DNA of 64,000 bases from the sequence record OQ990040; one strand, 5' to 3'. The DNA comes from Escherichia phage SUT_E520. Made by a program: the position numbers and the translations under genes. The notes beneath the pieces are model-generated. The model made no database searches, had not been told where the DNA came from, and was given only the letters and a program-made list of their open reading frames with translations. The first letter of the stretch is position 1, and the number at the start of each line of letters is the position of its first letter. This document shows positions 1 through 64,000 of this stretch, one piece after another.

Positions 1-53
1 ACATCCATCCCTTCAGGGGACATAAGATCTGGTACTAATACATCATTTGCCAT
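1..53 (-). CDS. hypothetical protein, N-terminal fragment (gene continues leftward out of window)
   Basis: ATG at 53-51 on minus strand with AGGAGG RBS (revcomp of 57-62); frame open to window edge; immediately downstream of the pb5-like gene stop. Confidence 0.3.
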   Translation of the reverse strand, partial: MANDVLVPDLMSPEGMD

Positions 54-63
54 ATTTCCTCCT

Positions 64-2163
64 TTAGGTAAGGCGTTGAATTATAAGTTTAATATTTGGT
101 AAGCATGCTTTCATGCCAATTATATTGCTCATAGAGGATTCTAACCAAATAGAGATATTATTATTTCCATCATTTCTCATATAATATGTTAGAGTATAGT
201 AACCCGTTTGACCTACTGATCCCGGCAACCCAGATACCCAGTACGGAGTTGGAGTATACCCAGCAGCCTGTAATTTACAAGCATTTACTACAGTACCTTT
301 AATAGTAAAAAATGGTACATATTCTCCTGCAGGTAGGGACAATATTTGGTGAAGTTTTTTATCGATAGTATTGCCACCCATTCTGAACCTACTATCTCCA
401 TATTCGGCGCCTTTAGATAGCATTTCCGTAGGATTAAAGCAGCCAATACCTCCTGCAGACAACCATGTGTCATCCAGGAACTCCATAGTACATACAATTG
501 CGCCATTTCTACTACTATTAAGATCTAGTCCCACGGTGCCAACATGCACGGAACCATTACCCTGAAATACTATGTTACCAGATAGTACAGTACTTCCGCT
601 ACCACCTAGAAGTCTTAAAGGTAAAAGATTCTCACTCCAAACATCTCCATAATTGCTGCCTATTTTTGGAGGATTACTAGAAACATACCAAGATGCTGAA
701 GGTAAAAAGTTATAAATACTAACTACATTAGTATTTAAACCACCAACGTTACCACCNNNNNNNNNNNNNNNNNNNNNNNNNNNNNNNNNNNNNNNNNNNN
801 NNNNNNNNNNNNNNNNNNNNNNNNNNNNNNNNNNNNNNNNNNNNNNNNNNNNNNNNGAAACATACCAAGATGCTGAAGGTAAAAAGTTATAAATACTAAC
901 TACATTAGTATTTAAACCACCAACGTTACCACCTTTAATACTTGGTGCGTTATTGCTTTCCGTAGTGGGCAGCCCAAATGTTGCTATGCCAGAAACTCCA
1001 GTAGAGGGGGCACCCATACTCAAGTTACACCCAACATCACGAAAATCAGCTCTGCTACCTACATTAAAGTTTTTCTCAACAAAGTTAATAAACTTCCATG
1101 ACGTATTATTAACATTAACCCCTTTAATAATAAACTCTCTTGGGCTAAGTTTAATATCATTGCCAGTAAATAGCCCACTATCAATACTGTATCCTGAGCC
1201 ATTGTATACTAGATTGGTAACATACCAAGTAATTTTAGATGGATAAATACCGAGGTGCTCACTATATATACCTATAGGCCCATTAGCAGCATCATTCGGA
1301 TCACCCATACTTTCCCAATAAGCATAGTTAGTGGGATCAGCACGTGCGAAACCTACAGAGTACTTAGGAGCCGAGGGATTGCTAGGGTTATCTATAAAGT
1401 TAAGAGCCCCAGAACTAGAAGCACCGTGCACAGCTCCAGCAGTGGTATAGTTAGGCCCTTCCATACCGTAAAGAACTCTATTGCAAGATCTACCACGAAC
1501 ATATATGGCGTTAAATCCAAAGTTTCTAGCTCCGGGATGCCTAACGTAGTCGCTAGGGATAGTTATGGATCCTGAGCTGGGCACAATATATCCTGAACCA
1601 TCCCAGGCAGACTTATAAAGAGCGGCACCACCTAAGTACATTGCACTAGATGCAAATCCTCTACGCCCACTAAAGGCGCCAAACATATGCTGACATCCAG
1701 TACCATCTCTAAGCTTCTGGGGAATAGTTCCACTAGTTCCACTGTTAAAATAACCTACATCAAGGGATAGATCAGCACTAGCTGTTATTTGTGTTTTTAA
1801 GCCACCCTGGGACATGACCTGTGGATTTATAATTCCGTACGCCTTAGCACCTACCCCCATAGACATACCGGATAACATATGTCTAGAGCCATCTGAGAAC
1901 TCAATCTCCGTCAGCACAACTCTATTAGGATCATTATTATGTAACTGGGTAATTCTGCTAGGCATATCAGACCAGTAGTAATCTCCAGCACCTTGATCTA
2001 GCCTTAACCCTGTGGAGTGAGTTTCTGTTATGATAACATGGGGCATATCTGAATGGAATATGGTCTGAGAGTCAGGATTAATATGTTGATTAGTATCTCC
2101 GCCACTACCCCTGCGCAGAGAGAGTATAGATTTATTATTTAGCTTGCCAGCGAAAAAACTCAT
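64..2163 (-). CDS. oad: receptor-binding tail protein, pb5-like (FhuA-binding RBP); frame spans a 100-N scaffold gap with duplicated flanks, true length about 640 aa
   Basis: 699-aa ORF; N-terminus MSFFAGKLNNKSILSLRRGSGG and overall Gly/Ser/Asn-rich composition match my recollection of T5 pb5; divergently adjacent to an Llp-like lipoprotein gene as in T5; 33 X plus a repeated 27-aa stretch are a scaffolding artefact. Confidence 0.55.
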   Translation of the reverse strand: MSFFAGKLNNKSILSLRRGSGGDTNQHINPDSQTIFHSDMPHVIITETHSTGLRLDQGAGDYYWSDMPSRITQLHNNDPNRVVLTEIEFSDGSRHMLSGMSMGVGAKAYGIINPQVMSQGGLKTQITASADLSLDVGYFNSGTSGTIPQKLRDGTGCQHMFGAFSGRRGFASSAMYLGGAALYKSAWDGSGYIVPSSGSITIPSDYVRHPGARNFGFNAIYVRGRSCNRVLYGMEGPNYTTAGAVHGASSSGALNFIDNPSNPSAPKYSVGFARADPTNYAYWESMGDPNDAANGPIGIYSEHLGIYPSKITWYVTNLVYNGSGYSIDSGLFTGNDIKLSPREFIIKGVNVNNTSWKFINFVEKNFNVGSRADFRDVGCNLSMGAPSTGVSGIATFGLPTTESNNAPSIKGGNVGGLNTNVVSIYNFLPSASWYVXXXXXXXXXXXXXXXXXXXXXXXXXXXXXXXXXXGGNVGGLNTNVVSIYNFLPSASWYVSSNPPKIGSNYGDVWSENLLPLRLLGGSGSTVLSGNIVFQGNGSVHVGTVGLDLNSSRNGAIVCTMEFLDDTWLSAGGIGCFNPTEMLSKGAEYGDSRFRMGGNTIDKKLHQILSLPAGEYVPFFTIKGTVVNACKLQAAGYTPTPYWVSGLPGSVGQTGYYTLTYYMRNDGNNNISIWLESSMSNIIGMKACLPNIKLIIQRLT
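757..856. other. scaffold gap (100 N) with about 77-bp duplicated flanks (680-756 equals 857-933)
   Basis: run of n; identical sequence gaaacataccaagatgctgaagg...accaccaacgttaccacc on both sides. Confidence 0.95.
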
Positions 2164-2182
2164 AAGTTCTCCAAAAATTTAA

Positions 2183-2211
2183 TTGCCTATATTGCTATAA
2201 TTCTGTATAAT
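2183..2211 (+). promoter_or_regulatory. sigma70-type promoter upstream of llp (-35 TTGCCT, 17-bp spacer, -10 TATAAT)
   Basis: TTGCCT at 2183-2188, TATAAT at 2206-2211; AGGAGA RBS before ATG at 2243. Confidence 0.45.
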
Positions 2212-2242
2212 AGTATTATAAATTAAACATAGGAGAATGTAA

Positions 2243-2476
2243 ATGAAAAAATTATTTTTAGCTATGGCAGTGGTACTTCTTTCGGCTTGCTCTACTTTTG
2301 GTCCTAAAGATATTAAATGTGAGGCCTACTATGTACAAGATCATGTGAAATATAAGGCTAATGTTTTTGATAGGAAAGGGGATATGTTTTTGGTGTCACC
2401 AATTATGGCCTATGGGTCTTTTTGGGCTCCCGTAAGCTACTTTACTGAGGGGAATACATGTGAGGGAGTTTTCTAA
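2243..2476 (+). CDS. llp: lytic-conversion lipoprotein Llp-like (FhuA-blocking superinfection exclusion)
   Basis: 77 aa; signal peptide MKKLFLAMAVVLLSAC with lipobox LSAC; small Cys-containing mature part; divergent from oad as in T5. Confidence 0.65.
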   Translation: MKKLFLAMAVVLLSACSTFGPKDIKCEAYYVQDHVKYKANVFDRKGDMFLVSPIMAYGSFWAPVSYFTEGNTCEGVF

Positions 2477-2767
2477 GTAAAAACGACCTTAGTAACTATC
2501 ACCACTTAAGATAATCCTAGCGCAGAATTAGTCCAGGATGCCACACAAGACACTAGGGAAGGTATAATAAGAATATTTATACTAATCACTGCAATTGCTA
2601 GGGTATTCCAAATACCATACTCATAGGAGCATGAAAGATATGTCAAATAAAAGAAAGAACAGACGTGGAGAAGTGTACGAAGCGTGGGTTAATATTTACG
2701 GATTTGGTTTTGTATTATTCTTAATCTTCGTAGGTTTTTGGTTAGCAGCTATGGCGGGGTGGCTATA

Positions 2768-2923
2768 ATGGAATGGGTAATTATTGGCATATTCGTCTTA
2801 TTGATACTTCTCTTTGCAGGCTTACGTGTAATAGATACCTCTGTAACCCAAACAGAGATTAAATTAATGCAGTTGAGCAATAGATTATCTAGAATTGAAA
2901 CTTTATTAGAGGAGCGTAAATAA
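2768..2923 (+). CDS. small single-pass membrane protein, tandem paralog 1
   Basis: ATG at 2768; N-terminal TM helix MEWVIIGIFVLLILLFAGL followed by charged coiled-coil tail ending RIETLLEERK. Confidence 0.4.
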   Translation: MEWVIIGIFVLLILLFAGLRVIDTSVTQTEIKLMQLSNRLSRIETLLEERK

Positions 2924-3030
2924 TGGAATGGGTAATTATTGCACTACTGGGGATTGTGATTATTGGGCAATGTATCTTAGATAATCACTTAGCTAGAATC
3001 GAAACCTTACTATCGGAGAAACATAAATGA
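2923..3030 (+). CDS. small single-pass membrane protein, tandem paralog 2 (35 aa)
   Basis: ATG overlaps upstream stop (TAATG); MEWVIIALLGIVIIG...ARIETLLSEKHK shares N- and C-terminal motifs with paralog 1. Confidence 0.35.
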   Translation: MEWVIIALLGIVIIGQCILDNHLARIETLLSEKHK

Positions 3031-3221
3031 TGGAAGTGGCAATTACACTAATGGTAATATTAGTCTGGGTAATCCTCATTGTCTCTCGTATCGTGTATCT
3101 CCGCCTAAAAACTCTAGAAGCCCAGGTAAAACAACAACAAGTTATTCTAGAAAAGCTAGTACTACTGCAACGTTGTGATAGCACCCGTATTCTGCAAATT
3201 GAGAGGGAATTAGATGTTTAG
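3027..3221 (+). CDS. small single-pass membrane protein, tandem paralog 3
   Basis: ATGA start/stop overlap with paralog 2; TM helix then coiled-coil. Confidence 0.4.
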   Translation: MMEVAITLMVILVWVILIVSRIVYLRLKTLEAQVKQQQVILEKLVLLQRCDSTRILQIERELDV

Positions 3222-3459
3222 TATTATAATTGCTTTTATTATCGGGATACTCGCGGGAGTTTTCGGGACGACTGCGGCAATCAATAAGCATCGGGAATAT
3301 ATTGCGGGAGTGACGCGGGAGATTGCGGAAAGGGAGCGGAAGTTTGACGAGAAACGTGCGGAGTTTGAGCGAGAGTGGTCGGATGGATCTCGGGCGTCGC
3401 GGAAGAGATTCCGGGAGTTCAGACCAGAACACAGGTTTGATGACCCTTCTATGCGCTAA
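3214..3459 (+). CDS. small single-pass membrane protein, tandem paralog 4 (Arg/Glu-rich tail)
   Basis: overlaps paralog 3 stop; TM helix MFSIIIAFIIGILAGVFG then highly charged tail. Confidence 0.4.
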   Translation: MFSIIIAFIIGILAGVFGTTAAINKHREYIAGVTREIAERERKFDEKRAEFEREWSDGSRASRKRFREFRPEHRFDDPSMR

Positions 3460-3610
3460 TTCGACTTTTGTCAAATTTCATAAGATTACACATGGAGGTG
3501 TGTCCAGTGGCTCCCCAGATGAGAATGAGTCTCATTACCGCCCGGTACTTAGCAAGCTAATAGTCACGGCATGTTATCATTACACACCGTGACTATTTCA
3601 ACTTTAATTA

Positions 3611-4345
3611 TTACGCAACTTTTAATTTCTCAATATATTGTTGCGGGCTGCAACTATATTCTGCGCGTTCTTCCTCGGTCATACTTTCCCAACATAATTT
3701 CAAACGATCAGCTAGGAACTGATAATCATTATCATCATCGAGAGATTCATCGATAAAGGTTTCACCTATCAATGCAACGCCGATTGATAGAATATCGTTA
3801 ATGGCTTGCGCGTCCAGCGTTTTAAATCCGTATGATGCCGCCGCTGATAGCACGCCTTTATGATCGTCAATCATTGTAAAGTCAGCGTTTGGATATAATT
3901 GTTTAAATAATTCAAAATAATACGATTTATAAATGGCGTCTTTGCTGTGGTATATCTCGCTAACTTTATCAGCTTCAAAATATTTGTGTAGTGTATCGCG
4001 GGAAAATACACGGATATTACTATCACCACGACCGCGCAACCCTTGTTTACGCAAATAATAATAGTCCGACTTGCTCATTAGTCGAGCGGTGCAAATAATG
4101 TTTAAAGTATTTGCATCATTCATACATTGGCGCATATATTCAACCAATGGCAATAAAGTATCTTGCATTATTAAATGATGTTTGCAGGCTTCATTTTTAT
4201 ACTTATTTAAATCTAAATTGCCCTCACTATCAAAGCAAGGCGCTACACGATGGAAAGAATTAATGATAGTGCCGTCTAAATCCCAAATCATGACGCGGGA
4301 AATATGCGGGAAATTACGGGAAATATTCATAATAGCTTTATTCAT
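3611..4345 (-). CDS. dmp: HAD-family 5'-deoxyribonucleotidase, Dmp-like (pre-early)
   Basis: 244 aa; N-terminal HAD motif I IWDLDGTII; size and position match T5 dmp. Confidence 0.55.
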   Translation of the reverse strand: MNKAIMNISRNFPHISRVMIWDLDGTIINSFHRVAPCFDSEGNLDLNKYKNEACKHHLIMQDTLLPLVEYMRQCMNDANTLNIICTARLMSKSDYYYLRKQGLRGRGDSNIRVFSRDTLHKYFEADKVSEIYHSKDAIYKSYYFELFKQLYPNADFTMIDDHKGVLSAAASYGFKTLDAQAINDILSIGVALIGETFIDESLDDDNDYQFLADRLKLCWESMTEEERAEYSCSPQQYIEKLKVA

Positions 4346-4369
4346 TTGTTACGTTCTCCATTAAAGGGA

Positions 4370-4469
4370 NNNNNNNNNNNNNNNNNNNNNNNNNNNNNNN
4401 NNNNNNNNNNNNNNNNNNNNNNNNNNNNNNNNNNNNNNNNNNNNNNNNNNNNNNNNNNNNNNNNNNNNN
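4370..4469. other. scaffold gap (100 N)
   Basis: run of n. Confidence 0.95.
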
Positions 4470-4646
4470 GCGCGCGAATACCACAAAATAAAGCAAATAG
4501 GCAAGTAATTTTTTCATTTATATTTGCTTTGCCCTACTTGACAAAATCTAAAAAGCTCGTGGTAACGATAAACGGCTTATCCCCTTATGATGGGATGGCT
4601 AAAAACTTTATTGCGTTCTGGAGCGTTTTAGGCGCATTCTAGCCTT

Positions 4647-5223
4647 GTTGATAACTTATCCCCAAAAGCAAAAATGAAATTTTCCTAGTTATCCACTTGA
4701 CTTTTATTTTCCAGTGGATAACTACTTATTTTATGAAATAAATTAATTGACTTTTATTTGTTAGTATGCATCGGAAAGATAGCAGACTAATAATTGCTAG
4801 AATGATAATCATGCTGGTGGATTGTAACGACCTGAATTATTAGCAGACTATTAATCACGGAAAAATCTCATTAGCCAACTAACTATTTCATGATATATAA
4901 TATACATATAAATTAATGAGAAATAATAACTATAAGAAATCATCTAGCTAAGTGAGAACCACTATCATTTAAGTTATACACAAAGTTATCCACAGCACTT
5001 TTTGACTTGACACGATAGGCGGCGNNNNNNNNNNNNNNNNNNNNNNNNNNNNNNNNNNNNNNNNNNNNNNNNNNNNNNNNNNNNNNNNNNNNNNNNNNNN
5101 NNNNNNNNNNNNNNNNNNNNNNNNTATACAGTAGGATAAGCTGTTGATAAGTCTGTTGATAACGCCTCAAAATGGCTAGGATTTTGTCAAGTCAAATCGT
5201 GCTGTTGATAAGTCTGTGGATAA
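4647..5223. promoter_or_regulatory. cluster of DnaA-box-like 9-mers (TTATCCACA and one-mismatch variants), both orientations
   Basis: perfect TTATCCACA at 4986-4994 and its reverse complement at 5215-5223; near-consensus boxes at 4647-4664, 4689-4697, 4713-4721, 5142-5150, 5154-5162, 5203-5211. Confidence 0.45.
5025..5124. other. scaffold gap (100 N)
   Basis: run of n. Confidence 0.95.
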
Positions 5224-5224
5224 C
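5139..5224. repeat. two copies of a 25-bp direct repeat gctgttgataagtctgt(t/g)gataac, each carrying two DnaA-box-like motifs
   Basis: copies at 5139-5163 and 5200-5224. Confidence 0.6.
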
Positions 5225-5240
5225 TTAAATAATAGTGTTT

Positions 5241-5404
5241 CTCACTTCCATTCTTAAATACGAATCAGTATCATTCGCATTTCACTATCTAACTAATAAT
5301 CATTCCACTTTTTAAATGAGAATCGTTTCACTTCCTGAATAATTCTCACTTCCATTCTTAAATGCGAATTATTATCATTCACATTCCGCTTTTTAAATGA
5401 GAAT
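5241..5404. repeat. two families of direct repeats in an AT-rich noncoding segment
   Basis: ctcacttccattcttaaat(a/g)cgaat at 5241-5265 and 5345-5369; ctttttaaatgagaat at 5308-5323 and 5389-5404. Confidence 0.5.
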
Positions 5405-5433
5405 GATTCTCATTATCATTCGTATTCAGGCAA

Positions 5434-5451
5434 GCAGGGCAATTGCCCTGC
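5434..5451. repeat. 18-bp perfect palindrome gcagggcaattgccctgc
   Basis: self-complementary sequence directly upstream of the iteron array. Confidence 0.6.
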
Positions 5452-5456
5452 GCTTT

Positions 5457-6056
5457 TGTGCAAATCCGACATTTGCCCCCATGGATTACGCGTGGGCGTG
5501 TATGTGCGAATCCGACAATTTTTGGTAGTGTGCAAATCCGACCCGAAAAATTTTTATAATGTGCGGATCCGACAATGAATTTTCCTAAAAACTCCAGCAA
5601 TCCGATGCTGCGCATCAATCCTGTGGAATTAACTAGAATATGTGCAAATCCGACATGGGTTTATTTGTGCGAATCCGACAAGATTTTTGTGACTTCGATT
5701 GGAGAGTGTGTGATTGTAAGAGTTTGGGGAGAAGTTGAGAGATCGAGAAAAATTTGAGGGAACTGCGAGAGGGGCGCATGTTTGGTGCGTAGCACCTGAT
5801 TTGCGGGGATTTTGGGGAAGAGTTGAGAAGATTTGGGTTAATTTGAGATTAGTGCAGATAAAGTAAAATCTTATTAGCTAAATGGGGCAAAATAGCTTGA
5901 CAAGTGAAAGTTTCTGTGGCTCTAAAAACTCAGGCAATCATGGGCCTTCGGCCCGAAATAATGCTGCCATTTTCAAGAGATTATATGTTCCTAAAAACTT
6001 AGGCAATTGTGCAAATCCGACCATAAATTTCTAGAAACACAATGTGCAAATCCGAC
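5457..6056. repeat. iteron array: 8 copies of 14-bp TGTGC(A/G)(A/G)ATCCGAC
   Basis: copies at 5457, 5502, 5529, 5559, 5641, 5666, 6008 and 6043, irregular spacing, same orientation. Confidence 0.7.
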
Positions 6057-6100
6057 AGTAATTTCTGGAAATGTGTTTTCAAAAAATGTCTCCTAGAAAT

Positions 6101-6173
6101 AACCGCCCTCCCCATAACCGCCCTGTATTAAACCGCCTAGTATATGTTCCTAGAAACTTAGGAGAACCGCCCT
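6101..6173. repeat. four copies of AACCGCC(C)T
   Basis: copies at 6101, 6116, 6131 and 6165. Confidence 0.5.
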
Positions 6174-6593
6174 AGAAAGAGTGAGTATTTCGTGAGAACT
6201 CTGGAGTTTCTAGGAAAGTGTTGTGCCATCCTAGCAGATGAGCGGCAACAGGTGTATCATCTTGAATGTAAATTATGTGGTCAAAAGTTTTACTTTTATT
6301 TTAAATATAAGATCCCCCAGGGTTCTCATATAGAGCTTTGCCCCCGCCAGAAGGTCTCGTGATGTTTCTAGCAATTTATATTAAATTACTTATTAACTTG
6401 TCCTGTCGCTCCGTATCCTCCGCTACAAGTTAGTAATTTTAAATTACTGAACCACCACACCTTCTGTGTGGCAACTCTAAATGGTTAATTCTATTAACTC
6501 ATAGAGTTATGATAACATACATTTAGCTATCTGTCAACGAGAGTTTGTATTTGAGTCTCGGTACAGGTATTGTGCACCGAGACATGCAGGATC

Positions 6594-7478
6594 TTACAGT
6601 AACTCTTGGTATGCTTTTTGGTACGCCTCAGTGTCAGTAGGTGTATCTTTTGCTAGTGCAATTAGTTCATCTGTTATCTGAATGTTCGTATTATAACGTG
6701 TGTGGAACTCGTTAGGAATTTCTAGGTATCTATTGATGAATGCTGCAGCAAGCGGTGTGACTAAACCAATCTCTAGAGATAGCTTAACTTGTTTTTCGTA
6801 GATTAAATATTGAGAATCAGATGGGGTTGGTGGGGTTACATCAATTTTCTCGGGTTCTTTTTCTGGAAGCAATGGATTATTATATAATGCTTCATCTGGA
6901 AGCACAGATTTACGCTCTTTAAATATATAAGTTTCTAGATCCGATGCTTTAGATCCTGAGTATACCGCAAAGATGCTAGCTTTACCCTGTGATGCCCTAA
7001 CTGGTAAATAACTAGTAGGATAGCTTCTTAATGCATCATGGAATGGACTTCCTGAGTACTTGTATGTATCTCCATAGAGATCATCAATATTCATTCGTTC
7101 ATCTTCAAAGATGTGAAATGACTTAAATGGTGGAATGGTGAAGTATTCCATCTGTAACCCATAAACTAAGAAACGATGTGCATATGCACTGATTTTTAAG
7201 ACTGTGAATGCTTTTTCACCTTCTTTATGGGCGTTGCCTTTTGAAGTAACTTGGTAACGTTTACAAAACATCTCTACTAGACGTTTCTCATTAATACTAA
7301 GGGTGGAGTACAGTCGTCCACTTAATCCTATAAGTGCATCGAACATAAATGCTAGTTTATCTTTTTCTTCCTGGGTTAGTTCAGGAAATGGAAGTACTTT
7401 AGCATCAGGAACACTATTATTTTTCTTAGGTTTTGTTTTACCAGCGTTTTGTCTTAGTTTATCTTTAAAGTTATACAT
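6594..7478 (-). CDS. hypothetical protein (294 aa), first gene of the minus-strand early string
   Basis: long ORF, co-directional with neighbours. Confidence 0.5.
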   Translation of the reverse strand: MYNFKDKLRQNAGKTKPKKNNSVPDAKVLPFPELTQEEKDKLAFMFDALIGLSGRLYSTLSINEKRLVEMFCKRYQVTSKGNAHKEGEKAFTVLKISAYAHRFLVYGLQMEYFTIPPFKSFHIFEDERMNIDDLYGDTYKYSGSPFHDALRSYPTSYLPVRASQGKASIFAVYSGSKASDLETYIFKERKSVLPDEALYNNPLLPEKEPEKIDVTPPTPSDSQYLIYEKQVKLSLEIGLVTPLAAAFINRYLEIPNEFHTRYNTNIQITDELIALAKDTPTDTEAYQKAYQELL

Positions 7479-7555
7479 TATTATCTCCCATTTTTAAGGT
7501 CTGGATGACCTTCTTTTTATTTTAGAGCCTCCGTAGAGGCTCATGTATTAGAGGA

Positions 7556-8170
7556 TTAGCTACCTCTCTTATCTTCATTAATAGCAGCTCCCAACGCCTC
7601 CATAATAGCATCCTCTAAACTTCCATGTTTACCAGGATTATTAAAATGAATAGTACAAACAGAACTCCTAGAAACTCCAGCATCCGCAGGTGCTACGCTT
7701 CGCATATCAGATTCAAAAGCTTCTTGAGTATGTTTTAGCTGTACAGATGGGCCGTAATCTTCCACAAACTTATATGACTGCGTACTACTTACCACACCCC
7801 CACAAGGAATATTGTGCATATCCGACATTAATCTTTTATCGGAGTTATTCAGCATTGCGATTGGTCCGGACGGCCATGAATCTCGAATAGTTACTGGAGC
7901 ACTAGGACGGTTCACCTCAGTCTTCACGAGTTTATAACCAGCGTCTATTAGTGCATTAATCAGGTTATCAGCCGGGATGCGAGCCGTGCCAAAAATCTTA
8001 CGAGCATCTTCGAGCTTACTCTCAAGATCTTTACAGGCTTTAAGGTCGGTGTGTGCAAATGTTAGCTTCATAGATTTGAATTGTACAGTAGCAGTTAAAT
8101 CTTTAAAGCTGTAATCCCATGTGTTCAGTTCATGGTCTGGTACTACTTGAATAGGCTGTTGTGTAAACAT
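7556..8170 (-). CDS. hypothetical protein (204 aa)
   Basis: ORF in minus-strand gene string. Confidence 0.5.
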   Translation of the reverse strand: MFTQQPIQVVPDHELNTWDYSFKDLTATVQFKSMKLTFAHTDLKACKDLESKLEDARKIFGTARIPADNLINALIDAGYKLVKTEVNRPSAPVTIRDSWPSGPIAMLNNSDKRLMSDMHNIPCGGVVSSTQSYKFVEDYGPSVQLKHTQEAFESDMRSVAPADAGVSRSSVCTIHFNNPGKHGSLEDAIMEALGAAINEDKRGS

Positions 8171-8355
8171 TATTTATTCTCCAGTTTGTCTAACAGTTTA
8201 TGGGCTGCTAGATTATATTGTTTAAGTTCACGGTTAAGGATTTGGTTCTCACACTTTAACTCTAGATTCTTGTTGTTAAGAATGTTGCAGATTAGTAGAA
8301 GTGCTAGTATTAGTAACAGAGAACCTACGAGCATTAAAAGAAAAAGAGTTTCCAT
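8170..8355 (-). CDS. small membrane protein (61 aa)
   Basis: hydrophobic N-terminus then coiled-coil; abuts neighbours. Confidence 0.35.
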   Translation of the reverse strand: METLFLLMLVGSLLLILALLLICNILNNKNLELKCENQILNRELKQYNLAAHKLLDKLENK

Positions 8356-8588
8356 TATTTGATTCCCATGTAACGTTTAAGATATACGATGAAGTCTTCT
8401 GCTGTATGCTCTACACTACCTTGAGCTACGAATAGCTTGAGAGCTTCACGTTGTAGTTTGAGCCCCGCTACCTCACCACGTAATTTTACTACATCTTCTG
8501 CTAATTCTCTGGCTCTACGCATAATAGCAAAAGATACAAGTACTACGATGAATAACATAACTACTAAAATAATTGCTATGATTTCCAT
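8355..8588 (-). CDS. small membrane protein (77 aa)
   Basis: N-terminal TM helix IIAIILVVMLFIVVLVSFAI. Confidence 0.35.
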   Translation of the reverse strand: MEIIAIILVVMLFIVVLVSFAIMRRARELAEDVVKLRGEVAGLKLQREALKLFVAQGSVEHTAEDFIVYLKRYMGIK

Positions 8589-8866
8589 ACTAACATCCAG
8601 CTTTTATCACACATTTGGGCATGATCTATCAATTCATTCATTGATGTATTGTTATCATAAATGCACTCTAGTATATACCTTCTGTCAAATTCGTCAACCA
8701 AATATTCTACGTTATTTATTACTACTTTATACAGATCTGGGACTAGAGAGCATGTATTTGGTATGGGGCGGCTGCTTAATTCTATTTCATTATAGCCCCA
8801 TGTTGTTTTAAATAGTTTGTTACTAAGTGCTGCTAATGGATTTGACCATATAATATAGCTACTCAC
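8576..8866 (-). CDS. hypothetical protein (96 aa)
   Basis: ORF in gene string. Confidence 0.4.
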   Translation of the reverse strand: MSSYIIWSNPLAALSNKLFKTTWGYNEIELSSRPIPNTCSLVPDLYKVVINNVEYLVDEFDRRYILECIYDNNTSMNELIDHAQMCDKSWMLVWKS

Positions 8867-9305
8867 TATTTATCTCCATTCTTAACTTTGAAAACTTATT
8901 ATACCAAACTATATGATTATCGTCAATTACAAATTTATGATAACATGCTGGTACGGTATAAGTTCCATAATCCGTGACACGCTGCACAACCTTGTGTGCG
9001 CACAGTCGACAACCATGCCCTTCTAAATGAGATCTAGCAGTTTGCCAGTAATAACCATCATGATCTGGACAATAGATCTCGACTTGCTGTTGCATTGTTT
9101 TATAATTTACATGCTCATATCCAAAGAAAGCTCCATGAACTGCAACAGCTTTCTTGATAAATATAATATTTAGTGCTTCTTGTTGAAAGTCGGGATGTAG
9201 CTGCTTAATCTTGGTTCTATTAATAGACCCATCCGATTTGATAAACCTATTTATTGGGAAGTTGTTAGCTTCCTCGATTAATAATTCATTTATTTTATCA
9301 CGCAT
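8859..9305 (-). CDS. hypothetical Cys/His-rich protein (148 aa), possible Zn-binding or HNH-like
   Basis: motifs CPDHDG, GHGCRLCAHK. Confidence 0.4.
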   Translation of the reverse strand: MRDKINELLIEEANNFPINRFIKSDGSINRTKIKQLHPDFQQEALNIIFIKKAVAVHGAFFGYEHVNYKTMQQQVEIYCPDHDGYYWQTARSHLEGHGCRLCAHKVVQRVTDYGTYTVPACYHKFVIDDNHIVWYNKFSKLRMEINSE

Positions 9306-9306
9306 G

Positions 9307-9525
9307 TTACTTATTAAATAACTTATTTAGTTTGCAGTATAAGTCTTTTGCTTGTTCTTCGGATAGCCAAATAATATTGGGGGATGTTCCTCCACCTTTT
9401 TGAGCTAATCGTACTGTTTTATTTTTGCTTATTTCACAGGTTACAGCAGATTGATCTTCCGTAGGGCTATATCTAGCCTTTAGGTAGTTATCTAATGTTT
9501 TCATACTAAGTTCCTTGAAACACAA
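9307..9525 (-). CDS. hypothetical protein (72 aa)
   Basis: ORF in gene string. Confidence 0.35.
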   Translation of the reverse strand: MCFKELSMKTLDNYLKARYSPTEDQSAVTCEISKNKTVRLAQKGGGTSPNIIWLSEEQAKDLYCKLNKLFNK

Positions 9526-9558
9526 AAGGTCAGAACAATTAAGTCCTGGCCTCTAGAA

Positions 9559-9930
9559 TTAGTGGAGTTGTTTACCACTTCTTAAAATAGTGGCCGTTTC
9601 CATAAGATTTAACGTTATATCACGCTTTTTGATTTGTTTGTCCAGTTCATCGGTACGTTTGCCAATGTAAGCGTTAATAGCCATATTCATAGCTGAGGCG
9701 AGATCTTCTTTGGTTATCTCTTCATTATCTAAAGCTAATTTAGCTAAAGAATCGAAAGTACTAGAAAGTCCTATAAGATCTGAGGTTTCACTGGCCAAAA
9801 TAGGGTTAATATTATCTATTGTTACTTCCAACATAGAGTTAACAATATCTTCTCCGTCTACTAGACCAGATTCAATATTACTCTCCCATTCCTTCATCTG
9901 CTCCAGCAATGGATTTTTCTTTTCTGTCAT
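9559..9930 (-). CDS. hypothetical acidic protein (start uncertain; internal Met chosen to limit overlap)
   Basis: ORF 9559-9996 overlaps upstream gene by 119 nt; internal Met at 9930 is more plausible. Confidence 0.35.
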   Translation of the reverse strand: MTEKKNPLLEQMKEWESNIESGLVDGEDIVNSMLEVTIDNINPILASETSDLIGLSSTFDSLAKLALDNEEITKEDLASAMNMAINAYIGKRTDELDKQIKKRDITLNLMETATILRSGKQLH

Positions 9931-10339
9931 GGTAGAGGTTTCCTGTGTCAGTTGGTAAGAAAGCCGATTGAGCTTTAGGTGGATGTTGTTTAGCAATCCA
10001 GTTAAGAATCAGTACACGACTAGGAACAATATCGGTATTATACCAGAAATCATGAACCCATTGACGAGCATCCTCAAACTTACCAAATTTATACGCTTTC
10101 TTGAACAATTCAAACCCAAAACAATCTGGTGTAAAATCTACTTCACGATATTGAATTACTTTAGAACCAGTTAAATCTTGGATAGCTGCATTAATTTCTG
10201 TATGGGAGAATTTTGTTTCGTGAAACTTATTAAAGAATCGGTAGTTGAAACGTCCGTTCGTTTCGACAAATAACTGGATAAAGAGATCGTTAAATTGGTT
10301 ATCAAACCAGTAATTCTGTAGTTGTTGTAGTGCTGTCAT
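9878..10339 (-). CDS. hypothetical protein (153 aa)
   Basis: ORF in gene string. Confidence 0.45.
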   Translation of the reverse strand: MTALQQLQNYWFDNQFNDLFIQLFVETNGRFNYRFFNKFHETKFSHTEINAAIQDLTGSKVIQYREVDFTPDCFGFELFKKAYKFGKFEDARQWVHDFWYNTDIVPSRVLILNWIAKQHPPKAQSAFLPTDTGNLYHDRKEKSIAGADEGMGE

Positions 10340-10536
10340 TTACGAACTCCGTTAATTGCCACGATGATGCCTTCGTACATAAAAGGAAGTAGTTTAGAAG
10401 TGTAGAAGATATTTTCCGTTATTCCTAGATGTCGAAAAAGTATATTAAATAATGCTGTTAGAAATACAATCTGAGGCAGTAATACAAAATACTCAGTTAC
10501 AATCTTTGGTGCCTGATAAACAAGACGTTTTATCAT
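10336..10536 (-). CDS. small membrane protein (66 aa)
   Basis: hydrophobic segment LLPQIVFLTALFNILF. Confidence 0.3.
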   Translation of the reverse strand: MIKRLVYQAPKIVTEYFVLLPQIVFLTALFNILFRHLGITENIFYTSKLLPFMYEGIIVAINGVRK

Positions 10537-10635
10537 TGTTTTTAAGTCTCCTTATTACTTTGGCCTGCTCCACAATAATAAAAACTGCGAGCACTAATAG
10601 TGCTAGTAGCCCCGCAGTAATTGGTACTAAATCAA

Positions 10636-10962
10636 TCATGGGAGACGCCATACGTAATTAGCTGTCTGTAGGATCTTAGGTGTGTCATCATGATACATTA
10701 CTACAGACTTTGGTGAATAACTATCAGCTAGTTCTTTACGAATCATTTCACACTCTTCACCAGTATCAATATTTTTAACTATCACTTTCATATTAAGTGG
10801 TGTTAATACAGAAAGTGGTTTCCAAGAGTCCTCAATCTCAATTCCTACCTTTTTCTCAATTATCATGAGAACTTCCAATGTATCATCTGGAATACTAATA
10901 TTATTATTCACAAACTGTAATATCTCATGTAAGGTATTTAATTCATTAAAATTAAGCTTCAT
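10636..10962 (-). CDS. hypothetical protein (108 aa)
   Basis: ORF in gene string. Confidence 0.4.
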   Translation of the reverse strand: MKLNFNELNTLHEILQFVNNNISIPDDTLEVLMIIEKKVGIEIEDSWKPLSVLTPLNMKVIVKNIDTGEECEMIRKELADSYSPKSVVMYHDDTPKILQTANYVWRLP

Positions 10963-11197
10963 CTTTAATAATATCCTCTACCATATCACAAGACTGTTGC
11001 AATTCATCAGCAATACGTTTAACATCGGTTTTTGTTACTTTACCGATTAGCATTACCAGTAACATAGAAAAGATAATAAAAGGTACTGGAATAACAAATA
11101 ATGCTACCTTAGCTACATTCTTTGGTGTCCATGTATGGTACTTAGTAACTAGTACACCAACCACAACTAAATAAAATGCGAGAATAAACATCATCAT
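10952..11197 (-). CDS. membrane protein (81 aa, two TM segments)
   Basis: MMMFILAFYLVVVGVLV and VIPVPFIIFSMLLVMLIG. Confidence 0.4.
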   Translation of the reverse strand: MMMFILAFYLVVVGVLVTKYHTWTPKNVAKVALFVIPVPFIIFSMLLVMLIGKVTKTDVKRIADELQQSCDMVEDIIKDEA

Positions 11198-11475
11198 TTT
11201 TTAATCTCCGTAATTATCTGTGCACGCATTACTTTATTAGGTAGTTTTGTATTCCCAGCTATTGCTTCAATATTGTTTAGTTTTTCTTTTAGAATATCTG
11301 AGCGTCTTTGCGTTAGCTCAATATCTTGTTCTTGTTCTATTAAGCGACAGTGGAGTCCACTATTAGTAATACGCATACTCTCCATATTTTTTCGTATGCT
11401 TACAATACCAATAACCCCACCAATCGCTGCTAGTGTCATAAGCACTAGCAGTCCAATAAGAATTTCTATAATCAT
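11194..11475 (-). CDS. membrane-anchored coiled-coil protein (93 aa)
   Basis: N-terminal TM MIIEILIGLLVLMTLAAIGGVIGIV. Confidence 0.4.
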   Translation of the reverse strand: MIIEILIGLLVLMTLAAIGGVIGIVSIRKNMESMRITNSGLHCRLIEQEQDIELTQRRSDILKEKLNNIEAIAGNTKLPNKVMRAQIITEIKK

Positions 11476-11897
11476 TTGTCCGTTACTCCATTACTACATT
11501 TAATGTAGGGGCTTACAGTTTCGTAGAATTTAATCTTGACTAAAGATCCGTTAACTGCTCTACAAAATCTCTTACCCTCTTCAATTTGAAGTTTGGCCTC
11601 AATTGAATCTTCCATTTTGTAGGCATCTACTACTTCAACCCCAGAATCTTTAGATAAGGCTTCATCTAGTTTTATTTGCCTGAGCACAAGGTCTACTTCT
11701 GCAAGCATTATTTTATGTTTTGATAGTAACTTATTGCTTTCTGCCCTAGCTTTAATTTCTGGACTGATATGTTCCTCTATTACAACTTCCTTCACTTCGT
11801 CACGTTGATTAAGTATATAGTCGGTAACACCAATCGATATTGCTAAAGAAAGCAGCGAGTTAACTGCTATAGTATAGAAAAATTGGCCATTAGTCAT
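11472..11897 (-). CDS. membrane-anchored protein (141 aa)
   Basis: N-terminal TM then soluble domain. Confidence 0.4.
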   Translation of the reverse strand: MTNGQFFYTIAVNSLLSLAISIGVTDYILNQRDEVKEVVIEEHISPEIKARAESNKLLSKHKIMLAEVDLVLRQIKLDEALSKDSGVEVVDAYKMEDSIEAKLQIEEGKRFCRAVNGSLVKIKFYETVSPYIKCSNGVTDK

Positions 11898-12166
11898 TAT
11901 TTCTTACCTTTCAGTTGCTTAACTTCACGCTCAAAAGATGCTGCACGACGTTCGGCAGTTGCCTGATGCTCTTTCGCAAAACGTGCTTCCTGTTTTGCGA
12001 GGTTGAACGCCATAGCATTCTTATTCAGAGAATCATACATCTTTTTCATTGCCGGAATAGACATCTTCATGAGCTGACCCTCAAAACCCTGCATGTCGAG
12101 GAGAATTGCCAGAACGTTAGCCATTTCATTTTTAGTCATGTTTTCCATTAGAATTTCCTCTCTCAT
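11897..12166 (-). CDS. hypothetical protein (89 aa)
   Basis: ORF directly downstream of a T5-type promoter at 12181-12209. Confidence 0.45.
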   Translation of the reverse strand: MREEILMENMTKNEMANVLAILLDMQGFEGQLMKMSIPAMKKMYDSLNKNAMAFNLAKQEARFAKEHQATAERRAASFEREVKQLKGKK

Positions 12167-12180
12167 TAATTTATGAACTT

Positions 12181-12209
12181 ATTATACAGAATTTTAAGGC
12201 TTAAAGCAA
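12181..12209 (-). promoter_or_regulatory. T5-type early sigma70 promoter (-35 TTGCTT, 17 bp, -10 TATAAT on minus strand)
   Basis: revcomp of 12204-12209 is TTGCTT; revcomp of 12181-12186 is TATAAT. Confidence 0.6.
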
Positions 12210-12226
12210 CTGAATTTTTTAATTAC

Positions 12227-12658
12227 TTACCAATCGTTAACAACGCCGGAGAACTCAGAAGCAAAAACCTTTTCAAATTTCTCTGCAATTTCAGGATGAT
12301 CTTTGCAGATCAGCTCAATACATGCTTCTGGAGTCATTCCTTCATCTTCAGGATCACCGTAGTATTTGTCCCAAAGATCATCAGGGATGATATGCTCCGC
12401 CAAATCTTGGAAAGAGATTAACTGATAACGTTCTGCTTCCTCAGCGATAAGAATTTCGCACAGATCTTTATCTATATCGCTACGATAATCCGCAATTAAT
12501 AGGGCATTGCAAGCATGGCATTCCCAGACCATCAAACGTTCAGAGATAGGATTAGACTTATCTTGAACGTAAGACTGGAACAAGGTTCGGAAAGTTGCCT
12601 TAACTTGTTCAAACTTATCTGCTGCTGCGAAAACTAGAGCTTTATCAACTTTGTTCAT
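12227..12658 (-). CDS. hypothetical acidic protein (143 aa)
   Basis: ORF downstream of promoter 12689-12717. Confidence 0.5.
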   Translation of the reverse strand: MNKVDKALVFAAADKFEQVKATFRTLFQSYVQDKSNPISERLMVWECHACNALLIADYRSDIDKDLCEILIAEEAERYQLISFQDLAEHIIPDDLWDKYYGDPEDEGMTPEACIELICKDHPEIAEKFEKVFASEFSGVVNDW

Positions 12659-12688
12659 TTTGATTCCTTCTCATCAATTTATAAAGTA

Positions 12689-12717
12689 ATTATACAGAAA
12701 CTTAGGCATTTTAGCAA
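12689..12717 (-). promoter_or_regulatory. T5-type early sigma70 promoter (-35 TTGCTA, 17 bp, -10 TATAAT on minus strand)
   Basis: revcomp of 12712-12717 is TTGCTA; revcomp of 12689-12694 is TATAAT. Confidence 0.6.
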
Positions 12718-12825
12718 ATAAAACTTTTAATTAAAATGCCTAATCCTGTACCAATAGCAATACAAATGATTATAAGTATTGCTATCGCTTGTATAATTCG
12801 TTTAATAATAGCCTCAGCTATATAC

Positions 12826-13416
12826 TCAGACATTTATATCACCACGCAATACAGCAGCTACGTCTTCCCCTATTTGTAATACCTCGCCGGTAGTACAATT
12901 AACTACTCTATCGTAACTAGTAAACTTACCAGACACAATATCTTCTAGTGGAATTGGAGTTTTACTCATTTCAAATGAGACATTGATATAACGTGGATCA
13001 CGTAGAGAAGTAGTATGTACGTGTCCGTGAATATTTAGTTTGCCACGAAGTTCATTAGGGTGCAAAGGGCAGTGAGATAGCCAAAACTTTTTGCCACCTC
13101 CAGTCTGTTTACCTAGAGCCTGAATATCGTCATAAACTTCCGCCAAGTCCCTAATGCTCAGTCCCTGACGTTCTGCATCATGATTACCCATAATCAGTTG
13201 ATTAGGAACATTGTGGATAACCGACTTTAATTTAGCTAGACCTTCACGACCTACTGCAATATCTCCTAGCAAAATAAGTTTTGTTCGTTTACCAATATGC
13301 TTGGACAAAGTATCTAGAATATACTCATCGTGCTCTTTCATGTTCTTAAACCACGGACGGAAACGTAACGCTCCAGGGTGGTCTAGGTGCAAGTCTGACC
13401 AGAATTTAACTTTCAT
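12826..13416 (-). CDS. calcineurin-like metallophosphoesterase
   Basis: motifs DLHLDH, GDIAVG, GNHD, GHVH. Confidence 0.6.
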   Translation of the reverse strand: MKVKFWSDLHLDHPGALRFRPWFKNMKEHDEYILDTLSKHIGKRTKLILLGDIAVGREGLAKLKSVIHNVPNQLIMGNHDAERQGLSIRDLAEVYDDIQALGKQTGGGKKFWLSHCPLHPNELRGKLNIHGHVHTTSLRDPRYINVSFEMSKTPIPLEDIVSGKFTSYDRVVNCTTGEVLQIGEDVAAVLRGDINV

Positions 13417-13705
13417 TACTCTTTTCCTTATTCTGTATTAAACTATCAACCCAAGAGGTTAACACTTTGGTTTTAAACTCCTCGGAAGTCTCTCCTTCCT
13501 TAAGGTCTACCTCATTAAGATAGGTAGTAAGCCTTGTTTCTACCTCTATTTCAGTAGGAGAATTAAAACAAAAATTGACTGCTATCCCAGAATATATTAC
13601 CCCCGTATCTCCTTTGACGAAAGTATTAACTAATGCCCTCCAACGAAGGGCATCAATACGCATTGCTCGTAATTCTTCTCGTACTTCTTTCATTCTATCA
13701 TTCAT
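13406..13705 (-). CDS. hypothetical protein (99 aa)
   Basis: ORF in gene string. Confidence 0.4.
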   Translation of the reverse strand: MNDRMKEVREELRAMRIDALRWRALVNTFVKGDTGVIYSGIAVNFCFNSPTEIEVETRLTTYLNEVDLKEGETSEEFKTKVLTSWVDSLIQNKEKSNES

Positions 13706-14580
13706 TAAAGAATCCTCTGTACACCACAGCTATCTTCCCGGAGTGTAGTAAATGTGGTGATTTTGCCCGTTTCATCATTAACTTGCGCAACCGTCAACTG
13801 CCCGTTGAAAACACCGCCAGTATCAAGGTAAACACGGTTTTTATAAAGAAGTGGGTAAGGTACTCCAGTATGCCCATGAAACACGAAATCTACCCCTTTA
13901 ACTTCTGGCACTTCTACCATATATTTTTCTTTAAATCCTGAATAACGCTGGAAATACGGGTGTTCCTCACCATTTTTGGACAAGTAGAAGCCTATTTCTT
14001 GGATTACATCTCGATCCCATAAATATGGTTCAATATGGTATCCAGGATGGTCATGTGGGTCTTCCTTAGCTGCTTCTACTTGTGCAATAAGATTATCCCA
14101 TACTGGGGTTTCTACTTCATTACCACATTCTTTGTACGTAAAAGGTACACCACCATGAACAACACCATACTTCTTACCACGATGCCTAACAGTTAGGAAT
14201 ACTGGCATTTTTTCAGCCATATCTTCGGCGATATTTTTAATGGTGTCTGCATCCAGCTCTTCCATAGCCCATATACCACCGTTATACATCCAATTAGCCC
14301 AATCTCCTGCAATCATAAATTGGTCGTGATTACCACGGACACTGATAAAATGTGGATTATACAGGAATTTGGCTAAAACTTGTAGGTTTTGTGTGCCTCG
14401 GTCAATTAAGTCACCAACACATACTAAGCAATCTTTCTTGCTATTATACCCAGCTAATTTCAACGCATCTTCCAGCAAATCATTGCATCCATGAATATCA
14501 CCAACGAAAAACAAGTTGGCATCATCTGGCACTACTAGAGTTTTATGTACATTAAATTCTTTTTTCATAATTATTCCCAA
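13705..14580 (-). CDS. Ser/Thr protein phosphatase (PPP family)
   Basis: motifs GDIHG, GDLIDRG, GNHD. Confidence 0.65.
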   Translation of the reverse strand: MGIIMKKEFNVHKTLVVPDDANLFFVGDIHGCNDLLEDALKLAGYNSKKDCLVCVGDLIDRGTQNLQVLAKFLYNPHFISVRGNHDQFMIAGDWANWMYNGGIWAMEELDADTIKNIAEDMAEKMPVFLTVRHRGKKYGVVHGGVPFTYKECGNEVETPVWDNLIAQVEAAKEDPHDHPGYHIEPYLWDRDVIQEIGFYLSKNGEEHPYFQRYSGFKEKYMVEVPEVKGVDFVFHGHTGVPYPLLYKNRVYLDTGGVFNGQLTVAQVNDETGKITTFTTLREDSCGVQRIL

Positions 14581-14816
14581 ATAACAGTTAAAATAGTTGT
14601 GCCATACTCATTAGATAGTTGGAGAGTATAACCCTCTTTATAGAGGGCTTTTATAGCTTCATAACTAATTTCATCACGATTAAACTGTACAAAAGAACCT
14701 CCAATCTCCACAGAAGAAACTATTCTCTTTTTAACATACTTATATGGTTTCTTTCTGCTCTTAAGAATTGCAGCTCTATTTATCCTAGCTAAACGTTTTG
14801 CTTGTTCCGCTAACAT
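14571..14816 (-). CDS. hypothetical protein (81 aa)
   Basis: ORF in gene string. Confidence 0.35.
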   Translation of the reverse strand: MLAEQAKRLARINRAAILKSRKKPYKYVKKRIVSSVEIGGSFVQFNRDEISYEAIKALYKEGYTLQLSNEYGTTILTVIWE

Positions 14817-14949
14817 TTAATTATCTCCAGTGGTTAGTATGCTTCTCAGCTTCCTCATCGTTAGGCTCAAAGACAACATGGCAGTCAACTGCTTCCCAAA
14901 AAGCCTCACGGATTAAAGAGTTTTTAGCTGAAATGTCTAATTCTCCCCA

Positions 14950-15198
14950 CTATTCTAAAGTCTCTAGGTCTGTATCAACTTCGGTATCACAGCCAACCAG
15001 CCCCAAAGAGACAACAATAGTAACGCGATCTTCACGCTGTTCGGGATAAACATCAGCATATTCCCAAGCAGCTTCTTCAACATAATATTGTTGTTCCTTT
15101 TCTGGAAGTGACTTATACTTTTCTTCTGTAATACCCATCTCAACGGCGCGAGTACCACAAACTACATTGTTATTAATAATTAGATATGCATAGTTCAT
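14950..15198 (-). CDS. hypothetical acidic protein (82 aa)
   Basis: ORF in gene string. Confidence 0.35.
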   Translation of the reverse strand: MNYAYLIINNNVVCGTRAVEMGITEEKYKSLPEKEQQYYVEEAAWEYADVYPEQREDRVTIVVSLGLVGCDTEVDTDLETLE

Positions 15199-15379
15199 CG
15201 TAATACTCCTATTTCTTGAGTGGCAAAGATGTCCATTAATATGGCTAAAATCCCTGCAAAGATAGGTGGCGTAAGCATATTAATGGCTCTCTTATCAATT
15301 TATATAAGTATTATACCAAAATTTTTAGCAAAAAGCAAGTAAAATAAAAGCCTGATCTGCTAAGATCAGGCTTTGTTTA

Positions 15380-15670
15380 TTAGTCCTCTGGATTATCATC
15401 CAGGAAATTTTTAATAGCTTCGTGCATAGTTTCTTTACGAAGCTGACGTCCAATCAAAATATGGTTAGCTTCTACTCGACCATTAGGTAAGCGATCTGCC
15501 AGAACTACTACAGGAACTTGGCGCACACCAAATTTCTGCATTAATTCTGTATTATCAGTCTCTTTATGGATTTCCAAATTATAGTCATTGACTACTTTAT
15601 CAAATACTGGCTCAAACATTTTGCAAGGATTGCAAGTGGAACCTTTTAATAGGTATACTAATTTACTCAT
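15380..15670 (-). CDS. thioredoxin/glutaredoxin-like protein
   Basis: 96 aa with CNPC active-site-like motif. Confidence 0.5.
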   Translation of the reverse strand: MSKLVYLLKGSTCNPCKMFEPVFDKVVNDYNLEIHKETDNTELMQKFGVRQVPVVVLADRLPNGRVEANHILIGRQLRKETMHEAIKNFLDDNPED

Positions 15671-16094
15671 AGTTATTAATGGCCTCTAAGAAGTTTTTCA
15701 TAGTTTTTACGGTTGCGGTGCTCAGATCAAGATTTACACCCAAACACTCGGTTAATGCTTCCTGATAAGGAGCTTTTAATCTGCCTTCCGGGACTTCTAC
15801 CTTCTTATATTCTTTATTTTTGACCTTTTTAATCATAGTCTCTAGTACAAGAAGCGGTAATTTAGCACCTTCAATATCAGTACCCAAAAGTTCAGTTAAA
15901 ATTTTATTAAGATCAAGACGAGTTAACTTTTTGCCCTTAGACATAGATGCACCTACCTTTGTATCAATAGATTTTTCCGCTTTCTTTTCGAGCTTTTTGT
16001 ACTCAGGAGAGTCATGATCACGGAGTGCAATGTTTAGCTCGTAATGTGGTATACGAAAATGTTCCGCCATTTGAGTATAGAAACGATCAGACAT
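15663..16094 (-). CDS. hypothetical protein (143 aa)
   Basis: ORF in gene string. Confidence 0.45.
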   Translation of the reverse strand: MSDRFYTQMAEHFRIPHYELNIALRDHDSPEYKKLEKKAEKSIDTKVGASMSKGKKLTRLDLNKILTELLGTDIEGAKLPLLVLETMIKKVKNKEYKKVEVPEGRLKAPYQEALTECLGVNLDLSTATVKTMKNFLEAINNYE

Positions 16095-16169
16095 AATATA
16101 TACCTCTCTTAACTAATTTATGTATATATTATATAATAACTAGGGCTAAAAGTCAACTACTTTTTTATC

Positions 16170-16586
16170 TTAATCTACTGCATGTATAAATTTTTTCCTA
16201 ACTAGATACATAGTTATTGGGTAAATTGAGTACATAAGTATCGGGGAGAAAAGGGTGAAATACGCTGTAACTCCCCCAGCTAACATCAAAGGTATTAATG
16301 CTAGAGTAAGGGCCATAAGAATCATACCGAATGAAACAGCCAAAGCTATGGATATAGGATTCTCTAGTTCCATCCATAACCAACAATATTTCGTATCTCT
16401 ATGGCAATTGCATTTACAAACGCCGAATGAACCCATAATTATATACTCTAGTCCGTGAATAACCTTTATTAATAAGCTATTTCGGGTAGTTAATGCAATG
16501 ATAGTAAAGACTATCATTAAAACGAATACTACTAGACTTATTTTCCAGATACCTAGCAGCATCATAGTGAATAGTTCTGCAAACAT
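16170..16586 (-). CDS. integral membrane protein (138 aa)
   Basis: several hydrophobic helices. Confidence 0.45.
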   Translation of the reverse strand: MFAELFTMMLLGIWKISLVVFVLMIVFTIIALTTRNSLLIKVIHGLEYIIMGSFGVCKCNCHRDTKYCWLWMELENPISIALAVSFGMILMALTLALIPLMLAGGVTAYFTLFSPILMYSIYPITMYLVRKKFIHAVD

Positions 16587-16627
16587 GGCTTTCTCCTATC
16601 TTCAAAAATTATTAAAGCCCCCTTTGC

Positions 16628-16652
16628 CTAAAAAGGCGGGAATATTCCCGCC
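16628..16652 (-). terminator. rho-independent terminator candidate after endolysin gene
   Basis: hairpin ggcggga-atat-tcccgcc followed by T5 on minus strand. Confidence 0.45.
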
Positions 16653-16663
16653 TCAGTTATTAA

Positions 16664-17077
16664 TTAAACTAGTTCGACATGACCGCCATCATAGGTACCA
16701 CGTTTTATTTCGTCGTGATAATCTCCCGAAGCATTCCAATCAGCACCAAAACGAAGTTTAATGCCTAGTTCTTTACCCGCTTGTTCAAAAGCCTTTTTAA
16801 CTGCCCAAAATGCTTCTAAATCATTCCAATCAATTTTGCCATTAATGTATGGAGCAAAATCAAGGGCATCCCCAGTAATATGCTTGCTTTTACTAGGATC
16901 TTTTAAAAATGAAGTACCATTAGCAATATTCTGGGCACTTTGTGCTACTGTACGAATACCCTGTACGATCGTGAAATCATATGGAGATAATTCTAAAGCT
17001 CTACGAGCTACTTTTTGTAGCTCTGGCTTAACGGTAGCTAATTGTTTTTCGCTATTTTTACCAAATTTAAAACTCAT
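16664..17077 (-). CDS. lys: endolysin, L-alanyl-D-glutamate peptidase (T5 Lys-like)
   Basis: 137 aa; sequence MSFKFGKNSEKQLATVKPELQKVARRALELSPYDFTIVQGIRT matches my recollection of T5 endolysin. Confidence 0.7.
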   Translation of the reverse strand: MSFKFGKNSEKQLATVKPELQKVARRALELSPYDFTIVQGIRTVAQSAQNIANGTSFLKDPSKSKHITGDALDFAPYINGKIDWNDLEAFWAVKKAFEQAGKELGIKLRFGADWNASGDYHDEIKRGTYDGGHVELV

Positions 17078-17730
17078 ATTGATCTACCTAAAGATCTCTG
17101 TTGTGGGGAACAGAGCTTTGTTAAATATTCCTTAAATTTCTCAGAATCGGCTGCATCTACAGGATTATCTTTCCAAGCAATACCAATATATCCAGCATAG
17201 ATATTGTTTAGATTGAAATATGGACAAGTGTATATGTAATTAAAAGTAACGTTCTTAAACGCAGGTATATTTAACCCCGTATATTTATTTACTCTTACAC
17301 TTAAATCCGATGCGTAGTTAAAGCCCTCTAAGTGACGTCTGTATAGCTCAGACGTTTTATTTACTGCTTTATCGGCCAAGTCAGCCCTATCTAATTGCGC
17401 ATTGCTTTCCCATGCAATAATGTTAGAATAATCATTAATGGCATCGGGTTTATACTTGACTACAAAAACAGCATCCGCACCCGTTTGAGAAAAGAGTACC
17501 ATGCTCTTTTCTCTAGCTACATTAGGAAAGTTATCTATCCTTTGAGTTTGAACATCCTGTAGAACCGCAGACGTGGAGAAAGTCTTTAAGAATGACATCA
17601 CCTCGCTAGTATTACTAACAAATAAGAAAATAATGATAGCAACTAAGATAGTTAGCAGACGTTTAAGAAGTGATGCTGGATCTTTCGCTTCTTGGAGCAG
17701 TACCGTTAATAATTGTAAGAACTTTTCCAA
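17074..17730 (-). CDS. holin-like membrane protein (T5 holin-like), overlaps endolysin start
   Basis: 218 aa; N-terminal TM LTILVAIIIFLFV; gene order holin then endolysin with 4-nt overlap. Confidence 0.5.
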   Translation of the reverse strand: MEKFLQLLTVLLQEAKDPASLLKRLLTILVAIIIFLFVSNTSEVMSFLKTFSTSAVLQDVQTQRIDNFPNVAREKSMVLFSQTGADAVFVVKYKPDAINDYSNIIAWESNAQLDRADLADKAVNKTSELYRRHLEGFNYASDLSVRVNKYTGLNIPAFKNVTFNYIYTCPYFNLNNIYAGYIGIAWKDNPVDAADSEKFKEYLTKLCSPQQRSLGRSI

Positions 17731-17840
17731 TTGTAACCTCCTCTAACCAGTACCATTATACTAATTTTGGAGGAAAATTACAATGTGTTTTTAAAGATTT
17801 TCTTTGGAGCACAAAATTTTGTCGTTGTCAAGAAGAATTT

Positions 17841-17877
17841 TAGATAAAAGAAAAGCCAGGGTTGTTAAACCCTGGCT
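17841..17877 (-). terminator. rho-independent terminator candidate
   Basis: hairpin agccagggtt-gtta-aaccctggct followed by T-rich tract on minus strand. Confidence 0.5.
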
Positions 17878-17886
17878 TAAAACTAC

Positions 17887-18486
17887 TTACTCTTCTTTAT
17901 GCTCCTCTGATTGAGGTAACTGGGCTTTATTATACTGCTCAGATCGATATTTTGCCAAGATTTCAATACGCTTATGGATTTCTTTGCTATCTAGATAGAT
18001 ATTTTTGTTGTCTTTTACCATCTCATCGATTTCGTCTATTGAGAAAAACGGATAGTAGACATCTAGCATCATATCTTCTACGAACTTGTTGTAAGATTCA
18101 TAGGCTTTCTTGATTTCTTGACCCTTCTCACAGAATCCTCCAGAGAACGTGTGTCCCATTAGCGTAGCATGTGGATGTACTACCCACCCATGACAGGATA
18201 GGAAAATTGTGCAGTAAGCAGAAGCACTAGGACCAACCAGATGTCCTATAACTGTTCCACGGCAATTAGCAATTAAGTTAGATAACTGTGCAGCAGTATC
18301 AACATAACCACCAGGGCCATTAATCATCAGATTAATTTCGTCGTCCTCATTTGCTTGCATAAGTACCATTGATAAATCACGGTATTCATCCGGCGGGCCT
18401 AATTCTTCATCAAAGAAAAAGGTATACTCATTAGATTGGCGAATGGAGTGAAACAGGTTAGTCTTTTCTTCTTTTTTATTAGTCAT
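17887..18486 (-). CDS. ClpP-like serine peptidase (divergent)
   Basis: 199 aa; GPSASAY and HPHATLMGH...GG segments resemble ClpP Ser and His regions. Confidence 0.45.
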   Translation of the reverse strand: MTNKKEEKTNLFHSIRQSNEYTFFFDEELGPPDEYRDLSMVLMQANEDDEINLMINGPGGYVDTAAQLSNLIANCRGTVIGHLVGPSASAYCTIFLSCHGWVVHPHATLMGHTFSGGFCEKGQEIKKAYESYNKFVEDMMLDVYYPFFSIDEIDEMVKDNKNIYLDSKEIHKRIEILAKYRSEQYNKAQLPQSEEHKEE

Positions 18487-18498
18487 AGTGATCCTTGA

Positions 18499-19251
18499 TT
18501 ATCCAACTAGTGGTTCTAGCTCTAAGTCACAGAAGTTATAAACTTCTAGTTTAAGGTTATTGATACCATCGAATTTATTAACTAATTCGTGAGTAATATA
18601 TTTTGCAGGAATACCACTTTCAGATGGATGATCTGATTTAATAGTGAACTTCTGCTCAGCGGGTACTACATTTACTATCAAAGAATCCATATCTAAATGG
18701 TTTGTTTCTCTGAGTAACTCTCCTTCATTGGGGAATCTAACATCTGTTATTACGGCGACATCTGGGTCGTCTTTAGCGATGGATTGCTCCAGAATTATGA
18801 GCCAAATGCGTTCATGCACCAGCTGCCTTCCTAGCTCTGTCCCTACGAGCTGTAACATTTTTCTCGGAGAAATAAATAAGCTATAAAGACCGTCTTCTTT
18901 ATTCTCTGATATAAGTTGTTGAGGATTAAGATATTTTTCCTCAAAAATAGGCCAAACGTACGAGAAGTCTTCAAACTTATCGATACCGTACTTAAACCAC
19001 ACATCCCTGGCTCGTTCCAACTGAGATTGTGTGACCGTAAACCATTGGTCAATCTCTTTTCCCCTGCGCTCTCCTAGAAACTCTGGAGTTACACCGAGGA
19101 TTACGGATGCAAGTTCATAAACGGGCTTAGCAAAACTATAACGACGAGATAAACACGTTGGATACGTGTCATTACACCAATCGATAATTAATTTTGCAAC
19201 GGTATCTTTTCCCGAACCAGCTTCACCATGTAAACCGACTAATACTGACAT
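18499..19251 (-). CDS. dnk: deoxynucleoside monophosphate kinase
   Basis: P-loop GLHGEAGSGKDT; size 250 aa. Confidence 0.6.
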   Translation of the reverse strand: MSVLVGLHGEAGSGKDTVAKLIIDWCNDTYPTCLSRRYSFAKPVYELASVILGVTPEFLGERRGKEIDQWFTVTQSQLERARDVWFKYGIDKFEDFSYVWPIFEEKYLNPQQLISENKEDGLYSLFISPRKMLQLVGTELGRQLVHERIWLIILEQSIAKDDPDVAVITDVRFPNEGELLRETNHLDMDSLIVNVVPAEQKFTIKSDHPSESGIPAKYITHELVNKFDGINNLKLEVYNFCDLELEPLVG

Positions 19252-19604
19252 TAATCTTTCCTATTGTTAATTGGTGGATAGTAAACTAAGCAACGTTTTT
19301 CTTGTAAATCTTGACGATAGAAGCAGACCATACCAGTCAGTCGTGAAATGTAAGAGTAAACTGCTTCCTCACATTTTGCTTTTGCATTCCAATCTTTGTA
19401 TGGTATAACAACTACTACGCCATCTTCTCCATTTGTAGCTAATTTCTTTTCAAACTTAAAGTCAAAGCTACAAGGTTGAAGTCCTTTAGGCCAGTCTACA
19501 TGAGCTTGCTTTAACTCATGAGATGGCTCTGGTTTTATTTCTTCTGCACAGCCTGTGATTGTGATTGTGGCTGCGAGCAGTACTCCAAGTTTCCAGTTAA
19601 ACAC
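19251..19604 (-). CDS. outer-membrane lipoprotein, o-spanin candidate
   Basis: signal peptide with lipobox ITGC; overlaps 3' end of upstream i-spanin-like gene by 70 nt. Confidence 0.45.
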   Translation of the reverse strand: MFNWKLGVLLAATITITGCAEEIKPEPSHELKQAHVDWPKGLQPCSFDFKFEKKLATNGEDGVVVVIPYKDWNAKAKCEEAVYSYISRLTGMVCFYRQDLQEKRCLVYYPPINNRKD

Positions 19605-19984
19605 GCTAATCTTTCCTCGAACTCTTTATTCTGCTTTTTAGCAATCAATGTTACCAATCCAGGTTTTGCAGCGATAACATCTTGACGACTAAGAGCTTTA
19701 TCTAGCTGCTTAATCTTTTTGTCTAGATCTGCTTGAGAAATATTATTCATCGTGAAATACTGATTCATTCTAGTCTCACGAAGTTCACTTTCAGCTTTCA
19801 CCTTATTAAGGGAAGTCTCTAGAGAAGAGATCTTTTTAGTAGCTACTGCAAGATCTCCCGCTAAAGTCTCCACTTTATCTACTAAGTGATAAGCACCGAA
19901 TCCGATGCCTATCGCTAGACCTGCTCCCAGGATATACCACTTACCGTGCCATATTCCTGAAAGAAGTTTTTGTATCAAATCCAT
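19535..19984 (-). CDS. inner-membrane coiled-coil protein, i-spanin candidate
   Basis: N-terminal TM WYILGAGLAIGIGFGAYHLV then coiled-coil. Confidence 0.45.
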   Translation of the reverse strand: MDLIQKLLSGIWHGKWYILGAGLAIGIGFGAYHLVDKVETLAGDLAVATKKISSLETSLNKVKAESELRETRMNQYFTMNNISQADLDKKIKQLDKALSRQDVIAAKPGLVTLIAKKQNKEFEERLACLTGNLEYCSQPQSQSQAVQKK

Positions 19985-20639
19985 GCGCTGCTAACCTGTC
20001 TTTATCTGATACTTTAATCATATCAGGCTCACCAGTTCCTAGTACTCCAAAGATATACTGTTCGAGAACTTGGTGTAAACGGTATAAGTTACTTTCAATT
20101 TCCTGCCACGGAATACCTGATTGATGGAAACGAATGTTAGTCTGAATCACGAAGTTACGAACATCATCGTTATCGTTCTTTTTAATACCTTTCACATATG
20201 CAATCGGTACACGCAGTTCGGATAAGATACGTTCTGCTTTAGGTTTTGCTTCCGCGAGCAAATCACGCATTGTTTCACGAACATCTCCGCGACTCTTATC
20301 CATTAAATAAGAGCGAGCATGCAATCCCATCTCTTCCATTTTATCGAACATAGTGTCGAGGTTGAACGTTTTGAAGCTAAATGCTGGATGCCAGCAGTAC
20401 AGCTCGTGTAACCAGTAAACTTCACCTGCAACAAATAGTGGGTTTACAAAATATTCGAAATCACCACGGAAAGATAGCGAACCATCACGAAATACCTGGC
20501 GAGTATGCACAATGTTCTTTTCTGCATCATCGGTTACTTTGACCAGCAACTCTTCAGTTTTACGTTCCCAAACACGATCTGGGTCGAACAAACTGTTCTG
20601 CAAGTCATACACATCGGCGAACTTAGAAATAATCCTCAT
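19941..20639 (-). CDS. hypothetical protein (232 aa)
   Basis: ORF in gene string. Confidence 0.45.
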   Translation of the reverse strand: MRIISKFADVYDLQNSLFDPDRVWERKTEELLVKVTDDAEKNIVHTRQVFRDGSLSFRGDFEYFVNPLFVAGEVYWLHELYCWHPAFSFKTFNLDTMFDKMEEMGLHARSYLMDKSRGDVRETMRDLLAEAKPKAERILSELRVPIAYVKGIKKNDNDDVRNFVIQTNIRFHQSGIPWQEIESNLYRLHQVLEQYIFGVLGTGEPDMIKVSDKDRLAAHGFDTKTSFRNMAR

Positions 20640-20793
20640 ATTTAATCCTCTTGCCTCAATCTATAAACATATTATACAAAAGTTTGGGCATCTAAGTAAC
20701 TAAAATTTTATTATAAAAATAGCCCAGTCGCAAAAGTGCAGGCTGGGCTTTGTCATTATTTGCTTTTGCTAGTAAGTTGATTTAGTATCAATC

Positions 20794-21174
20794 TTATGTA
20801 ATATTAGTTTCTCTAGCTTTGCGTAGTACCCCTGCGTTTCTCCACAATTTGATGTCGGCAACTGTTTCTTTATATGGAGCAATGGTAGAACCAATTGGGC
20901 CAGCAACTAATAGTCCAAAGAACCCTACAATACGCATGTAGAACAAGCATTCTTTGGCTGTCATATTATTTACTGCTTTTTTCTGCTTTTCATCTTTAAA
21001 CTTCTGTTCTTGATCATCAATACGTAGATACTTAACAAACCATTCAGCAGAATGTTCATCCAAATGTCTAATAATAGCTATCGCATATCCAGCACCGATT
21101 AAAAACCAAGTTGTAACAAGAATTAGTAATATAGTCATATTATCTCCAGTTATGGCTAGCAGCCACCTCACCAC
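20794..21174 (-). CDS. membrane protein (126 aa)
   Basis: hydrophobic helices. Confidence 0.4.
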   Translation of the reverse strand: MVRWLLAITGDNMTILLILVTTWFLIGAGYAIAIIRHLDEHSAEWFVKYLRIDDQEQKFKDEKQKKAVNNMTAKECLFYMRIVGFFGLLVAGPIGSTIAPYKETVADIKLWRNAGVLRKARETNIT

Positions 21175-21248
21175 TTACCGCACTAAGGGGCACGACTCCC
21201 TTATCCGTAACAGTTGCAGGTGACGCAACTCGGTCCTACGCGAGTTCT

Positions 21249-21533
21249 TTAGGTATTCTGCATTTCAGCTTTAAATTTTTTCATATTACGAGTCTTTCTA
21301 TAAAAGAAAAACACAGATGTTGGGCCTAGAAGAATATCCACAATAAATATCATAGATCTAGCACATCTGAGTAATGTTTTATCATCAAGAGGAGGCAGAT
21401 CTAACGGTCGAGTTTTATGTATAACGTATAATATTACATCTTTATTCTTAGAAATATACAGATCATCAACCAAGCTGTAAATAGCTACTATAGATCCAAT
21501 GACGAACCAAAGGGCAAATGGAGAGATAATCAT
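21249..21533 (-). CDS. membrane protein (94 aa)
   Basis: hydrophobic helices. Confidence 0.35.
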   Translation of the reverse strand: MIISPFALWFVIGSIVAIYSLVDDLYISKNKDVILYVIHKTRPLDLPPLDDKTLLRCARSMIFIVDILLGPTSVFFFYRKTRNMKKFKAEMQNT

Positions 21534-21826
21534 TTCAGATCCTTTTCATTAATTAGAATATTAGTAAACAGTGGAGTAACTCCTAGACTCATAGTAGGTC
21601 CAAACGTATTCATGGCTACCCACAATTGCATAGTAATCATCCCATCTTTAATCTCTGGATCTTTATATTCTTCGATACGTTTTTTAGCAAAGGCAACTAC
21701 ATCTGGAGTACTACCGTTCTTTACAACATGATCATGCCAAAACTGAGCGTTTTCACTCCGTAGGAATGTTAAAACATCCTTAGTTGCTGGAATCTGCACT
21801 ATGCTATTGATGTTTAGTCTTTTCAC
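21530..21826 (-). CDS. hypothetical protein (98 aa)
   Basis: ORF in gene string. Confidence 0.4.
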   Translation of the reverse strand: MKRLNINSIVQIPATKDVLTFLRSENAQFWHDHVVKNGSTPDVVAFAKKRIEEYKDPEIKDGMITMQLWVAMNTFGPTMSLGVTPLFTNILINEKDLK

Positions 21827-22223
21827 GTTCTTCTCTCCGACGTTTAGATTCTTTCATCATATGAGCTGCTACAACTTCGTGGTAGTAGTCATTAATGTTA
21901 TCTTCTGGCAAGAAATGCTTAATAGTCTCTAGCTGACAAATAACTCGATGAAGATGGTTATTTGGTAGACACAATTTTATGCCTGCAACAAATCCAGAGA
22001 AGCCTGGAACACTGAACATGGGTTGGGCTTCTACTCTACCTTCAGGGTTGATATTAAGCTCAATTGAGATACCCATTTTCATACTATAAAGCTGGCAATA
22101 TTCTCCATTACCAGACCTTGACCAAACAGTGAAATCCTCATCAATTTGATCTTGGATTTCTGTAATTGCAAATTTAATTCTAGGGTCTAAATTATTCATC
22201 TTCACCTTCAAAGTCGCAATCAT
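21804..22223 (-). CDS. hypothetical protein (139 aa)
   Basis: ORF in gene string. Confidence 0.4.
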   Translation of the reverse strand: MIATLKVKMNNLDPRIKFAITEIQDQIDEDFTVWSRSGNGEYCQLYSMKMGISIELNINPEGRVEAQPMFSVPGFSGFVAGIKLCLPNNHLHRVICQLETIKHFLPEDNINDYYHEVVAAHMMKESKRRREEREKTKHQ

Positions 22224-22557
22224 AACGACAAGTAAAAGAACTGGAGCTATTAGTACGTTGGGTGGTTATTTCACCGCGTTTGCTAATAGTAATGGCTGGA
22301 GTAGAGAAGTTTTTATTAGTATAGATTTCTACTTTACCATTACGTTCCTTAACATCACGAACTTTACCATACTCGGTAATAATGCCGTTCTGTTGGACTT
22401 TAACATTACCATTTTTCATAGAAACTTTGGTAGACGCCAGAGAACCGAAACTAACTGCGGAGATCATCAGTGCAATAATAAACTTATTCATCTTCATCCT
22501 CCCCACTACAATCACGACATACATCATAATCATTGAAAGAACGTTCGTGAGCTTCAC
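22192..22557 (-). CDS. secreted small protein (signal peptide; true start probably internal Met)
   Basis: MKMNKFIIALMISAVSFGSLAS signal-like segment. Confidence 0.35.
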   Translation of the reverse strand: MKLTNVLSMIMMYVVIVVGRMKMNKFIIALMISAVSFGSLASTKVSMKNGNVKVQQNGIITEYGKVRDVKERNGKVEIYTNKNFSTPAITISKRGEITTQRTNSSSSFTCRYDCDFEGEDE

Positions 22558-22765
22558 ACCACCAAGAACAAGAATCGCAGAGGAACATTTCGGTTTTCTC
22601 CAGTGCTTGACCTAAAAGATCATCAGCTTCCTCAGCAGTAATCTTCAATCCGCACACATCTGCCACACGTTCTTTAATTAAACGACCTGCTTCGTGGTAA
22701 GACATACAGGTTCCAGCAACATCATGCTCAAGAACATGAACAGCACAGTCTAGACGAGTTTTCAT
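22484..22765 (-). CDS. Cys-rich acidic protein (93 aa), possible Zn-binding
   Basis: CDSCSWWC, CRDC motifs. Confidence 0.4.
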   Translation of the reverse strand: MKTRLDCAVHVLEHDVAGTCMSYHEAGRLIKERVADVCGLKITAEEADDLLGQALEKTEMFLCDSCSWWCEAHERSFNDYDVCRDCSGEDEDE

Positions 22766-22795
22766 TTCAAACCTCTCTCATCAATTTATAAACAT

Positions 22796-22824
22796 ATTAT
22801 AGCAAGAAAAGAGAGGTTTAGCAA
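22796..22824 (-). promoter_or_regulatory. T5-type early sigma70 promoter (minus strand)
   Basis: revcomp of 22819-22824 is TTGCTA; revcomp of 22796-22801 is TATAAT; 17-bp spacer. Confidence 0.55.
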
Positions 22825-22841
22825 ATGAATTATTTCAGAAT

Positions 22842-23189
22842 TTAGTCATAGCACCACCATAACCCACGCTTACGCATGTCATGATCGCGATTATAGTCGT
22901 AATTTTCTGGATCTTTCATCACGCGGTGAAGTTCTTGACGATTCCCTTGACGAACCATTTTATTAGAGTGCCACTTAACATTCTTACTAATGGAATTCCA
23001 GTTATAACCATCCTTTTTCTCATTACGAATGGTTGCTTCCTTCATTTCTTTTTTGATGTCGTCCCAGGATTTGGCATAAATAACACGAATCCAGTAGCCA
23101 TTTTCTTTGAAGAAAGAATATTCTTGAGAGAAGTGTTCTTTAGACTTCCACCACTGATCACCAGATTGTTTACGATAAGTACGGCTCAT
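22842..23189 (-). CDS. hypothetical basic protein (115 aa)
   Basis: ORF in gene string. Confidence 0.4.
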   Translation of the reverse strand: MSRTYRKQSGDQWWKSKEHFSQEYSFFKENGYWIRVIYAKSWDDIKKEMKEATIRNEKKDGYNWNSISKNVKWHSNKMVRQGNRQELHRVMKDPENYDYNRDHDMRKRGLWWCYD

Positions 23190-23310
23190 ATTACCTCCAT
23201 TAAGTCTTTTAAATTAACCTAATGTGGATGAATTTTATTATACATATATTATGTACCTTTATACAGAAAAACCCCAGACTACTTATTCAATAGCTGGGGT
23301 TTGTTATTAA

Positions 23311-23625
23311 TTACAGATCGGGGCGTTCATCTTCGGAATAGCCTGAGCTGATTCCTTCTCCGAATCCTACAAAGCCATCAAATTCATCATTTGAGATGCC
23401 CATAATCATTGCTTCCATTTTCCTAATCTCCGAAATTTTCATGCCTGCTTTACTATTCTTATAATATTTGCGAGGGTTCCCGCACATCCAACAAGAACAG
23501 ATGCAAGGAGTAGTAGTGATAATACCTAACCGCTTAGGGCTTTCTTCATGTGGAAAGACTGTCCAATACTTCTTGCGGTTGTTCTTCACACGTTGCCGGT
23601 GATGGCGTCTTAATGCTCGATCCAC
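23311..23625 (-). CDS. Cys-rich protein (104 aa)
   Basis: TPCICSCWMCGNPRKYY motif. Confidence 0.4.
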   Translation of the reverse strand: MDRALRRHHRQRVKNNRKKYWTVFPHEESPKRLGIITTTPCICSCWMCGNPRKYYKNSKAGMKISEIRKMEAMIMGISNDEFDGFVGFGEGISSGYSEDERPDL

Positions 23626-23706
23626 ACATTTCTCCTAAAACTTGGGAGATAAACGGAGTTTGCTCGACTACCTCACGTAGTTCGGAGAAATCGTACCCAA
23701 ACCCCA

Positions 23707-24075
23707 TTACATCGCCTGAGTAAATGTACGACTAATAACGTCGTTCTGTTGTTCACGAGTCAGTGCGTTAAATCGAACAGCGTAGCCAGAGACACGGATG
23801 GTCAACTGAGGATATTTTTCAGGATGTTTCTGCGCATCCAAAAGCTGATCACAGCTTAACACATTGACATTTAGGTGCTGACCACCTTCGATTTGAGGGG
23901 CGACTTCCACTTTGACTTCACGGAAGGCTTCGGGATCGAATTGTGGTGTGATACCTTCTAGATCTTCAACTAGAACTTTCTGTTTAAGTTCACCGTTGTC
24001 GGAGTATAGCTGAATAATCTGATTTTCATGAACAAGGTTAATTACGCCAGATTTAAGATTTTGATATGCTTTCAT
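23707..24075 (-). CDS. grcA: autonomous glycyl radical cofactor GrcA/YfiD-like
   Basis: C-terminal [35 protein letters not shown] closely matches the E. coli GrcA glycyl-radical region (RVSGYAV). Confidence 0.7.
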
Positions 24076-24117
24076 TAGATCTCCCCGATGTTAGAATTTG
24101 GCTCAGCTATTTATTCT

Positions 24118-24312
24118 TTATACTTTTCCATAGTATACGGAAACTGTCTTACCAGTTTGGTTCATGACATATGCTACTTCATCTTCTTTTAAAAAGATGG
24201 CTTGGTCTACTCCAACTATAGCCAATCTTTTATTTCTAGGATTAAAGCTTACACTTTTGCCTGTATGAATCTGTTCCCCATTCTTGGCTGACATTATTTT
24301 AATTGTTAACAT
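24118..24312 (-). CDS. hypothetical protein (64 aa)
   Basis: ORF in gene string. Confidence 0.3.
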   Translation of the reverse strand: MLTIKIMSAKNGEQIHTGKSVSFNPRNKRLAIVGVDQAIFLKEDEVAYVMNQTGKTVSVYYGKV

Positions 24313-24349
24313 AGCTGCTCCTAAAGTTAGCTATCTCTAGCTCTTTTAA

Positions 24350-24425
24350 TGGTAGTTAGTAGTGGATTTGAACCACTGTAGTCGCTCCGTATGAAGGAGG
24401 TGCATAACCACTCTGCCAACTAACT
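24350..24425 (-). tRNA. tRNA with CAU anticodon (Met, fMet or Ile2)
   Basis: 7-bp acceptor AGTTAGT/ACTAACT, T-arm AGTGG-TTCAAAT-CCACT, anticodon loop TTCATAC, encoded CCA. Confidence 0.65.
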
Positions 24426-24592
24426 AGTTAATTCTTTATAGGTTAGATCTAGAAGATCTTTCTTACTGATAAGTCCTTCTCTATATTGGTCAATAAACAT
24501 ATCTATTCTAGAGTTCTCTGAGACTTCTATATCAGAAAGTTCAGCAAATATTTTTGCAAGTTTATCAATATCTTCCATACATAACCTTAATT

Positions 24593-24669
24593 TGGTACTC
24601 CGGGAGGGATTTAAACCCCCGATCTCTCGGTTATCAGCCGAGTGCTTTAGATCGCTAAGCTACCGAAGC
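24593..24669 (-). tRNA. tRNA-Ile (anticodon GAU)
   Basis: acceptor GCTTCGG/CCGGAGT with G-U pairs, anticodon arm CTCGG-CTGATAA-CCGAG, T-loop TTTAAAT, CCA. Confidence 0.7.
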
Positions 24670-24670
24670 A

Positions 24671-24898
24671 TTAACATTTTGCAGCAGAACGTTTGCCATT
24701 TCTAGGTGCACCTGGAAGTCGTGCACGTTCTGCCATTCTTCGCTTAATCTTTGAGATATTTTCTAGTGTTTGTTCTTCAGGCTTAATACCTGAAACACTA
24801 CACCACTGATTACCATCCCATGCGGTAATGATCATAACACCATTACTCATGATCTTTTCTGTAAAAGTAATCCTCATTATAGCAACTCGTCTAAGCAA
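24671..24898 (-). CDS. hypothetical protein (75 aa)
   Basis: ORF between tRNA genes. Confidence 0.3.
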   Translation of the reverse strand: MLRRVAIMRITFTEKIMSNGVMIITAWDGNQWCSVSGIKPEEQTLENISKIKRRMAERARLPGAPRNGKRSAAKC

Positions 24899-25170
24899 GA
24901 GGTATATTTAAGTTTACCATCTTTATCTACTTTGATTTCGACTTCCGCTCGTGGTACTTGACGAACTACACCATGAATCATCTTATAGCGAATGCCTTTA
25001 GCTGGTTCATGCTCTTTTGGAAATACTTGCTTAACCGTTACTACCTTAAAACCCTCACGCGGTGTTAACACTACTACTTGATCACCTTCTTTGATCTTCC
25101 AAGAGCCAGGAAATTCATAGGTATAGCGTTGACCACCAGTTTGGAACACAACAGAAAGATAACGTTTCAT
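24877..25170 (-). CDS. hypothetical protein (97 aa)
   Basis: ORF; T5-type promoter motif immediately upstream at about 25180-25215. Confidence 0.4.
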   Translation of the reverse strand: MKRYLSVVFQTGGQRYTYEFPGSWKIKEGDQVVVLTPREGFKVVTVKQVFPKEHEPAKGIRYKMIHGVVRQVPRAEVEIKVDKDGKLKYTSCLDELL

Positions 25171-25237
25171 TTGGCTTCCCTCTCATTAATTTATATAAAT
25201 ATTATAACAATAAATAAGAGAGAAAGCAAATGAATTT

Positions 25238-25405
25238 TTAATAAAGTTTAGTCACTTCATAAACTATACTACGAGATTCTTTATTACGTTCTATTAAATT
25301 AGAATATGCTTTTTCAGCTTCATTTTTAGTATTAAAGTCTATAACGTGGGAGGTATTCGCTCTATTTGATTGACTATACCAGATAACTACTAATAATTTA
25401 AACAT
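25238..25405 (-). CDS. hypothetical small protein (start trimmed to avoid tRNA overlap)
   Basis: ORF 25238-25432 overlaps the tRNA at 25420; internal Met used. Confidence 0.25.
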   Translation of the reverse strand: MFKLLVVIWYSQSNRANTSHVIDFNTKNEAEKAYSNLIERNKESRSIVYEVTKLY

Positions 25406-25419
25406 AATAGTCCTTAAGT

Positions 25420-25506
25420 TGGTGCTGGGCACAGGATTCGAACCTGTAACGGGATTACTCCTCCTGATTACAAATCAGGTGCATTCAACCATTCTGCCAA
25501 CCCAGC
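25420..25506 (-). tRNA. tRNA, anticodon UGU (Thr-type) with long variable arm, 87 nt; isotype uncertain
   Basis: acceptor GCTGGGT/GCCCAGC, anticodon arm CCTGA-TTTGTAA-TCAGG, T-arm ACAGG-TTCGAAT-CCTGT, CCA. Confidence 0.5.
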
Positions 25507-25671
25507 AGAACCCGTTATTTCAACGGGATTTCTTTTTCAATAACAGGAGACTTATCAGTCATAACCGCCATTGCCATTTGTTGTAGAAATTCAAAGGTGA
25601 AGGCTACACGTTCTTCACCAATCTCTACTTCTACACGTTTCTTTTGTTTATCGATCTTGACTTTTAGGTTA

Positions 25672-25923
25672 TCAGCCATTAGAGAGTACAGTACTGGTAG
25701 TTGGCAATACTACAGATGAAGCAACAGTGTTTAAATGCTTTCTCCAGTCTAGGTTAAATTGTTTTCGAAACTCTTCATAAGGTTCTTCTGGATAAAAGCT
25801 AAAACCTCCTTTCTCATCATTCAGGATAACAGAGCCGTCAGTTTGTTCGTATGCTCGGTATGTTTCTCCAATAACAATAACTCGTTTTTCGGTACTTTTA
25901 TTACGAAACTCAAAAACGTGCAT
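25672..25923 (-). CDS. hypothetical protein (83 aa)
   Basis: ORF between tRNA genes. Confidence 0.35.
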   Translation of the reverse strand: MHVFEFRNKSTEKRVIVIGETYRAYEQTDGSVILNDEKGGFSFYPEEPYEEFRKQFNLDWRKHLNTVASSVVLPTTSTVLSNG

Positions 25924-25939
25924 AATGTTTCCTTAAAGT

Positions 25940-26015
25940 TGGAGCGGCTAGAGGGAATCGAACCCTACTCAGCGAGGCTTGGAAGGCCTGCGGCACAACC
26001 CGTGTGCTTAACCGC
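25940..26015 (-). tRNA. tRNA-Gly (anticodon UCC)
   Basis: anticodon loop CTTCCAA; 3' end TAGCCGC-T-CCA resembles E. coli tRNA-Gly(UCC). Confidence 0.65.
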
Positions 26016-26023
26016 TTATTGTT

Positions 26024-26099
26024 TGGCTGGAGAAGGAGGAATCGAACCTACCATTAACGGAGTCAAAGGCCGTTGTGCTAACCGTTACACTACTCTCCA
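26024..26099 (-). tRNA. tRNA-Gln (anticodon UUG)
   Basis: U1-A72, G73, 3' end CCAGCCA as in E. coli tRNA-Gln; anticodon loop CTTTGAC. Confidence 0.7.
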
Positions 26100-26105
26100 A
26101 TTATT

Positions 26106-26181
26106 TGGCTGGGATGCCACGGATCGAACGTGGAACCTTCGGAGTCAGAGGCCGACGATCTGCCAATTGATCTACATCCCA
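26106..26181 (-). tRNA. tRNA-Gln (anticodon CUG)
   Basis: acceptor TGGGATG/CATCCCA, G73, T-arm CCACG-TTCGATC-CGTGG, anticodon loop CTCTGAC. Confidence 0.7.
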
Positions 26182-26193
26182 ATAATTTTTATT

Positions 26194-26388
26194 CTACGGA
26201 AAAATTGTTGTTGGCTCAGATTCTTCCAAACGTTTGCCTTCATGATCAACACGAATAACGCCGCATCCTTCGCAAATCACAACTGCACCATAACCTTCTT
26301 TGACCTCAGCTTCTGTAATCAAACCAGAAAGATCACCAGTATCTTTACCCCACATATCAATGGAGCATTGTTTGCAGAAATCAGCCAT
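26194..26388 (-). CDS. small Zn-ribbon protein (64 aa)
   Basis: CKQC ... CEGC motif pairs. Confidence 0.35.
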   Translation of the reverse strand: MADFCKQCSIDMWGKDTGDLSGLITEAEVKEGYGAVVICEGCGVIRVDHEGKRLEESEPTTIFP

Positions 26389-26413
26389 ATTTTATTTCCT
26401 ATTTAAGTTAATT

Positions 26414-26490
26414 TGGGGTGGCTAGTGGAATTCGAATCCACATAGGCCTGATTCACAATCAGGATCATTAACCAATTATGATATAGCCAC
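26414..26490 (-). tRNA. tRNA-His (anticodon GUG)
   Basis: perfect acceptor GTGGCTA/TAGCCAC, D-arm TCAT/ATGA, anticodon arm CCTGA-TTGTGAA-TCAGG, CCA. Confidence 0.8.
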
Positions 26491-26856
26491 AATTGAAAAC
26501 TCGCAGGGTTAGCGAAACCTTCCTCAATTAGCATGTTCTAGAATACTAATCAAGTTATCTCCTATTGCACGCAGCTCAAGACGAGTACGAATTTTCAATT
26601 GTGGCGGCTCTCAGAAACTCTTCTACTCTAGTCTTAGCAGCTTACTCCCGAACGCATGTCGGGGAAGTCTTACTAAGCGCATCAAATAGCACCGTTACAC
26701 TTTGAGCCATTGGTGTATCAAGAAGCAGAAGGACTTGAACCTTCACGAGATAGACCATTTATCTCAGCCGCTTTATGAGGTATGTTGCAGGGAGTGGATG
26801 TTCCCTATAAACCTTTTAGGCAGCCCCGTCTACCGATTCCGGCATACTTCAGGATT

Positions 26857-26951
26857 TGGAGGTAGGTAAGGGGATCGAACCCTTACACCGTATCACTACG
26901 ATCAACCGATTTCAAGTCGGAGTCCAGCGCCAGCCATTGGATTGACCTACC
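26857..26951 (-). tRNA. tRNA-Ser (anticodon UGA), type II, 95 nt
   Basis: acceptor GGTAGGT/ACCTACC, T-arm AAGGG-TTCGATC-CCCTT, anticodon loop CTTGAAA, long variable arm. Confidence 0.65.
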
Positions 26952-26963
26952 ATATAAATTGTT

Positions 26964-27054
26964 TGGCGGAAGAGGAGAGATTTGAACTCTCAAGCCGTTT
27001 TACCAGTCAGCCACTTTCCAAGCGGTTTTCGTCGCCAATTCGATTTGCTCTTCC
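26964..27054 (-). tRNA. tRNA-Ser (anticodon GGA), type II, 91 nt; D-region atypical
   Basis: perfect acceptor GGAAGAG/CTCTTCC, G73, T-arm GAGAG-TTCAAAT-CTCTC, anticodon loop TTGGAAA. Confidence 0.55.
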
Positions 27055-27166
27055 AATAATAAGATGATGCCTCTATCACACCAGGCAGTTACGCCTCGCT
27101 GGGATTCGAACCCATTAAAACAGCTCAACCGAGATAGTAGGTTTAATTTACTCTGACCATCAAATT

Positions 27167-27243
27167 TGGTGCGTGACAAGGGATTCGAACCCTCAAAACC
27201 CGACTTCTAAGGACGGTATGTATGCCAATTCCATCAATCACGC
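27167..27243 (-). tRNA. tRNA with UAG anticodon (Leu-type) but short variable arm; A73
   Basis: acceptor GCGTGAT/GTCACGC, T-arm GAGGG-TTCGAAT-CCCTT, anticodon loop CTTAGAA with one stem mismatch. Confidence 0.5.
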
Positions 27244-27248
27244 ATGTT

Positions 27249-34643: not shown

Positions 34644-35591
34644 TTACTTGTTACGCATATCCATGATCATTTGACCATCGTAGCCAGTACCTACCACAGT
34701 CTGAGGTACACCACCTTGATACTTCTGAGCACGGATCATTTCAACTTCCAGTTGTTTCCAACGAATCATTTCAGGAGTAATGGTACGTTGCAATGCGGCG
34801 TTAGCTTCAGCTTCTTTCTTAGCTGCGTACAGTTTAGCATCTGCGTCACGTTCATTAGCAATAGCTTGGTTGTTACGAGCTTCACGATCTGCTTCTGCTT
34901 GTTTAACTTTTTGCTGTGCTTCCTGTTCAACGCGAGCAAGTTCAGCTTTCGCAGCATTAACTTGCTCTTCACGAACTTTGGTATTCTGTACCTGTTCCAT
35001 GATTACTGGCGGCAAGGTAATATCCTGAAGGAATACCTGCTTAACTGTGTAACCATATGGGCGCGCATACTCTTCAACTTCCTGTTGAATTGCAGTTTGC
35101 AATTGAGCCTGAATTTTAGCATCAAATAAATCTTGTGCTTTAGGTACAGACTTACCAAACTCACGAATAGTAGACAGTAATTTTTCAGTTACATACTTGT
35201 CTAGTGCCTGATCCTGAGTACCTGCGTTAATACGGTTAATCGGTGCTTTAGAACCATCAAACTGCAACATAACAGTCAGGTCAACAGTGGATTTAAACTT
35301 ATCCTGGCTAGGAACCTGAAGTTTATCTAATTTTACAGCAATATCTTTTGTACTAAAAGTATCGAAAGATGCAAACGGGTTTACAAGATGGAAGCCCGGC
35401 AATACTGGATTAGGGTCTACTTTACCCAGGAATGTTTGGGTTTTAACCGTACCATCAGAAACAATAGTATATGAATTAAAAGCTAGGATTAAACCTGCTA
35501 AACCAACTACAGCACCAATACCCCAACGTTTAATAGTACGAATTACTTTCTGCTCAGAAGTCAGTTCTTTCATATTTTTAGTAGCAAACAT
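34644..35591 (-). CDS. SPFH/band-7 (HflK/C, stomatin, prohibitin-like) membrane protein
   Basis: N-terminal TM WGIGAVVGLAGLILAF, SPFH-like core, long Ala/Glu/Gln-rich coiled-coil. Confidence 0.55.
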   Translation of the reverse strand: MFATKNMKELTSEQKVIRTIKRWGIGAVVGLAGLILAFNSYTIVSDGTVKTQTFLGKVDPNPVLPGFHLVNPFASFDTFSTKDIAVKLDKLQVPSQDKFKSTVDLTVMLQFDGSKAPINRINAGTQDQALDKYVTEKLLSTIREFGKSVPKAQDLFDAKIQAQLQTAIQQEVEEYARPYGYTVKQVFLQDITLPPVIMEQVQNTKVREEQVNAAKAELARVEQEAQQKVKQAEADREARNNQAIANERDADAKLYAAKKEAEANAALQRTITPEMIRWKQLEVEMIRAQKYQGGVPQTVVGTGYDGQMIMDMRNK

Positions 35592-35625
35592 ATATTTCCT
35601 TTGTTTTAGTTACAGTTAATAAAAT

Positions 35626-35700
35626 TGGCCGAGGTGACAGGATTCGAACCTGCATAAAGGAATTTAGAAGACTCCTGCCTCTCCCTTAGACTACACCCCG
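35626..35700 (-). tRNA. tRNA-Arg (anticodon UCU)
   Basis: acceptor CGGGGTG/CACCTCG, anticodon arm GGAGT-CTTCTAA-ATTCC, T-arm GCAGG-TTCGAAT-CCTGT, CCA. Confidence 0.7.
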
Positions 35701-36497
35701 TTTAAGTATTTTTAAGAACTCTCGTAAAAACTCTTAAAAATACAGACGATACCGGGAGAGTCATAAGTCTCACTCATTAAGTATTTCAAGACAAAATACA
35801 GTAACGTCTATTATTTTCCAGTTTAAGTCAGGGTGACTTAGTGGTTATGTCCTGCGGTATATTGAGGACTCGGTTAGGCTTGGGGTCATGACTTCCCACC
35901 TTTTGCTGCTACTCAACAGGAGTTATCGCGAATTACCTGTGCTATTGTGCACCATTAGTGACATCTCTCATGTCAGCATTTCCCACTTTGTGGATAGCTT
36001 GAAAAACTACTCCGATATGGAGAAAGAACTTCACTATCCTAGAATACCTTCTAAAGTTCTTCTTTAGCCTGGACATAGTTAAATCGTAATAAAACTATTC
36101 AGCAGACTGGTTGGTTAGTCTGGAACCAACTACCGCGTGGTTTAGGCAGTGCGCAACTAACCTCGGAAGCTTTTATGTTAAAAGCATCAGTTATCCAGTT
36201 CTTACCGACCGTAGGATTCGAACCTACATCTTCCACCAGTTACGGCTTGATAATACCAATTATACTAGGACGGCAGTGTTACTACATAAGTGATTTCCAC
36301 ACCCCACTATTTATAAATCAGAGAAGAGTTTAGGGGAGAGGTTTCAGACGCCTCATTTTACACGTTCTAGCCACTAACCGGGATTGCCGCCCCCTGTGTA
36401 CTAGTTTTACAACTAACCCACCGACTCTATTCAATGCGCTCCGGTTGGGATTCTGCACTCAGCGTAATCGGCTCGCTGTTCCCTAATTTATGAATAT

Positions 36498-36526
36498 ATT
36501 ATACAGAATTTATAAGCATTTAGCAA
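36498..36526 (-). promoter_or_regulatory. T5-type early sigma70 promoter reading into the noncoding leader and tRNA-Arg
   Basis: revcomp of 36521-36526 is TTGCTA; revcomp of 36498-36503 is TATAAT; 17-bp spacer. Confidence 0.6.
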
Positions 36527-36534
36527 ATGAATTT

Positions 36535-36969
36535 TTAGAAAAATTCACTAGCAATCAAAGCAGTTGTTTTACCGTCATAACGTCCGGGAAATTCTGCCTT
36601 AATAGTTTTCATTAATAGAGCTTTGGTAATACCTGGGTTTAATTTAACCAGTTCTGCAAAATACTCACGAATCTGAACCTCAGTCAGTTGACTTGGCTGA
36701 TACTCTTGCAGCATGGAATAAAGCAGTTGCTCATAGTCTACATCAGTAGGAACTTCCATACCAACTTTAATAGCGCGTTGTTTTGCATTTTCTAGAGCCT
36801 TAATCTGAGCTTTCAGATAGGCTACGAACTCGGTTCGAGTAACAATGTCTTTATCAATACGTTGCAGATCACCAATCATGGTCTGAAGATTAAGTGCCCG
36901 TTCCTTATCACCGTGAGTACGTGCTAGACTAAGTAGTCCACGAAGGGTCATTAGAATATTTTCACCCAT
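36535..36969 (-). CDS. hypothetical protein (144 aa)
   Basis: ORF in gene string. Confidence 0.45.
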   Translation of the reverse strand: MGENILMTLRGLLSLARTHGDKERALNLQTMIGDLQRIDKDIVTRTEFVAYLKAQIKALENAKQRAIKVGMEVPTDVDYEQLLYSMLQEYQPSQLTEVQIREYFAELVKLNPGITKALLMKTIKAEFPGRYDGKTTALIASEFF

Positions 36970-37170
36970 TATTTCATCCCCAATGCTTGGTTAAAAGATT
37001 GTTCTGTCATAACTGCTGAGACTTTGGCGAAATCAAACTTTTTAGGGTTCGTAGTTATTTCAGCAACGTTAGAAGTTTTAACAGTTTTCGTAGTACGAAT
37101 ACCGCGAGTGTTAACACCAATAATTACAACTGATTTCATATTTCGCTTCCTCTCATTAATTTATGAAAGT

Positions 37171-37199
37171 ATTATACAGAAATTTAAGTAGCTAAGCAA
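37171..37199 (-). promoter_or_regulatory. T5-type early sigma70 promoter (minus strand)
   Basis: revcomp of 37194-37199 is TTGCTT; revcomp of 37171-37176 is TATAAT. Confidence 0.55.
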
Positions 37200-37207
37200 G
37201 TAAATTT

Positions 37208-37675
37208 TTAAGTTTTAGTGACAACAGGTTTATAGAATGTATGTCCCTTAATCTTAGTTGTTTTCTTAAACTTCTTTGTCCAGTAAGGTTTATCTTTACC
37301 ACTATGGAAGTATAGTGCTCCATATGTAGGATCTTGTGGTAAATCAACGTAGTATATCACTCTAGCTAAATTCTTAGCGGTTTGCCAAGCCTCATCAGTT
37401 TTATCAACTTTTGGTCTCTTAGATACCCAAGAGAACTGGTTAGACTGATATACTACTTTACAGTAGGAATCTGGGAATTTACCGGAGTTTACACGGTTTT
37501 TAGTAACATGTGCAATCGCCGTCATTCCCTTTATGCCCTCACCACGACTTTCGAAATAGATATTTTTAGCAATGCAATCTATTTCTTTTGCATCGTGCGA
37601 TGCCTGACTACTAAAGCTGAAGGTAAGGGCAGCTACTAAAAGCAAAGCTGCCTTCATTCTTTTTACTCCTGCCAA
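37208..37675 (-). CDS. secreted SleB/CwlJ-like cell-wall hydrolase
   Basis: signal peptide MKAALLLVAALTFSFSSQA; YFESRGEGIKGMTAIAHVTKNRV...FP...QSNQFSW matches the Hydrolase_2 (SleB) pattern. Confidence 0.55.
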   Translation of the reverse strand: MAGVKRMKAALLLVAALTFSFSSQASHDAKEIDCIAKNIYFESRGEGIKGMTAIAHVTKNRVNSGKFPDSYCKVVYQSNQFSWVSKRPKVDKTDEAWQTAKNLARVIYYVDLPQDPTYGALYFHSGKDKPYWTKKFKKTTKIKGHTFYKPVVTKT

Positions 37676-37980
37676 TCATATTCAACACGATTGGGATTTT
37701 CTTTATACCCTAAGTCAAGCAAATCATTACGCATATTTTGCTTAGCTACTGGGTTCGAGGTTACTAGTACCACTTTCTTTGGTCTCTGCCCAAATTCTAA
37801 GAGTAAACGAAGAATTTGATAACCTTCCATACCATCTACAGCCAAGTCATTATCCATATAAACGAAATGGCCGGTGGTATCAGTTTTATTCAGAAACTCT
37901 ACAGCGGCTTCTGGGGTTCGAATGATAATGTCCATTCCGTGAAGATTACGCACATCATCAATCAAAATATGAAAAGTCAT
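37663..37980 (-). CDS. stand-alone receiver (REC, CheY-like) domain protein candidate
   Basis: ILIDDV, VYMDNDLAVDGMEGYQILRLL and KKVVLVTSN align with REC acidic pocket, phospho-Asp and Thr/Lys regions; overlaps downstream hydrolase gene by 13 nt. Confidence 0.4.
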   Translation of the reverse strand: MTFHILIDDVRNLHGMDIIIRTPEAAVEFLNKTDTTGHFVYMDNDLAVDGMEGYQILRLLLEFGQRPKKVVLVTSNPVAKQNMRNDLLDLGYKENPNRVEYDWQE

Positions 37981-38430
37981 AATAGCCTCGTTTCATCAAT
38001 TTAAAAATATATTATACAGATAACTTAGTAACTTAGTAAATTAGCAAATACATTTTTAAATTGTGAAACTAGTAAACCGATAAACAGCCTAGAGGCGCCA
38101 CAGGCCATATCTTATGAGCCATGTACCTTTGATCTAGGGTTTGAATCATCAACGAATACTTTGCATCTTTTAGCTTTAGAAGTTTAGAAGTTTGAGTTCT
38201 TTAAACTTTTCAGCTTTCATACTTAAATGTTGATCTTTGAAGTTGTGTCGGTAATATCAACGACGCTTTGTTCTTACGTGTCAGCTTAAAAGGCTGGTGT
38301 AATAAACATAATCTCCAATAGATTATACTTTATAGTATGGTCAGCGGTCTTATTTAACCCCGTATTTCAACCGCTGCTGCGAGGTAAGATGCTTGGGCTT
38401 TCGTCTACCGATTTACTAGCTTTTAAATTA

Positions 38431-39069
38431 TTACTCTACTTCAATGAAGGTAGAGGCGTTAGACTCGGACAGAACAAAGTCAACATTTGTTGCAAAGTCC
38501 TGGTATTCCTCGTCATGCTGCTTAATCAACTTCTCCAGTTCCAGCGGATCAATCAAGAATGGAGTATTCTTGAGTTCCAGCAGGTTGAGTTGCATTTTAA
38601 CTTCATCTTCGGAAGTTTTCTTATCACGGGTAGCCATGCTATCCTGCAAACGCTCATATTTAGCATCAAACTGTGCTTTCTGCGTATTAAACTTAACCGT
38701 AGCGGCATGGAACTGCTTACGCATGTTAGCCAGCAGTTGAGCTTTAAGCTCCATAGAACGCTTAGCTTCAATTGCTTCCGCAACAGTCATTTTACGAGAA
38801 CCGATCTCAACGATTGTTTCTGCATTGCTCTTAATCAGAGCAGATTTAATACGATCACGCTGAGACATCATATCCAGCAGAGACTGGAAATCAGTCTTAA
38901 TACGAGTAGACAGATCAGCTACTTCGATTGCAGCGCCAACTACAACCTGGTTTTTATCCTTACCTTCACCAACAGCGATCAGAAGCTGCTGTTCAGTAGC
39001 TTTACGGATTTTAGCTTCCAGAGATTTGATAGTTGCTAGAGCGCGAGTTTTAGAAATACGAGTAGTCAT
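38431..39069 (-). CDS. hypothetical coiled-coil protein (212 aa)
   Basis: AGGAAA RBS before ATG at 39069. Confidence 0.45.
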   Translation of the reverse strand: MTTRISKTRALATIKSLEAKIRKATEQQLLIAVGEGKDKNQVVVGAAIEVADLSTRIKTDFQSLLDMMSQRDRIKSALIKSNAETIVEIGSRKMTVAEAIEAKRSMELKAQLLANMRKQFHAATVKFNTQKAQFDAKYERLQDSMATRDKKTSEDEVKMQLNLLELKNTPFLIDPLELEKLIKQHDEEYQDFATNVDFVLSESNASTFIEVE

Positions 39070-39122
39070 TATTTGTTTCCTTATATGAGGTTTGAGATTT
39101 GAATTTGTTTAAAGTTGGTCTA

Positions 39123-39305
39123 TTACAGACCAATTGCCAGCAGAGTGCGCAGAACAGTATCGTTACTGTTATCAATTTTAGGATTAGCACGATTTAGCAG
39201 ATCAAAGATTTTCTGGACACCTGATTGACGTTCAGCCATACGACGGATACCCAGATTACGAGTAGCTTTCTTACCATTTTTACGAACATTTTTAGATACT
39301 GGCAT
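39123..39305 (-). CDS. small basic protein (60 aa)
   Basis: ORF directly downstream of promoter 39346-39374. Confidence 0.4.
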   Translation of the reverse strand: MPVSKNVRKNGKKATRNLGIRRMAERQSGVQKIFDLLNRANPKIDNSNDTVLRTLLAIGL

Positions 39306-39345
39306 ATTTGTTTTCCTTTTATTGTTTTCTCAAATTTATGAATAT

Positions 39346-39374
39346 ATTATACAGAATTTTGGAGCCGGAAGCAA
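39346..39374 (-). promoter_or_regulatory. T5-type early sigma70 promoter (minus strand)
   Basis: revcomp of 39369-39374 is TTGCTT; revcomp of 39346-39351 is TATAAT. Confidence 0.55.
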
Positions 39375-39375
39375 A

Positions 39376-40077
39376 TCAAATTTTCATTTTTTCGATCATA
39401 GCTGCAACACAATAGCTTTCAACTAAGGCATCAAATGCAGGATCATGCTTAACCGGATAGATCCCATAACGAATGGTGTCCATCTTCTCCATTTTAGCTT
39501 TTGCCCAGCTAATACCTTCAGCCTCTAGATCTTTGTAACTATAATCAGCTTGCATCCAGAGATTACGAAGAGATCGAACATTGCCCAAATTCCAGAATTT
39601 CCACGGAACTACCTCTTCATTGGTTCCAGCATGGAATGTGTTTGCAGAGTAGATAGTCATATCAAACTCTGGGCCATTACCATAATACAAAGCATTTTCG
39701 CCTAGAGCCAACTCCATAATATTTTGAGCCATAGAGAAGGCAGCATAGTTTGAGCCAAATTTATTAGTGCAATGATGTTTACCATTTTGGAAGGCAATCA
39801 GTTTTGGATTACGTTCCTTCATAGCTTCCATAATGTGAATAGCAGACGGGCTATTTTTAGCTTGATCCATCCAGAATGCTAGAGTAGATGCTGTAACTTT
39901 AGCACCAGAATTAAGCTGATCTTGTACATCCAAAGTAACAAATACTAGATCAGGGTCTTTATCAATTCCATGCATAGCCACAAAAGCGAAAGAAGGCATT
40001 GCGATATGAGTAGTACCACAATCTCCTGGAGTTCCCAGAGATTCAATATCTAGCATACCAAATGGTTTTACTTTCAT
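39376..40077 (-). CDS. DEDDh 3'-5' exonuclease (DnaQ/RNase T-like)
   Basis: Exo I motif MLDIESLG and Exo III motif HDPAFDALVES. Confidence 0.55.
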   Translation of the reverse strand: MKVKPFGMLDIESLGTPGDCGTTHIAMPSFAFVAMHGIDKDPDLVFVTLDVQDQLNSGAKVTASTLAFWMDQAKNSPSAIHIMEAMKERNPKLIAFQNGKHHCTNKFGSNYAAFSMAQNIMELALGENALYYGNGPEFDMTIYSANTFHAGTNEEVVPWKFWNLGNVRSLRNLWMQADYSYKDLEAEGISWAKAKMEKMDTIRYGIYPVKHDPAFDALVESYCVAAMIEKMKI

Positions 40078-40105
40078 AAGTTATCCTTTATTGTGTAGAA
40101 AACTA

Positions 40106-40342
40106 TTAAAGAGCTGTCTCTTTAATAGACTCCCACTTCTTGGGGTCTTTAAAACCAGGGAGCATATCCTCACTGACATCCCAGTTCTCTTCCATAGAGA
40201 AGTCGGGCCATTCATCCCAACTACCTTCCAACTCTTCATAACAGGTATCCATTACCTCATGACTAGAAAGTCGTGTATAATCCCTAGCTGACTTATGGGT
40301 GGTAGCACGGTTAAAATCATTCTTTGCCACAAAATTACGCAT
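40106..40342 (-). CDS. hypothetical acidic protein (78 aa)
   Basis: ORF in gene string. Confidence 0.35.
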   Translation of the reverse strand: MRNFVAKNDFNRATTHKSARDYTRLSSHEVMDTCYEELEGSWDEWPDFSMEENWDVSEDMLPGFKDPKKWESIKETAL

Positions 40343-40383
40343 AGTTTCTCCAAATAAGAGGGGCTTTCGCCCCCTGATTTAAA

Positions 40384-40599
40384 TCACTTGCCCAGCAGTT
40401 TAAGGATATTTTCCATAATAGTTTGGGCAGATTTTTCACTCTTGTTGGTTTCAGCCAACTTTAAAGCGAGTTCTTCCTGCTGTTTCTGAATATCAGCTGC
40501 GATTTTTTGATCAGCCTCAATACGAGCTTGAAGCTCATCAGTGATAGTGGTAAAGGAAGCAACGATTTCAGTAACAGAACGTGGTTTCTTAGAGAACAT
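40384..40599 (-). CDS. hypothetical coiled-coil protein (71 aa)
   Basis: ORF in gene string. Confidence 0.35.
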   Translation of the reverse strand: MFSKKPRSVTEIVASFTTITDELQARIEADQKIAADIQKQQEELALKLAETNKSEKSAQTIMENILKLLGK

Positions 40600-40663
40600 A
40601 AAAAATATCCTTGATTAGTTAGAGAATTAGTGGATTGTAGGGGCTTCTGCCCCTATTTATCTA

Positions 40664-41179
40664 TTACTTCGCTTTACGCTTGCGAGCTGGTTTAGCAGAT
40701 TTACGAGCAGAATCACCAGTGAACTTAATGCCTACACCGTAACACAGAGCGCGAACATTATCTTTACTATACTCTACGCCAAAGATATTTGGCTTAACAG
40801 AACCAAACTGTCCACGAGTATCGCGCAATACATCTGCTGTTGGTTTACGCTTCTGGTTAACTGCCTTCTCGTAGTCTTTCATAGACATACCATTACGAGA
40901 GAACAATTCAGCCCCAGCGTTGAAACTCAAAGATACTGGGACAGATTTGTGGCCGTAATTTTCTACATACATAACCATTTTGTAGGATTTACGGGTGGCA
41001 TTTTTAGCTTTAGGCTTCTTACGAATCGGAGCCGGATTATTCAATGCTTGCGCAGCCTGAGCATCGGTAGGATGCTTACGCAGGTGACGTTCCAGACGAG
41101 CTTTGCGATTAGCCTCGGTCTGCGGGAAAGTTTTAACTGCCGGGGCTGCTTGAGTTTTTGCGTTTTTCTGCTTAGCCAT
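40664..41179 (-). CDS. basic Lys/Ala-rich protein, probable nucleic-acid binding
   Basis: 171 aa rich in K, R, A; ORF downstream of promoter 41218-41246. Confidence 0.45.
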   Translation of the reverse strand: MAKQKNAKTQAAPAVKTFPQTEANRKARLERHLRKHPTDAQAAQALNNPAPIRKKPKAKNATRKSYKMVMYVENYGHKSVPVSLSFNAGAELFSRNGMSMKDYEKAVNQKRKPTADVLRDTRGQFGSVKPNIFGVEYSKDNVRALCYGVGIKFTGDSARKSAKPARKRKAK

Positions 41180-41217
41180 TATTTGTTTTCCTTTTTGTTT
41201 ATCAATTTATGAAGTAT

Positions 41218-41246
41218 ATTATACGAGAATTTGAAGCGTTTAGCAA
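41218..41246 (-). promoter_or_regulatory. T5-type early sigma70 promoter (minus strand)
   Basis: revcomp of 41241-41246 is TTGCTA; revcomp of 41218-41223 is TATAAT. Confidence 0.55.
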
Positions 41247-41254
41247 ATGAATTT

Positions 41255-41704
41255 TTAATTTATTAACTGTAAGCTTCTTTTAATTTCAGACCTTACTTGC
41301 ATCAAAAGGACTCCTAAAGTATTATCCCCGATGCCTCGGCAAACACCCCAATATGTATCTCCCCAGGTATTTCCTTCGATCAAAGTTGCATTTTCTGTTG
41401 CTAACAGTTTATCTCTTAAATCAGGAATTGCAAACTTTAATCGTAAAAGCTCTAGCATTACATCATCTTTTACTTTATCCCAGTCAGAGCGTAGGGTTAA
41501 TTTACGTCCTCTACGTTTAGCAACTCCTGCATTTAGGGAGCGGAGTACATGAGCTACATCATCTTTTTGGTCGGATTTCATAGCCTGAAAAGCATGTTCT
41601 ACAGTATCAGCATGCCATATCTCATTTAGATATTCGAAAGTAATTGGTGATAAATAAAAGTTAGATAAGAAACTATAAGTACCTTTAAATTCAGTAATCT
41701 TCAT
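41255..41704 (-). CDS. NADAR/YbiA-like protein (DUF1768)
   Basis: FLSNFY, VEHAFQAMK and WGDTYWG...GDNTLGVLLMQVR match E. coli YbiA motifs FSNFA, SEHYFQAQK, WGDG...GKNRLGYLLMELR. Confidence 0.6.
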   Translation of the reverse strand: MKITEFKGTYSFLSNFYLSPITFEYLNEIWHADTVEHAFQAMKSDQKDDVAHVLRSLNAGVAKRRGRKLTLRSDWDKVKDDVMLELLRLKFAIPDLRDKLLATENATLIEGNTWGDTYWGVCRGIGDNTLGVLLMQVRSEIKRSLQLIN

Positions 41705-41985
41705 TTTTTACGCCCCGCATCTTTAGCCTCCTCGGCTGTATAGATATACTGATAAGCCCCTTTGGAGTAGGCTGGAGCAGTACACATTTTCTTACGCTCA
41801 ATCTCTTCTTGAGCTTTTCTTTCGCGTTCCGCTAATTCTTCGTCCAAATAAACTAAACGTTGTTCTGGAGGAGGTGGAAGACGTGTTTCTGGCTCGCCAA
41901 TATTAGCCTTTCTTATTTGACGAGGTGATTGTGCACGTTTTCTCAATGGTTTAAATCCTAATGAATTTGAGTTATAGATCCGCAT
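41701..41985 (-). CDS. hypothetical protein (94 aa)
   Basis: ORF in gene string. Confidence 0.4.
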   Translation of the reverse strand: MRIYNSNSLGFKPLRKRAQSPRQIRKANIGEPETRLPPPPEQRLVYLDEELAERERKAQEEIERKKMCTAPAYSKGAYQYIYTAEEAKDAGRKK

Positions 41986-42062
41986 AAAGCCCTCCTCACT
42001 TTCAATACGAATATTATACTAAATTATAGGGCTTTAAGCAAGAGAATTTTTTAATTTATTTA

Positions 42063-42551
42063 TCACATCTCAGCCATTTCAGCTTCAGTAATAACTGTAT
42101 TACATAAGGCGTCTACAGCCTCATTACCACTAATACCAGAATGTCCTTTAACCTTAATAAAGGTAGGGTTAGTATTATGAAAGTTGATATACTGCTGTGT
42201 TAATTTAAATGCTTCCTGCCAAAGTTCTAGATTAAGAGGAACTTCACCATCTGCTTTCTTCCAGCCTTTCCTTTGCCAAGAAAACATCCAACTTTCCATG
42301 CCATTTTTGCAATAAGCAGAGTCAGTATAGATAGCAATTGGTCTATTATCTTTTTTAACAGACCAACGTAGGGCTTCTACGATAGCTGTGAGTTCCATCT
42401 CATTATTTGTAGTTTTAGGATTATAACCAGATTTAGAACCTAAACGATCGTCGTTATCATCATAGACAATAAAACCCCAAGCACCTGGACCTGGATTAGA
42501 CTTACAAGCACCATCTGTGTAAATGTGGAAAACCGACATTATACCTCCCAA
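42063..42551 (-). CDS. rnh: ribonuclease H (RNase HI-like)
   Basis: IYTDGAC, YTDSAY and HSGISGNEAVDAL motifs. Confidence 0.65.
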   Translation of the reverse strand: MGGIMSVFHIYTDGACKSNPGPGAWGFIVYDDNDDRLGSKSGYNPKTTNNEMELTAIVEALRWSVKKDNRPIAIYTDSAYCKNGMESWMFSWQRKGWKKADGEVPLNLELWQEAFKLTQQYINFHNTNPTFIKVKGHSGISGNEAVDALCNTVITEAEMAEM

Positions 42552-42820
42552 CTAATTTTAAGACCCATGTCTACAAAGGCGGCTTCTCGGTAGTATTGAG
42601 AGAGATGATACCCCTTATCCGATAAGGTTTTTAGTACCGATTTAGCGGCTCCTGGCATTTCTCTAGGATTATATAGCCACCTAGCGTAAGGATTATCTCG
42701 AATAATTACTTCTGTATTTCCAGACTTAGCAGCTTCTACAATCTTTTCTTCTATAAACTTTAGAAAAGCGGGTACTTCTGTTAATCCTGCAAGTTCTTGG
42801 GCTTCTTTGGCTGAAATCAT
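42539..42820 (-). CDS. hypothetical protein (93 aa)
   Basis: ORF in gene string. Confidence 0.4.
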   Translation of the reverse strand: MISAKEAQELAGLTEVPAFLKFIEEKIVEAAKSGNTEVIIRDNPYARWLYNPREMPGAAKSVLKTLSDKGYHLSQYYREAAFVDMGLKISWEV

Positions 42821-43020
42821 GGCTTTTCACCTTCTGCTACACTTCTGGTTTTTGGTGGGATGGGAGGGTTAGGTTTTATAGCCGCTAATTCCCTATCTAA
42901 GAATTCCTCTATTGCTCTATCTACAAAGTAGTCATAGGGTAAATGATAATGTTCTGATAGAGTAAGAAGTTTGTGCTCTTGGCTTTCTGTTAAATAAACT
43001 TTCTTTCTAAAGAGTCCCAT
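42817..43020 (-). CDS. hypothetical protein (67 aa)
   Basis: ORF in gene string. Confidence 0.35.
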   Translation of the reverse strand: MGLFRKKVYLTESQEHKLLTLSEHYHLPYDYFVDRAIEEFLDRELAAIKPNPPIPPKTRSVAEGEKP

Positions 43021-43114
43021 ATGTGTATCTCCAATCTATAAAATATATTATATTTAAATTTCACTAAATAAGCAAATGAAATTTAAATATAATAGCCCCG
43101 AAGGGCTATTTAAA

Positions 43115-43969
43115 TTACACAGTGAATGGATATGCAATAGCAGGATGGTGTTCGTAACCACGAACAGTAAAATCATCCTTATTTACCCAGGTCAATACAT
43201 CCTCCAGAGTTCGGATATTTGGATTGATTTCTAGAGTAGGAGGTGCAAAGGGTTCACGATCAAATTGCTTATGCTCCATCAAAACATTATACTGATCCTC
43301 ATAGATATGAAGATTGATAATCTTCTGGCGTGCAATCCCTGGTTTAAGGCCTGTAATCTGTGCCATTAATGCTAGAAGCGTATAGCACTGAACCATGTTA
43401 AATACTTGGCCTAACAGGAAGTCATTAGATCTCTGGAAAGAGTTCAGATATAATGTATCTCCCAAAATAGAGAACTGATGAGTATGCATACATGGACGTA
43501 AGCAACCCTTTGAGAACTCCCCCGGATTCCAGAAGGTTAGAATTTCCCCACGATCATCAATGCCCTTTTTCAGATTATGATAAATCTTGGCTAGTTGGTC
43601 AAACATAAGACCATCGGAATTAGTCCACTGACGTCCTTGAACACCATAGACTCGTCCCATATCATCCTCACCTTTACGGTATGGATTGTCTAGCCAAGCT
43701 AAGTTTTCATTTGCATTAGCATTCCATGTGTTAACACCAATAGCGCGGAATTGTGCTGCTGAATCATACCCACGTAGATACCCAATCATTTCCATTATTG
43801 CTTGTTTTGCAAACGCCTTACGAGTAGTAATAAGTGGGAATTCACCTGCACCTACGTTAAAAGTAAAATCTGCATCAATAATGGTGAGGCAACGAACCCC
43901 TGTTCTGGGATTCGTTACCCACTGACCTTCTGATAGAATACGTTTTCCAACTTCTATATACTGATCCAT
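43115..43969 (-). CDS. thyA: thymidylate synthase
   Basis: 284 aa; ThyA-like including active-site region [10 protein letters not shown]. Confidence 0.7.
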
Positions 43970-44502
43970 TAATAAGTAACCAATTCCTGTACAAATCGCA
44001 GGCTGTTATCACTGTTTGCGCCAGTTGCGTAAACTAAACGAGTAGATTCATAGTTGTAATCTAGAATCGTATTATCCAGATATACATCTGCCTCTAGTTT
44101 TTGATTACTAAAGATTGTGGATACAAAAGCACTTTCAATATGACCATATTGATACATTTCTAGAAGAAGGTTAGCACCACCTAGAACTACTGTCTGCTGA
44201 TCTTTCAGAAATGTAGGTAAAGCATCCCCAATCTTAGAAATTGGGGTGTAAATATCATGTGTAATATCATCTGGCAGTGGACGATCAGCACGAATAAATA
44301 GGTCAGAAGCTCCAATCATACGTTCTCTAACGGCGTATGGAAGAGCTAAATAAGTACCCGCACCAATGATGATGTTATCTGGATTCAACACGTCCAGTTG
44401 AGAATAGAAAGCATCTAGTTCTTCTTTGAAGGAACCCCATGGAAGTTTACCGCGGAGGCCGAACTCCCCATTCGGCCCAACTGCATACATTGCTGTAATC
44501 AT
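43969..44502 (-). CDS. frd: dihydrofolate reductase
   Basis: N-terminal [15 protein letters not shown]...LPW; contiguous with thyA and nrd genes. Confidence 0.6.
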
Positions 44503-45644
44503 AAGAAATCTCCAAATTCATTACCCAGATCTTTCAGAGTATCAGTAGAGGTCTCAGTTACCTGACCTACACGGTAGGCTGCACCAATCTGGATTTCTTG
44601 TGGAGCAGGCTGTAGAGAAGTAGTATCCAACCAGTTCATAATCCACGGAATAGGGTTTTTGGTGATTACTGGTAAATGACTAGGCCATTCTACACCGATG
44701 TGCATAAATGCATTACGTCCCACAAAATACAGATATTCTTCTAGAAGTTCTGCATTCAAGCCAATCAGACTACGACCTTTGAAAATGAAATGACCCCATT
44801 CAATTTCAGTTTTCAGAGTTTTCAGGAGCTGTGCTGGTGCTTTAGCCACTGCTTCATCTACCAGATCTTTGTCAAATTGCTGAAACATAATCTGGATGAT
44901 TGCTTTGGACATCTGAGTGTGCAGAGCTTCATCTTTAGCGATTAATTGCAGATTTTTAGCAATACCTTGCAGAATATCGTTCTCTGCTAATGCAAAGGTA
45001 CATGCAAAGGATGCGTAAAACTGCATTGCTTCCAGACCATAGATCGCAAAGTAAGCGTCTAATAGTTTAGCCTGAGTTTCACGTTTAACTTCAGGGAACT
45101 CAGTTTCTGGATATGTATTGTCGCCACGATGATCGCGTACTGCGATGAAATACTGACCTAACTGGTACAGTTCATCGAATAGTTCAACAGAATCAGCGAT
45201 GCGCGCGAATGCTTCTTGGTTTTTGGTTACAGAATCAATAAATTCTGCTGGATCAGTCAGCACATTACGAATAATATTGCTATAAGCACGACTATGCAGG
45301 TCTTCAAAATAGCTCCACTGTTTGAGCATACCTTCCAATTCTGGACGACTTACAAGCGGCATAATAGCTGCTTCAGGGGCACGACTAATAAAGGAATCAG
45401 TTTGAGTTTGCCATGCTAAGTTCAGGAGTGTAATTTCCTGAATTTCTCGTGGGAGATTAGGCCATTGTTTCTTATCTGCTTCCAGACTGATTTCAGTTTC
45501 AGTCCAAAATTGAGAGCGCTGCAGAAGTGCCAGACGTTCTAGTTCTGGATGTGCTACACGTACATAATCTGCGATACCGAGAGAATCTCCCAGGAAAAGG
45601 TCGGCGTTAGTATGATCCCAATTCAGGTTTAGTAAAGTAGTCAT
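44499..45644 (-). CDS. nrdB: ribonucleotide reductase class Ia beta subunit
   Basis: 381 aa; ferritin-like di-iron fold; adjacent to nrdA. Confidence 0.7.
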   Translation of the reverse strand: MTTLLNLNWDHTNADLFLGDSLGIADYVRVAHPELERLALLQRSQFWTETEISLEADKKQWPNLPREIQEITLLNLAWQTQTDSFISRAPEAAIMPLVSRPELEGMLKQWSYFEDLHSRAYSNIIRNVLTDPAEFIDSVTKNQEAFARIADSVELFDELYQLGQYFIAVRDHRGDNTYPETEFPEVKRETQAKLLDAYFAIYGLEAMQFYASFACTFALAENDILQGIAKNLQLIAKDEALHTQMSKAIIQIMFQQFDKDLVDEAVAKAPAQLLKTLKTEIEWGHFIFKGRSLIGLNAELLEEYLYFVGRNAFMHIGVEWPSHLPVITKNPIPWIMNWLDTTSLQPAPQEIQIGAAYRVGQVTETSTDTLKDLGNEFGDFL

Positions 45645-45710
45645 TGATTTTCCTCTTTCTCACTATTTCAGGAATATTATAGCAAATCTGGTAGCGATTA
45701 GCAAGTAAAA

Positions 45711-46193
45711 TTATAAACTATCAAGCTCCAATAGTTTAGCATCGCGCCATTCTATAGCATCCTCTAATTCTTTGAATGTTTTAGTATGTTTTACACCTTT
45801 TCTAGCAATCTGGACTTGGTAAGATCCGCTTGCTTTTTGGTGTATATTCTTAATACCTAACTTATTGTCTTTGTGCGCTCCGACATTCTTTCCATTGTTA
45901 AATCTATCAGATGCTAATAAATTAATTGCTCTATTATCATGACGTATTCTGTTGTCATGGTCTACTTCTTTTGGAATGTATCCATGAGTGATATAGAATG
46001 CTAGGATATGTGCATAGTATTTTTTACCCCTTACTTGCATTACTATATACCCTGAGCATTTTTCTAGAGAACCTGCTTCTTTGCCAGCAAACTTAGTATT
46101 AAAGGATTTATCTTCTCTAGGTTTGTGGGTAAAGATTCCAGTTTCTGGATTATAGTCAAATAACCCAGCTATTTCTTTATATTTTTCTTCCAT
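45711..46193 (-). mobile_element. HNH homing endonuclease gene between nrdB and nrdA
   Basis: HNH motif VDHDNRIRHDNRAINL; AP2-like C-terminal segment; intergenic position between two core genes. Confidence 0.55.
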
Positions 46194-46248
46194 AATCTAA
46201 AATTACAGCTATGATAGGCCTAATAAAGGGGCTTTCGCCCCTTATTTA

Positions 46249-48582
46249 TTATAATTGACAACCACCGGATGCACATCCAGCAGCAGCTTCTTCACCTGCA
46301 CCTCCACCATTTGCAGTATTGAAGTTTGCATAGTAGAAAGTTTTCCACCCATACTTAACAGCAGTCATGAAATCACGAACTACTACTGGGCCAGGAATGA
46401 TTTCATTCTCAAACTTGGTGTAGTCATAGTACATATTCGTACTGATAGACTGACTGAAGAATTTCTGCATAGTTGCTACCCACTTGATCCACTCGATACG
46501 ATCTACATCATAAGCCAGTTTATAGCTCATTAACGTTTCCCAATCGGTTGCACCTGGAGCAATTGCAATTACTTTATTTACTGCACTACCCTTGATAGAT
46601 ACAATCTTACGAGGTGGTTCGATAGAGTTAGTAACACCTAACAGAACAGAAGAACTTTCTCCCGGCATCTGAGCAGTCAGAACAGAGTTACGCATACCAT
46701 ATTTCAGAATATCTGCACGCAGAGACTCCCAATCCATTTCTAGACCTACGGATACCAGTTCATCAACAGTTTTCTTGTACGTGTCGATTACCAGAATTCC
46801 TTTAGATGGTTTAGTACGATCAAACCACTCACATGCACCCTGTTCTTTAGCTAGGCGTACAGAGGCTTTATGCAGGAAGTAAGACAGTTTTTCAGCCTCA
46901 CGGTGAATCCAGTTACGAGCTTCAATACCTTCATAAGCCAGACCTTCTGCTGCCATTGCACCTGCTGCGTTCATCAGGCCAATACCAACATTACGACGTT
47001 TCTTAGCCGTATATTCCATAGTTGGGAACGGATAATCCTGAATTTCAATAATTGTATCAACGAATTTCAGAAGGATGTAGCAAGTTTTTTCCCACTCAGC
47101 CAGAGATTCCATGCGTCCAAGTACAACACCGCCTAAGTTACACAGAGATACTTCACCAATATCCTCCGGCTTCATTTGATCAAGTTGTTCTTTTGTTTTA
47201 TACAGTTCCGTGATATGATGGAACGGGCGTGTAGGCTGAGTAATTTCAACACAAAGGTTTGTCATACGGATCGGATCAAGGAAGTTACCGTGACGATTAG
47301 ATTCCCCGATGTGATGAGCATACATACGTCCTGTTTCCATTCGGATACGTAGCCAAGTATCTAGGATTTCTTTTGCAGAGACTTTAGGAGCTGCTGGAAC
47401 TGTTTTTCCTTCGTGGTCGATCTTTGTAAGAGATGCCACACGTTTCTCCGCTGCCACGTAGATTTCTTCAAATTTAGCCTCGTCATCACTATAAAACGCT
47501 TCATGAACTTCTGGAGCATAGAAGTATGACATTAGCGTAATATCTTCGTTTTTAAGATAACGTTTTAACAAAAGATTGTTAAAGCTCAGAGAATAGTCCA
47601 TCTTATCGATTTTATTCTCATCTGTAGCACGTTGTTGCTTAACCTGCATCAATTGAATGATTTCAGGGTCGAAGTACGTATAAGACACTGTGGCAGAACC
47701 ACCACGAGTTTGCTGAGTATTGGCCTTTACTGAGCGGTCAATGTGTCGATAATATGGCAGTTTTCCGGAATGCGGGAATGCCCCATTTCGCACCGGATCA
47801 GCAATTGATCGGCTTTCAAGATGATACCCGATTCCCGCTCTGGCTGCGACCATTTTGAAGACGATGTGCTCGGCGGTGTCGATTGAATCCAACGTGTCAG
47901 TGGAATCCACGAGGCAGCAACTAGCAAATCCACGGTCACTAGAGCGCAGACCAACCAGTGGCGGCGTAGGAATGTTGATTTTGTGGAGTGACATTGCGTT
48001 GTAGAGGTCGATTGCATCTAGAATTGTCCAGTTAGGTTGAGATAACATCGCCATTGCCATACCCATGTAGGCAAACTGCGGAGTTTCATAGATTTCACCA
48101 GTGGCTATGTTACGACGGGAATACTTATCAAAGAACTGTTTCAGCCCACCACTAGTAAAAAGACGGTCACGATCATGGTCGATAACCTGATTCAGAGCTT
48201 CAAATTGCTCATCGGTAATCCATGCACTCATGTCTTCCCATGCACCTACGCTAACCATATGGTCATGGAAGAAGCGCAGAGAAGGTGGTTCGAAGGAATC
48301 ATAGAGGCGTTTACGCATTTGCGCAAGACGTAATTCCTTTGCTGGCACATCATATGCTGGATTATCTTTGATAAGACTTTCAGCAGCTTTAATTAATGCA
48401 TCCATCAGAGTGTCGGAATCTACAACCCCTTTAGGCAGAGTTTTTTGAGCAGCCATAGTAATGGCTGACCAACTTACATCAACTGTTTTGCAACCATACT
48501 CCGCCCAACCATTGAGTTTTTCAGGAGCAAAGTCTTCTACAGTACCGTCACGTTTAATTACTTTTTCAATGCGATGGCTCAT
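46249..48582 (-). CDS. nrdA: ribonucleotide reductase class Ia alpha subunit (start at internal ATG 48582)
   Basis: ATP-cone-like N-terminus MSHRIEKVIKRDGTVEDF after AAGGAAAG RBS; typical NrdA length and C-terminal Cys-containing tail. Confidence 0.75.
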   Translation of the reverse strand: MSHRIEKVIKRDGTVEDFAPEKLNGWAEYGCKTVDVSWSAITMAAQKTLPKGVVDSDTLMDALIKAAESLIKDNPAYDVPAKELRLAQMRKRLYDSFEPPSLRFFHDHMVSVGAWEDMSAWITDEQFEALNQVIDHDRDRLFTSGGLKQFFDKYSRRNIATGEIYETPQFAYMGMAMAMLSQPNWTILDAIDLYNAMSLHKINIPTPPLVGLRSSDRGFASCCLVDSTDTLDSIDTAEHIVFKMVAARAGIGYHLESRSIADPVRNGAFPHSGKLPYYRHIDRSVKANTQQTRGGSATVSYTYFDPEIIQLMQVKQQRATDENKIDKMDYSLSFNNLLLKRYLKNEDITLMSYFYAPEVHEAFYSDDEAKFEEIYVAAEKRVASLTKIDHEGKTVPAAPKVSAKEILDTWLRIRMETGRMYAHHIGESNRHGNFLDPIRMTNLCVEITQPTRPFHHITELYKTKEQLDQMKPEDIGEVSLCNLGGVVLGRMESLAEWEKTCYILLKFVDTIIEIQDYPFPTMEYTAKKRRNVGIGLMNAAGAMAAEGLAYEGIEARNWIHREAEKLSYFLHKASVRLAKEQGACEWFDRTKPSKGILVIDTYKKTVDELVSVGLEMDWESLRADILKYGMRNSVLTAQMPGESSSVLLGVTNSIEPPRKIVSIKGSAVNKVIAIAPGATDWETLMSYKLAYDVDRIEWIKWVATMQKFFSQSISTNMYYDYTKFENEIIPGPVVVRDFMTAVKYGWKTFYYANFNTANGGGAGEEAAAGCASGGCQL

Positions 48583-48724
48583 TTGGCTTTCCTTTTTATA
48601 GTTATCAGGATTTAAGGAATATTCTACTTTATTATCGGTCATTAGGCAAATAAAATTTTCTGATAGAAAAGGCCCGAGTATTTTCATACCCAGGCCCTGT
48701 ATATTACCAGTCTAGCTTTTTAGC

Positions 48725-48946
48725 TTATTCAATTACTTTAGCTCTAGCTACTTCTTTTAATAGAATATCTATGGAGGTGCTCAGCTCGTTATAATTGAAT
48801 GGTTTATTTGGATTTGAGGTTACAATTTTCCACGCTAGGGTTGTCTTAGGACTTTCTTCCCCTTCCTTACGTGTAATCATATTAGCAGCACTCAGTGAAG
48901 TACGATGTATTTTAGTTTTACGGCTCAGATGAACGACGTTTCCCAT
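48725..48946 (-). CDS. hypothetical small protein (internal start chosen)
   Basis: ORF downstream of phoH; longer ORF would overlap phoH. Confidence 0.3.
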   Translation of the reverse strand: MGNVVHLSRKTKIHRTSLSAANMITRKEGEESPKTTLAWKIVTSNPNKPFNYNELSTSIDILLKEVARAKVIE

Positions 48947-48947
48947 A

Positions 48948-49709
48948 TTACACCTTCCCCATGTCTTTAAAAATATCATAGAATGCTTTAGACTCAACAG
49001 AACGAACGTTATCAATCAATTCGATCATTGAGAATGGGGCATTTTCGTATTTTTCATAGACTTCCATAAGGAGTGCTAGACCTGAGTCACCTTTAATGTC
49101 TTTCTGAGCTATATCTCCGCAGATAATTAAACGGCAGTCTTGTCCTACACGAGTTAGGAGACAAATCATTGCCTCAACGGAAATATTCTGAGCTTCATCG
49201 ACAATTACATAGGAGTTGTTGAAAGTTCTGCCACGAGCATGTTCGACAGCCAAAAATTTAATTTTCTGACGTTCGACATATCCTTTATACGCATGATCGC
49301 CGATGGCCCATTTCATACCATCAGCTATTGGCTCCAACCAAGGCTCTAGCTTTTCCGCTAGATCACCAGGAAGCATACCAAGAGACTTACCTAGAGGTTC
49401 ATTAGGACGTACGAGAATCACTTGCTCAATATCTGAGTGAATGTCTGCGAGTTCCTGAGCTGCAAGAACGGACGGAATAAAGGTTTTACCAGTACCTGGC
49501 TCACCGATACCCACAGTCACTGTGTTGTTCTTGATCATATTGATATATGATTTTTGCTCGCGGTTTTTACCTACTAGGGATTTAGCAACTGGGTTAGCGT
49601 AATCATTAGAAAAATCAGCCTGAATTACGTTATTCTCATATTTGTTGCCACGCTTTCTTGAACCATTACGGTTCTCTCTTTTTTGACGTGCTTTTCCCAT
49701 AAATAACAC
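48948..49709 (-). CDS. phoH: PhoH-like ATPase
   Basis: Walker A GEPGTGKTF, Walker B VIVDEAQN. Confidence 0.7.
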   Translation of the reverse strand: MLFMGKARQKRENRNGSRKRGNKYENNVIQADFSNDYANPVAKSLVGKNREQKSYINMIKNNTVTVGIGEPGTGKTFIPSVLAAQELADIHSDIEQVILVRPNEPLGKSLGMLPGDLAEKLEPWLEPIADGMKWAIGDHAYKGYVERQKIKFLAVEHARGRTFNNSYVIVDEAQNISVEAMICLLTRVGQDCRLIICGDIAQKDIKGDSGLALLMEVYEKYENAPFSMIELIDNVRSVESKAFYDIFKDMGKV

Positions 49710-49994
49710 TCCTATAGTGTACTTCGCTAACAGAGGATCAACAAAAAGATCTTGTTTATCAACTTACAAATATATTATACCAATATATACAGTAAAAAGC
49801 AACTACAATTTTAAATAAGCCTATGATATTGCATTTAAATAAAAAATTTGCTTGCTTTTAACGTGAGATGTGTGATACTAGATAATCATTTTATATCGCG
49901 TGCACGAGTGTGTGATTATACAATTTTTAATAGAGATTGGCAAATAAAATTTTTTGACTCAGATCATGTTACAGAACTTTATAGTAAAATATTG

Positions 49995-50023
49995 TTGACA
50001 TCCGCCCTCGAATGAGTTATAAT
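49995..50023 (+). promoter_or_regulatory. strong sigma70 promoter upstream of nrdD (-35 TTGACA, 17 bp, -10 TATAAT)
   Basis: TTGACA at 49995-50000; TATAAT at 50018-50023; GAGAAGGAGAG RBS before ATG 50053. Confidence 0.65.
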
Positions 50024-50052
50024 AGTAGTCTTAGTTAGAGAAGGAGAGTATA

Positions 50053-51927
50053 ATGAATCGCAATGAAGAACTAAAGTATAAAGAAATGCAGGCGTTAATT
50101 AGAAACTGCAAAGAGATTATCGAAGGGTCAGCAGATGAAGAGCTGCTGTTTAATAATGCTAATAAACCCTCAGAACGTTTCCCTACACAAAGGGATATGC
50201 TTGCAGGTGAATTGAGTAAGTATCTGATTCTAGAAGAAATGCCAATTCAGATTCGAAATGCTCATATGATTGGGGATATTCATTTCCATGATGCTGATTA
50301 TGCTGCATTAGGCATGACTAACTGTTGTCTGGTAGCTTTGGAAGATATGTTGAAGAATGGTATGAAGGTTGGTAATGCTGAAATTAGCACTCCAAACTCT
50401 ATCACTACTGCGGCGGCTATTACTGCTCAGATTATCACTCAGGTTAGCTCCCATCAGTATGGTGGTACTTCTGTAGACCGCCTTGATGAAGTATTAGCCC
50501 CTTATGTTCGTAAATCATATGACAAAAATCATGCGTTTGCAAAACGTTGGACTAAGGATGAAGCCAAAGCATCCGTAATGGCTACGGAGATGACTGAAAA
50601 GGAAGTCTATGACGCTTGTCAGGGTTTAGAATATGAAATCAATACCATGTTCAACTCTAACGGTCAGAGTCCATTTATTACCTTTGGTTTTGGTCTAGGA
50701 ACTTCTTGGGAAGCACGTCTAGTACAGAAAGCAATACTGAAAGTACGCATGGATGGTTTAGGTATCAATAAACGTACAGCTATCTTCCCGAAACTGGTAT
50801 TTGTACTTCGTGATGGTGTTAACATGAAACCAGGAGATGTTAATTATGACATCAAGAAGTTAGCTATGAAATGTACTGCTGAACGTATGTATCCAGATTA
50901 TATCAGCTATGACAAAGTTGTAGAAGTTACTGGAGACTATAAAGTTTCTATGGGCTGTCGTTCATTCCTAGCTGCTACAGAAGATGGTGAAACTGCCGGT
51001 CGTAATAACTTAGGTGTTGTTTCTGTAAACTTGCCTAGAATTGCTATCGAAGCTGAAGGAAATATTGACCTATTTTTTGATTTGCTTGAACTGCGTGTGG
51101 ATACAGCGTTAAAAGCATTGGAGTGGAGAGTTGATCGCTTAAAATACATCCAAGCTAAAGCTGCACCCATCCTCTATATGTCAGGAGCCTTTGGGTTACG
51201 CTTGGAGCCTGATGAATATGTATTCGATCATTTCTATAATCGTGCTTCTGTATCTCTAGGGTATATTGGCTGCCATGAAATGCTACAGTTCATGTTTGGC
51301 AAAGATATAGACACAATGTCCGAGACCTGCATCAAGTTTGTTCAGCGTGTATTGCAGTACATGCGGGATAGAGTCGATCAGAAGAAGGAAGAAACTAAGT
51401 TAGGTTATAGCCTGTATGCTACACCATCAGAATCCCTATGTGATCGCTTTTGTCGTCTAGACCGTGAATATTTCCCGGAACATGAAGATATTCTGTCCAA
51501 AGGATACTACACTAACTCTCACCACCTTGATGTGGAACGTAAAGTTGCTCCTAACGTGAAATTTGATTATGAATCTAACTTTACTCCGATTGCTTCTGGT
51601 GGGTGTATTTCCTACGTAGAATTACCGGATATGAAACGATTCCCAGATGCACTGGAATGGGTTATTAATTATGCTGCTAGTAAGGTTCATTACTTCGGTA
51701 TTAATACTCCAGTGGATTCTTGCGGTAAATGTGGATTCTTAGGTGAAACAATAGCATCCGAAGATGGATTTAAGTGCCCTATCTGTGGTAATCATGACCC
51801 CGAAACTCTTGAAGTAACTCGTCGAGTTTGTGGGTATCTTGGAAATCCGGGTGCTCGTCCATTTAACCCCGGCAAACAGCACGAGGTGATGGGCAGAGTG
51901 AAACATCAGGATATTCGAGCTAAATAA
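50053..51927 (+). CDS. nrdD: anaerobic ribonucleoside-triphosphate reductase (class III)
   Basis: 624 aa; C-terminal Cys cluster CGKCGF...CPICG and glycyl-radical motif RVCGYLG. Confidence 0.75.
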   Translation: MNRNEELKYKEMQALIRNCKEIIEGSADEELLFNNANKPSERFPTQRDMLAGELSKYLILEEMPIQIRNAHMIGDIHFHDADYAALGMTNCCLVALEDMLKNGMKVGNAEISTPNSITTAAAITAQIITQVSSHQYGGTSVDRLDEVLAPYVRKSYDKNHAFAKRWTKDEAKASVMATEMTEKEVYDACQGLEYEINTMFNSNGQSPFITFGFGLGTSWEARLVQKAILKVRMDGLGINKRTAIFPKLVFVLRDGVNMKPGDVNYDIKKLAMKCTAERMYPDYISYDKVVEVTGDYKVSMGCRSFLAATEDGETAGRNNLGVVSVNLPRIAIEAEGNIDLFFDLLELRVDTALKALEWRVDRLKYIQAKAAPILYMSGAFGLRLEPDEYVFDHFYNRASVSLGYIGCHEMLQFMFGKDIDTMSETCIKFVQRVLQYMRDRVDQKKEETKLGYSLYATPSESLCDRFCRLDREYFPEHEDILSKGYYTNSHHLDVERKVAPNVKFDYESNFTPIASGGCISYVELPDMKRFPDALEWVINYAASKVHYFGINTPVDSCGKCGFLGETIASEDGFKCPICGNHDPETLEVTRRVCGYLGNPGARPFNPGKQHEVMGRVKHQDIRAK

Positions 51928-51934
51928 GCTAATC

Positions 51935-51970
51935 AGCCGGGTTGCTAGTCGACCTGGCTTTTATTTTATT
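51935..51970 (+). terminator. rho-independent terminator candidate after nrdD
   Basis: hairpin agccgggt...acctggct followed by TTTTATTTTATTT. Confidence 0.45.
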
Positions 51971-51998
51971 TGCTTTCAGCCAAAAATTTATATATAAT
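51970..51998 (+). promoter_or_regulatory. T5 PN25-like early promoter (-35 TTGCTT, 17 bp, -10 TATAAT)
   Basis: TTTATTTGCTTTCAG and TATAATAGATTTATAAATTTGAGAGGAG closely resemble the classical T5 PN25 promoter/RBS. Confidence 0.65.
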
Positions 51999-52026
51999 AG
52001 ATTTATAAATTTGAGAGGAGAAAGGT

Positions 52027-52407
52027 ATGGAATTAAAGCCCTATATAGTTGAGTCTACATGTGGTGGTTTCCATCTTGGCGTAGACGATCTTAGAGAAGC
52101 TATTTTTGCATCTACTGGAGATTATTCCCATCTAGAGGGTATTGGATATTCATCAATTATTGGTGATTGGGTAGAAACAAATCTAGATGTATCACCATAT
52201 AACTCAGATTGCTTGTTTGACGAGGATGAGGATGAAATAAAGTATGATATTGAATTTGTTTATAATAGAGTATTAAAAGTATACCAACGTAATCCCGAGG
52301 GATACGAAGATATTACTAAAGGTATTAAACAGTATCTTAAAGATGTATACTATAATTTTTCTGATGAAGACCTAGAAACAGTTGCAGTGGAGTTTAATAA
52401 TGGCTAA
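52027..52407 (+). CDS. hypothetical acidic protein (126 aa)
   Basis: first ORF after PN25-like promoter. Confidence 0.5.
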   Translation: MELKPYIVESTCGGFHLGVDDLREAIFASTGDYSHLEGIGYSSIIGDWVETNLDVSPYNSDCLFDEDEDEIKYDIEFVYNRVLKVYQRNPEGYEDITKGIKQYLKDVYYNFSDEDLETVAVEFNNG

Positions 52408-52606
52408 GAATGTAAAACATCTTAAATATCGCTTAATTTACAATGGACGTATGGAAACAGAAGACCTGGCCCAATTAGCTATTAATTCTAACGAGGTTAC
52501 AGTGCGTGCGCTGGCAATTGAAAAGTTGCGTGCCTCTTATGAAAATCGTGTTATGGAACTAGAGGAGAAACTTTATGGCATTCTCGAAGCCGATGCTACC
52601 AGATAA
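52400..52606 (+). CDS. hypothetical protein (68 aa)
   Basis: ATG overlapping upstream stop. Confidence 0.4.
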   Translation: MAKNVKHLKYRLIYNGRMETEDLAQLAINSNEVTVRALAIEKLRASYENRVMELEEKLYGILEADATR

Positions 52607-52796
52607 GGGTTTAAACGCCGCTTTGGAAAACGCATTAATGCAGCACTGGGAAACTGGCTATAAGGATGGTGTTGAATCCTGCGCTACTATGCTAGAAGTT
52701 ATTGCTAATACCTTAATGGAGAAAGGCAATAAAGAATTAGCTGAGCTATTAGACAGTATTGGGCAAAACTTCAGAGAACAGGTGAAAAATGCGTAG
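52575..52796 (+). CDS. hypothetical protein (73 aa)
   Basis: ORF in operon. Confidence 0.4.
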   Translation: MAFSKPMLPDKGLNAALENALMQHWETGYKDGVESCATMLEVIANTLMEKGNKELAELLDSIGQNFREQVKNA

Positions 52797-53604
52797 ATTA
52801 ATTGTTATTAGCGGTGCAGGTTTGAGTGTTGAAAGTGGTGTACGAGCTTTTCGTACTGATACTGCTAGTGGTAAAGCATTGTGGGATGATTATGATCTAG
52901 AAGAAGTATGTAATATTCATGCCTTTCGTGGTAATTTTTATCATAAAACCCATATGTTTTACAACAAGCGTCGTGAAGAGCTAAAAACTGTTGAACCCAA
53001 TCTTGCGCATTTGCGTATCGGTGAATGGTATAAACAATATCCAGGTCAAGTAGTAAACTTGACTACCAACGTTGATGACCTTATTGAGCGTTCTGGCGTT
53101 CCACATAATGACATTCTACACATTCATGGATATTTAAAAGAGGTTGTTGTAGCTGATAGCTACAATAGTAGCAATAAACGGATTATTGATGTAGGATACA
53201 ATTCTATTGATCCAGATGATTATAAATGGGTTAAACCTAATGTAATCTTCTTTGGAGAGCATGCTCCAGCATATGCGGAGATGTACAATGTTTTTGATGG
53301 TATTACCAGTCAAGATATGATCATTGTGGTTGGTTGCTCTAACCAAGTAATTAACTTCTACTGGGAATTATTTCCTGTTCTTAATTTGACTGCTGCCAAG
53401 CTAATGGTTGTTAACTACTATGATAGTGCCCTAGCGGCGGAACCGAGCTATCAAGGTATGACTCGTAGTGAGATGTACCAGCTGGAAGAACGCGGTATCC
53501 CTTACTGGGGTAAAGGTGCGGTAGATGCTTTCAGTGATCCTGATTTTATTGCTCGTGTAGAAGCTCATTTAGGGGGTAGACCTTATGTGTCAGGAAATAA
53601 GTAA
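52789..53604 (+). CDS. Sir2-family (sirtuin-like) NAD-dependent protein
   Basis: ISGAGLSVESGVRAFR, TTNVDDL, HIHG, KPNVIFFGE and IVVGCS match sirtuin NAD-binding and catalytic motifs; no Zn-Cys4 module seen. Confidence 0.6.
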   Translation: MRRLIVISGAGLSVESGVRAFRTDTASGKALWDDYDLEEVCNIHAFRGNFYHKTHMFYNKRREELKTVEPNLAHLRIGEWYKQYPGQVVNLTTNVDDLIERSGVPHNDILHIHGYLKEVVVADSYNSSNKRIIDVGYNSIDPDDYKWVKPNVIFFGEHAPAYAEMYNVFDGITSQDMIIVVGCSNQVINFYWELFPVLNLTAAKLMVVNYYDSALAAEPSYQGMTRSEMYQLEERGIPYWGKGAVDAFSDPDFIARVEAHLGGRPYVSGNK

Positions 53605-54097
53605 TACTCCAATTATTTTTCTAGACATTGATGGGGTGCTCAATTCGAGCATCTCCCACTATCATGCACCTGATGATGAAAAGATTTTCTTTGGAAGTGA
53701 TTGGGTTTTCAAACCGCTTCTCAAGGCTTTTCAGGACTTTATTCGTCCTTCTCCAATAATGATTGTTGGAGTATCATCTTGGTTCTCTGTCAGAAATGAG
53801 ATGGAGAACGTTCAGATTATGACCGGATTAGGCCTTATCGATCGTTTTCTTGGTACAACGGATTTTACTGGTGGTGGATTATCTAGGGGTAATTCTGTTC
53901 TTCGCTTCGTTGAAAAGCATAAGCTCAAACATTGGTGTGTGCTTGATGATGCGGGTGCTATGATGTATCAGTATCCAACGGTTATAGTCAACGGTAGGAC
54001 TGGTATAAATCTTCAAGATTTAAAAGCTGTTAGCTATATGCTAGAATTTAGCCCAGATCTTGAAATGTGTAAATCCTTACAACAATTTAAGGTGTAA
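53585..54097 (+). CDS. HAD-like hydrolase/phosphatase
   Basis: motif I IIFLDIDGVLNS; later VLDDAG-like motif; overlaps Sir2 stop. Confidence 0.5.
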   Translation: MCQEISNTPIIFLDIDGVLNSSISHYHAPDDEKIFFGSDWVFKPLLKAFQDFIRPSPIMIVGVSSWFSVRNEMENVQIMTGLGLIDRFLGTTDFTGGGLSRGNSVLRFVEKHKLKHWCVLDDAGAMMYQYPTVIVNGRTGINLQDLKAVSYMLEFSPDLEMCKSLQQFKV

Positions 54098-54099
54098 AT

Positions 54100-54528
54100 A
54101 TGTTCAATAATGTATTCTCTAAAGAAGCTAACCCAATTTTGGTTAACTTTTGGCGTACTCTTCCAGCTAGCCTGTATAATGAGGCTATTAACTCTTTGAA
54201 AATATGGTGTGAGAATAACGAAATCTACTTTGCTTTTAAAGATGATATTGATGAAGCCCCCTGTATTGGTTTAATTGTTCAGGTAGAGGAGGGTCTTGAA
54301 GAGATTGTCGGCTGGAAAGAGTTAGATGAAATGGGCTTAGTTTTTGCGTTAAACTATAAGCTGTTTATGCCTGCTAAGCATCGCCTCGTTGTTAACTATA
54401 AAACTAGTGAATCTCCTGGTTTTCAAGTTAATGAACGTTACGGTTGGTCTTACTCACCAGAAGAAGTGAATGATGGTATCCAAAAACTTCGCCGTTTCGG
54501 GTATATGATCCCAGGTTTAACTGCTTAA
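54100..54528 (+). CDS. hypothetical protein, tandem paralog A (142 aa)
   Basis: shares D(E/D)xPCIG, W.EL..MGL..ALN..LF.P and IPGL/VPGL with paralog B. Confidence 0.5.
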   Translation: MFNNVFSKEANPILVNFWRTLPASLYNEAINSLKIWCENNEIYFAFKDDIDEAPCIGLIVQVEEGLEEIVGWKELDEMGLVFALNYKLFMPAKHRLVVNYKTSESPGFQVNERYGWSYSPEEVNDGIQKLRRFGYMIPGLTA

Positions 54529-54537
54529 GGAGGCAGA

Positions 54538-54927
54538 ATGGAACAAGTATATTGGCGTCAGATTGACCCTAGTTTGGTGAAACGTGCGGAGAAGCTGCTA
54601 CAACGTTGGTTGGGGGTAAGACAAGCCTCCTTCACTTTTCCTGAGCAGCAAATAGATGATCCATGCATTGGCGTTTTCCTGTCTGGATACGCCAGGGAAT
54701 GGGAACTGGATTGGAATGAGTTGTCTGCTATGGGTTTAATTGTTGCCCTAAATTTCTCTTTGTTCCATCCACGTGGTTTTGCCATATGTCGTGTGCCGGA
54801 TGATGGTTGTTCGCCCCATCTTTTACAGGTGGAAAATGATATTTGGGAGTACACTCCAGATATTCTCAAAGAAGCTAAAGAACAATTAAACCGTGTTGGG
54901 ATATATGTTCCGGGATTAAATGACTAA
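54538..54927 (+). CDS. hypothetical protein, tandem paralog B (129 aa)
   Basis: AAGGAGG RBS; paralogous to 54100-54528. Confidence 0.5.
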   Translation: MEQVYWRQIDPSLVKRAEKLLQRWLGVRQASFTFPEQQIDDPCIGVFLSGYAREWELDWNELSAMGLIVALNFSLFHPRGFAICRVPDDGCSPHLLQVENDIWEYTPDILKEAKEQLNRVGIYVPGLND

Positions 54928-55549
54928 TGATTTTTATTAGCTGAACTCTGATTACCGAGTCATTTTGGCTCGGTTTTATCCGTACTCAAGACCAATGATA
55001 GCACCATCCGGAAAATTTTACTTGCAGGATGCTCAAAATCTTGATATAATATTTATATTGAATTGAGAGATATTAGTAAAAATTGATTTTGCTAATTTTT
55101 CTTGTTTACAATCCGCGATACGGAACAGTTAGGCTGCCCAATTAAGGGTTGTTTTAACTGTTACGTGTTAGTTTTTAAACAAATAGTTAATAGAATACTT
55201 AGCGATCTGCGTCCCGTAGGAACCCTGGTAAGGCCTCGAAGCAACCTAGATAGAGGTGGTTGTGAAGTGAGACGGGAGGAGTGAAAAACTCCGAGACGTG
55301 ATTCTGTAAGTTATATTGCATCTAGTATGAGCTAGTACATGAAGCATTAGGTGAGCAAATCTGGCTTAGCGGCCATCCTCAAGGATTTGTGCGGTATAGC
55401 AAAGCAGCAGCGCAGCGTGAAAGTGGAAGTTGCCACCCCACTTCAGTATTTGCGATTAATTTGTTGAGAAATTGACAGTAACAGTTGTTCTATTCTTTCT
55501 GAATAGTCCTAAAGAAAACTTATTTCATTTCCAACACAGGAGTATTGTT

Positions 55550-58339
55550 GTGTTCTCAATCCTACAAGGTCATGCAGGATTTCATCGCGATTTAGCCACA
55601 GGCAATTGGCGAGAAGTTAAAGCAGAAGACTATCTTTTTGCTAAAAGATTTTCCTCAAAGCATCCTGAAGGTAAACCAGCTTCAATGCCCTTCAAGTTTG
55701 ATGTAATTGATGAAGTTGATCCTCAAACCCTAGTAGAAATGCTTCCTCTTATGAGACGTTTAACGTCTGACCCTCATATCGTTGCGGTACGAGGTCGATG
55801 TCTTACACCTAAAAATAATGTGCGACGTAAGAAGGGCAACTTTAATGTATCTAACCCAAGTCATATAATTGCAATGGACGTGGATGGTATTGTAGATACA
55901 GGTGGTTGCAACAAGTTTGATCTTGTTGGCATGGCTCGACATATTATTAGAATGTTAAATAGTATTAGTGAGGATATGTTTCCTCTTGATGCAGGGTTTA
56001 TCGCTCATGCATCGTCTTCGGCTGGGCTAAAACCAGGTATCCGAATGCACTTAATACTAGAATCTAATGTTAAAGTAACTCAGGGTCAAATCAAATTCTT
56101 ATTTACATCTATCAACGAAAGTAGTAGACAAAAGTATGGCTTTGATATTGCCGACTTAGCTTATTACTCTTCCGTACAGCTCCACTATTTTGCAGATCCG
56201 TTATTTACCGATGGTATAGTAGATCCGTTTAAAGCGGAGGGTGCTTCACGTCTGGTATTTGTTAAGGGTTCTAAAGTAAATTTACCCAATAATCTGGTTG
56301 ACTATGAAACAACTAGAGGTGAGTTTAAGGAGGAGTTTTACTCTTTACTCGATCAAATTAAAGGTAAAAAAGCTGCCTCTGATAAAGTAGAGGAAACTAT
56401 CAGCGAACTAGAAGAAGCTGAGGATGGAGTGTATCTACGTATCATACCTAAACTCTATCACAGAGCCTTAGAGGATGGTGTTGATTTTGCATGGCTAGAA
56501 AAAGAAATCCGTCCAGCCTTATCAGAATATATTGCAACTAAAGATAACAGTCGCAATATTCAAGATTACTTTAATAACGGTCGTAAACAGGCTCTGAAAG
56601 CATTTGTTAATAATTCTAAACGTGATATACCTGATGTTTTAAAGGGTATTCCACTTAAAAAGCTAGAAACTAATTCTCTAGAAACTGATAACTTCTTGAA
56701 ATTAAATACTGTACCACCAGAAGGTTATATGACTTTTGTAAAAGCAAGTCTAGGTACAGGTAAAACTACAGCGGTTGTGCGTTGGTTAGATTCAGGAGTT
56801 ATTAAAGGTAATTTCTTAGCAATTACCAATACTAGAGCACTGGTATCTTCAAATGCCAAGAAATTTAGTGCAGGACAATATGATAAGTCTGTAGATATGC
56901 TTAATTTTAAGCGGGGTGCTATTGACCGTATGTCCACAACTATTCACTCTTTGCATAAATTCAAGAGTTTTATTGGTCAAATTGATGCAATCTTTATCGA
57001 TGAATGTGATGCAGTAATGAATGACCTATTATTCGCCCCGGTTGTTAAACAACGTCGCGAGTGTATTCAGGTTCTTCGGGATATTCTTGCAACTGCAAAA
57101 ATCATTATATTATCTGATGGGGATATTAGTGCAGAAACAATTGAAGCATATGGTTCTTTGATTGAGTTTGATAAACCAGTAGCATTTTATAACCATCACC
57201 GTAAAATGCTATCAAAAGCTCATGCTTATGAGTTCCCGGATGAATCCAGTATTTGGGTTGCACTTCAGACTTCTCTAGAGATGGGTGAGAAATCTATCCT
57301 AGTATCTGACTGTGGGCCGGATGAACTGAATGAGAAGGGTATGGCATTGCGTCGTAATACGGGTGCGTTAGTTAAGGAAATCCACTCAAATTCTACATCC
57401 GATGTAGATATTCGACGTATTCTGGATTACACAACTAATGAGCTAATTGATCAACAAATTGATTGCTTATTATGTAGTCCATCCGTAACAAGTGGTGTTG
57501 ACTTCAACTATTTTGATAACGTATTCGTTATTACTAGAACCAGCAACCAAGCGCCAAACATGCGTTTCCAAGCAATCAGGCGCGACCGTGGCGCTCAGAA
57601 CATTTATTATTTTATTGATAAATCTACGAGTGGATTCTCCGCAGGTTCTGAGCAATATAACATTGACGAAGGTTGGCTGGAGTTAGCACAACAATTATAC
57701 GCACGTCGTAGAGAGCTGGAATCTAGGAATTATACTAGTACTTTACGTTATTACTTGCTTGATCAGGGTGCAACTATTGATATTTTCAGTGAAAGCTGGG
57801 GAACTATCGAAGGTGCTGGGAAGGAATATACGGAAGAGCGAATCAAAGCTATTTTATATTCAACTCCTGATTATTGTGCTCCACGTCATGCTGATGCGTA
57901 TGAAGCTAAACTACTTCTTGTTCGCTACTATCATCTTGAGTCTATTAAAGATGTAACAGTTGAGCATGTTGAACAATATATCAAGGATAAACCTAATGAT
58001 CGAGCGGCATTCTTCCATAAAATGCACGAGATGTTCTGGGAAGATATTAAGAAGTGTTCAAATGTCACTATCAAACCATTCATAGAAGCTCTGAAAGGTA
58101 AGAAGAAAGATTTCTTCCTTAAAACAGGTCAGAGTGCTAACCCAAAATATGCCAGAATGTATCTTGGTATGATGGGTATTGGTAAGGATATGAACACTGA
58201 AAATATTGTAGACTGGTACAGAACCTATTGTAAAATCGAGTGTATGCCAATCCCCTATAAGTTTATGACTGATGAGGAGAAACATATGCATGATGAAGCA
58301 ATGGCAGAGCTAGGTGCTAGAAATGACAGTGAAGAATAA
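55550..58339 (+). CDS. large replication protein: N-terminal primase-polymerase-like region plus P-loop helicase (origin-binding/helicase-like)
   Basis: GTG start at 55550 after AGGAG; HIIAMDVDG acidic motif; Walker A SLGTGKTT; Walker B IFIDECD. Confidence 0.55.
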   Translation: MFSILQGHAGFHRDLATGNWREVKAEDYLFAKRFSSKHPEGKPASMPFKFDVIDEVDPQTLVEMLPLMRRLTSDPHIVAVRGRCLTPKNNVRRKKGNFNVSNPSHIIAMDVDGIVDTGGCNKFDLVGMARHIIRMLNSISEDMFPLDAGFIAHASSSAGLKPGIRMHLILESNVKVTQGQIKFLFTSINESSRQKYGFDIADLAYYSSVQLHYFADPLFTDGIVDPFKAEGASRLVFVKGSKVNLPNNLVDYETTRGEFKEEFYSLLDQIKGKKAASDKVEETISELEEAEDGVYLRIIPKLYHRALEDGVDFAWLEKEIRPALSEYIATKDNSRNIQDYFNNGRKQALKAFVNNSKRDIPDVLKGIPLKKLETNSLETDNFLKLNTVPPEGYMTFVKASLGTGKTTAVVRWLDSGVIKGNFLAITNTRALVSSNAKKFSAGQYDKSVDMLNFKRGAIDRMSTTIHSLHKFKSFIGQIDAIFIDECDAVMNDLLFAPVVKQRRECIQVLRDILATAKIIILSDGDISAETIEAYGSLIEFDKPVAFYNHHRKMLSKAHAYEFPDESSIWVALQTSLEMGEKSILVSDCGPDELNEKGMALRRNTGALVKEIHSNSTSDVDIRRILDYTTNELIDQQIDCLLCSPSVTSGVDFNYFDNVFVITRTSNQAPNMRFQAIRRDRGAQNIYYFIDKSTSGFSAGSEQYNIDEGWLELAQQLYARRRELESRNYTSTLRYYLLDQGATIDIFSESWGTIEGAGKEYTEERIKAILYSTPDYCAPRHADAYEAKLLLVRYYHLESIKDVTVEHVEQYIKDKPNDRAAFFHKMHEMFWEDIKKCSNVTIKPFIEALKGKKKDFFLKTGQSANPKYARMYLGMMGIGKDMNTENIVDWYRTYCKIECMPIPYKFMTDEEKHMHDEAMAELGARNDSEE

Positions 58340-58556
58340 AAAATGGGAAACAAGGAAGTTTCCAGTAAAAGAACGTAAAGTTCCTGTTTACGACACTTCG
58401 GAAAAGCTATGTAGGGTGGTACCGCATAGATTAGCTGGCATCCCTAACATATCCGAGTGGTTACTTAAACAACGGAAAACAAACGTGTCTCTTCGTATCG
58501 GCTTTGAATTAGATAAAGTCTATGCTGAACTTGCTTCTTTACTCAAGGAATCGTAA
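58323..58556 (+). CDS. hypothetical basic protein (77 aa)
   Basis: ORF overlapping 3' end of upstream gene. Confidence 0.35.
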   Translation: MTVKNKKWETRKFPVKERKVPVYDTSEKLCRVVPHRLAGIPNISEWLLKQRKTNVSLRIGFELDKVYAELASLLKES

Positions 58557-58564
58557 AAATTTAT

Positions 58565-58593
58565 TTGCATAGTGCAAAAAATTTCTGTATAAT
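58565..58593 (+). promoter_or_regulatory. T5 PN25-like early promoter (-35 TTGCAT, 17 bp, -10 TATAAT)
   Basis: TTCTGTATAATAGATTCATAAATTTGAGAGAGGAGTTTAAATATG is near-identical to my recollection of the T5 PN25 promoter/RBS region. Confidence 0.7.
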
Positions 58594-58624
58594 AGATTCA
58601 TAAATTTGAGAGAGGAGTTTAAAT

Positions 58625-59329
58625 ATGGCTGGTTCTCGTAGAAAGAAACATATCCATGAAATCCCGGATGAAGTCTTTAAAAAGGTTATAGAGCATCTGG
58701 AGAACGGTGGTACCAAGAAAGCAGCATGTGAAATGCTCGGCGTATCATCCAATCCAACTATGGAAAGGATGATTGAAGAATGGCAAGACCGCCAGATTCA
58801 AGTGGCTGAAATGAAGAAAAAGAAACGTGGCACACTCATTGAAGGCATTGAGTTAGCTAACGTTATTGAACAGTATTTGTCTGGTGATTCTTTTGAAGAA
58901 ATTGCCGATCGTAATTACCGCTCTGTAGCAATGGTTAAATCTGTTCTGGAACGATATGGTGCTCTGCTTCGTTTGAATGATATTGTAGATCCATTGAATC
59001 CTCCAATTATTCCTGATGATGCTGTAGCAGAAGAATTTGCAGTTGGTGAGCTTGTTTGGGTTCCTGGATACCAGTGTATCGGTGAAATCAAAAAAGCAAT
59101 GGATAACCCTGTTGGTTGTTACCGTGTATGGCTTCTATCAGAAGGCAAACAACAGAACGTTCATTATATGAATTACGAGCTGGCTTCTGTTAAACATCTG
59201 GAAAAGTTAGGGGTAGACGTAAAATCTCTAGGATATAAGTGGACTCGTGAAGAAATTATTACGTTGATTAACGAAGCTGTTAAGGCTGCCCTGAAACTTG
59301 ATAAAGAAAAAGGAAAACGCCGTGAGTAA
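58625..59329 (+). CDS. helix-turn-helix DNA-binding protein (234 aa)
   Basis: N-terminal HTH-like GGTKKAACEMLGVS; first gene after PN25-like promoter. Confidence 0.5.
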   Translation: MAGSRRKKHIHEIPDEVFKKVIEHLENGGTKKAACEMLGVSSNPTMERMIEEWQDRQIQVAEMKKKKRGTLIEGIELANVIEQYLSGDSFEEIADRNYRSVAMVKSVLERYGALLRLNDIVDPLNPPIIPDDAVAEEFAVGELVWVPGYQCIGEIKKAMDNPVGCYRVWLLSEGKQQNVHYMNYELASVKHLEKLGVDVKSLGYKWTREEIITLINEAVKAALKLDKEKGKRRE

Positions 59330-59573
59330 GCTAACAGATTTGCTTAAAGATGGGGAAGTAAAAACTCTATATCGTAGAAGCTGGGATAATGACAATAATG
59401 GCTTAGTGTTACTAACTTTAGACGCTGACTCAGATGTAGTTACCCAACATACCTGGGTAGCTGGTAATTATCCCTATAGTGAGGTTGTTACGTTAACAGT
59501 ATGCGAAGCTATTGCTGACGATTGGGAGATTGCCAGCATTGATGATATGCTTGCTGTTGGCCTGGTGGAGTAA
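59322..59573 (+). CDS. hypothetical acidic protein (GTG start)
   Basis: GTG at 59322 with AAAGGAAAA RBS; overlaps upstream stop. Confidence 0.35.
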   Translation: MSKLTDLLKDGEVKTLYRRSWDNDNNGLVLLTLDADSDVVTQHTWVAGNYPYSEVVTLTVCEAIADDWEIASIDDMLAVGLVE

Positions 59574-59676
59574 CTACAGAAAAATTTCAGTTGCTTAATC
59601 CTATAATTCTTGATATAATATTCTCATAGTTTGAAAGAACTATTCTGTTTAATTCTTAATTAAGGAAATATAAAAT

Positions 59677-60087
59677 ATGACTACTCCAACTCAGTGGACT
59701 GATGAACTGTTCGAAAAAATGTCTTCCGAATACGTTGCTCGTATGGAGCAATTCCCAGAGGATGAACGTCCGGGTGTTAGCATGGAAATTGTTAGCGAAA
59801 TTGCTCAGGAAAATGGTGTAACTCCGAACGGTTTTCGTATGAAGTTGACCAAAGCAGGTGTATATATCAAGAAAGCTGCTGGCTCTGCTTCTAAATCTAG
59901 TGCATCTACTGGAGAAAAAGCTTCTGGTGGTTCTCGCACTTCCAAAGCCCAAGCTCATGCCGATCTTCGTTCAGCATTCTCTGATGCTGGCCTAGCACCA
60001 GATTTTCTGGATGATGCAATTATCGACAAACTGACCGGTAAAGCGGCTGCTCATCTGGCAGAAGCAATCCGAGCTATCACTAAGTAA
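59677..60087 (+). CDS. hypothetical protein with host-optimal codon usage (136 aa)
   Basis: AAGGAAA RBS; strong bias to ctg/cgt/ggt/gct codons. Confidence 0.5.
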   Translation: MTTPTQWTDELFEKMSSEYVARMEQFPEDERPGVSMEIVSEIAQENGVTPNGFRMKLTKAGVYIKKAAGSASKSSASTGEKASGGSRTSKAQAHADLRSAFSDAGLAPDFLDDAIIDKLTGKAAAHLAEAIRAITK

Positions 60088-60123
60088 TTTTTAGATAAAT
60101 CCACCAACAAAAGGAACACAGTT

Positions 60124-60420
60124 ATGACCAAAGCTGAAATTATCGCACAATGTGAAAAATTTGGTGAGTTTTATCTTCATTACGAGAAACTTCGTCAGAA
60201 AGGAACCACGTACCTTCAGGGTACGATGGAATTTGATCCAGCCCAAGATAAATATCTGGCTGAGCGTATTAAACGTGAACGTATTCGTAAAGCGAAAGAT
60301 GATGAGATCCTTGTCTTCTCTCGTACTAATGATAGCTTCCGTTTTATTCCTGTCGAGAAAGTCCGTCGTGTGACTAGCCTCCAATCAGAGTTAGATCGTG
60401 CTTCTCCAGTAGGCCGATAA
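60124..60420 (+). CDS. hypothetical basic protein (98 aa)
   Basis: ORF followed by terminator hairpin at 60431-60451. Confidence 0.45.
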   Translation: MTKAEIIAQCEKFGEFYLHYEKLRQKGTTYLQGTMEFDPAQDKYLAERIKRERIRKAKDDEILVFSRTNDSFRFIPVEKVRRVTSLQSELDRASPVGR

Positions 60421-60430
60421 GAAACCAATT

Positions 60431-60451
60431 AGCCCCTATATGGGGCTTTTT
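60431..60451 (+). terminator. rho-independent terminator
   Basis: hairpin agcccc-tatat-ggggct followed by TTTTT. Confidence 0.6.
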
Positions 60452-60470
60452 GTGTATTTGGGATATGTAA

Positions 60471-60779
60471 ATGAGCGAACAGGTAAATCAAAACTATGAA
60501 GGACACGTTGATGACCAGTCCATCATACTTTGGGAGAAGGAGGGGGAACAAGTAAGATTAACAGTATCTGAATTTCGTGGGAATCTATACATGGGTATTC
60601 GTTACTGGCTTCTTGATATTAATGATGAATGGTTTCCAACGAAATCTGGCTTCTCTTTTCCTTACACCCTAGAAACAACATCACAGCTTTTCTATGCGTT
60701 TACACAGATTCTTAGCGAATCTGAGGTTTTACATGAAGTACAGAAACGAGCTGAAGAACTCAAAGCCAAGAATGCCTAG
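60471..60779 (+). CDS. PC4/YdbC-like ssDNA-binding protein candidate
   Basis: LTVSEFRGNLYMGIRYWLLDINDEWFPTKSGFSFP resembles bacterial PC4-like domain pattern. Confidence 0.4.
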   Translation: MSEQVNQNYEGHVDDQSIILWEKEGEQVRLTVSEFRGNLYMGIRYWLLDINDEWFPTKSGFSFPYTLETTSQLFYAFTQILSESEVLHEVQKRAEELKAKNA

Positions 60780-60796
60780 TTCTTGGCTTTTTCTTT
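60765..60796 (+). terminator. rho-independent terminator
   Basis: hairpin gccaagaa-tgcctag-ttcttggc followed by TTTTTCTTT. Confidence 0.6.
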
Positions 60797-60806
60797 ATAA
60801 ATGTAT

Positions 60807-60835
60807 TTGCTTTCAACTCAGTTTTGTTATATAAT
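60807..60835 (+). promoter_or_regulatory. T5-type early promoter (-35 TTGCTT, 17 bp, -10 TATAAT)
   Basis: TTGCTT at 60807-60812; TATAAT at 60830-60835. Confidence 0.6.
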
Positions 60836-60865
60836 ATTTATATAAATTAATGAGAGGGTTGCAAA

Positions 60866-61138
60866 GTGAAAAAGATAAGTATAAGTACACTTAAACCTTT
60901 CCCGTACATCGGACAGCCTCTTATACTTATGTGGGAGGGGAAGATTAATGGAGAAAAGTATACTAAAACTAGAAGTGGGTATAAGCTGATTTCACTTCAT
61001 TACGAAAAAGAAGTATTAGTAGCTGAAATATACTCTCCGTTGTCAGATAGGCTAGTAAAAACTACATATTTGCATCTTTGCAAAAATTATACATGGCACG
61101 GATCCACTAGACAACCCACATACTATGAGGCAGAATAA
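60866..61138 (+). CDS. hypothetical protein (GTG start, 90 aa)
   Basis: GTG with GAGGG RBS. Confidence 0.4.
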   Translation: MKKISISTLKPFPYIGQPLILMWEGKINGEKYTKTRSGYKLISLHYEKEVLVAEIYSPLSDRLVKTTYLHLCKNYTWHGSTRQPTYYEAE

Positions 61139-62110
61139 ATGACCAATGTAAAAGACTTTATTAAACGTTGCCAAGAAGCATATTATCAAGGTATGTCTTT
61201 AATCTCTGATGAAGAGTATGATTGCCTGGTAAAACGCTTTCCGTTAGAAGAAGAGATCGGACCTAAGGGCGATATTCCACATCTGTATCGTATGTATTCT
61301 TTACAGAAAGTTTATTATAATCGTGGAGATAAACCTCCGTTTAACCCGTTAGGTCAAGTAGAAACTGATAAGTTAGATGGTTGTGCAATTTCTCTGTTAT
61401 ATATTAATGGCGAATTTGTTCAAGCACTAACTCGTGGTAATGGTATTCTAGGGAATGATGTCACAAGCAACGTAAGATTGCTGAATATCCCTAAAAAGAT
61501 TTCCCAAAAAGTACCTACTCAAATCACTGGTGAAGTTCTAATTACAAAAGAAGTAGAAAATAAACGTAACTTTGCCTCTGGTGCTATTAACCTCAAAGAT
61601 AGTGATGATTTTGTACAACGTATCGGAGAAGGTGGTTTAATCTTCGTTGCATATGGTATCCAGTGTTCTGCTGAATCTGTAGGTATTACAGAAGCATATT
61701 TAAAAGATATGCTTTGGCTGGAGAATGAGAACTTCTTAACAGTTGTTAATGTGCGTTCCTTCTTTAAATGGATTCCGACGGATGGTAAAGTTGTTCGTAT
61801 TAATGACAACAACAAATTCTTCCGTGAAGGCTGGACTAATAAATTCCCTCGTGGAGCATTCGCTATTAAAGAGGATGAAGAAGGCGAGGTTACAACTCTT
61901 ACTAAAGTTGAATGGCAGGTAGGGGCTTCTGGTAAAGTAACTCCAGTTGGTTATTTCGAACCGGTAATTATTGATGATGCTACAATTGTTAAAGCGACTC
62001 TTAATAACGTTGATTATATTAACTCTCTTGATCTAGAGATCGGTTGCCAGATTCGAGTGATTCGTGCTGGTGGTGTAATCCCGTGCATAGTAGAGCGAGT
62101 ATACGAGTAA
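61139..62110 (+). CDS. NAD-dependent DNA ligase, N-terminal part (adenylation and OB domains)
   Basis: KxDG adenylation motif in ETDKLDGCAISLLY; N-terminal Ia-like region. Confidence 0.65.
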   Translation: MTNVKDFIKRCQEAYYQGMSLISDEEYDCLVKRFPLEEEIGPKGDIPHLYRMYSLQKVYYNRGDKPPFNPLGQVETDKLDGCAISLLYINGEFVQALTRGNGILGNDVTSNVRLLNIPKKISQKVPTQITGEVLITKEVENKRNFASGAINLKDSDDFVQRIGEGGLIFVAYGIQCSAESVGITEAYLKDMLWLENENFLTVVNVRSFFKWIPTDGKVVRINDNNKFFREGWTNKFPRGAFAIKEDEEGEVTTLTKVEWQVGASGKVTPVGYFEPVIIDDATIVKATLNNVDYINSLDLEIGCQIRVIRAGGVIPCIVERVYE

Positions 62111-62253
62111 TACATAACCCTTTGCTACCCATCTACCATATCGGAATTATAAAGTGGTTATTGACATTTTCGCCGCTTAGGTATATACTAGTATCATTCA
62201 GTTGAGGGATAGAAAGTTATGGCGAGGGTAAGCAAAGTTAGTTAAAATTGTAG

Positions 62254-62282
62254 TTGCTAAATGCTTAAATACTTGCTATAAT
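62254..62282 (+). promoter_or_regulatory. T5-type promoter inside the ligase intergenic spacer (-35 TTGCTA, 17 bp, -10 TATAAT)
   Basis: TTGCTA at 62254-62259; TATAAT at 62277-62282. Confidence 0.5.
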
Positions 62283-62309
62283 ATTTATATAAATTGATAA
62301 GGAAGAAAT

Positions 62310-63083
62310 TTGATGAAAATCGAAATTCCAACACAATGTCCCTCTTGTGGTTCTAAGCTAGATCTTGTCAACGGACAATTATTTTGTCGGAATAAGTCCA
62401 ACTGTCCAGCGCAATCAAGTAAGTTAATTGAGAACTTCTGTACAAAAATGAAGTTAAAGGGTTTTGGTCCAAAAACTATTGAGAAGCTGGAGCTGACGAA
62501 GATTTCAGAACTATTTTACCTAACCGAAGAAGATTTGGTTAGAGCCGTGGGTAGCAAGGTTGCCGCTAAGTTAATTAGCGAATTAAATACTAAAGTTCGC
62601 GGAGACATTGACTTTGGTTCAGTTCTCGGTTCTTTAGGAATCCCTCTAATTGGAGAGGTTGCAGCAAAGAAATTATCCCAAAATTGCACTAGCTTCCACG
62701 ATGTGAAGGCTGACGGCAAGGCTGGAGAAAATTATAAAGCCTGGCTAAATTCCCCACAAGGCAAGGATGTTATCGAATTACCGTGGAAATTCTCAACTGG
62801 TGCTAAAGCTAAAACCGTCGTTACTGATGATTTAGTTGCCCAGCCAAATGGAATCGCGGTATGTATTACCGGATCTTTGCAAGACTTTGCAAATCGAACG
62901 GATGCAACAAACTATTTAGAAGGTCTAGGATATACGGTTAAGAAATCTGTTACCAAAGACGTCAAATACCTAATCTGTGAGGATGAATCGAAGCGTTCTT
63001 CCTCATCTTATAAGAAAGCCGAAACGAATGGGATAGAAATCCTGTCGATTAAAGAACTATTGGAGAAAAATAATAATGTCTAA
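62310..63083 (+). CDS. NAD-dependent DNA ligase, C-terminal part (Zn finger, HhH, BRCT)
   Basis: CPSCGSKLDLVNGQLFCRNKSNCPAQ Zn-finger, HhH-like GIPLIGEVAAKKL, BRCT-like IAVCITGSL. Confidence 0.6.
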   Translation: MMKIEIPTQCPSCGSKLDLVNGQLFCRNKSNCPAQSSKLIENFCTKMKLKGFGPKTIEKLELTKISELFYLTEEDLVRAVGSKVAAKLISELNTKVRGDIDFGSVLGSLGIPLIGEVAAKKLSQNCTSFHDVKADGKAGENYKAWLNSPQGKDVIELPWKFSTGAKAKTVVTDDLVAQPNGIAVCITGSLQDFANRTDATNYLEGLGYTVKKSVTKDVKYLICEDESKRSSSSYKKAETNGIEILSIKELLEKNNNV

Positions 63084-63843
63084 ACTGAACTGGAACGTAG
63101 AAGGTGTAACCGAGTCTCTGAAAGCAAAAGCCACTGCTCTGGGTGTTTCTGTAATCTCTCAAGAACAAGTAGCCGCTATCGCCGCTGAACTGGCTGCTGA
63201 AACTGGCAAAGATGTTACCGCTCGCTCTGTTGGCTCTAAACTGCGTAAAGAAGGTTTTGAAGTACAGAAAGCTAACGAAGTACAGAAATCCCCGTGGACT
63301 CCTGAGCAGGAAGCTGAACTGGTTGATTTCCTGAACGCTCATGCTGGTCAGTATACCTATGCTGAAATCGCTGCTGCTGTAGCTGGTGGTCAGTTCGGTG
63401 CTAAGCAGGTACAGGGTAAGATTCTGAGCCTGGAAATGACCGCTTCTGTTAAACCAACTGAAAAAGCTGCTGCTGTTCGTTCCTTTACTCCGGATGAAGA
63501 AACTGATTTTGTTAATCAGGTTGTTGCTGGTGCTACTATTGAAGCTATCGCTGCTCACTTCGGTCGCAATATTAAGCAGATCCGTGGTAAAGCTCTGAGT
63601 CTGCTTCGTGAAGGTCGTATCGCTGCTATGCCGGTACAGGAAACCTCAAGTGCTAAAACTCGTGAAGATCTGTTAGAAGGTCTGGATCTGGTTAACATGA
63701 CTGTTGCTGAGATCGCTGAGAAAACTGGTAAATCTGAGCGCGGTGTTAAATCTATGCTGTCTCGTCGTGGTCTGGTTGCTAAGGACTATGATGGTGCCGC
63801 TAAGCGTGCTAAACTGGATGCAAAAGCTGCGGCTGCTGAATAA
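63076..63843 (+). CDS. protein with four tandem HTH-like repeats, host-optimal codon usage
   Basis: four repeats of an xxEIAxxxGxxxxxVxxKxxxL-type motif; strong ctg/gct/cgt codon bias. Confidence 0.5.
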   Translation: MSKLNWNVEGVTESLKAKATALGVSVISQEQVAAIAAELAAETGKDVTARSVGSKLRKEGFEVQKANEVQKSPWTPEQEAELVDFLNAHAGQYTYAEIAAAVAGGQFGAKQVQGKILSLEMTASVKPTEKAAAVRSFTPDEETDFVNQVVAGATIEAIAAHFGRNIKQIRGKALSLLREGRIAAMPVQETSSAKTREDLLEGLDLVNMTVAEIAEKTGKSERGVKSMLSRRGLVAKDYDGAAKRAKLDAKAAAAE

Positions 63844-63860
63844 TCTGGTAAATTAAACCT

Positions 63861-63892
63861 AAGGGGAGGGGGCTATGCTCCTTCCCCTTTTT
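63861..63892 (+). terminator. rho-independent terminator
   Basis: hairpin aaggggagg...ccttcccctt followed by TTTTT. Confidence 0.55.

Positions 63893-64000: not shown

What the first reader, a model, noticed from the sequence alone, without database searches (positions are those of the whole stretch)
23707..24075. GrcA-like glycyl-radical spare part and NrdD present, but no radical-SAM activase seen
The phage encodes a GrcA/YfiD homolog and a class III reductase (50053-51927), both glycyl-radical proteins, yet no ORF with a CxxxCxxC radical-SAM motif is evident in this window. The phage may rely on host NrdG/PflA for activation, with GrcA rescuing oxygen-damaged host pyruvate formate-lyase during infection.
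Basis: partly seen in the sequence, partly recalled or inferred. Interest (0 to 1): 0.4.

Follow-up and report, generated by a model that had tools for sequence, protein, structure and literature searches.

The report
T5-like phage GrcA spare part
A T5-like coliphage carries a small "spare part" for the host's oxygen-damaged pyruvate formate-lyase and an anaerobic ribonucleotide reductase, has no activating enzyme for either and so must borrow the host's; this is real but already documented.

Summary
The window is a scaffold of a T5-like phage, 100% identical to Escherichia phage SUT_E1520. ORF 23707-24075(-) is a 122-aa GrcA/YfiD-type protein with the radical glycine (G97) in an exact RVSGYAV motif. 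It is 77% identical to the PflB C-terminus and 52% identical over its full length to T4 Y06I, the phage spare part validated in vitro. ORF 50053-51927(+) is a complete formate-type NrdD without an ATP cone.

No glycyl-radical activase exists in the window, in the complete 108-kb genome, or in phage T5. Database counts indicate the whole T5-like clade lacks NrdG. One correction: a literal CX3CX2C string does occur, in the 104-aa ORF just downstream of grcA. Its first Cys is not conserved, the protein is too small, and homologues occur without grcA, so it is not a radical-SAM enzyme.

Dependence on host PflA and NrdG, each present in 5426/5426 complete E. coli genomes, is the best-supported reading. 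It is inferred, not shown.

None of this is new. T5.056 was flagged as a glycyl-radical domain protein, related records annotate GrcA, and nrdD-only phages were described in 2013. Interest is low. The one modestly novel idea is that GrcA keeps host PFL supplying formate, the reductant NrdD needs.

The parts
23707..24075 (-). grcA-like gene: a 122-aa stand-alone glycyl-radical domain protein, the orthologue of T5.056
   Evidence: Pfam Gly_radical 4.1e-17 over residues 62-103. 73% identical to E. coli GrcA 54-127, 77% to PflB 699-760, and 52% over the full length to T4 Y06I. Best PDB hits by sequence and by fold are 6OWR, then PFL. dN/dS against T5 is 0.068.
23776..23796 (-). Codons for RVSGYAV (residues 94-100); the radical glycine G97 is at 23785-23787
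   Evidence: Invariant in the alignment with GrcA, PflB and T4 Y06I and in 28 homologues. Identical to the 7-mer PFL-AE substrate peptide of PDB 3CB8 (PMC10665898). In the AF2 model G97 sits at the tip of the hairpin E92-95/E98-101.
24081..24086 (-). Shine-Dalgarno GGGGAG, 5 nt upstream of the grcA ATG
   Evidence: Read directly from the sequence.
23546..23707 (-). 53-aa ORF whose ATG overlaps the grcA stop (TAATG). Its first ~27 codons are homologous to the N-terminus of a 121-aa protein of Yersinia phage phiR2-01
   Evidence: Sequence. tblastn of P0074: residues 1-27 match this frame and residues 25-121 match the frame of the next ORF.
23311..23625 (-). 104-aa basic, Cys-rich small protein (T5.055 / ORF053 family, phrog_4499). 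It is the only real ORF with a literal CX3CX2C string (C41, C45, C48). It is not an activase
   Evidence: Motif scans. No Pfam or NCBIfam hit. phrog_4499 at 7e-41, function unknown. H8, H9, C43, C45 and C48 are invariant, but C41 is Ala or Thr in some homologues. Homologues stand alone, without grcA, in Erwinia and Psychrobacter phages.
23267..23300 (-). Rho-independent terminator (ACCCCAG...CTGGGGT followed by TTTT) that ends the grcA transcription unit
   Evidence: Read from the sequence. T5 has an annotated rho-independent terminator at the same place after T5.055.
49995..50023 (+). Consensus sigma-70 promoter of nrdD: TTGACA, 17 nt, TATAAT
   Evidence: Read from the sequence. T5 has an annotated promoter directly upstream of nrdD.
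50053..51927 (+). nrdD: class III (anaerobic) ribonucleotide reductase, 624 aa, without the N-terminal ATP cone
   Evidence: 54% identical to E. coli NrdD. It keeps C91, M300 and C302 (E. coli C175, M382, C384), the Zn cysteines C557, C560, C575 and C578, and the radical G594.
51935..51971 (+). Rho-independent terminator directly after nrdD. The gene is monocistronic and no activase is co-transcribed
   Evidence: Read from the sequence. The matching terminator is annotated in T5. The next ORF, 52027-52407, has no Pfam hit.

Best explanation
The phage encodes the two oxygen-labile glycyl-radical polypeptides but neither of the radical-SAM enzymes that install the radical.

The 122-aa protein is a GrcA/YfiD-type spare part. 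Its C-terminal ~60 residues copy the glycyl-radical loop and last helix of host pyruvate formate-lyase (PflB). Host PflA puts the radical on G97. The activated protein then docks onto PflB whose own C-terminus was cut off by O2, restoring pyruvate -> acetyl-CoA + formate.

NrdD is a monocistronic early gene whose G594 radical must be installed by host NrdG. It then makes dNTPs anaerobically with formate as reductant.

Shown here: the identity and integrity of both genes, purifying selection on grcA, the absence of any activase from the complete genome, and the universal presence of both activases in E. coli. Inferred: cross-activation by the host enzymes, and the benefit to the phage.
For: - Gene identity.
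- An exact RVSGYAV motif, which is the PFL-AE peptide substrate.
- T4 Y06I is activated by E. coli PFL-AE and rescues cleaved PFL (PMC8683613). YfiD 61-127 has the fold of PFL 693-759.
- grcA dN/dS is 0.068, and about 435 phage records carry a copy at least 80% identical.
- No activase in SUT_E1520 or T5, with a working positive control.
- Record counts: NrdD minus NrdG is 399-126=273 for Salmonella phages and 1057-928=129 for Escherichia phages. The T5-like records number 273 and 130.
- nrdG and pflA are in 5426/5426 complete E. coli genomes.
- The NrdD catalytic, Zn and Gly residues are intact. Its Gly-loop segment is 21/25 identical to E. coli NrdD, against 14/25 for T4 NrdD, which brings its own NrdG (counted by eye from the alignments).
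- NrdG is needed only to generate the radical, which then lasts several catalytic cycles (PMC3267527).
Against: - No experiment on a T5-type GrcA or NrdD was found.
- The phage protein scores 120 bits against the NCBIfam GrcA equivalog cut-off of 170, because its N-terminal half is divergent. That half of YfiD matters for binding cleaved PFL and for activation.
- T4 keeps its own nrdG, and my unverified recollection is that T4 NrdD needs it. Cross-activation of a phage NrdD by host NrdG is therefore not automatic.
- T5 shuts off host gene expression (A1 annotation), so the activases must already be present at infection. From general knowledge, nrdDG is induced only anaerobically.
Confidence: 0.75

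Rival explanations
1. The phage does carry an activase, but a cryptic one: the 104-aa CX3CX2C protein encoded right after grcA (23311-23625), possibly coupled to it translationally through the 53-aa ORF, is a minimal radical-SAM-like activator.
For: It is the only real ORF in the genome with a literal CX3CX2C string. It lies in the same transcription unit as grcA. It is the top hit of the activase HMM in T5, though not a significant one (E 0.14, 8.5 bits).
Against: - C41, the first Cys of the string, is Ala or Thr in homologues. The conserved pattern is HH...CxCxxC.
- All 93 family members are 58-121 aa and none has a Pfam domain, against 154-246 aa for NrdG and PflA.
- No Pfam or NCBIfam hit.
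- The AF2 model is helical and low-confidence, with no beta/alpha core.
- Homologues stand alone in an Erwinia jumbo phage and a Psychrobacter phage with no grcA nearby.
Confidence: 0.03
2. The GrcA-like protein is not a repair part but a takeover tool. It would compete for PflA, or cap intact or damaged PflB, to redirect or block host fermentation.
For: It needs the same partners as GrcA. Its N-terminal half differs from the bacterial one. Many T5 early genes are host-takeover functions (general knowledge).
Against: All 40 columns that are invariant across 28 GrcA homologues are kept, including the whole Gly loop and C-terminal helix. Conservation of that kind is what a catalytically competent part requires. 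The T4 homologue restores PFL activity in vitro.
Confidence: 0.07
3. The GrcA-like protein is a spare part for the phage's own NrdD rather than for host PFL.
For: Both genes are in the same phage. NrdD suffers the same O2 cleavage at its glycyl radical (PMC2795772). It has been speculated that spare parts exist for other glycyl-radical enzymes (PMC8683613).
Against: The C-terminal 62 residues are 77% identical to PflB and carry RVSGYAV. The NrdD loop is RRVCGYLG and sits next to a Zn-Cys4 site that GrcA lacks. NCBIfam and PDB searches rank formate-lyases first and list no RNR.
Confidence: 0.02
4. Without their activases, both genes are decaying relics with no function.
For: No activase is present.
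Against: grcA dN/dS is 0.068. Both ORFs are intact with all catalytic residues. nrdD has a consensus promoter, an RBS and a terminator. Both genes are conserved across roughly 435-460 T5-like records.
Confidence: 0.03

Closest known systems
Bacteriophage T4 Y06I (autonomous glycyl radical cofactor; Wagner et al. 2001)
   Same: A stand-alone phage protein of about 120 aa. It aligns over the full length at 52% identity and shares the MKAYQ start and an identical RVSGYAV loop. T4 likewise has no pflA of its own; Y06I is activated by E. coli PFL-AE.
   Different: The last 49 residues of T4 Y06I are identical to E. coli GrcA. The T5-type protein differs there and ends ...RTFTQAM, like PflB (...RTFTQSM). 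T4 also brings its own NrdG for NrdD; the T5-like phage does not.
E. coli GrcA/YfiD (PDB 6OWR)
   Same: The same C-terminal glycyl-radical module, 73% identical over residues 51-122. It is the top fold match (E 4.9e-6, TM 0.76 normalised to the target).
   Different: The N-terminal ~50 residues are barely alignable, and the score is below the NCBIfam equivalog cut-off (120 against 170). The gene is encoded by a virulent phage, among tRNA genes in the early region.
C-terminus of E. coli PflB (residues 699-760)
   Same: 77% identity, and the same Gly loop and terminal helix.
   Different: The phage protein lacks the ~700-residue catalytic barrel and can only act as a replacement part.
nrdD-only phages (T5, SPC35, EPS7 and others; Dwivedi et al. 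2013, PMC3653736)
   Same: nrdD together with nrdAB, with phoH between them and no nrdG. This is exactly the arrangement in the window.
   Different: None; the window belongs to this group.

Membership tests
GrcA/YfiD autonomous glycyl radical cofactor (PFL spare part) | Small stand-alone protein (~120-130 aa) whose only recognisable domain is a C-terminal glycyl-radical domain | tested here: met
   122 aa. Pfam Gly_radical covers residues 62-103 and nothing else matches. The 120 best homologues listed are also short, 67-164 aa and mostly 117-137 aa.
GrcA/YfiD autonomous glycyl radical cofactor (PFL spare part) | Radical glycine in the PFL-type motif RVSGYAV | tested here: met
   G97 lies in R94-V100. 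The motif is invariant in alignments A1 and A3.
GrcA/YfiD autonomous glycyl radical cofactor (PFL spare part) | The C-terminal ~60 residues mimic PflB 693-759 (beta strand, Gly loop, helix) | tested here: met
   77% identity to PflB 699-760. The AF2 model has H75-83, the hairpin 92-101 and H107-118 at pLDDT 70-83. Foldseek top hits are 6OWR and 2PFL.
GrcA/YfiD autonomous glycyl radical cofactor (PFL spare part) | Score above the curated cut-off of the NCBIfam equivalog model TIGR04365 | tested here: not met
   120.2 bits against a cut-off of 170, with only residues 50-122 aligned. The experimentally validated T4 Y06I also fails (153.3), so the cut-off is tuned to bacterial GrcA.
GrcA/YfiD autonomous glycyl radical cofactor (PFL spare part) | Radical installed by PflA, and restoration of activity to O2-cleaved PflB | not testable with these tools
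   Only precedent is available (T4 Y06I), plus the exact PFL-AE substrate heptapeptide.
Class III ribonucleotide reductase NrdD, formate-dependent type | Full-length match above the curated cut-off | tested here: met
   NF006732: 843.8 bits against 657. TIGR02487: 589 against 326.
Class III ribonucleotide reductase NrdD, formate-dependent type | Radical Gly, Zn-Cys4 site, thiyl Cys, and the Cys/Met pair of the formate-using enzymes | tested here: met
   G594; C557, C560, C575, C578; C302; C91 and M300. These align to E. coli G681; C644, C647, C662, C665; C384; C175 and M382. The roles of these residues are taken from PMC4493059 and from general knowledge.
Class III ribonucleotide reductase NrdD, formate-dependent type | Cognate activase NrdG encoded with it | tested here: not met
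   No NrdG or PflA homologue is in the complete genome. nrdD is monocistronic.
Radical-SAM glycyl-radical activating enzyme (NrdG/PflA), considered for the 104-aa ORF 23311-23625 | An invariant CX3CX2C cluster motif within a beta/alpha core of at least ~150 aa that matches radical-SAM profiles | tested here: not met
   C41 is replaced by Ala or Thr in homologues. The protein is 104 aa. No Pfam or NCBIfam hit. The activase HMM is not significant.

The most novel reading that the evidence does not exclude
grcA and nrdD may form one functional pair. T5 destroys the host chromosome, so PflB cannot be resynthesised after infection. Phage GrcA would keep the existing PflB pool working after O2 pulses, and PFL's product formate is the obligatory reductant of the phage's formate-type NrdD, as well as feeding ATP production through acetyl-CoA. 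On this reading the phage encodes only the stoichiometric, O2-suicidal polypeptides and borrows the two catalytic host activases. Its anaerobic replication would then depend on the host's pre-infection PflA and NrdG levels. The evidence is consistent with this: the formate-type residues are present, class III RNRs are reduced by formate, and GrcA-bearing phage records never outnumber NrdD-bearing ones in any host genus. It has not been tested.
Probability: 0.3. Interest if true: 0.4.

Novelty: already known. Interest (0 to 1): 0.15.

Why it matters
The finding illustrates an economical phage strategy for the anaerobic gut: carry the sacrificial, oxygen-labile radical proteins and rely on universally present host activases. 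If the link from GrcA through formate to NrdD were demonstrated, it would explain why T4-like and T5-like coliphages both keep a PFL spare part. It would also predict that phage yield under microaerobic conditions depends on host pflA, pflB and nrdG, which is relevant to phage therapy in the intestine.

As a genome observation it adds nothing to existing annotation. It does expose inconsistent product names for this gene in GenBank ('pyruvate formate-lyase', '2-ketobutyrate formate-lyase', 'acetyltransferase-related', 'ribonucleotide reductase subunit', 'hypothetical').

Tried and rejected
- Relaxed Cys-motif scans (CX2CX4C, CX4CX2C, CX5CX2C, CX3CXC) hit only short or antisense segments.
- The sigma-70 and terminator consensus scan around grcA found no more sites than shuffled sequence does, and it missed both real terminators (that of nrdD has a 9-nt loop). 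I read the terminators by eye instead.
- The AF2 model of the 104-aa protein is low-confidence (pLDDT 53) and was not used for a fold search.
- Vibrio phage VMJ710 was fetched as a possible T5-like phage with nrdG. It belongs to Mohonavirus, so it served only as a control sequence.
- A literature search for any study of a T5-type GrcA found none: no listed paper holds 'glycyl radical cofactor' together with T5-like terms.
- Look-ups of Vey 2008 and Miller 2003 failed because the papers are not held. I could not verify my recollection that T4 NrdD is not activated by host NrdG.
- An exact intersection of the NrdD+, NrdG- and GrcA+ phage records is not possible with the tools. Only per-genus counts could be compared.

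Full report
**What the window is.** Megablast of 22000-26000 and of 49500-54200 gives 100% identity over the full query length to Escherichia phage SUT_E1520 (OQ885479.1, 108,306 bp; Demerecviridae, Tequintavirus). About 460 T5-like records match at 80% identity or more. A local alignment shows the window is a scaffold of that genome. It has three runs of 100 N (757-856, 4370-4469, 5025-5124) and re-ordered pieces in the first 5 kb, and it lacks roughly 44 kb, mostly structural genes.

**The GrcA-like ORF.**
- ORF 23707-24075(-) encodes 122 aa and has a GGGGAG Shine-Dalgarno 5 nt upstream of the ATG.
- Pfam finds only a Gly_radical domain (residues 62-103, E 4.1e-17).
- BLASTP gives 73% identity to E. 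coli GrcA 54-127 and 77% to PflB 699-760. tblastn gives 52% over the whole length to the T4 gene in the vs region, the Y06I protein.
- The radical glycine is present as G97, inside an exact RVSGYAV. This aligns with GrcA G102 and PflB G734 and is invariant in 28 diverse homologues.
- The best solved-structure matches are YfiD (6OWR, 1.6e-29) and then PFL.
- In an AF2 model the C-terminal module (helix 75-83, hairpin 92-101 with G97 at its tip, helix 107-118) has pLDDT 70-83, while the N-terminal half is less certain. Foldseek returns 6OWR and 2PFL first.
- Against the T5 orthologue T5.056, dN/dS is 0.068 (37 nucleotide changes, 7 amino-acid changes).
- About 435 phage records carry a copy at least 80% identical.
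- The NCBIfam GrcA equivalog is the best hit but falls below its cut-off (120 bits against 170). The biochemically validated T4 Y06I also falls below it (153 bits).

**NrdD.**
- ORF 50053-51927(+), 624 aa, passes the NCBIfam NrdD equivalog models (844 bits against 657) and is 54% identical to E. coli NrdD.
- It keeps the radical Gly (G594), the four Zn cysteines, the thiyl Cys (C302) and the Cys/Met pair (C91, M300) of the formate-using enzymes.
- It lacks the first ~83 residues of E. coli NrdD, the ATP cone with its VxKRDG signature.
- The gene has a consensus promoter (TTGACA-17-TATAAT, 49995-50023), a strong RBS and its own terminator (51935-51971). T5 is annotated the same way. It is therefore monocistronic. 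The next ORF (52027-52407) has no Pfam hit.

**Is there an activase?**
- Six-frame scans of the window and of the complete SUT_E1520 genome find CX3CX2C only twice: once in a 41-codon non-coding segment, and once in the ORF at 23311-23625(-).
- phmmer with E. coli NrdG and PflA, and an HMM of four activases, give nothing better than E about 0.9-2 on 1588 translated segments. The same holds for the unique 112 kb of phage T5 (best E 0.14, the small Cys protein).
- As a control, an HMM built from only the two E. coli activases finds T4 NrdG at 3.6e-38 and a vibriophage NrdG at 9e-44.
- At database scale, tblastn finds NrdD in 2923 phage records and NrdG in 2273. The per-genus differences are 399-126=273 for Salmonella and 1057-928=129 for Escherichia. 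These match the numbers of T5-like records (273 and 130), so the whole clade appears to lack NrdG.
- This agrees with the literature. [quoted passage not shown] RNRdb listed 30 phage NrdD against 21 NrdG (PMC2795772).

**The CX3CX2C ORF.**
- The 104-aa protein (T5.055/ORF053 family, phrog_4499) has no Pfam or NCBIfam match.
- All 93 relatives found are 58-121 aa and none has a Pfam domain.
- An alignment shows R3, A4, R7, H8, H9, R10, C43, C45, C48, P51 and R52 as invariant. C41, the first Cys of the string, is Ala in one homologue and Thr in the Psychrobacter phage copy.
- Homologues stand alone, with no grcA nearby, in Erwinia phage Ea35-70 and Psychrobacter phage D'Alembert.
- The AF2 model is helical and low-confidence.
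- The protein is too small and lacks the conserved motif, so it is not a radical-SAM enzyme.
- Incidentally, in Yersinia phage phiR2-01 this protein is 121 aa. Its first 27 residues correspond to the start of the 53-aa ORF that overlaps the grcA stop codon (TAATG). In the window the gene is therefore split by a frame change near 23630.

**How it most likely works.**
- Established knowledge covers the mechanism. O2 cleaves PFL at Gly734. YfiD and T4 Y06I are activated by PFL-AE and restore activity to the cleaved enzyme. YfiD 61-127 has the fold of PFL 693-759, and its disordered N-terminal half helps binding and activation (PMC8683613).
- PFL-AE binds and acts on the heptapeptide RVSGYAV (PDB 3CB8; PMC10665898), which the phage protein carries unchanged.
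- pflA and nrdG are each present in 5426/5426 complete E. coli genomes.
- NrdG is needed only to generate the radical, which then lasts several cycles, and class III RNRs of this type are reduced by formate (PMC3267527, PMC4493059).
- The NrdD Gly-loop segment is 21/25 identical to the E. coli enzyme, against 14/25 for T4 NrdD, which has its own NrdG (counted by eye). This is suggestive only.
- From these points I infer that host PflA activates phage GrcA, which repairs host PflB, and that host NrdG activates phage NrdD.
- In T5 the grcA unit runs from promoter P11 through tRNA genes, T5.056 and T5.055 to a terminator in the early region. The window has the matching terminator at 23267-23300.

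**Speculative link.** PFL makes the formate that NrdD consumes, and T5 degrades host DNA and shuts off host expression (A1 annotation), so PflB cannot be replaced. GrcA may therefore serve phage dNTP supply as well as energy. This has not been tested.

**Verdict.** Both are already in the public record:
- T5.056 was flagged through InterPro IPR001150.
- The T4 homologue was characterised in 2001.
- nrdD-only phages were described in 2009 and 2013.

Novelty: already known. Interest: low.

Noticed in passing
window 757-856, 4370-4469, 5025-5124; also 33696-33772: There are three runs of exactly 100 N, and the pieces in the first 5 kb are re-ordered relative to SUT_E1520. A 77-base stretch matches both ends of the linear record. 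The window is therefore a scaffolded short-read assembly running across the record's arbitrary start. About 8 kb of the reference between the pieces is missing.
   Followed up: partly
window 23546-23707 and 23311-23625 (-): The gene after grcA is split between two reading frames. In Yersinia phage phiR2-01 it is a single 121-aa protein (P0074). The upstream 53-aa ORF starts on the grcA stop codon (TAATG), and the 104-aa ORF restarts at a GTG preceded by AGGAG. Whether this reflects an indel with re-initiation or a programmed frameshift is unknown.
   Followed up: partly
window 23311-23625 (-): This is a small, basic phage protein family (RALRRHHRxR...TPCxCSCxMCxxPRK) with invariant HH and CxCxxC. 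It is probably a metal-binding nucleic-acid-binding protein. It occurs in T5-like phages and in Erwinia, Klebsiella, Achromobacter and Psychrobacter phages. It has no Pfam family and no known function.
   Followed up: partly
window 50053-51927 (+) and 46249-48687 (-): NrdD lacks the N-terminal ATP cone found in E. coli NrdD, as T4 NrdD does. The phage NrdA keeps a VIKRDG ATP-cone signature near its N-terminus.
   Followed up: partly
window 24118-24312 (-): A 64-aa ORF (phrog_3909, function unknown) lies between tRNA-Met and grcA. In T5 the tRNA-Met gene sits 14 nt from grcA with no ORF between them, so this is a small insertion or deletion difference within the clade.
   Followed up: no
window 24350-32090 (-): Twenty tRNA genes interspersed with small ORFs, the typical T5 early-region tRNA cluster. 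grcA sits at its edge.
   Followed up: no
window 23854-23856 (codon 74 of grcA): This phage has Cys at residue 74 (LSCDQ). T5 and the other T5-like homologues in alignment A3 have Arg there (LSRDQ), and more distant homologues have Arg, Lys or Gln. The effect of this lineage-specific substitution is unknown.
   Followed up: no
public records of the same gene: Product names for this 122-aa gene are inconsistent: 'hypothetical protein' (SUT_E1520), 'pyruvate formate-lyase', '2-ketobutyrate formate-lyase', 'putative acetyltransferase-related protein', 'ribonucleotide reductase subunit' and 'autonomous glycyl radical cofactor GrcA'. Only the last describes a 122-aa protein correctly.
   Followed up: yes
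window 52789-53604 (+), 48948-49709 (-): A Sir2-like ORF lies downstream of nrdD, and a PhoH-like ORF lies between nrdD and nrdA. This is the arrangement described for T5, SPC35 and EPS7.
   Followed up: no

What the first reader, a model, noticed from the sequence alone, without database searches (positions are those of the whole stretch)
27167..27243. Short-variable-arm tRNA with a Leu-type UAG anticodon (paralog of 31336-31412)
This 77-nt tRNA has A73 and a predicted UAG anticodon but no long variable arm, whereas bacterial tRNA-Leu is normally type II. Its D-region and GTTTT variable loop parallel the UAA tRNA at 31336-31412, suggesting a paralogous pair reading rare UUA and CUA codons. 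My anticodon assignment relies on tolerating one stem mismatch.
Basis: seen in the sequence. Interest (0 to 1): 0.4.

Follow-up and report, generated by a model that had tools for sequence, protein, structure and literature searches.

The report
Phage leucine tRNA without long arm
A T5-like phage carries a real, well-conserved leucine tRNA gene (anticodon UAG) that lacks the long extra arm that bacterial leucine tRNAs are said always to have. This shape is common in phage and mobile tRNA clusters, and it leaves an open, testable question: how does the E. coli charging enzyme handle it?

Summary
Window 27167-27243 (minus strand) is a 77-nt tRNA with encoded CCA, A73, anticodon UAG, a 5-nt variable loop (GUUUU) and one U30·U40 mismatch (ARAGORN; Rfam 47.5 bits). 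UAG here reads the leucine codon CUA; it is not a suppressor.

The window is a T5-like phage. The gene is ≥95% identical in 161 phage records and is annotated tRNA-Leu.

It keeps every published E. coli LeuRS determinant: A73, U8:A14, A15:U48, G18G19, A20a and the leucine-type D arm. Only the long arm is missing.

A covariance model built from 58 unrelated short-arm Leu tRNAs scores it 80.9 bits and the UAA gene 83.8. The next window tRNA scores 62.1.

Such tRNAs are frequent in viral contigs and in dense bacterial tRNA arrays, where Ser and Tyr tRNAs keep their long arms.

T5 itself has an 85-nt long-arm Leu(UAG) in the same slot, so the two forms are interchangeable alleles.

CUA is about three times commoner in the phage ORFs than in an E. 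coli sample.

Caveat: E. coli LeuRS failed to charge the Streptomyces short-arm tRNA-Leu, and charging of this allele is untested.

Verdict: an annotated gene and a new member of a rare known kind; moderately interesting.

The parts
27167..27243 (-). tRNA-Leu(UAG) gene, 77 nt, class I architecture, CCA encoded
   Evidence: ARAGORN; Rfam RF00005 47.5 bits; held-out short-arm Leu covariance model 80.9 bits
27237..27243 (-). Acceptor stem 5' strand GCGUGAU (tRNA positions 1-7). It pairs with 27171-27177.
   Evidence: ARAGORN bracket structure. In the 61-sequence family alignment all 7 acceptor pairs show changes on both sides.
27218..27236 (-). U8, G9 and the leucine-type D arm: 3-bp stem AUG/CAU plus 11-nt loop GAAUUGGCAUA (G13, A14, A15, G18, G19, A20a, A22)
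   Evidence: Same architecture as all five E. coli tRNA-Leu isoacceptors. This D-arm signature occurs in 73% of short-arm Leu and 76% of long-arm Leu tRNAs, and in 0 of 1400 other class I tRNAs and 0 of 236 Ser/Tyr tRNAs.
27200..27216 (-). Anticodon arm: stem CCGUC/GUCGG with a U30·U40 mismatch; loop C32 U33 U34 A35 G36 A37 A38
   Evidence: Rfam alignment. The mismatch is retained in PVP-SE1 (CCGUC/GUCGG) and in a FelixO1-like phage (CCAUC/GUUGG), where the neighbouring 29-41 pair covaries.
27207..27209 (-). Anticodon UAG (plus strand reads CTA). It decodes the leucine codon CUA, probably also CUG. It is not a stop-codon suppressor.
   Evidence: Sequence; ARAGORN; Rfam alignment
27195..27199 (-). 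Variable loop GUUUU (positions 44-48), ending in U48, the partner of A15
   Evidence: ARAGORN. U48 is present in 204 of 209 short-arm Leu tRNAs.
27178..27194 (-). T arm GAGGG-UUCGAAU-CCCUU (U54, U55, C56, A58)
   Evidence: ARAGORN. U54, U55, C56 and A58 are invariant in the family alignment.
27167..27177 (-). Acceptor stem 3' strand GUCACGC, discriminator A73 (27170) and encoded CCA (27167-27169)
   Evidence: Sequence. A73 is present in 200 of 209 short-arm Leu tRNAs.
31336..31412 (-). tRNA-Leu(UAA), 77 nt; second short-arm Leu tRNA of the same family, with the same GUUUU variable loop
   Evidence: ARAGORN; Rfam 59.9 bits; held-out model 83.8 bits
27249..27327 (-). tRNA-Ala(UGC), 79 nt, 5 nt upstream of the Leu gene on the same strand; probably co-transcribed
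   Evidence: ARAGORN; annotated tRNA-Ala in T5_ev212
27540..27613 (-). Homolog (96% identity) of the annotated T5 promoter P13b, containing TTGCTT...TATAAT. Inferred start of the unit RNA2H (27347-27518), tRNA-Ala, tRNA-Leu(UAG).
   Evidence: T5 reference annotation; BLAST of P13b and RNA2H against the window

Best explanation
This is a working elongator tRNA-Leu(UAG) of a T5-like phage, built on a leucine tRNA body from which the long variable arm is missing.

Shown by the tool results:
- It folds as a cloverleaf with a leucine-type D arm (3-bp stem, 11-nt loop GAAUUGGCAUA), a 5-nt variable loop, A73 and an encoded CCA.
- It belongs to a large, strongly covarying family of short-arm Leu tRNAs found in phages and in bacterial tRNA arrays.
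- It occupies the slot where phage T5 itself has a long-arm tRNA-Leu(UAG).

Inferred:
- It is transcribed from the P13b-like early promoter together with RNA2H and tRNA-Ala, then trimmed by host RNases.
- It is charged with leucine by the host LeuRS. [quoted passage not shown]
- It decodes CUA (and probably CUG by U34 wobble). CUA is the rarest E. coli leucine codon but makes up a fifth of leucine codons in this phage.

The long arm can be lost in leucine tRNAs, but not in serine or tyrosine tRNAs, because only LeuRS does not use it.
For: Gene call. ARAGORN and Rfam agree on the gene, anticodon and structure.

Identity elements. It has A73, U8:A14, A15:U48, G18G19, A20a, and U54/U55/C56/A58. 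These are the elements the 2023 identity review lists for E. coli LeuRS. The review also states that the long arm and anticodon are not required, and that truncated tRNA-Leu lacking the arm stays active.

D arm. It matches E. coli tRNA-Leu at 9-13 of 17 positions, and any other isotype at no more than 9 of 17.

Signature. The combination A73 + U48 + Leu D arm is found in 70% of 209 short-arm Leu tRNAs and 76% of 146 long-arm Leu tRNAs. It is found in 0 of 1400 other class I tRNAs and 0 of 236 Ser/Tyr tRNAs from the same loci.

Covariation on 61 family members. 99.0% of cells are paired and 20 of 20 pairs have double changes. The score is 1.047, against 0.246 for shuffles and at most 0.215 for slid controls.

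Held-out model. The UAG gene scores 80.9 bits and the UAA gene 83.8. The next window tRNA scores 62.1, E. coli long-arm Leu 54-63, and other E. coli tRNAs 41-51.

Conservation. The gene is ≥95% identical in 161 phage records.

Allelic interchange. T5 has an 85-nt long-arm Leu(UAG) at the same slot, and 161 records carry an 81-nt form.

Ser and Tyr keep the arm. In the arrays Ser is long-arm in 102 of 104 genes and Tyr in 61 of 61.

Codon usage. CUA is 17.0 per 1000 in 58 window ORFs and 5.9 per 1000 in an E. coli sample.

Published isotype scores. tRNAscan-SE isotype scores for the Leu_TAG of phage Sf14 put Leu on top (67.4). That tRNA has the same anticodon loop, CTTAGAA.

Exclusion of other enzymes. 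By established E. coli identity rules, a UAG anticodon rules out the anticodon-reading synthetases. The absence of G3·U70 rules out AlaRS. The absence of a long arm and of G73 rules out SerRS (and sequence).
Against: No aminoacylation or expression data for this allele were found.

Fan et al. 2019 report that E. coli LeuRS did not charge the short-arm tRNA-Leu(CAA) of Streptomyces coelicolor. They describe EcLeuRS as charging only type II tRNA-Leu, and say its leucine-specific domain favours large variable loops. That tRNA has C48 rather than U48, so the result may not transfer, but charging cannot be taken for granted.

The anticodon stem has a U·U mismatch.

Position 37 is A, not the G (m1G37) of E. 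coli CUN-reading Leu tRNAs.

The pattern scans required part of the D loop, so the invariance of A14, A15, G18, G19 and A20a in the family is partly by construction. A73, U48 and U8 were not in the pattern.

The codon comparison used crude ORF calls and a small host sample.
Confidence: 0.8

Rival explanations
1. Anti-defence design. The tRNA is still a leucine tRNA, but the loss of the long arm, together with the altered anticodon loop C32/A37/A38 and the conserved U30·U40, was selected to escape attack. It would make the phage copy invisible to host or rival-element nucleases that recognise class II tRNA-Leu. Translation of Leu codons would then continue when host tRNA-Leu is cut. This adds to the best explanation rather than replacing it.
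For: Phage tRNAs are documented to resist tRNA-targeting defences through anticodon-loop changes, and T5 tRNAs are involved in several such conflicts.

The loop CUUAGAA differs from host leuW (UUUAGGU) at positions 32, 37 and 38.

Short-arm Leu tRNAs are concentrated in phage clusters and in mobile tRNA arrays, which the literature regards as putative anti-defence units.

The U30·U40 mismatch is kept across three phage groups while its neighbouring pair covaries.

A tRNA-Leu-cleaving prophage terminase is described in the abstract of PMC11610961. The title of a reference cited in PMC13056530 says human SLFN11 cleaves type II tRNAs.
Against: No bacterial nuclease is known to me, or was found, that reads the long arm of tRNA-Leu.

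Sister phages with long-arm (T5) or 9-nt-arm (beppo-type) alleles are equally common.

The simpler explanation predicts the same pattern: the arm is dispensable for LeuRS and so erodes in fast-evolving mobile elements. That includes Ser and Tyr keeping their arms.
Confidence: 0.2
2. Recoding or mischarged tRNA. The short-arm tRNA is charged with an amino acid other than leucine, so CUA would be read differently in phage genes.
For: The class I shape is atypical for Leu. EcLeuRS failed on another short-arm tRNA-Leu. In published isotype scores for the related Sf14 Leu_TAG, Ile2 (65.7) and Lys (63.4) are close behind Leu (67.4).
Against: All LeuRS determinants are present and conserved family-wide.

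The anticodon UAG fits none of the anticodon-reading synthetases. There is no G3·U70 for AlaRS, and no long arm or G73 for SerRS.

The same slot holds an ordinary long-arm tRNA-Leu(UAG) in T5, while the flanking genes are 97-100% conserved. CUA therefore cannot mean different things in these sister phages.
Confidence: 0.03
3. Relic or non-translational tRNA-like RNA. The gene is a decaying copy, or it has a role outside decoding, like the T5 tRNA-like stable RNAs of unknown function that lie next to it.
For: The cluster contains several tRNA-like stable RNAs of unknown function: RNA1, RNA2 and RNA3. The anticodon stem has a mismatch. RNAfold alone does not recover the cloverleaf, and the z-score is only -1.38.
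Against: The cloverleaf is otherwise perfect, with an encoded CCA. The gene is ≥99% identical in 130 records. The family shows 99% pairing with compensatory changes at every pair, and the anticodon is always a Leu anticodon. The mismatch itself is conserved rather than random.
Confidence: 0.04

Closest known systems
E. coli tRNA-Leu(UAG), leuW (class II, 85 nt)
   Same: Same anticodon, A73 and U8-G9. Same D-arm architecture (3-bp stem plus 11-nt loop with A14, A15, G18, G19, A20a, A22). U48 is present. It scores 63.2 bits with the short-arm Leu model, above every non-Leu E. coli tRNA tested.
   Different: leuW has a 13-nt variable arm (CGCCGCAAGGUGU) against 5 nt here. Its anticodon loop is UUUAGGU against CUUAGAA, so leuW has G37 where this gene has A37. 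Its T loop is UUCAAGU against UUCGAAU. Its D-loop position 21 is G against U. Its anticodon stem has no mismatch.
Phage T5 tRNAL1(UAG), T5t10 (NC_005859 31624-31708)
   Same: Same genomic slot (downstream of RNA2H and tRNA-Ala, upstream of the Ser genes), same anticodon, same host.
   Different: The T5 gene is 85 nt and class II, and it shows no BLAST similarity to the window gene. The 97% homology between the two phages stops at 27328, the 5' end of tRNA-Ala, so the Ala-Leu-Ser segment is an exchanged cassette. T5 has the HNH endonuclease hegC next to it. The GenBank note that an anticodon swap gives an amber suppressor refers to the T5 allele, not to this one.
Streptomyces coelicolor type I tRNA-Leu(CAA) (Fan et al. 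2019, PMC6614811)
   Same: A bacterial-system tRNA-Leu with a 5-nt variable loop, coexisting with class II tRNA-Leu and served by a single LeuRS. U8:A14 is important.
   Different: It is a chromosomal gene of an actinomycete. Its variable loop is ACAGC (C48, not U48). A73 is reported not to be an identity element there. E. coli LeuRS did not charge it. Phages are not mentioned in that paper.
Animal mitochondrial tRNA-Leu (class I)
   Same: Short variable loop. Identity rests on A73 and A14. Mismatches in the anticodon stem are tolerated.
   Different: It is organellar, with a reduced and floppy structure and a dedicated mitochondrial LeuRS. There is no sequence relationship.
tRNA array units of bacteria, plasmids and mycobacteriophages
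   Same: Dense clusters of 20-37 tRNA genes covering most amino acids, with sequences that differ from the chromosomal copies. The short-arm Leu family is found in such arrays across several phyla.
   Different: The papers read here do not describe the short-arm Leu feature. The window's cluster is part of a lytic phage genome, interleaved with small ORFs and stable RNAs.

Membership tests
tRNA (Rfam RF00005) | Cloverleaf with a 7-bp acceptor stem, D, anticodon and T arms, a 7-nt anticodon loop with U33, and a T loop UUCRANY | tested here: met
   47.5 bits against a gathering score of 29, over the full-length model 1-71; ARAGORN call
tRNA-Leu (E. coli LeuRS identity set) | Discriminator A73 | tested here: met
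   A at 27170. A73 is present in 200 of 209 family members. Its role as an identity element is taken from PMC9976931.
tRNA-Leu (E. coli LeuRS identity set) | Tertiary core: U8:A14, trans-Levitt pair A15:U48, G18G19 and A20a in the D loop, with partners U55, C56 and U54:A58 | tested here: met
   All of these nucleotides are present. Only the sequence was tested, not the fold.
tRNA-Leu (E. coli LeuRS identity set) | Leucine anticodon (NAG or YAA) | tested here: met
   UAG
tRNA-Leu (E. coli LeuRS identity set) | Is actually leucylated by the host LeuRS | not testable with these tools
   No data were found for this allele. EcLeuRS failed on a different short-arm tRNA-Leu.
Class II (type II) tRNA, the class to which bacterial tRNA-Leu normally belongs | Long variable arm (more than 10 nt, stem-loop) | tested here: not met
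   The variable region is 5 nt, GUUUU. The E. coli Leu tRNAs have 13-15 nt.
Class II (type II) tRNA | 3-bp D stem with unpaired 13/22 and an enlarged D loop | tested here: met
   AUG/CAU plus an 11-nt loop with G13 and A22. The body is therefore class II-like even though the arm is gone.
Short-arm (class I) tRNA-Leu family of phages and tRNA arrays (defined here) | High score with a covariance model built from 58 members that excludes the window genes | tested here: met
   80.9 bits (UAG) and 83.8 bits (UAA), against 62.1 for the next window tRNA
Suppressor tRNA | Anticodon complementary to a stop codon (CUA, UUA or UCA) | tested here: not met
   The anticodon, read 5'-3', is UAG, which pairs with the sense codon CUA.
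tRNA-Ser / tRNA-Ala (the other anticodon-independent identities) | Ser: long arm plus G73. Ala: G3·U70. | tested here: not met
   No long arm; A73; the 3-70 pair is G-C.

The most novel reading that the evidence does not exclude
Losing the long arm is an adaptive counter-defence trait of mobile-element tRNA-Leu genes. Phages and tRNA arrays would carry armless Leu tRNAs (here also with a conserved U30·U40 and an altered anticodon loop) because some widespread host or competitor nuclease, or another tRNA-binding factor, picks out class II tRNA-Leu by that arm. A corollary is that E. coli LeuRS, and many other bacterial LeuRS enzymes, must charge class I tRNA-Leu efficiently. That would contradict the published view that only the Streptomyces enzyme does.
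Probability: 0.15. Interest if true: 0.7.

Novelty: new member of a known kind. Interest (0 to 1): 0.45.

Why it matters
[quoted passage not shown] The one bacterial exception studied biochemically (Streptomyces) was presented as rare, and E. coli LeuRS was said to charge only the long-arm type.

Here an armless tRNA-Leu sits in a classic coliphage lineage in 161 database records. It alternates with long-arm alleles at the same locus. It also belongs to a family found in viral contigs and in dense tRNA arrays of several bacterial phyla.

If it is charged by E. coli LeuRS, as the conserved identity elements predict, the stated specificity of that enzyme needs revising. The long arm of cellular tRNA-Leu would then be kept for a reason other than aminoacylation. 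The natural short-arm and long-arm allele pair in T5-like phages offers a ready experimental system for asking what the arm is for.

Tried and rejected
1. BLAST of the 77-nt gene against all complete E. coli genomes found no match even at E ≤ 10. It is not a recent copy of a host gene.

2. Single-sequence RNAfold gave a non-cloverleaf minimum-energy fold with a weak z-score. I rejected this as uninformative because the covariance-model and covariation evidence is decisive.

3. Whole-molecule percent identity to E. coli tRNAs did not separate isotypes: Val 62%, Leu 55-59%. Only the D arm and the identity positions are diagnostic.

4. A recent within-genome duplication of the UAG and UAA genes is not supported.

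5. Nine of the ten allowed full-text literature searches found no paper describing a short-arm tRNA-Leu in T5 or in other phages. The older T5 tRNA papers are not in the searchable library, so prior description cannot be excluded. PMC115294 (Larkin et al. 2002) is not held.

6. The counts of promoter-like and terminator-like sites were not above the shuffled expectation. Homology to the annotated T5 promoter was used instead.

7. An unannotated Leu-like element at 26716-26846 was considered as a remnant of the lost long-arm tRNA-Leu. It proved to be the known T5 stable RNA1.

8. tRNAscan-SE isotype models could not be run. A held-out covariance model was used as a substitute.

Full report
**1. 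The observation**

ARAGORN finds 21 tRNA genes on the minus strand between 24.3 and 35.7 kb of the window. Among them are tRNA-Leu(tag) at 27167-27243 and tRNA-Leu(taa) at 31336-31412. Both are 77 nt with the CCA end encoded.

Rfam's tRNA model matches 27170-27243(-) at 47.5 bits against a gathering score of 29. Its alignment puts the anticodon loop at CUUAGAA and marks U30·U40 as the only non-standard pair.

The ARAGORN structure is:
- acceptor stem GCGUGAU/GUCACGC
- U8, G9
- a 3-bp D stem (AUG/CAU) with an 11-nt loop GAAUUGGCAUA
- A26
- anticodon stem CCGUC/GUCGG
- a 5-nt variable loop GUUUU
- T arm GAGGG-UUCGAAU-CCCUU
- A73, then CCA

Read 5'-3', the anticodon UAG pairs with the sense codon CUA, so this is not a suppressor tRNA.

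**2. Where the window comes from**

The 12.5-kb tRNA region is 100% identical to Escherichia phage SUT_E420 and 99.9% identical to T5_ev212 and EC148 (Tequintavirus).

The 77-nt gene is ≥99% identical in 130 phage records and 95-99% identical in 31 more. It is usually annotated tRNA-Leu. Relatives at 84-88% identity occur in Felixounavirus and in PVP-SE1-like phages. A 75% relative occurs in Vibrio phage River4.

No E. coli genome holds anything similar.

**3. Is it a leucine tRNA?**

I fetched E. coli K-12 tRNAs of 19 isotypes, including all five Leu isoacceptors.

All E. coli Leu tRNAs share these features:
- U8-G9
- a 3-bp D stem
- the 11-nt loop [G/A]AAU[U/C]GGUAGA
- A73
- a variable region ending in U

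The window gene has the same D-arm architecture. It matches the E. coli Leu D arms at 9-13 of 17 positions and matches no other isotype at more than 9 of 17.

The 2023 identity review (PMC9976931) lists the E. coli LeuRS elements as A73, A15-U48, G18G19, A20a and the D/T-loop tertiary pairs. It also says that neither the anticodon nor the long arm is required, and that truncated tRNA-Leu lacking the arm remains active. Every listed nucleotide is present here.

By the same rules a UAG anticodon fits none of the anticodon-reading synthetases. The 3-70 pair is G-C, so AlaRS is excluded. There is no long arm and no G73, so SerRS is excluded.

Published tRNAscan-SE isotype scores for the Leu_TAG tRNA of Shigella phage Sf14 put Leu first (67.4), ahead of Ile2 (65.7) and Lys (63.4). 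That tRNA has the same loop, CTTAGAA. I did not compare it directly with the window gene.

**4. A family, not a one-off**

*Viral contigs.* I scanned viral contigs with a degenerate pattern: the Leu D loop, 9 nt, YTTAGR, 14-40 nt, then the T loop. Match lengths were bimodal. Twenty-five matches had a 5-nt variable loop, 94 had 11-18 nt, and one had 9 nt.

Hits came from Acidobacteriota, Bacillota, Bacteroidota, Proteobacteria and other groups. ARAGORN on those loci shows that the genes lie in dense tRNA arrays. The median is 8 tRNAs per locus of at most 8 kb, and the maximum is 37.

*Ser and Tyr keep the arm.* In these arrays Ser (102 of 104) and Tyr (61 of 61) keep their long arms, while Leu is mostly short-armed.

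*Conserved positions.* Among 209 unique short-arm Leu tRNAs, 200 have A73, 204 have U48 and 95% have U8. None of these three positions was part of the search pattern.

*Signature.* The combined signature A73 + U48 + Leu D arm occurs in 70% of short-arm Leu tRNAs and 76% of long-arm Leu tRNAs. It occurs in none of 1400 other class I tRNAs and none of 236 Ser/Tyr tRNAs from the same loci.

*Covariation.* On 61 members, the class I cloverleaf is 99.0% paired and all 20 pairs have changes on both sides. The covariation score is 1.047, against 0.246 in shuffles and at most 0.215 when the partners are slid.

*Held-out model.* I built a covariance model from 58 members, excluding the window genes and their close PVP-SE1 relative. 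It scores the window UAA gene at 83.8 bits and the UAG gene at 80.9. The next window tRNA (Glu) scores 62.1. E. coli long-arm Leu tRNAs score 54-63 despite the insertion penalty, and other E. coli tRNAs score 41-51.

*A correlated change.* D-loop position 21 is mostly U in short-arm Leu tRNAs and G in long-arm ones.

**5. The paralog claim**

The UAG and UAA genes share 13 of 17 D-arm positions, the whole variable loop and 14 of 17 T-arm positions. They share only 5 of 14 acceptor positions.

Outside the anticodon they are 69% identical, which is the 83rd percentile of all pairs in the family. Each has closer relatives elsewhere: PVP-SE1 and River4 for UAG, and several viral contigs for UAA.

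They are members of one family, not a recent duplication.

**6. Alleles at the same locus**

*The T5 slot.* The curated T5 reference genome (NC_005859) has, in the same slot, tRNAL1(UAG) of 85 nt. This is a class II tRNA with no BLAST similarity to the window gene.

*The cassette boundary.* The 97% homology between T5 and the window runs through promoter P13b and stable RNA2H. It stops at 27328, the 5' end of tRNA-Ala. The Ala-Leu-Ser-Ser segment is therefore an exchanged cassette. T5 carries an HNH endonuclease gene (hegC) within it.

*A third allele.* An 81-nt allele with a 9-nt variable region and the host-like loop UUUAGGU is found in Epseptimavirus and related phages.

*Allele counts.* At ≥95% identity, record counts in the phage database are:
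- 161 for the short-arm allele
- 52 for the T5 long-arm allele
- 161 for the 81-nt allele

Sister phages of the same hosts thus use short-arm and long-arm tRNA-Leu(UAG) interchangeably. This argues that the short form works as a leucine tRNA in enterobacteria.

**7. Use**

In 58 long ORFs of the window (13,024 codons), CUA is 17.0 per 1000 (20% of Leu codons) and UUA is 22.3 per 1000 (26%). In 10,993 codons of annotated E. coli K-12 genes, CUA is 5.9 per 1000 (5%) and UUA is 19.2 per 1000 (18%).

The phage therefore supplies readers for the two A-ending Leu codons. CUA is the one that is truly scarce in the host.

The P13b homolog at 27540-27613(-) is 96% identical to the T5 promoter. The 5-nt spacing from tRNA-Ala suggests a transcription unit P13b, RNA2H, tRNA-Ala, tRNA-Leu. 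This is an inference from homology.

**8. What remains uncertain**

*Charging.* I found no charging or expression data for this allele. Fan et al. 2019 (PMC6614811) studied the short-arm tRNA-Leu(CAA) of S. coelicolor. They report that E. coli LeuRS could not charge it. They describe EcLeuRS as charging only type II tRNA-Leu, and they call the Streptomyces enzyme the only prokaryotic LeuRS known to handle both types. That tRNA has C48, so it lacks the A15:U48 pair that E. coli LeuRS needs, and it has unusual identity rules. The negative result may not apply here, but it keeps the key step inferred rather than shown.

*The U30·U40 mismatch.* It is retained in T5-like, PVP-SE1-like and FelixO1-like phages while the adjacent 29-41 pair covaries (G-C to A-U). 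It looks selected, and its role is unknown.

*The anticodon loop.* It differs from host leuW at positions 32, 37 and 38. This fits the published idea that phage tRNAs change their anticodon loops to escape nucleases. Nothing links the missing arm to any nuclease.

**9. Comparison with what is known, and verdict**

The gene itself is annotated in hundreds of records. A class I tRNA-Leu is known from animal mitochondria and from Streptomyces.

In the literature I could search, I did not find any of the following:
- recognition that coliphages of the T5, FelixO1 and rV5/PVP-SE1 groups carry such tRNAs
- recognition that bacterial tRNA arrays of several phyla carry them routinely
- the observation that short-arm and long-arm alleles alternate at one locus in T5-like phages

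The older T5 papers are not searchable, so earlier description cannot be ruled out.

I file it as a new member of a known kind. It is a functional tRNA-Leu (confidence about 0.8) and is of moderate interest. Its main value is the directly testable conflict with the stated specificity of E. coli LeuRS, together with a natural system for asking what the long arm of tRNA-Leu is for.

Noticed in passing
window 25420-25506 (-): The tRNA-Thr(UGU) of this phage shows the reverse oddity. It is 87 nt with a long variable arm (AGGAGUAAUCCCGUU), a 3-bp D stem and an 11-nt D loop GAAUGGUUGAA, plus G1-C72, C2-G71 and A73. T5 itself has an ordinary 75-nt Thr(UGU). The 87-nt allele is ≥90% identical in about 100 T5-like records. 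A 76% relative exists in Aeromonas phage Ah1.
   Followed up: partly
window 26716-26846 (-): This is a tRNA-like RNA of about 130 nt. It has an acceptor stem and a D arm identical in type to E. coli leuZ (CCG-GAAUCGGUAGA-CGG). It also has a Leu-type T arm, a 6-bp extra arm and a long extended 'anticodon' arm ending in a conserved loop GAACAUCCACUC. It is present full-length in 492 phage records and is nearly always unannotated. Compensatory changes are visible in the acceptor, extra-arm and inner stems. It corresponds to T5 'RNA1, tRNA-like stable RNA with unknown functions'.
   Followed up: partly
window 26857-26951, 26964-27054, 25940-26015, 31918-31995, 36203-36274 (all -): These tRNA genes were missed by ARAGORN but are found by Rfam and/or annotated in T5_ev212 and T5. 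They are two class II Ser tRNAs (anticodons UGA and GGA), Gly, a CAU-anticodon tRNA annotated Ile2 in T5, and one unnamed tRNA. The Ser(UGA) gene scores best as tRNA-Sec (37.6 bits, below the gathering score).
   Followed up: partly
window 27328 and the tRNA region 24.3-36.3 kb: The tRNA set is mosaic relative to T5. Met, Ile1, Gly, His, fMet, Asp, Cys, Phe, Glu, Ile2, Ser3 and Arg are 97-100% identical. Leu, Ala, Thr, Ser1, Ser2, Gln, Lys, Pro, Asn, Trp, Tyr and Val have no or only partial BLAST match. One homology break lies at the 5' end of tRNA-Ala (27328). T5 carries HNH endonuclease genes (hegC, hegA, hegD) at or near the exchanged sites. The UAA Leu gene has no counterpart in the T5 region examined.
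   Followed up: partly
window ~27090-27160 (-): A T-arm-like sequence (GGGUUCGAAUCCC, about 27099-27112) sits in the 112-nt gap between tRNA-Ser(GGA) and tRNA-Leu(UAG). No tool calls a tRNA there. It may be a remnant of an exchanged gene.
   Followed up: no
window 29449-29531 (-) and 27613-27691 (-): tRNA-Asn(GUU) is 83 nt with a 13-nt variable region. tRNA-Lys(UUU) is 79 nt with an enlarged D arm and is labelled 'tRNA-?' in T5_ev212.
   Followed up: no
loci L136, L139, L194 (bacterial tRNA arrays): The arrays that carry short-arm Leu tRNAs also contain tRNAs of 93-95 nt with anticodon UAU (called Ile) and a long variable arm. This is another class/anticodon combination that is not standard.
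   Followed up: no
loci L136, L137, L143, L148, L153 and about 35 more (Acidobacteriota genomes): One nearly invariant short-arm tRNA-Leu(UAG) (GCCAGCGUG[C/U]GCGAAUUGGAAUAGC...) recurs in dozens of Acidobacteriota species genomes. Some copies are on contigs of 0.7-2.2 Mb, next to Tyr, Ser and further short-arm Leu genes. Whether it is a core chromosomal gene or part of a mobile array was not resolved.
   Followed up: no
alignment of 209 short-arm and 152 long-arm Leu tRNAs: D-loop position 21 tracks the class of the tRNA. It is mostly U in short-arm Leu (…CAUA, …UAUA) and mostly G in long-arm Leu (…UAGA). The search pattern did not fix this position.
   Followed up: partly

What the first reader, a model, noticed from the sequence alone, without database searches (positions are those of the whole stretch)
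34644..35591. Phage-encoded SPFH/band-7 membrane scaffold convergent with the cassette
A 315-aa protein with an N-terminal TM helix, SPFH-like core and long Ala/Glu/Gln coiled-coil ends at a shared bidirectional terminator with the plus-strand cassette. SPFH proteins organise membrane microdomains and regulate FtsH-type proteases, so a phage copy could remodel the host membrane or protease activity, possibly together with the adjacent membrane cassette.
Basis: partly seen in the sequence, partly recalled or inferred. Interest (0 to 1): 0.4.

Follow-up and report, generated by a model that had tools for sequence, protein, structure and literature searches.

The report
Phage T5-type SPFH membrane scaffold gene
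This is a real and strongly conserved phage gene for a membrane-anchored SPFH (prohibitin/stomatin-like) scaffold protein, the counterpart of phage T5 gene T5.080; public records already label it this way, its function is still unknown, and it shows no evolutionary tie to the neighbouring gene cassette.

Summary
Window 34644-35591 (-) encodes a 315-aa protein with one N-terminal TM helix, a Pfam Band_7 core (E 2e-17) and a 76-residue Ala/Glu/Gln-rich helix. Its AlphaFold model matches the cage-forming SPFH proteins full-length: erlin, prohibitin, HflK/C, stomatin and QmcA.

The window is a T5-like phage, and the gene is the ortholog of T5.080 (99% aa identity, dN/dS 0.02). Homologs occur in 725 phage records across Demerecviridae, Straboviridae, Grimontviridae and, distantly, Schitoviridae. 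They also occur in Providencia/Morganella chromosomes and in methylotroph core genomes. Several GenBank records already call it "SPFH domain-containing protein". The competing "lipoprotein" label is wrong, because the protein has no cysteine.

Two corrections:
- The intergenic region holds two hairpins, not one shared terminator.
- The cassette is not co-inherited. It occurs in 222 records against 725, and other T5-likes carry nadR-pnuC or a deletion in that slot.

The basic N-tail predicts an N-in topology with a periplasmic SPFH domain, as in HflK/C and prohibitin and unlike QmcA. The likely mechanism is a homo-oligomeric cage on the inner membrane acting on a host client. FtsH is a candidate by precedent only. 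The finding is already known and of low-to-moderate interest.

The parts
34644..35591 (-). CDS, 315 aa: SPFH/Band_7 membrane protein, ortholog of phage T5 gene T5.080
   Evidence: ORF. Pfam Band_7 E 2e-17. PHROG 200 E 1.9e-86. 99% aa identity to T5.080 with dN/dS 0.02. AF2 model plus Foldseek hits to SPFH cage proteins.
35526..35591 (-). Basic N-terminal tail (aa 1-22; 6 K/R, net +4), predicted cytoplasmic
   Evidence: Family-wide, the mean is 3.3 K/R in the N flank of 43 members. Control with E. coli paralogs: N-in HflK and HflC have 2 K/R in the N-tail, N-out QmcA and YqiK have 0.
35469..35525 (-). Single transmembrane signal-anchor helix (aa 23-41), no lipobox, no cysteine
   Evidence: Kyte-Doolittle 1.79, no Cys in the whole protein, no lipobox match. 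AF2 helix 12-39.
34917..35438 (-). Band_7/SPFH domain (aa 52-225)
   Evidence: Pfam PF01145 envelope. Alpha/beta core at aa 42-192 in the model.
34722..35009 (-). Long helix CC1 (aa 195-270, about 11 nm) and helix CC2 (aa 273-290), the wall-forming helices of SPFH cages
   Evidence: DSSP on the model, with pLDDT 74-91 in this region. Composition. Full-length structural alignment to erlin, PHB, HflK/C and QmcA protomers.
34647..34721 (-). Conserved C-terminal motif (KYxGGVPQTVVG..Y.G..IMD.R), low model confidence; candidate cap-forming segment
   Evidence: Near-invariant columns Y291, G293, V295, P296, T298, G301, G306, D311, R313. A related motif, KW[ND]GxYPQT, occurs in cellular homologs. pLDDT 40-45 in the monomer model.
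34590..34620 (-). Terminator-like hairpin proximal to the SPFH stop (12-bp stem, then UUUCUGUAUUU); contains the T5 nick consensus Pu^GCGC at 34596-34600
   Evidence: T5 annotates a 'major DNA single-chain interruption' at the aligned position.
34538..34570 (.). Bidirectional rho-independent terminator between the cassette and the SPFH gene
   Evidence: Folds at -23.1 (+) and -24.5 (-) kcal/mol, z -4.9 and -3.7. Aligns with T5's annotated 'efficient bidirectional terminator', with both stem arms differing between the two phages while each still forms a hairpin.
35626..35700 (-). tRNA-Arg(UCU) immediately upstream, in the same transcription unit
   Evidence: ARAGORN. Rfam 49.3 bits. Same arrangement in T5.
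36498..36526 (-). Sigma-70-type early promoter (TTGCTA-17-TATAAT), equivalent to T5 P16-17; likely drives the rnaX-equivalent region, tRNA-Arg and the SPFH gene
   Evidence: Consensus scan, 10 of 12 matches. The aligned stretch from upstream of the -35 hexamer to about 14 nt past the -10 hexamer is identical to the T5 sequence inside its annotated promoter P16-17 feature.

Best explanation
The gene is the ortholog of phage T5 gene T5.080. It is an early-transcribed, dispensable but strongly conserved accessory gene. It encodes a single-pass inner-membrane protein of the SPFH (stomatin/prohibitin/flotillin/HflK-C) superfamily.

Shown: the ORF, the Band_7 domain, the SPFH fold with long wall helices, strong purifying selection, spread across several unrelated phage families and into bacterial chromosomes, and the absence of any conserved partner gene.

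Inferred: the basic N-tail stays in the cytoplasm and the SPFH domain faces the periplasm. That is the orientation of HflK/C and, topologically, of mitochondrial prohibitin, and the opposite of QmcA. Like every solved full-length SPFH protein, it would homo-oligomerise into a closed dome on the membrane that fences off a patch of host inner membrane.

The gene works in bacterial chromosomes without any phage neighbour, and it moves between phages as a single gene. Its client is therefore most likely a conserved host inner-membrane component rather than a phage protein. The FtsH protease is the candidate with the best precedent, but nothing here tests it. The gene is not functionally tied to the adjacent plus-strand cassette.
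For: Identity and fold:
- Pfam Band_7 at 64.2 bits.
- phmmer against PDB: QmcA 1.8e-6, prohibitin-2 8.6e-5.
- hhalign of the family profile against QmcA: probability 96%, 252 columns.
- AF2 model with pLDDT 74.
- Foldseek probability 1.00, full-length, to erlin1/2 (3.6e-14), PHB1/2, HflK/C, stomatin, QmcA and flotillin.

Known gene: T5.080. GenBank names include 'SPFH domain-containing protein'.

Selection: dN/dS 0.02 against T5. The protein is 76% identical to T4-like copies although synonymous sites are saturated.

Early unit: the promoter is identical to T5 P16-17.

Dispensable: Epseptimavirus NG_S8 keeps only aa 274-315.

Stand-alone action on the host:
- Chromosomal copies in 5 Providencia loci and 8 Morganella loci lie in non-phage contexts.
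- Homologs at 33-41% identity lie in syntenic core contexts such as trpFBA-accD-folC-SPFH.
- No shared neighbour was found.

Topology: 6 K/R in the 22-aa N-tail, the family-wide bias, and the control with E. coli paralogs.
Against: - Oligomerisation was not modelled. Only a monomer could be predicted, and the C-terminal 25 residues have pLDDT 40-45.
- Topology rests on charge bias only. The simple N-flank versus C-flank comparison misclassifies HflK and HflC, so only the N-tail charge argument is usable.
- There is no evidence for any client. At sequence level the protein is nearest to QmcA and not to the FtsH partners HflK/C.
- NCBIfam and PADLOC gave nothing.
- No experimental paper on this gene was found.
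Confidence: 0.6

Rival explanations
1. HflK/C mimic. The phage cage specifically captures or regulates the host FtsH protease. This would protect phage or host membrane proteins from degradation, or rewire FtsH substrates such as LpxC during infection.
For: The fold matches HflK/C protomers in FtsH complexes (7vhq, 7wi3, 9cz2). The predicted periplasmic orientation is that of HflK/C. The FtsH homologs of mitochondria partner with prohibitin, which is also a top structural hit (established knowledge). Early expression fits host takeover.
Against: Profile comparison with HflK gives 8.6% probability. HflC matches over only 31 columns, whereas QmcA aligns full-length. There is no HflK/HflC NCBIfam hit. 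It is a single gene, not a K/C pair. No FtsH-related neighbour occurs in any of 60+ loci.
Confidence: 0.2
2. Superinfection exclusion or envelope barrier. An abundant periplasm-facing lattice on the inner membrane blocks DNA entry or membrane penetration by later-arriving phages.
For: Early expression. The domain is predicted to be exposed to the periplasm. It behaves as an accessory gene that moves horizontally and can be lost, like other exclusion genes. In the Vi01-like phage PhiSH19 an SPFH gene sits beside an annotated superinfection exclusion gene (PMC3220722). The chromosomal copies in Morganella lie next to variable bacteriocin clusters.
Against: There is no PADLOC hit. Distant homologs sit in housekeeping synteny in methylotrophs, which argues for a general membrane role. 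The PhiSH19 adjacency is a single case involving a shorter (263 aa) SPFH protein.
Confidence: 0.12
3. Membrane-integrity factor. The scaffold stabilises the inner membrane and the proton-motive force through the long T5 infection cycle, or blunts membrane-targeting abortive-infection effectors.
For: SPFH proteins are linked to membrane organisation, stress tolerance and respiration in E. coli (abstracts of PMC10434171 and PMC12005517). The gene is carried mainly by large lytic phages. Cellular homologs sit next to type II NADH dehydrogenase in Methylococcaceae.
Against: The gene is dispensable in NG_S8.
Confidence: 0.12
4. One reading: the protein works together with the adjacent plus-strand cassette (32897-34528) as one membrane module.
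For: The two are physically adjacent, convergent and share a terminator region. The first cassette protein has one Gly-rich hydrophobic segment (KD 1.72). NG_S8 lacks both.
Against: The cassette is in 222 records and the SPFH gene in 725. About 440 T5-like records carry SPFH at 80% identity or more, but only about 220 carry the cassette. Epseptimavirus polluks has nadR-pnuC in that slot. T4-like, Grimontviridae and bacterial copies have no cassette homolog. The promoters are separate (P12 against P16-17). The NG_S8 loss is one contiguous deletion.
Confidence: 0.04
5. Database label: it is a lipoprotein (the name given for T5.080 and for PHROG 200).
For: The product name in NC_005859 and many derived records, and the PHROG 200 description.
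Against: The protein has no cysteine at all and no lipobox. 38 of 43 family members have no Cys. The T5 lipoprotein with a known function (Llp, the FhuA blocker) is a different gene next to the receptor-binding protein gene (PMC8624392).
Confidence: 0.01

Closest known systems
Phage T5 gene T5.080 (YP_006908.1) and its orthologs in Tequintavirus/Epseptimavirus
   Same: Same gene: 99% aa identity, the same position between tRNA-Arg and the bidirectional terminator, and the same early promoter.
   Different: Nothing of substance differs. The T5 record calls it 'lipoprotein', which the sequence does not support. Other records call it 'SPFH domain-containing protein'.
SPFH ORFs of T4-like phages (RB43 ORF139c, 44RR ORF098c, Aeh1 ORF064c; Nolan et al. 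2006, PMC1524935)
   Same: Same subfamily, at 60-80% aa identity for the RB43, Pseudotevenvirus, Slopekvirus and Tulanevirus copies. Same length and architecture, also in early regions, and function unknown.
   Different: They are carried by unrelated phage families with different neighbours: tk, the rI antiholin, and NadM-Nudix. Synonymous sites are saturated, so the transfer is old.
E. coli QmcA (stomatin-type SPFH; QmcA-YbbJ complex, PDB 8z5g)
   Same: Best sequence relative among solved structures and among the four E. coli paralogs. Similar size, one N-terminal TM helix, an SPFH core and long helices.
   Different: QmcA has no charged N-tail and faces the cytoplasm, whereas the phage protein has a strongly basic N-tail (the QmcA topology is from established knowledge). 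QmcA is encoded with the NfeD protein YbbJ. No NfeD-like neighbour occurs here.
E. coli HflK/HflC-FtsH complex (PDB 7vhq, 7wi3, 9cz2)
   Same: SPFH cage fold. N-in orientation with a periplasmic domain, which is inferred for the phage protein.
   Different: HflK/C is a heteromer of two adjacent genes, whereas the phage has one gene. Sequence-level similarity is negligible. There is no evidence of FtsH binding.
Prohibitin and erlin cages (PDB 8rrh, 9o9z, 9vvj)
   Same: Top structural matches, full-length. Prohibitin-2 is the second-best sequence hit. NCBI names some homologs 'prohibitin family protein' or 'PHB domain-containing protein'. They share the N-terminal anchor, with the bulk on the non-cytoplasmic side.
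   Different: These are eukaryotic hetero-oligomers at 15-19% identity, in different membranes and with different clients.

Membership tests
SPFH / Band_7 superfamily (Pfam PF01145) | Significant match to the Band_7 profile above the curated cut-off | tested here: met
   64.2 bits against a gathering score of 23.6, E 2e-17, aa 52-225 covering profile positions 13-176 of 176.
SPFH / Band_7 superfamily (Pfam PF01145) | SPFH alpha/beta fold followed by long helices, as in solved full-length members | tested here: met
   AF2 model with pLDDT 74. Foldseek probability 1.00 with 270-317 aligned columns to erlin, PHB, HflK/C, stomatin, QmcA and flotillin.
SPFH / Band_7 superfamily (Pfam PF01145) | Membrane attachment through an N-terminal hydrophobic segment | tested here: met
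   A single hydrophobic segment at aa 23-41, present in all 43 aligned members.
SPFH / Band_7 superfamily (Pfam PF01145) | Assembly into large ring or cage oligomers | not testable with these tools
   Only monomer prediction is available. The conserved C-terminal motif is consistent with a cap segment but does not prove it.
HflK/HflC (FtsH regulators) | Match to HflK or HflC family models or sequences | tested here: not met
   No NCBIfam hit. hhalign gives HflK 8.6% probability and HflC 67.8% over 31 columns only. No HflK/C chain appears in the PDB sequence search at E<=1.
HflK/HflC (FtsH regulators) | Two paralogous genes side by side forming a heteromer | tested here: not met
   A single gene here and in all related loci, against hflK-hflC in E. 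coli.
HflK/HflC (FtsH regulators) | Physical and functional association with FtsH | not testable with these tools
Stomatin/QmcA-NfeD pairs | Closest sequence similarity to stomatin/QmcA-type SPFH proteins | tested here: met
   phmmer QmcA 1.8e-6. hhalign 96.3% probability, E 1.5e-9, 252 columns.
Stomatin/QmcA-NfeD pairs | Adjacent NfeD-family partner gene | tested here: not met
   The window neighbours have no NfeD Pfam hit. No conserved neighbour occurs across phage and bacterial loci. E. coli qmcA is paired with ybbJ.
Stomatin/QmcA-NfeD pairs | N-out / cytoplasmic SPFH domain (uncharged N-terminus) | tested here: not met
   The phage N-tail has 6 K/R in 22 aa, against 0 in QmcA. This is an inference from charge, not an experiment.
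Bacterial lipoproteins (label attached to T5.080 and PHROG 200) | Lipobox ending in an invariant cysteine after a signal peptide | tested here: not met
   Zero cysteines and no lipobox pattern.
Known anti-phage defence system components | Match to a PADLOC model | tested here: not met
   No PADLOC hit at E<=0.1.

The most novel reading that the evidence does not exclude
The T5.080-type protein could be a mobile, single-gene host-takeover device. In this reading it forms a periplasm-facing SPFH cage that phages of at least four families have exchanged and that Morganellaceae have domesticated. The cage would either imprison a conserved inner-membrane machine such as FtsH, or shield the membrane against competing phages or abortive-infection effectors. 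That would be the first assigned function for the many viral SPFH genes.
Probability: 0.15. Interest if true: 0.6.

Novelty: already known. Interest (0 to 1): 0.25.

Why it matters
SPFH genes have been noticed in phage and giant-virus genomes since at least 2006. Papers up to 2026 still call their role unclear (PMC1524935, PMC7760394, PMC13239085).

This copy sits in T5, one of the most tractable model phages. It is under strong purifying selection, can be deleted in nature, and acts as a single gene. It is therefore a convenient entry point for finding out what viral SPFH cages do.

For annotation, two practical points follow. The widespread 'lipoprotein' label for T5.080 and PHROG 200 should be replaced by 'SPFH domain-containing membrane protein'. 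The neighbouring cassette should be treated as an independent variable module.

Tried and rejected
- NCBIfam and PADLOC scans gave no hits, so there is no equivalog name and no known defence role.
- Literature searches found no functional study. The searches were for SPFH with T5, SPFH with T5-like genera, 'T5.080', phage-encoded SPFH, and superinfection exclusion.
- I looked for a conserved partner gene (NfeD, FtsH or a cassette homolog) around homologs in T4-like, Schitoviridae and bacterial loci and found none.
- A possible shared SPFH-NMN-adenylyltransferase module between Epseptimavirus and Pseudotevenvirus did not hold up. The two downstream genes share only the NMNAT domain (NadR-type against NadM-Nudix, BLASTP E 0.002) and are not orthologs.
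- The simple positive-inside comparison of N and C flanks failed its control on HflK and HflC. I therefore rely only on the N-tail charge.
- Rfam matches to the two hairpins (anti-hemB, ctRNA, leaders) are all far below gathering scores. I read them as generic terminator-like hits.
- The 'Flagellimonas marina' hit is a 178-kb T4-like phage contig, not a bacterial gene.
Full report
**What is there**

Window 34644-35591 on the minus strand is an intact 315-aa ORF. It has an AAGGA ribosome-binding site and a TAA stop.

- One hydrophobic segment at aa 23-41, with a Kyte-Doolittle score of 1.79.
- A Pfam Band_7/SPFH match at aa 52-225, at 64.2 bits against a cut-off of 23.6 and E 2e-17.
- A long Ala/Glu/Gln/Lys-rich region that the AlphaFold2 model folds as an unbroken 76-residue helix (195-270), followed by a second helix at 273-290.

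The model has a mean pLDDT of 74. In Foldseek it aligns full-length, at probability 1.00, with protomers of every solved SPFH cage:
- erlin1/2 (3.6e-14)
- prohibitin 1/2
- HflK/C in FtsH complexes
- stomatin
- QmcA
- flotillin
- the vault protein

**Where the window comes from, and whether the gene is known**

The region is about 100% identical to Escherichia phages SUT_E420, EC148 and T5_ev212, and 97-98% identical to many Salmonella and Escherichia T5-like phages. Close relatives are classified as Demerecviridae, genus Tequintavirus.

In the T5 reference the gene is T5.080. It is 99% identical in protein sequence. T5 annotates it as 'lipoprotein ... similar to AEH1ORF064C and 44RRORF098C; contains single transmembrane domain'. 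Other records already name it 'SPFH domain-containing protein' or 'SPFH domain / Band 7 family protein'.

SPFH ORFs in the T4-like phages 44RR, Aeh1 and RB43 were tabulated in 2006 (PMC1524935). BFVD holds SPFH-fold proteins from many phages and giant viruses. Papers from 2020 and 2026 still describe the role of phage SPFH proteins as poorly understood or unclear (PMC7760394; PMC13239085). I found no paper on T5.080 itself. The identification is therefore already known, and the function is open.

The 'lipoprotein' label is wrong for this protein. It contains no cysteine and no lipobox, and 38 of 43 family members have no cysteine. The characterised T5 lipoprotein, Llp, is a different gene (PMC8624392).

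**Transcription unit and the terminator claim**

A sigma-70-type promoter lies at 36498-36526 on the minus strand (TTGCTA-17-TATAAT). The aligned stretch from upstream of its -35 hexamer to just past its -10 hexamer is identical to the T5 sequence inside the annotated early promoter P16-17.

Between this promoter and the SPFH start lie a non-coding stretch and tRNA-Arg at 35626-35700. The non-coding stretch corresponds to T5's 719-nt 'rnaX'. The gene is therefore most likely an early gene co-transcribed with stable RNAs.

Downstream, the 115-nt intergenic region contains two hairpins rather than one shared terminator.
- **Hairpin 1 (34538-34570).** It folds well on both strands, at -23.1 and -24.5 kcal/mol. 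It aligns with T5's annotated 'efficient bidirectional rho-independent transcription terminator', and both stem arms differ between the two phages while each still forms a hairpin.
- **Hairpin 2 (34590-34620).** It lies 23 nt after the SPFH stop and is terminator-like on the minus strand only. It contains the Pu^GCGC consensus at which T5 annotates a major single-strand nick.

**Distribution and selection**

tblastn finds the protein in 725 phage records:
- About 440 T5-like records at 80% identity or more.
- Straboviridae of about 175 kb (Pseudotevenvirus, Slopekvirus) at 76-80% identity.
- Aeromonas Tulanevirus at about 60%.
- Grimontviridae (phage SE131) at 72%.
- Distant copies (31-35%) in Aeromonas phage PX29 and a Vibrio Schitoviridae phage.

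Against T5, dS is 0.33 and dN is 0.007, giving dN/dS of 0.02. Against the T4-like and bacterial copies, synonymous sites are saturated while 59-76% of residues are kept. The exchange between phage families is therefore old, and the protein is under strong constraint.

The gene is nevertheless dispensable. Epseptimavirus NG_S8 retains only codons 274-315.

In 1.84 billion representative proteins, the family profile finds only 84 clusters at E<=1e-30 and 1,959 at E<=1e-3. This is a small, discrete branch of the SPFH superfamily.

**Cellular relatives**

A scan of species-representative bacterial genomes found copies at 57-59% identity in five Providencia loci and eight Morganella loci, including a complete M. 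morganii chromosome.

Their neighbourhoods are non-phage and differ between the two genera:
- In Providencia the neighbours look like metabolic and transport genes, judged from their N-terminal sequences only: a racemase-like protein, a regulator and PTS-type components.
- In Morganella the gene sits next to small peptides with Gly-Gly-type leaders and large exporter-like ORFs.

Homologs at 31-41% identity occur in Methylophagaceae, Methylococcaceae and other gammaproteobacterial MAGs, in syntenic housekeeping contexts. One example, again by my reading of the ORFs, is trpF-trpB-trpA-accD-folC-SPFH. Another places the gene next to a type II NADH dehydrogenase-like ORF.

These homologs share the short basic N-tail, the TM helix, the 'NSYTTV' start of the domain, and a C-terminal 'KW[ND]GxYPQT...G' motif related to the phage 'KYxGGVPQTVVG'. 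None has an NfeD or FtsH neighbour. The protein therefore functions as a single gene in cells that contain no phage partner.

**Relation to the host's own SPFH proteins**

I compared the family profile with each of the four E. coli K-12 paralogs.

| Paralog | hhalign result |
|---|---|
| QmcA | 96.3% probability, E 1.5e-9, 252 columns (full-length) |
| HflC | 67.8% probability, 31 columns only |
| HflK | 8.6% probability |
| YqiK | 4.9% probability |

PDB sequence searches agree: QmcA 1.8e-6, prohibitin-2 8.6e-5, and no HflK/C hit.

The phage protein still differs from QmcA in two defining respects. It has no NfeD partner, whereas E. coli qmcA is paired with ybbJ. Its N-tail is strongly basic, with 6 K/R in 22 residues, whereas QmcA and YqiK have none. 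Both of those are cytoplasm-facing by established knowledge.

I checked the charge argument on proteins of known topology. The usual N-flank versus C-flank comparison misclassifies HflK and HflC. The N-tail K/R count does separate N-in (HflK 2, HflC 2) from N-out (QmcA 0, YqiK 0). On that basis, and because the segment looks like an uncleaved signal anchor, I infer an N-in topology with a periplasmic SPFH domain. My confidence in this is about 75-80%. It is the orientation of HflK/C and, topologically, of mitochondrial prohibitin.

**The adjacent cassette**

The plus-strand genes at 32897-33886, 33908-34324 and 34334-34528 correspond to T5.077-079. They have their own promoter (P12) in T5.

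Their products are unusual:
- The first has a Gly-rich hydrophobic segment and an Ala/Gln-rich tail.
- The second is 28% glutamine.
- The third is a 64-aa protein with 8 cysteines.

None of them has a Pfam, NCBIfam or PADLOC match. The only matches are to PHROGs of unknown function.

The first cassette protein occurs in only 222 phage records, essentially a subset of T5-likes. About half of the T5-like records that carry the SPFH gene lack it. Epseptimavirus polluks has a NadR-type NMN adenylyltransferase and PnuC in that position. No cassette homolog accompanies the SPFH gene in T4-like, Grimontviridae-size or bacterial loci.

The slot downstream of the SPFH gene is a variable accessory site. 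The suggested functional partnership has no comparative support.

**Most likely mechanism**

Shown:
- It is an SPFH-fold, single-pass membrane protein.
- It is expressed from an early promoter region.
- It is conserved under strong selection.
- It is horizontally mobile as a single gene.
- It is dispensable.

Inferred:
- The orientation is N-in with the SPFH domain in the periplasm.
- It homo-oligomerises into a dome like all solved full-length SPFH proteins. The conserved C-terminus would be the cap. The monomer model leaves that segment at pLDDT 40-45, as expected for a segment that folds only in the oligomer.
- It acts on a conserved host inner-membrane client.

FtsH is the best-precedented client, but nothing here singles it out. 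Superinfection exclusion and membrane stabilisation are equally untested alternatives.

**Verdict**

The SPFH interpretation is supported. The link to the cassette is not supported, and the 'shared terminator' detail needs correction.

The gene is already known and already annotated as SPFH in public records. What remains open is its function, for which T5 would be a good experimental system. Interest is low to moderate.

Noticed in passing
window 34590-34620 (GCGC at 34596-34599): The SPFH-proximal hairpin carries the T5 nick consensus Pu^GCGC on the minus strand. It aligns exactly with the position that the T5 record annotates as a 'major DNA single-chain interruption'. A conserved terminator-like hairpin and a genome nick site therefore coincide.
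   Followed up: partly
window 35701-36497, especially 36203-36274 (-): An approximately 800-nt non-coding stretch lies between the early promoter and tRNA-Arg. It corresponds to T5 'rnaX', a stable RNA of unknown function. Rfam finds a tRNA-like element there at 35.5 bits (gathering score 29) that ARAGORN did not call.
   Followed up: partly
window 32897-34528 (+): A three-gene plus-strand cassette (T5.077-079 equivalents) has its own promoter and odd products. The products are a protein with an acidic/His-rich N-terminus, a Gly-rich hydrophobic segment and an Ala/Gln-rich C-terminus with 7 Cys; a 138-aa protein that is 28% Gln; and a 64-aa protein with 8 Cys. They have no Pfam, NCBIfam or PADLOC hits. 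They are confined to about 222 T5-like records, plus a partial match (aa 175-327, 60% identity) in Pseudomonas phage KPP23.
   Followed up: partly
L067 (Escherichia coli phage NG_S8, LC788711.1): A natural Epseptimavirus variant lacks most of the SPFH gene (only aa 274-315 remain), the whole cassette and the Toprim gene. This shows that the whole block is dispensable.
   Followed up: yes
L007-L019 (Providencia and Morganella chromosomes): Phage-type SPFH genes at 57-59% identity sit in non-phage chromosomal contexts. These contexts are conserved within each genus but differ between the two genera. In Morganella the gene is next to small Gly-Gly-leader peptides and exporter-like ORFs. The direction of transfer is unresolved.
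   Followed up: partly
L006 (NZ_JBHSCL010000010.1, 'Flagellimonas marina', 178 kb contig): This contig is collinear with Cronobacter phage vB_CsaM_leN, and its SPFH protein is 95% identical. It is almost certainly a T4-like phage genome in a bacterial assembly, not a Flagellimonas gene.
   Followed up: yes
L071 5635-7369 and L003 5077-6132: In Epseptimavirus polluks the SPFH gene is followed by a NadR-type NMNAT (with AAA_28) and PnuC. In Pseudotevenvirus leN it is followed by a NadM-type NMNAT-Nudix. The two are non-orthologous NAD-salvage genes in the same relative position in two unrelated phage families. With only two cases this could be chance.
   Followed up: partly
L003 3235-3912 (Cronobacter phage leN): In the T4-like phage the SPFH gene lies directly downstream of an RI-type antiholin (PF24205, E 7e-26) and a DUF5856 gene. 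In Aeromonas phage 60AhydR15PP the homologous pair is 3 kb away. This probably reflects T4 gene order rather than a functional link.
   Followed up: partly
window 32112-32681 (-): A 189-aa protein is annotated 'DNA primase' in related records. It has only a Toprim-like domain (Toprim_2, E 2.6e-5) and matches the C-terminal part of PHROG 849. It is too short to be a full primase.
   Followed up: no
window 37208-37675 (-): A SleB-type cell-wall hydrolase (Hydrolase_2, E 3.8e-25) has what looks like an N-terminal signal sequence. It is annotated 'endolysin' in T5 (T5.083) and sits in the early region, far from the structural genes.
   Followed up: no

What the first reader, a model, noticed from the sequence alone, without database searches (positions are those of the whole stretch)
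37208..37980. Translationally coupled REC-like protein and secreted SleB-like hydrolase
A 105-aa ORF with the hallmarks of a stand-alone receiver domain overlaps by 13 nt a gene for a signal-peptide-bearing SleB/CwlJ-like cell-wall hydrolase. This is distinct from the holin/endolysin/spanin cluster 20 kb away. A phage orphan receiver domain is unusual and could titrate a host phosphorelay; the exported hydrolase could act at entry or as an auxiliary lysis factor.
Basis: partly seen in the sequence, partly recalled or inferred. Interest (0 to 1): 0.5.

Follow-up and report, generated by a model that had tools for sequence, protein, structure and literature searches.

The report
T5 cREC gene beside exported hydrolase
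These are two already catalogued early genes of a T5-like coliphage: a small receiver-fold protein of the phage "cREC" family, predicted to process cyclic phosphates rather than to signal, and next to it a secreted SleB-type cell-wall hydrolase; they are neighbours by lineage-specific gene order and show no sign of being a functional pair.

Summary
The window is a T5-like phage (Tequintavirus), 100% identical over this region to Escherichia phage SUT_E1520. Both ORFs are real and lie on the minus strand.

- **Receiver-like gene.** 37663..37980 is T5.084, a 105-aa stand-alone protein. Its AlphaFold model (pLDDT 94) matches response-regulator receiver domains. By sequence it belongs to Pfam PF20274 (cREC), not to classic Response_reg.
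  - It keeps the Asp pocket and the Thr.
  - It lacks helix α1, helix α5 and the conserved Lys.
  - The family is common in phages and, per the literature, never paired with histidine kinases.
- **Hydrolase gene.** 37208..37657 is T5.083, a Hydrolase_2 (SleB/CwlJ catalytic domain) protein. It has a conserved Sec-type signal peptide, the catalytic Glu and an invariant Cys pair.
- **Gene junction.** The 13-nt overlap exists only if a TTG start is used. The conserved ATG start, with a GGAG ribosome-binding site, leaves a 5-nt gap.
- **Linkage.** The two genes are adjacent only in T5-like phages. Relatives have a homing endonuclease between them or 2–3 kb of other genes, and distant cREC genes have no hydrolase nearby.
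- **Fitness.** The table of a published T5 knock-down screen scores both genes "Not Fit".

Phosphorelay titration is therefore unsupported. The pair is ordinary. The only open question is the untested biochemistry of cREC.

The parts
37663..37980 (-). cREC gene (homologue of T5.084), 105 aa, stand-alone truncated receiver-fold protein
37208..37657 (-). Exported Hydrolase_2 (SleB/CwlJ catalytic-domain) gene (homologue of T5.083), 149 aa from the ATG start
   Evidence: PF07486 3.8e-25 and phrog_938. phmmer to SleB 4f55 3.6e-8. AF2 pLDDT 91.1. Foldseek hits only SleB catalytic domains, TM 0.62-0.79. Invariant E36, C28, C66.
37601..37657 (-). Predicted Sec signal peptide (residues 1-19, MKAALLLVAALTFSFSSQA, cleavage after SQA)
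   Evidence: Hydrophobic core with Kyte-Doolittle score above 2 over residues 1-16, and small residues at -3/-1. The same n/h/c pattern occurs in most homologues listed. SignalP was not available, so this is a rule-based inference.
37658..37675 (-). Gene junction: alternative TTG start at 37675 (source of the reported 13-nt overlap), GGAG ribosome-binding site at 37666-37669, cREC stop codon at 37663-37665, and a 5-nt spacer at 37658-37662
   Evidence: Sequence. Deposited annotations use the ATG at 37657.
38011..38040 (-). Sigma-70-like promoter (TTTACT-18-TATAAT) upstream of the cREC gene; no terminator-like site between the two genes
   Evidence: Consensus scan, 10 of 12 matches. The T5 record annotates a promoter at the equivalent position, directly upstream of T5.084.

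Best explanation
Two functionally independent early genes of a T5-like phage are co-transcribed from one early promoter. They are adjacent only because of Markadamsvirinae gene order.

**Gene 1 (37663..37980)** encodes a stand-alone cREC domain.
- It is a cut-down receiver fold: five β-strands and three helices, with no α1 and no α5.
- It keeps the Asp cluster at the ends of strands β1 and β3, and the Thr/Ser after β4.
- It has family-specific conserved residues R11, R21, D45 and N76, and no catalytic-site Lys.
- The most likely function is inferred from the family-level prediction of Iyer, Burroughs and Aravind, not shown. It would be a small phosphoesterase that opens cyclic phosphates.
- Candidate substrates are 2',3'-cyclic-phosphate RNA (tRNA) ends left by metal-independent host nucleases, and ADP-ribose 1'',2''-cyclic phosphate.
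- It would work with other RNA-end and NAD/ADPr enzymes scattered in the same genome: a SIR2 plus HAD_SAK_2 phosphatase pair, NADAR, an Rv2179c-like 3'-5' exoribonuclease, and more than 21 phage tRNA genes.
- That would make it a conditional counter-defence or RNA-repair function.

**Gene 2 (37208..37657)** encodes a Sec-exported periplasmic peptidoglycan hydrolase.
- It consists of a SleB-type catalytic domain only, which in SleB is a lytic transglycosylase.
- It probably has one disulfide (C28-C66).
- It most likely acts as a holin-independent accessory muralytic enzyme that weakens or remodels the sacculus and assists lysis.
- It is not the main endolysin.
For: **Identity of the phage and the genes**
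- The region is 100% identical to Escherichia phage SUT_E1520, and the genes correspond to T5.084 and T5.083.

**cREC membership and fold**
- hhalign against CheY places D43 on D57, T74 on T87 and N95 on K109.
- D8, D43, D45 and N76 are invariant, D9, R11 and R21 are >=90% conserved, and no Lys is conserved.

**Family-level function prediction**
- It comes from PMC7824862 and PMC9503650.
- Those papers also state that cREC is never found with histidine kinases and is experimentally uncharacterised.

**Genome context found here**
- SIR2 at 52789..53604 with HAD_SAK_2 at 53585..54097. This matches the 'SP15-type' pair in PMC9503650.
- NADAR at 41255..41704.
- An Rv2179c-like exoribonuclease at 39376..40077.
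- 21 tRNA genes.
- In one unrelated contig, cREC lies within 4 kb of a WYL regulator and SIR2.
- NADAR is two genes from cREC in L009.
- An Rv2179c-like gene is also near cREC in L010, L011 and L012.

**Independence of the two genes**
- Falkor has an HNH gene between them.
- In My1 they are 2.8 kb apart.
- In L009 they are 2.2 kb apart, and the hydrolase has its own ribosome-binding site and a -10-like element upstream.
- Nine further, more distant cREC contexts have no Hydrolase_2 nearby.
- Hydrolase_2 occurs in 1,376 phage records against 493 for cREC.

**Hydrolase**
- Sequence, structure, conserved-residue and signal-peptide evidence.
- A signal-peptide SleB-like protein (CR3_087) has been implicated in lysis, and its CB7 homologue is toxic when expressed in E. 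coli (PMC7344957).

**Accessory status**
- The CRISPRi-ART data table scores T5.083 and T5.084 'Not Fit' (PMC11879866 supplement).
Against: - No cREC protein has been tested biochemically. The cyclic-phosphate activity is a prediction from gene neighbourhoods.
- In this window cREC is not adjacent to SIR2/HAD_SAK_2 (about 15 kb away).
- No RNA ligase or polynucleotide kinase was seen in the annotations read, so a complete heal-and-seal pathway is missing.
- Most distant stand-alone cREC genes sit among uncharacterised small phage genes with no informative neighbours.
- The longer cREC proteins checked carry no recognisable fused domain, so the published Nudix fusions were not reproduced in my sample.
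- For the hydrolase, an early-expressed exported muralytic enzyme would need some restraint to avoid premature lysis. None was identified.
- The substrate bond and the cleavage of the signal peptide are both inferred.
- One sentence of the CRISPRi-ART supplementary text lists T5.084 as 'Fit'. This contradicts that paper's own table and its list of 17 Fit genes.
Confidence: 0.6

Rival explanations
1. Phosphorelay decoy. The stand-alone receiver accepts phosphoryl groups from host histidine kinases or HPt proteins, or from acetyl phosphate. It would then act as a phosphate sink that rewires host two-component signalling.
For: - Receiver fold.
- Asp residues at the positions of CheY D12/D13 (inferred from their position at the end of β1) and D57, plus Thr at T87.
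- Weak Response_reg hit, E = 0.17.
- Single-domain receivers acting as phosphate sinks are known in bacteria (my knowledge).
Against: - Helices α1 and α5 are missing, and the K109-equivalent position is Asn.
- The conserved extra residues R11, R21, D45 and N76 are not receiver hallmarks.
- The family is reported never to occur with histidine kinases (PMC7824862).
- It is spread across phages of many hosts (Vibrio, Aeromonas, Klebsiella, Pectobacterium), which argues against a target in one host's kinase set.
- Knock-down gives no fitness effect in the data table.
Confidence: 0.05
2. Anti-signalling protein. The cREC protein degrades or sequesters host immune second messengers, such as cyclic ADPR isomers from Thoeris or cyclic oligonucleotides with cyclic-phosphate ends. 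It would not be repairing RNA ends.
For: - The original prediction explicitly includes cADPr and cyclic nucleotides as substrates (PMC7824862).
- cREC lies next to a WYL regulator and SIR2 in L099.
- The protein is small and stand-alone, like known phage sponges and phosphodiesterases (my knowledge).
- It is non-essential in a laboratory host.
- NADAR is present in the same gene block.
Against: - No experimental data exist.
- No hit in PADLOC.
- The T5-like genome context leans towards RNA-end processing: a HAD_SAK_2 'RNA repair' phosphatase, an exoribonuclease and a tRNA cluster.
Confidence: 0.2
3. Coupled module. cREC and the exported hydrolase form a functional pair, translationally coupled, with cREC controlling or timing the hydrolase.
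For: - The two genes share a strand and a promoter, with only 5 nt between them.
- The hydrolase's ribosome-binding site lies inside the cREC coding sequence.
- Adjacency is conserved across most Markadamsvirinae and in a relative with a 50%-identical cREC.
Against: - Adjacency is broken by a homing endonuclease in falkor, and by 2-3 kb of genes in My1 and L009, where the hydrolase has its own ribosome-binding site (and, in L009, a -10-like element).
- Spacing varies: 5, 12 and 19 nt.
- The two proteins work in different compartments, cytoplasm and periplasm.
- No hydrolase lies near cREC in nine more distant contexts.
- Hydrolase_2 is far more widespread in phages than cREC.
Confidence: 0.05
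4. The hydrolase is a virion-associated entry enzyme that digests peptidoglycan during DNA injection.
For: Hydrolase_2 domains occur in many phage genomes, some with non-canonical lysis organisation.
Against: - It has a cleavable-type Sec signal peptide and no other domain.
- It lies in the early region under a sigma-70 early promoter, far from the structural genes.
- Export to the periplasm is incompatible with assembly into cytoplasmic virions (inference).
Confidence: 0.03

Closest known systems
cREC (cyclic-phosphate processing receiver) domain family, Pfam PF20274, described by Iyer/Burroughs/Aravind (PMC7824862, PMC9503650)
   Same: - Above-threshold Pfam match (56.8 bits against a cutoff of 27).
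- About 100-aa stand-alone phage protein.
- Conserved Asp pair and Asp after β3.
- No histidine kinase nearby.
- Same genome carries SIR2, HAD_SAK_2 and NADAR.
- Some records and UniRef already give this exact protein the family name.
   Different: - In T5-like phages it is not adjacent to an RNA ligase, Nudix, sirtuin or WYL gene.
- Its immediate neighbour is a cell-wall hydrolase, an association not described for the family and shown here to be lineage-specific.
Classic two-component receiver domains (CheY, Spo0F; Pfam PF00072)
   Same: - Asp at the phospho-acceptor position and Thr at the T87 position.
   Different: - No α1, no α5 and no conserved Lys.
- Only E = 0.17 to PF00072.
- Extra conserved Arg and Asn residues.
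- No kinase partner.
SleB / CwlJ spore-cortex lytic enzymes of Bacillus (PDB 4f55, 4fet; TIGR02869)
   Same: - Same catalytic-domain fold (TM up to 0.79).
- The YxESRGE motif with its Glu is conserved.
   Different: - No N-terminal peptidoglycan-binding domain.
- Scores 50 bits against an equivalog cutoff of 236.5.
- Has a Sec signal peptide and a conserved Cys pair that is absent from the SleB chains in the pairwise alignment.
- Its host makes no spore cortex or muramic-δ-lactam, so substrate specificity must differ.
Signal-peptide SleB-like lysins of Vequintavirinae/Certrevirus phages (CB7_83, CR3_087; PMC7344957)
   Same: Hydrolase_2 domain with a signal peptide in a phage of Gram-negative hosts. 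These are reported to be toxic on expression (CB7_83) or implicated in lysis (CR3_087).
   Different: - Those phages appear to use it as the main endolysin, with a candidate holin next to it.
- The T5-like phage has a separate M15 endolysin/holin cassette, with ORFs at the spanin position 20 kb away.
- Knock-down of T5.083 gives no fitness cost.

Membership tests
cREC (PF20274) | Sequence match to the family model above the curated threshold | tested here: met
   56.8 bits against a cutoff of 27, E = 3.8e-15, covering model positions 2-86 of 88.
cREC (PF20274) | Divergent receiver (Rossmannoid α/β) fold | tested here: met
   [not shown]
cREC (PF20274) | Conserved catalytic aspartates shared with receiver domains | tested here: met
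   D8, D43 and D45 are invariant and D9 is >=90% conserved in 98 sequences. D43 aligns to CheY D57.
cREC (PF20274) | Never associated with histidine kinases; linked to NAD/ADPr or RNA-end processing genes | tested here: inconclusive
   - No kinase appears in any of the roughly 14 contexts read.
- SIR2, HAD_SAK_2, NADAR and an exoribonuclease are in the same genome, but mostly not adjacent.
- SIR2 and WYL lie within 4 kb in L099.
- Most other contexts are uninformative.
cREC (PF20274) | Cyclic-phosphate phosphoesterase activity | not testable with these tools
   This is a prediction only. The papers state that the family is experimentally uncharacterised.
Two-component receiver (PF00072) | Sequence match above the gathering score | tested here: not met
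   12.5 bits against a cutoff of 30.2, E = 0.17.
Two-component receiver (PF00072) | Full (βα)5 fold with α1 and α5 | tested here: not met
   DSSP of the model shows a 10-residue loop where α1 should be, and no helix after the last strand.
Two-component receiver (PF00072) | Conserved active-site quintet: two Asp, the acceptor Asp, Thr/Ser and Lys | tested here: not met
   The Asp residues and Thr are present, but the Lys is absent. The CheY K109 position aligns to N95, and no Lys is conserved in the family.
Two-component receiver (PF00072) | Cognate histidine kinase or HPt partner | tested here: not met
   None was seen in the phage annotations read or in related loci. The literature says never.
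Hydrolase_2 / SleB-CwlJ catalytic domain (PF07486) | Sequence and fold match to the catalytic domain | tested here: met
   88.9 bits against a cutoff of 27. 4f55 at 3.6e-8. Foldseek TM 0.62-0.79 to 4f55/4fet only.
Hydrolase_2 / SleB-CwlJ catalytic domain (PF07486) | Catalytic Glu in the YxE(S/A)RGE motif | tested here: met
   E36 is invariant in 36 homologues and aligns with the SleB motif. Its catalytic role in SleB is from my knowledge of the structure papers.
SleB proper (TIGR02869 equivalog) | Full-length match including the N-terminal peptidoglycan-binding domain | tested here: not met
   50.4 bits against a cutoff of 236.5, and only model positions 79-201 match.
Sec-exported (signal-peptide) phage lysins | Cleavable N-terminal signal peptide and periplasmic location | tested here: inconclusive
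   Rule-based n/h/c analysis, an AXA-like site and conservation in homologues all support it, as does the invariant Cys pair. SignalP and an export assay were not available.

The most novel reading that the evidence does not exclude
The T5 cREC protein is a new class of phage counter-defence enzyme. It would be a minimal receiver-fold phosphodiesterase that destroys cyclic-phosphate-containing immune signals or products, such as cyclic ADPR isomers, ADPr 1'',2''-cyclic phosphate, or 2',3'-cyclic-phosphate tRNA ends made by anticodon nucleases. That would give T5-like phages conditional protection that is invisible on laboratory hosts.
Probability: 0.2. Interest if true: 0.7.

Novelty: already known. 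Interest (0 to 1): 0.25.

Why it matters
As submitted, little is new. Both genes are catalogued in T5 and hundreds of relatives, and their adjacency has no demonstrated meaning.

The useful residue is that cREC is a widespread, purely predicted enzyme family: 4,790 representative clusters, present in the model phage T5. T5 is genetically tractable. A clean biochemical test of T5.084 would settle whether a receiver fold has been recruited as a cyclic-phosphate esterase. Plating a knock-out on hosts carrying tRNA-cleaving or NAD-based defences would test its role.

The exported SleB-type enzyme is a candidate holin-independent second lysin, of interest mainly to lysis and enzybiotic researchers.

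Tried and rejected
- **PDB sequence search with the cREC profile.** The best hits were TALE repeat proteins (4osz, 4hpz). I rejected them as a short-motif repeat artefact. True receiver hits were only E of about 0.04-0.1.
- **Fused domains in longer cREC proteins.** I scanned 10 of them against Pfam to reproduce the reported Nudix and other fusions. None had a second recognisable domain.
- **NCBIfam and PADLOC scans of cREC.** No hits.
- **Rfam scan of the locus and its 450-nt upstream spacer.** Nothing relevant, only tRNA hits elsewhere and sub-threshold noise.
- **Terminator scan between and after the genes.** None found.
- **Literature search for T5.083/T5.084.**
  - The only functional data are in the CRISPRi-ART supplement.
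  - The phiR2-01 paper does not mention the hydrolase.
- **TTG start and 13-nt overlap.** Considered and rejected in favour of the conserved ATG.
- **SAR-type rather than cleaved signal.** Considered, but it cannot be distinguished computationally here.
Full report
**What the window is.** The 4 kb around the finding is 100% identical to Escherichia phage SUT_E1520 and SUT_E420. It is more than 97% identical to many Tequintavirus (T5-like, Demerecviridae) genomes. The window carries 21 tRNA genes on the minus strand between 24350 and 35700. The two genes of the finding correspond to T5.084 and T5.083 of phage T5. They lie in the early region, with an annotated promoter directly upstream of T5.084 and another at the 3' end of T5.083.

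**The observation.**
- Both ORFs exist on the minus strand: 37663..37980 (105 aa) and 37208..37675 (155 aa from a TTG start).
- The 13-nt overlap is exactly the difference between that TTG and the stop codon of the upstream gene.
- The minus-strand junction reads ...GAT TGG CAG GAG TAA AAAGA ATG AAG.... A GGAG lies 8 nt before an ATG at 37657. No ribosome-binding site precedes the TTG.
- Every deposited annotation I inspected starts the hydrolase at that ATG, giving 149 aa and a 5-nt gap.
- Almost all full-length homologues listed start with the same short basic N-terminus followed by a hydrophobic core.
- A consensus scan finds TTTACT-18-TATAAT at 38040..38011 upstream of the first gene, and no terminator-like site in 36400..38500.
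- The genes are therefore real, co-oriented, closely spaced and probably co-transcribed. They do not overlap.

**The first gene.**
- It matches Pfam PF20274, cREC_REC ("cyclic-phosphate processing receiver domain"), at E = 3.8e-15. Its match to the classic Response_reg model is only E = 0.17, 12.5 bits against a cutoff of 30.2. It also matches phrog_1479, of unknown function.
- Some GenBank and UniRef entries already give this protein the cREC name.
- An AlphaFold model built on 98 diverse homologues is confident (pLDDT 93.9, pTM 0.85). It shows β1 (residues 4-7), a 10-residue loop, β2 (18-20), a helix (23-32), β3 (39-42), a helix (53-62), β4 (69-72), a helix (77-89) and a final strand (100-102).
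- Compared with CheY, the helix after β1 (α1) and the last helix (α5) are missing.
- In the family alignment D8, D43, D45 and N76 are invariant. D9, R11, R21, G53 and P67 are at least 90% conserved. No Lys is conserved.
- A profile alignment to CheY is weak (E = 0.0034) but consistent with the model. It puts D43 on D57, T74 on T87 and N95 on K109.
- No solved structure is a sequence relative. The top TALE hits are a repeat artefact.

**How common it is and what is said about it.**
- tblastn finds relatives in 493 of 50,697 phage records: T5-like phages of Salmonella and Escherichia, Pectobacterium phage My1, and about 50 Vibrio T4-like phages.
- A profile search of 1.84 billion representatives finds 4,790 clusters at E <= 1e-3. 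Nearly all are stand-alone proteins of about 100 aa.
- Viral structure neighbours include named cREC proteins of Aeromonas, Klebsiella and marine phages.
- The family was defined by comparative genomics (PMC7824862; PMC9503650).
  - It is linked to NAD/ADPr-processing and RNA-repair genes.
  - It is predicted to resolve 2',3'-cyclic phosphates of RNA or 1''-2'' cyclic ADPr.
  - It occurs in up to 18% of jumbo phages.
  - It is explicitly "experimentally uncharacterized".
- I found no later experimental paper.

**The second gene.**
- It matches Pfam Hydrolase_2 at 3.8e-25 and the endolysin family phrog_938.
- phmmer hits only the SleB catalytic domains 4f55 and 4fet (3.6e-8), with YFESRGE aligned to YGESRGE.
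- The AF2 model (pLDDT 91.1) matches only those two structures, at TM 0.62-0.79.
- It is not an equivalog of SleB. It scores 50 bits against a cutoff of 236.5, and only the C-terminal catalytic part of that model matches.
- Across 36 homologues E36, C28 and C66 are invariant. The Cys pair is absent from the SleB chains in the pairwise alignment. Together with export, this suggests a periplasmic disulfide.
- Residues 1-19 (MKAALLLVAALTFSFSSQA) have a basic start, a hydrophobic core and small residues at -3/-1. The same architecture recurs in most homologues listed, despite sequence divergence.
- Chromosomal relatives exist in non-sporulating Proteobacteria such as Stappia, Pleomorphomonas and Phyllobacterium.
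- The domain occurs in 1,376 phage records.
- For Vequintavirinae/Certrevirus phages, one paper reports the SleB-like protein as signal-peptide-bearing and toxic on expression. A Cronobacter phage homologue is implicated in lysis (PMC7344957).
- The extra "endolysin far from the holin" with a SleB domain has already been remarked on in T5-like Salmonella phages (PMC11180984). It was listed for phage AKFV33 in 2012 (PMC3326045).

**Are the two genes a unit?** Comparative context says no.

| Phage or contig | Arrangement |
|---|---|
| Salmonella phage falkor (Epseptimavirus) | A 174-aa HNH homing endonuclease lies between the two genes |
| Escherichia phage SelmaRatti | 12-nt gap; the cREC gene is annotated as intein-containing |
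| Metagenomic relative L010 (50% identical cREC) | 19-nt gap; the hydrolase has its own ribosome-binding site |
| Pectobacterium phage My1 | cREC is 2.8 kb and five genes upstream of the hydrolase |
| Contig L009 | 2.2 kb apart; the hydrolase has its own -10-like element and ribosome-binding site |
| Vibrio phage nt-1 and eight other distant cREC contexts | No Hydrolase_2 within 5 kb |

The tight spacing is therefore a feature of Markadamsvirinae gene order, in a region that is also a hot spot for homing endonucleases.

**What does recur with cREC.**
- In the window itself, the same early block holds three related genes:
  - an Rv2179c-like 3'-5' exoribonuclease at 39376..40077, misnamed "metallopeptidase" in many records;
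  - a NADAR gene at 41255..41704, absent from the T5 reference;
  - RNase H.
- About 15 kb away lie a SIR2 gene (52789..53604) and an overlapping HAD_SAK_2 "Swiss-army-knife RNA repair" phosphatase gene (53585..54097). [quoted passage not shown]
- NADAR lies two genes from cREC in L009.
- Rv2179c-like genes lie near cREC in L010 and in L011/L012.
- In L099, cREC is within 4 kb of a WYL-WCX regulator and SIR2, beside an integrase.
- This agrees with the published prediction, but it is not strong independent proof. Most other contexts are uninformative, and I saw no phage RNA ligase or polynucleotide kinase in the annotations read.

**Experimental hints.**
- In the CRISPRi-ART transcriptome-wide screen of T5 (PMC11879866), the data table scores both genes "Not Fit". 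T5.083 has mean fitness -3.97 (p = 0.73) and T5.084 has -4.20 (p = 0.88).
- Neither gene is in that paper's list of 17 Fit genes.
- One sentence of the supplementary text names T5.084 among "Fit" unknowns, which contradicts the table.
- Dispensability on a laboratory host fits accessory or conditional roles. It argues against the hydrolase being the main lysin.
- The main lysis genes are at 16664..17730 (M15-type endolysin and T-type holin). Two overlapping ORFs at 19251..19984 sit where a related phage is annotated with Rz-like spanins. They gave no Pfam hit here.

**Conclusion.**
The overlap is an artefact of start-codon choice, and the pairing is incidental.
- The phosphorelay-titration idea conflicts with the missing docking helix and Lys, and with the family's distribution.
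- The best reading, part shown and part inferred:
  - T5.084 is a cREC-family minimal receiver-fold protein. Membership and fold are shown.
  - It probably acts as a cyclic-phosphate esterase in RNA-end or ADPr processing for counter-defence. This is inferred from family-level predictions and scattered genome context.
  - T5.083 is a Sec-exported SleB-type muralytic enzyme. Domain, catalytic Glu and signal-like N-terminus are shown. Export, bond specificity and an accessory lysis role are inferred.
- Nothing here is new to the databases. The open question is the untested biochemistry of cREC.

Noticed in passing
window 36203-36274 (-): A tRNA-like element scores above the Rfam gathering threshold (RF00005, 35.5 bits against 29) but was missed by ARAGORN. 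It lies inside the stretch that the T5 record annotates as 'RNAX, stable RNA with unknown functions'. Other records call it tRNA-OTHER.
   Followed up: partly
window 52789-54097 (+): An overlapping SIR2 (PF02146, 4e-24) and HAD_SAK_2 'Swiss Army Knife RNA repair' phosphatase (PF18143, 9e-20) gene pair. This is the sirtuin/HAD association that PMC9503650 predicts to clean up cyclic-phosphate RNA ends.
   Followed up: partly
window 41255-41704 (-): A NADAR-domain gene (PF08719, 7e-22; weak hit to an NCBIfam 'NADAR family anti-phage protein' model). It is present in this phage and in T5_ev212, but absent from the T5 reference between T5.089 and T5.090, so it is an accessory gene.
   Followed up: partly
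window 39376-40077 (-) and 38431-39069 (-): Likely misannotations that propagate through T5-like records. The 'putative metallopeptidase' (T5.087) matches the Rv2179c-like 3'-5' exoribonuclease family. The 'tail fiber protein' (T5.085) has no Pfam hit and sits in the early region.
   Followed up: partly
L007 3395-4847; L098 1985-3969: The cREC/hydrolase locus is a hot spot for homing endonucleases in relatives. Falkor has one HNH gene upstream of cREC and one between cREC and the hydrolase. SelmaRatti has a 273-aa 'intein-containing' cREC gene and a homing endonuclease just after the hydrolase.
   Followed up: partly
PMC11879866 supplementary files 1 and 16 (T5.084): Internal inconsistency in the published CRISPRi-ART T5 screen. 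The supplementary text once lists T5.084 (and T5.090) as 'Fit', while the data table and the paper's own list of 17 Fit genes score them 'Not Fit'.
   Followed up: yes
window 37981-38430: About 450 nt lie upstream of the cREC gene, before the next minus-strand gene, with no convincing ORF. No Rfam family matched. In falkor a homing endonuclease occupies the equivalent spacer.
   Followed up: partly
window 54100-54927 (+): Two adjacent paralogous genes each carry two copies of DUF7415, directly downstream of the SIR2/HAD pair.
   Followed up: no
L099 5001-9901: In a non-T5 contig next to an integrase, a 161-aa cREC protein lies within 4 kb of a WYL-WCX regulator and a SIR2 gene. This independently echoes the published cREC associations.
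   Followed up: no
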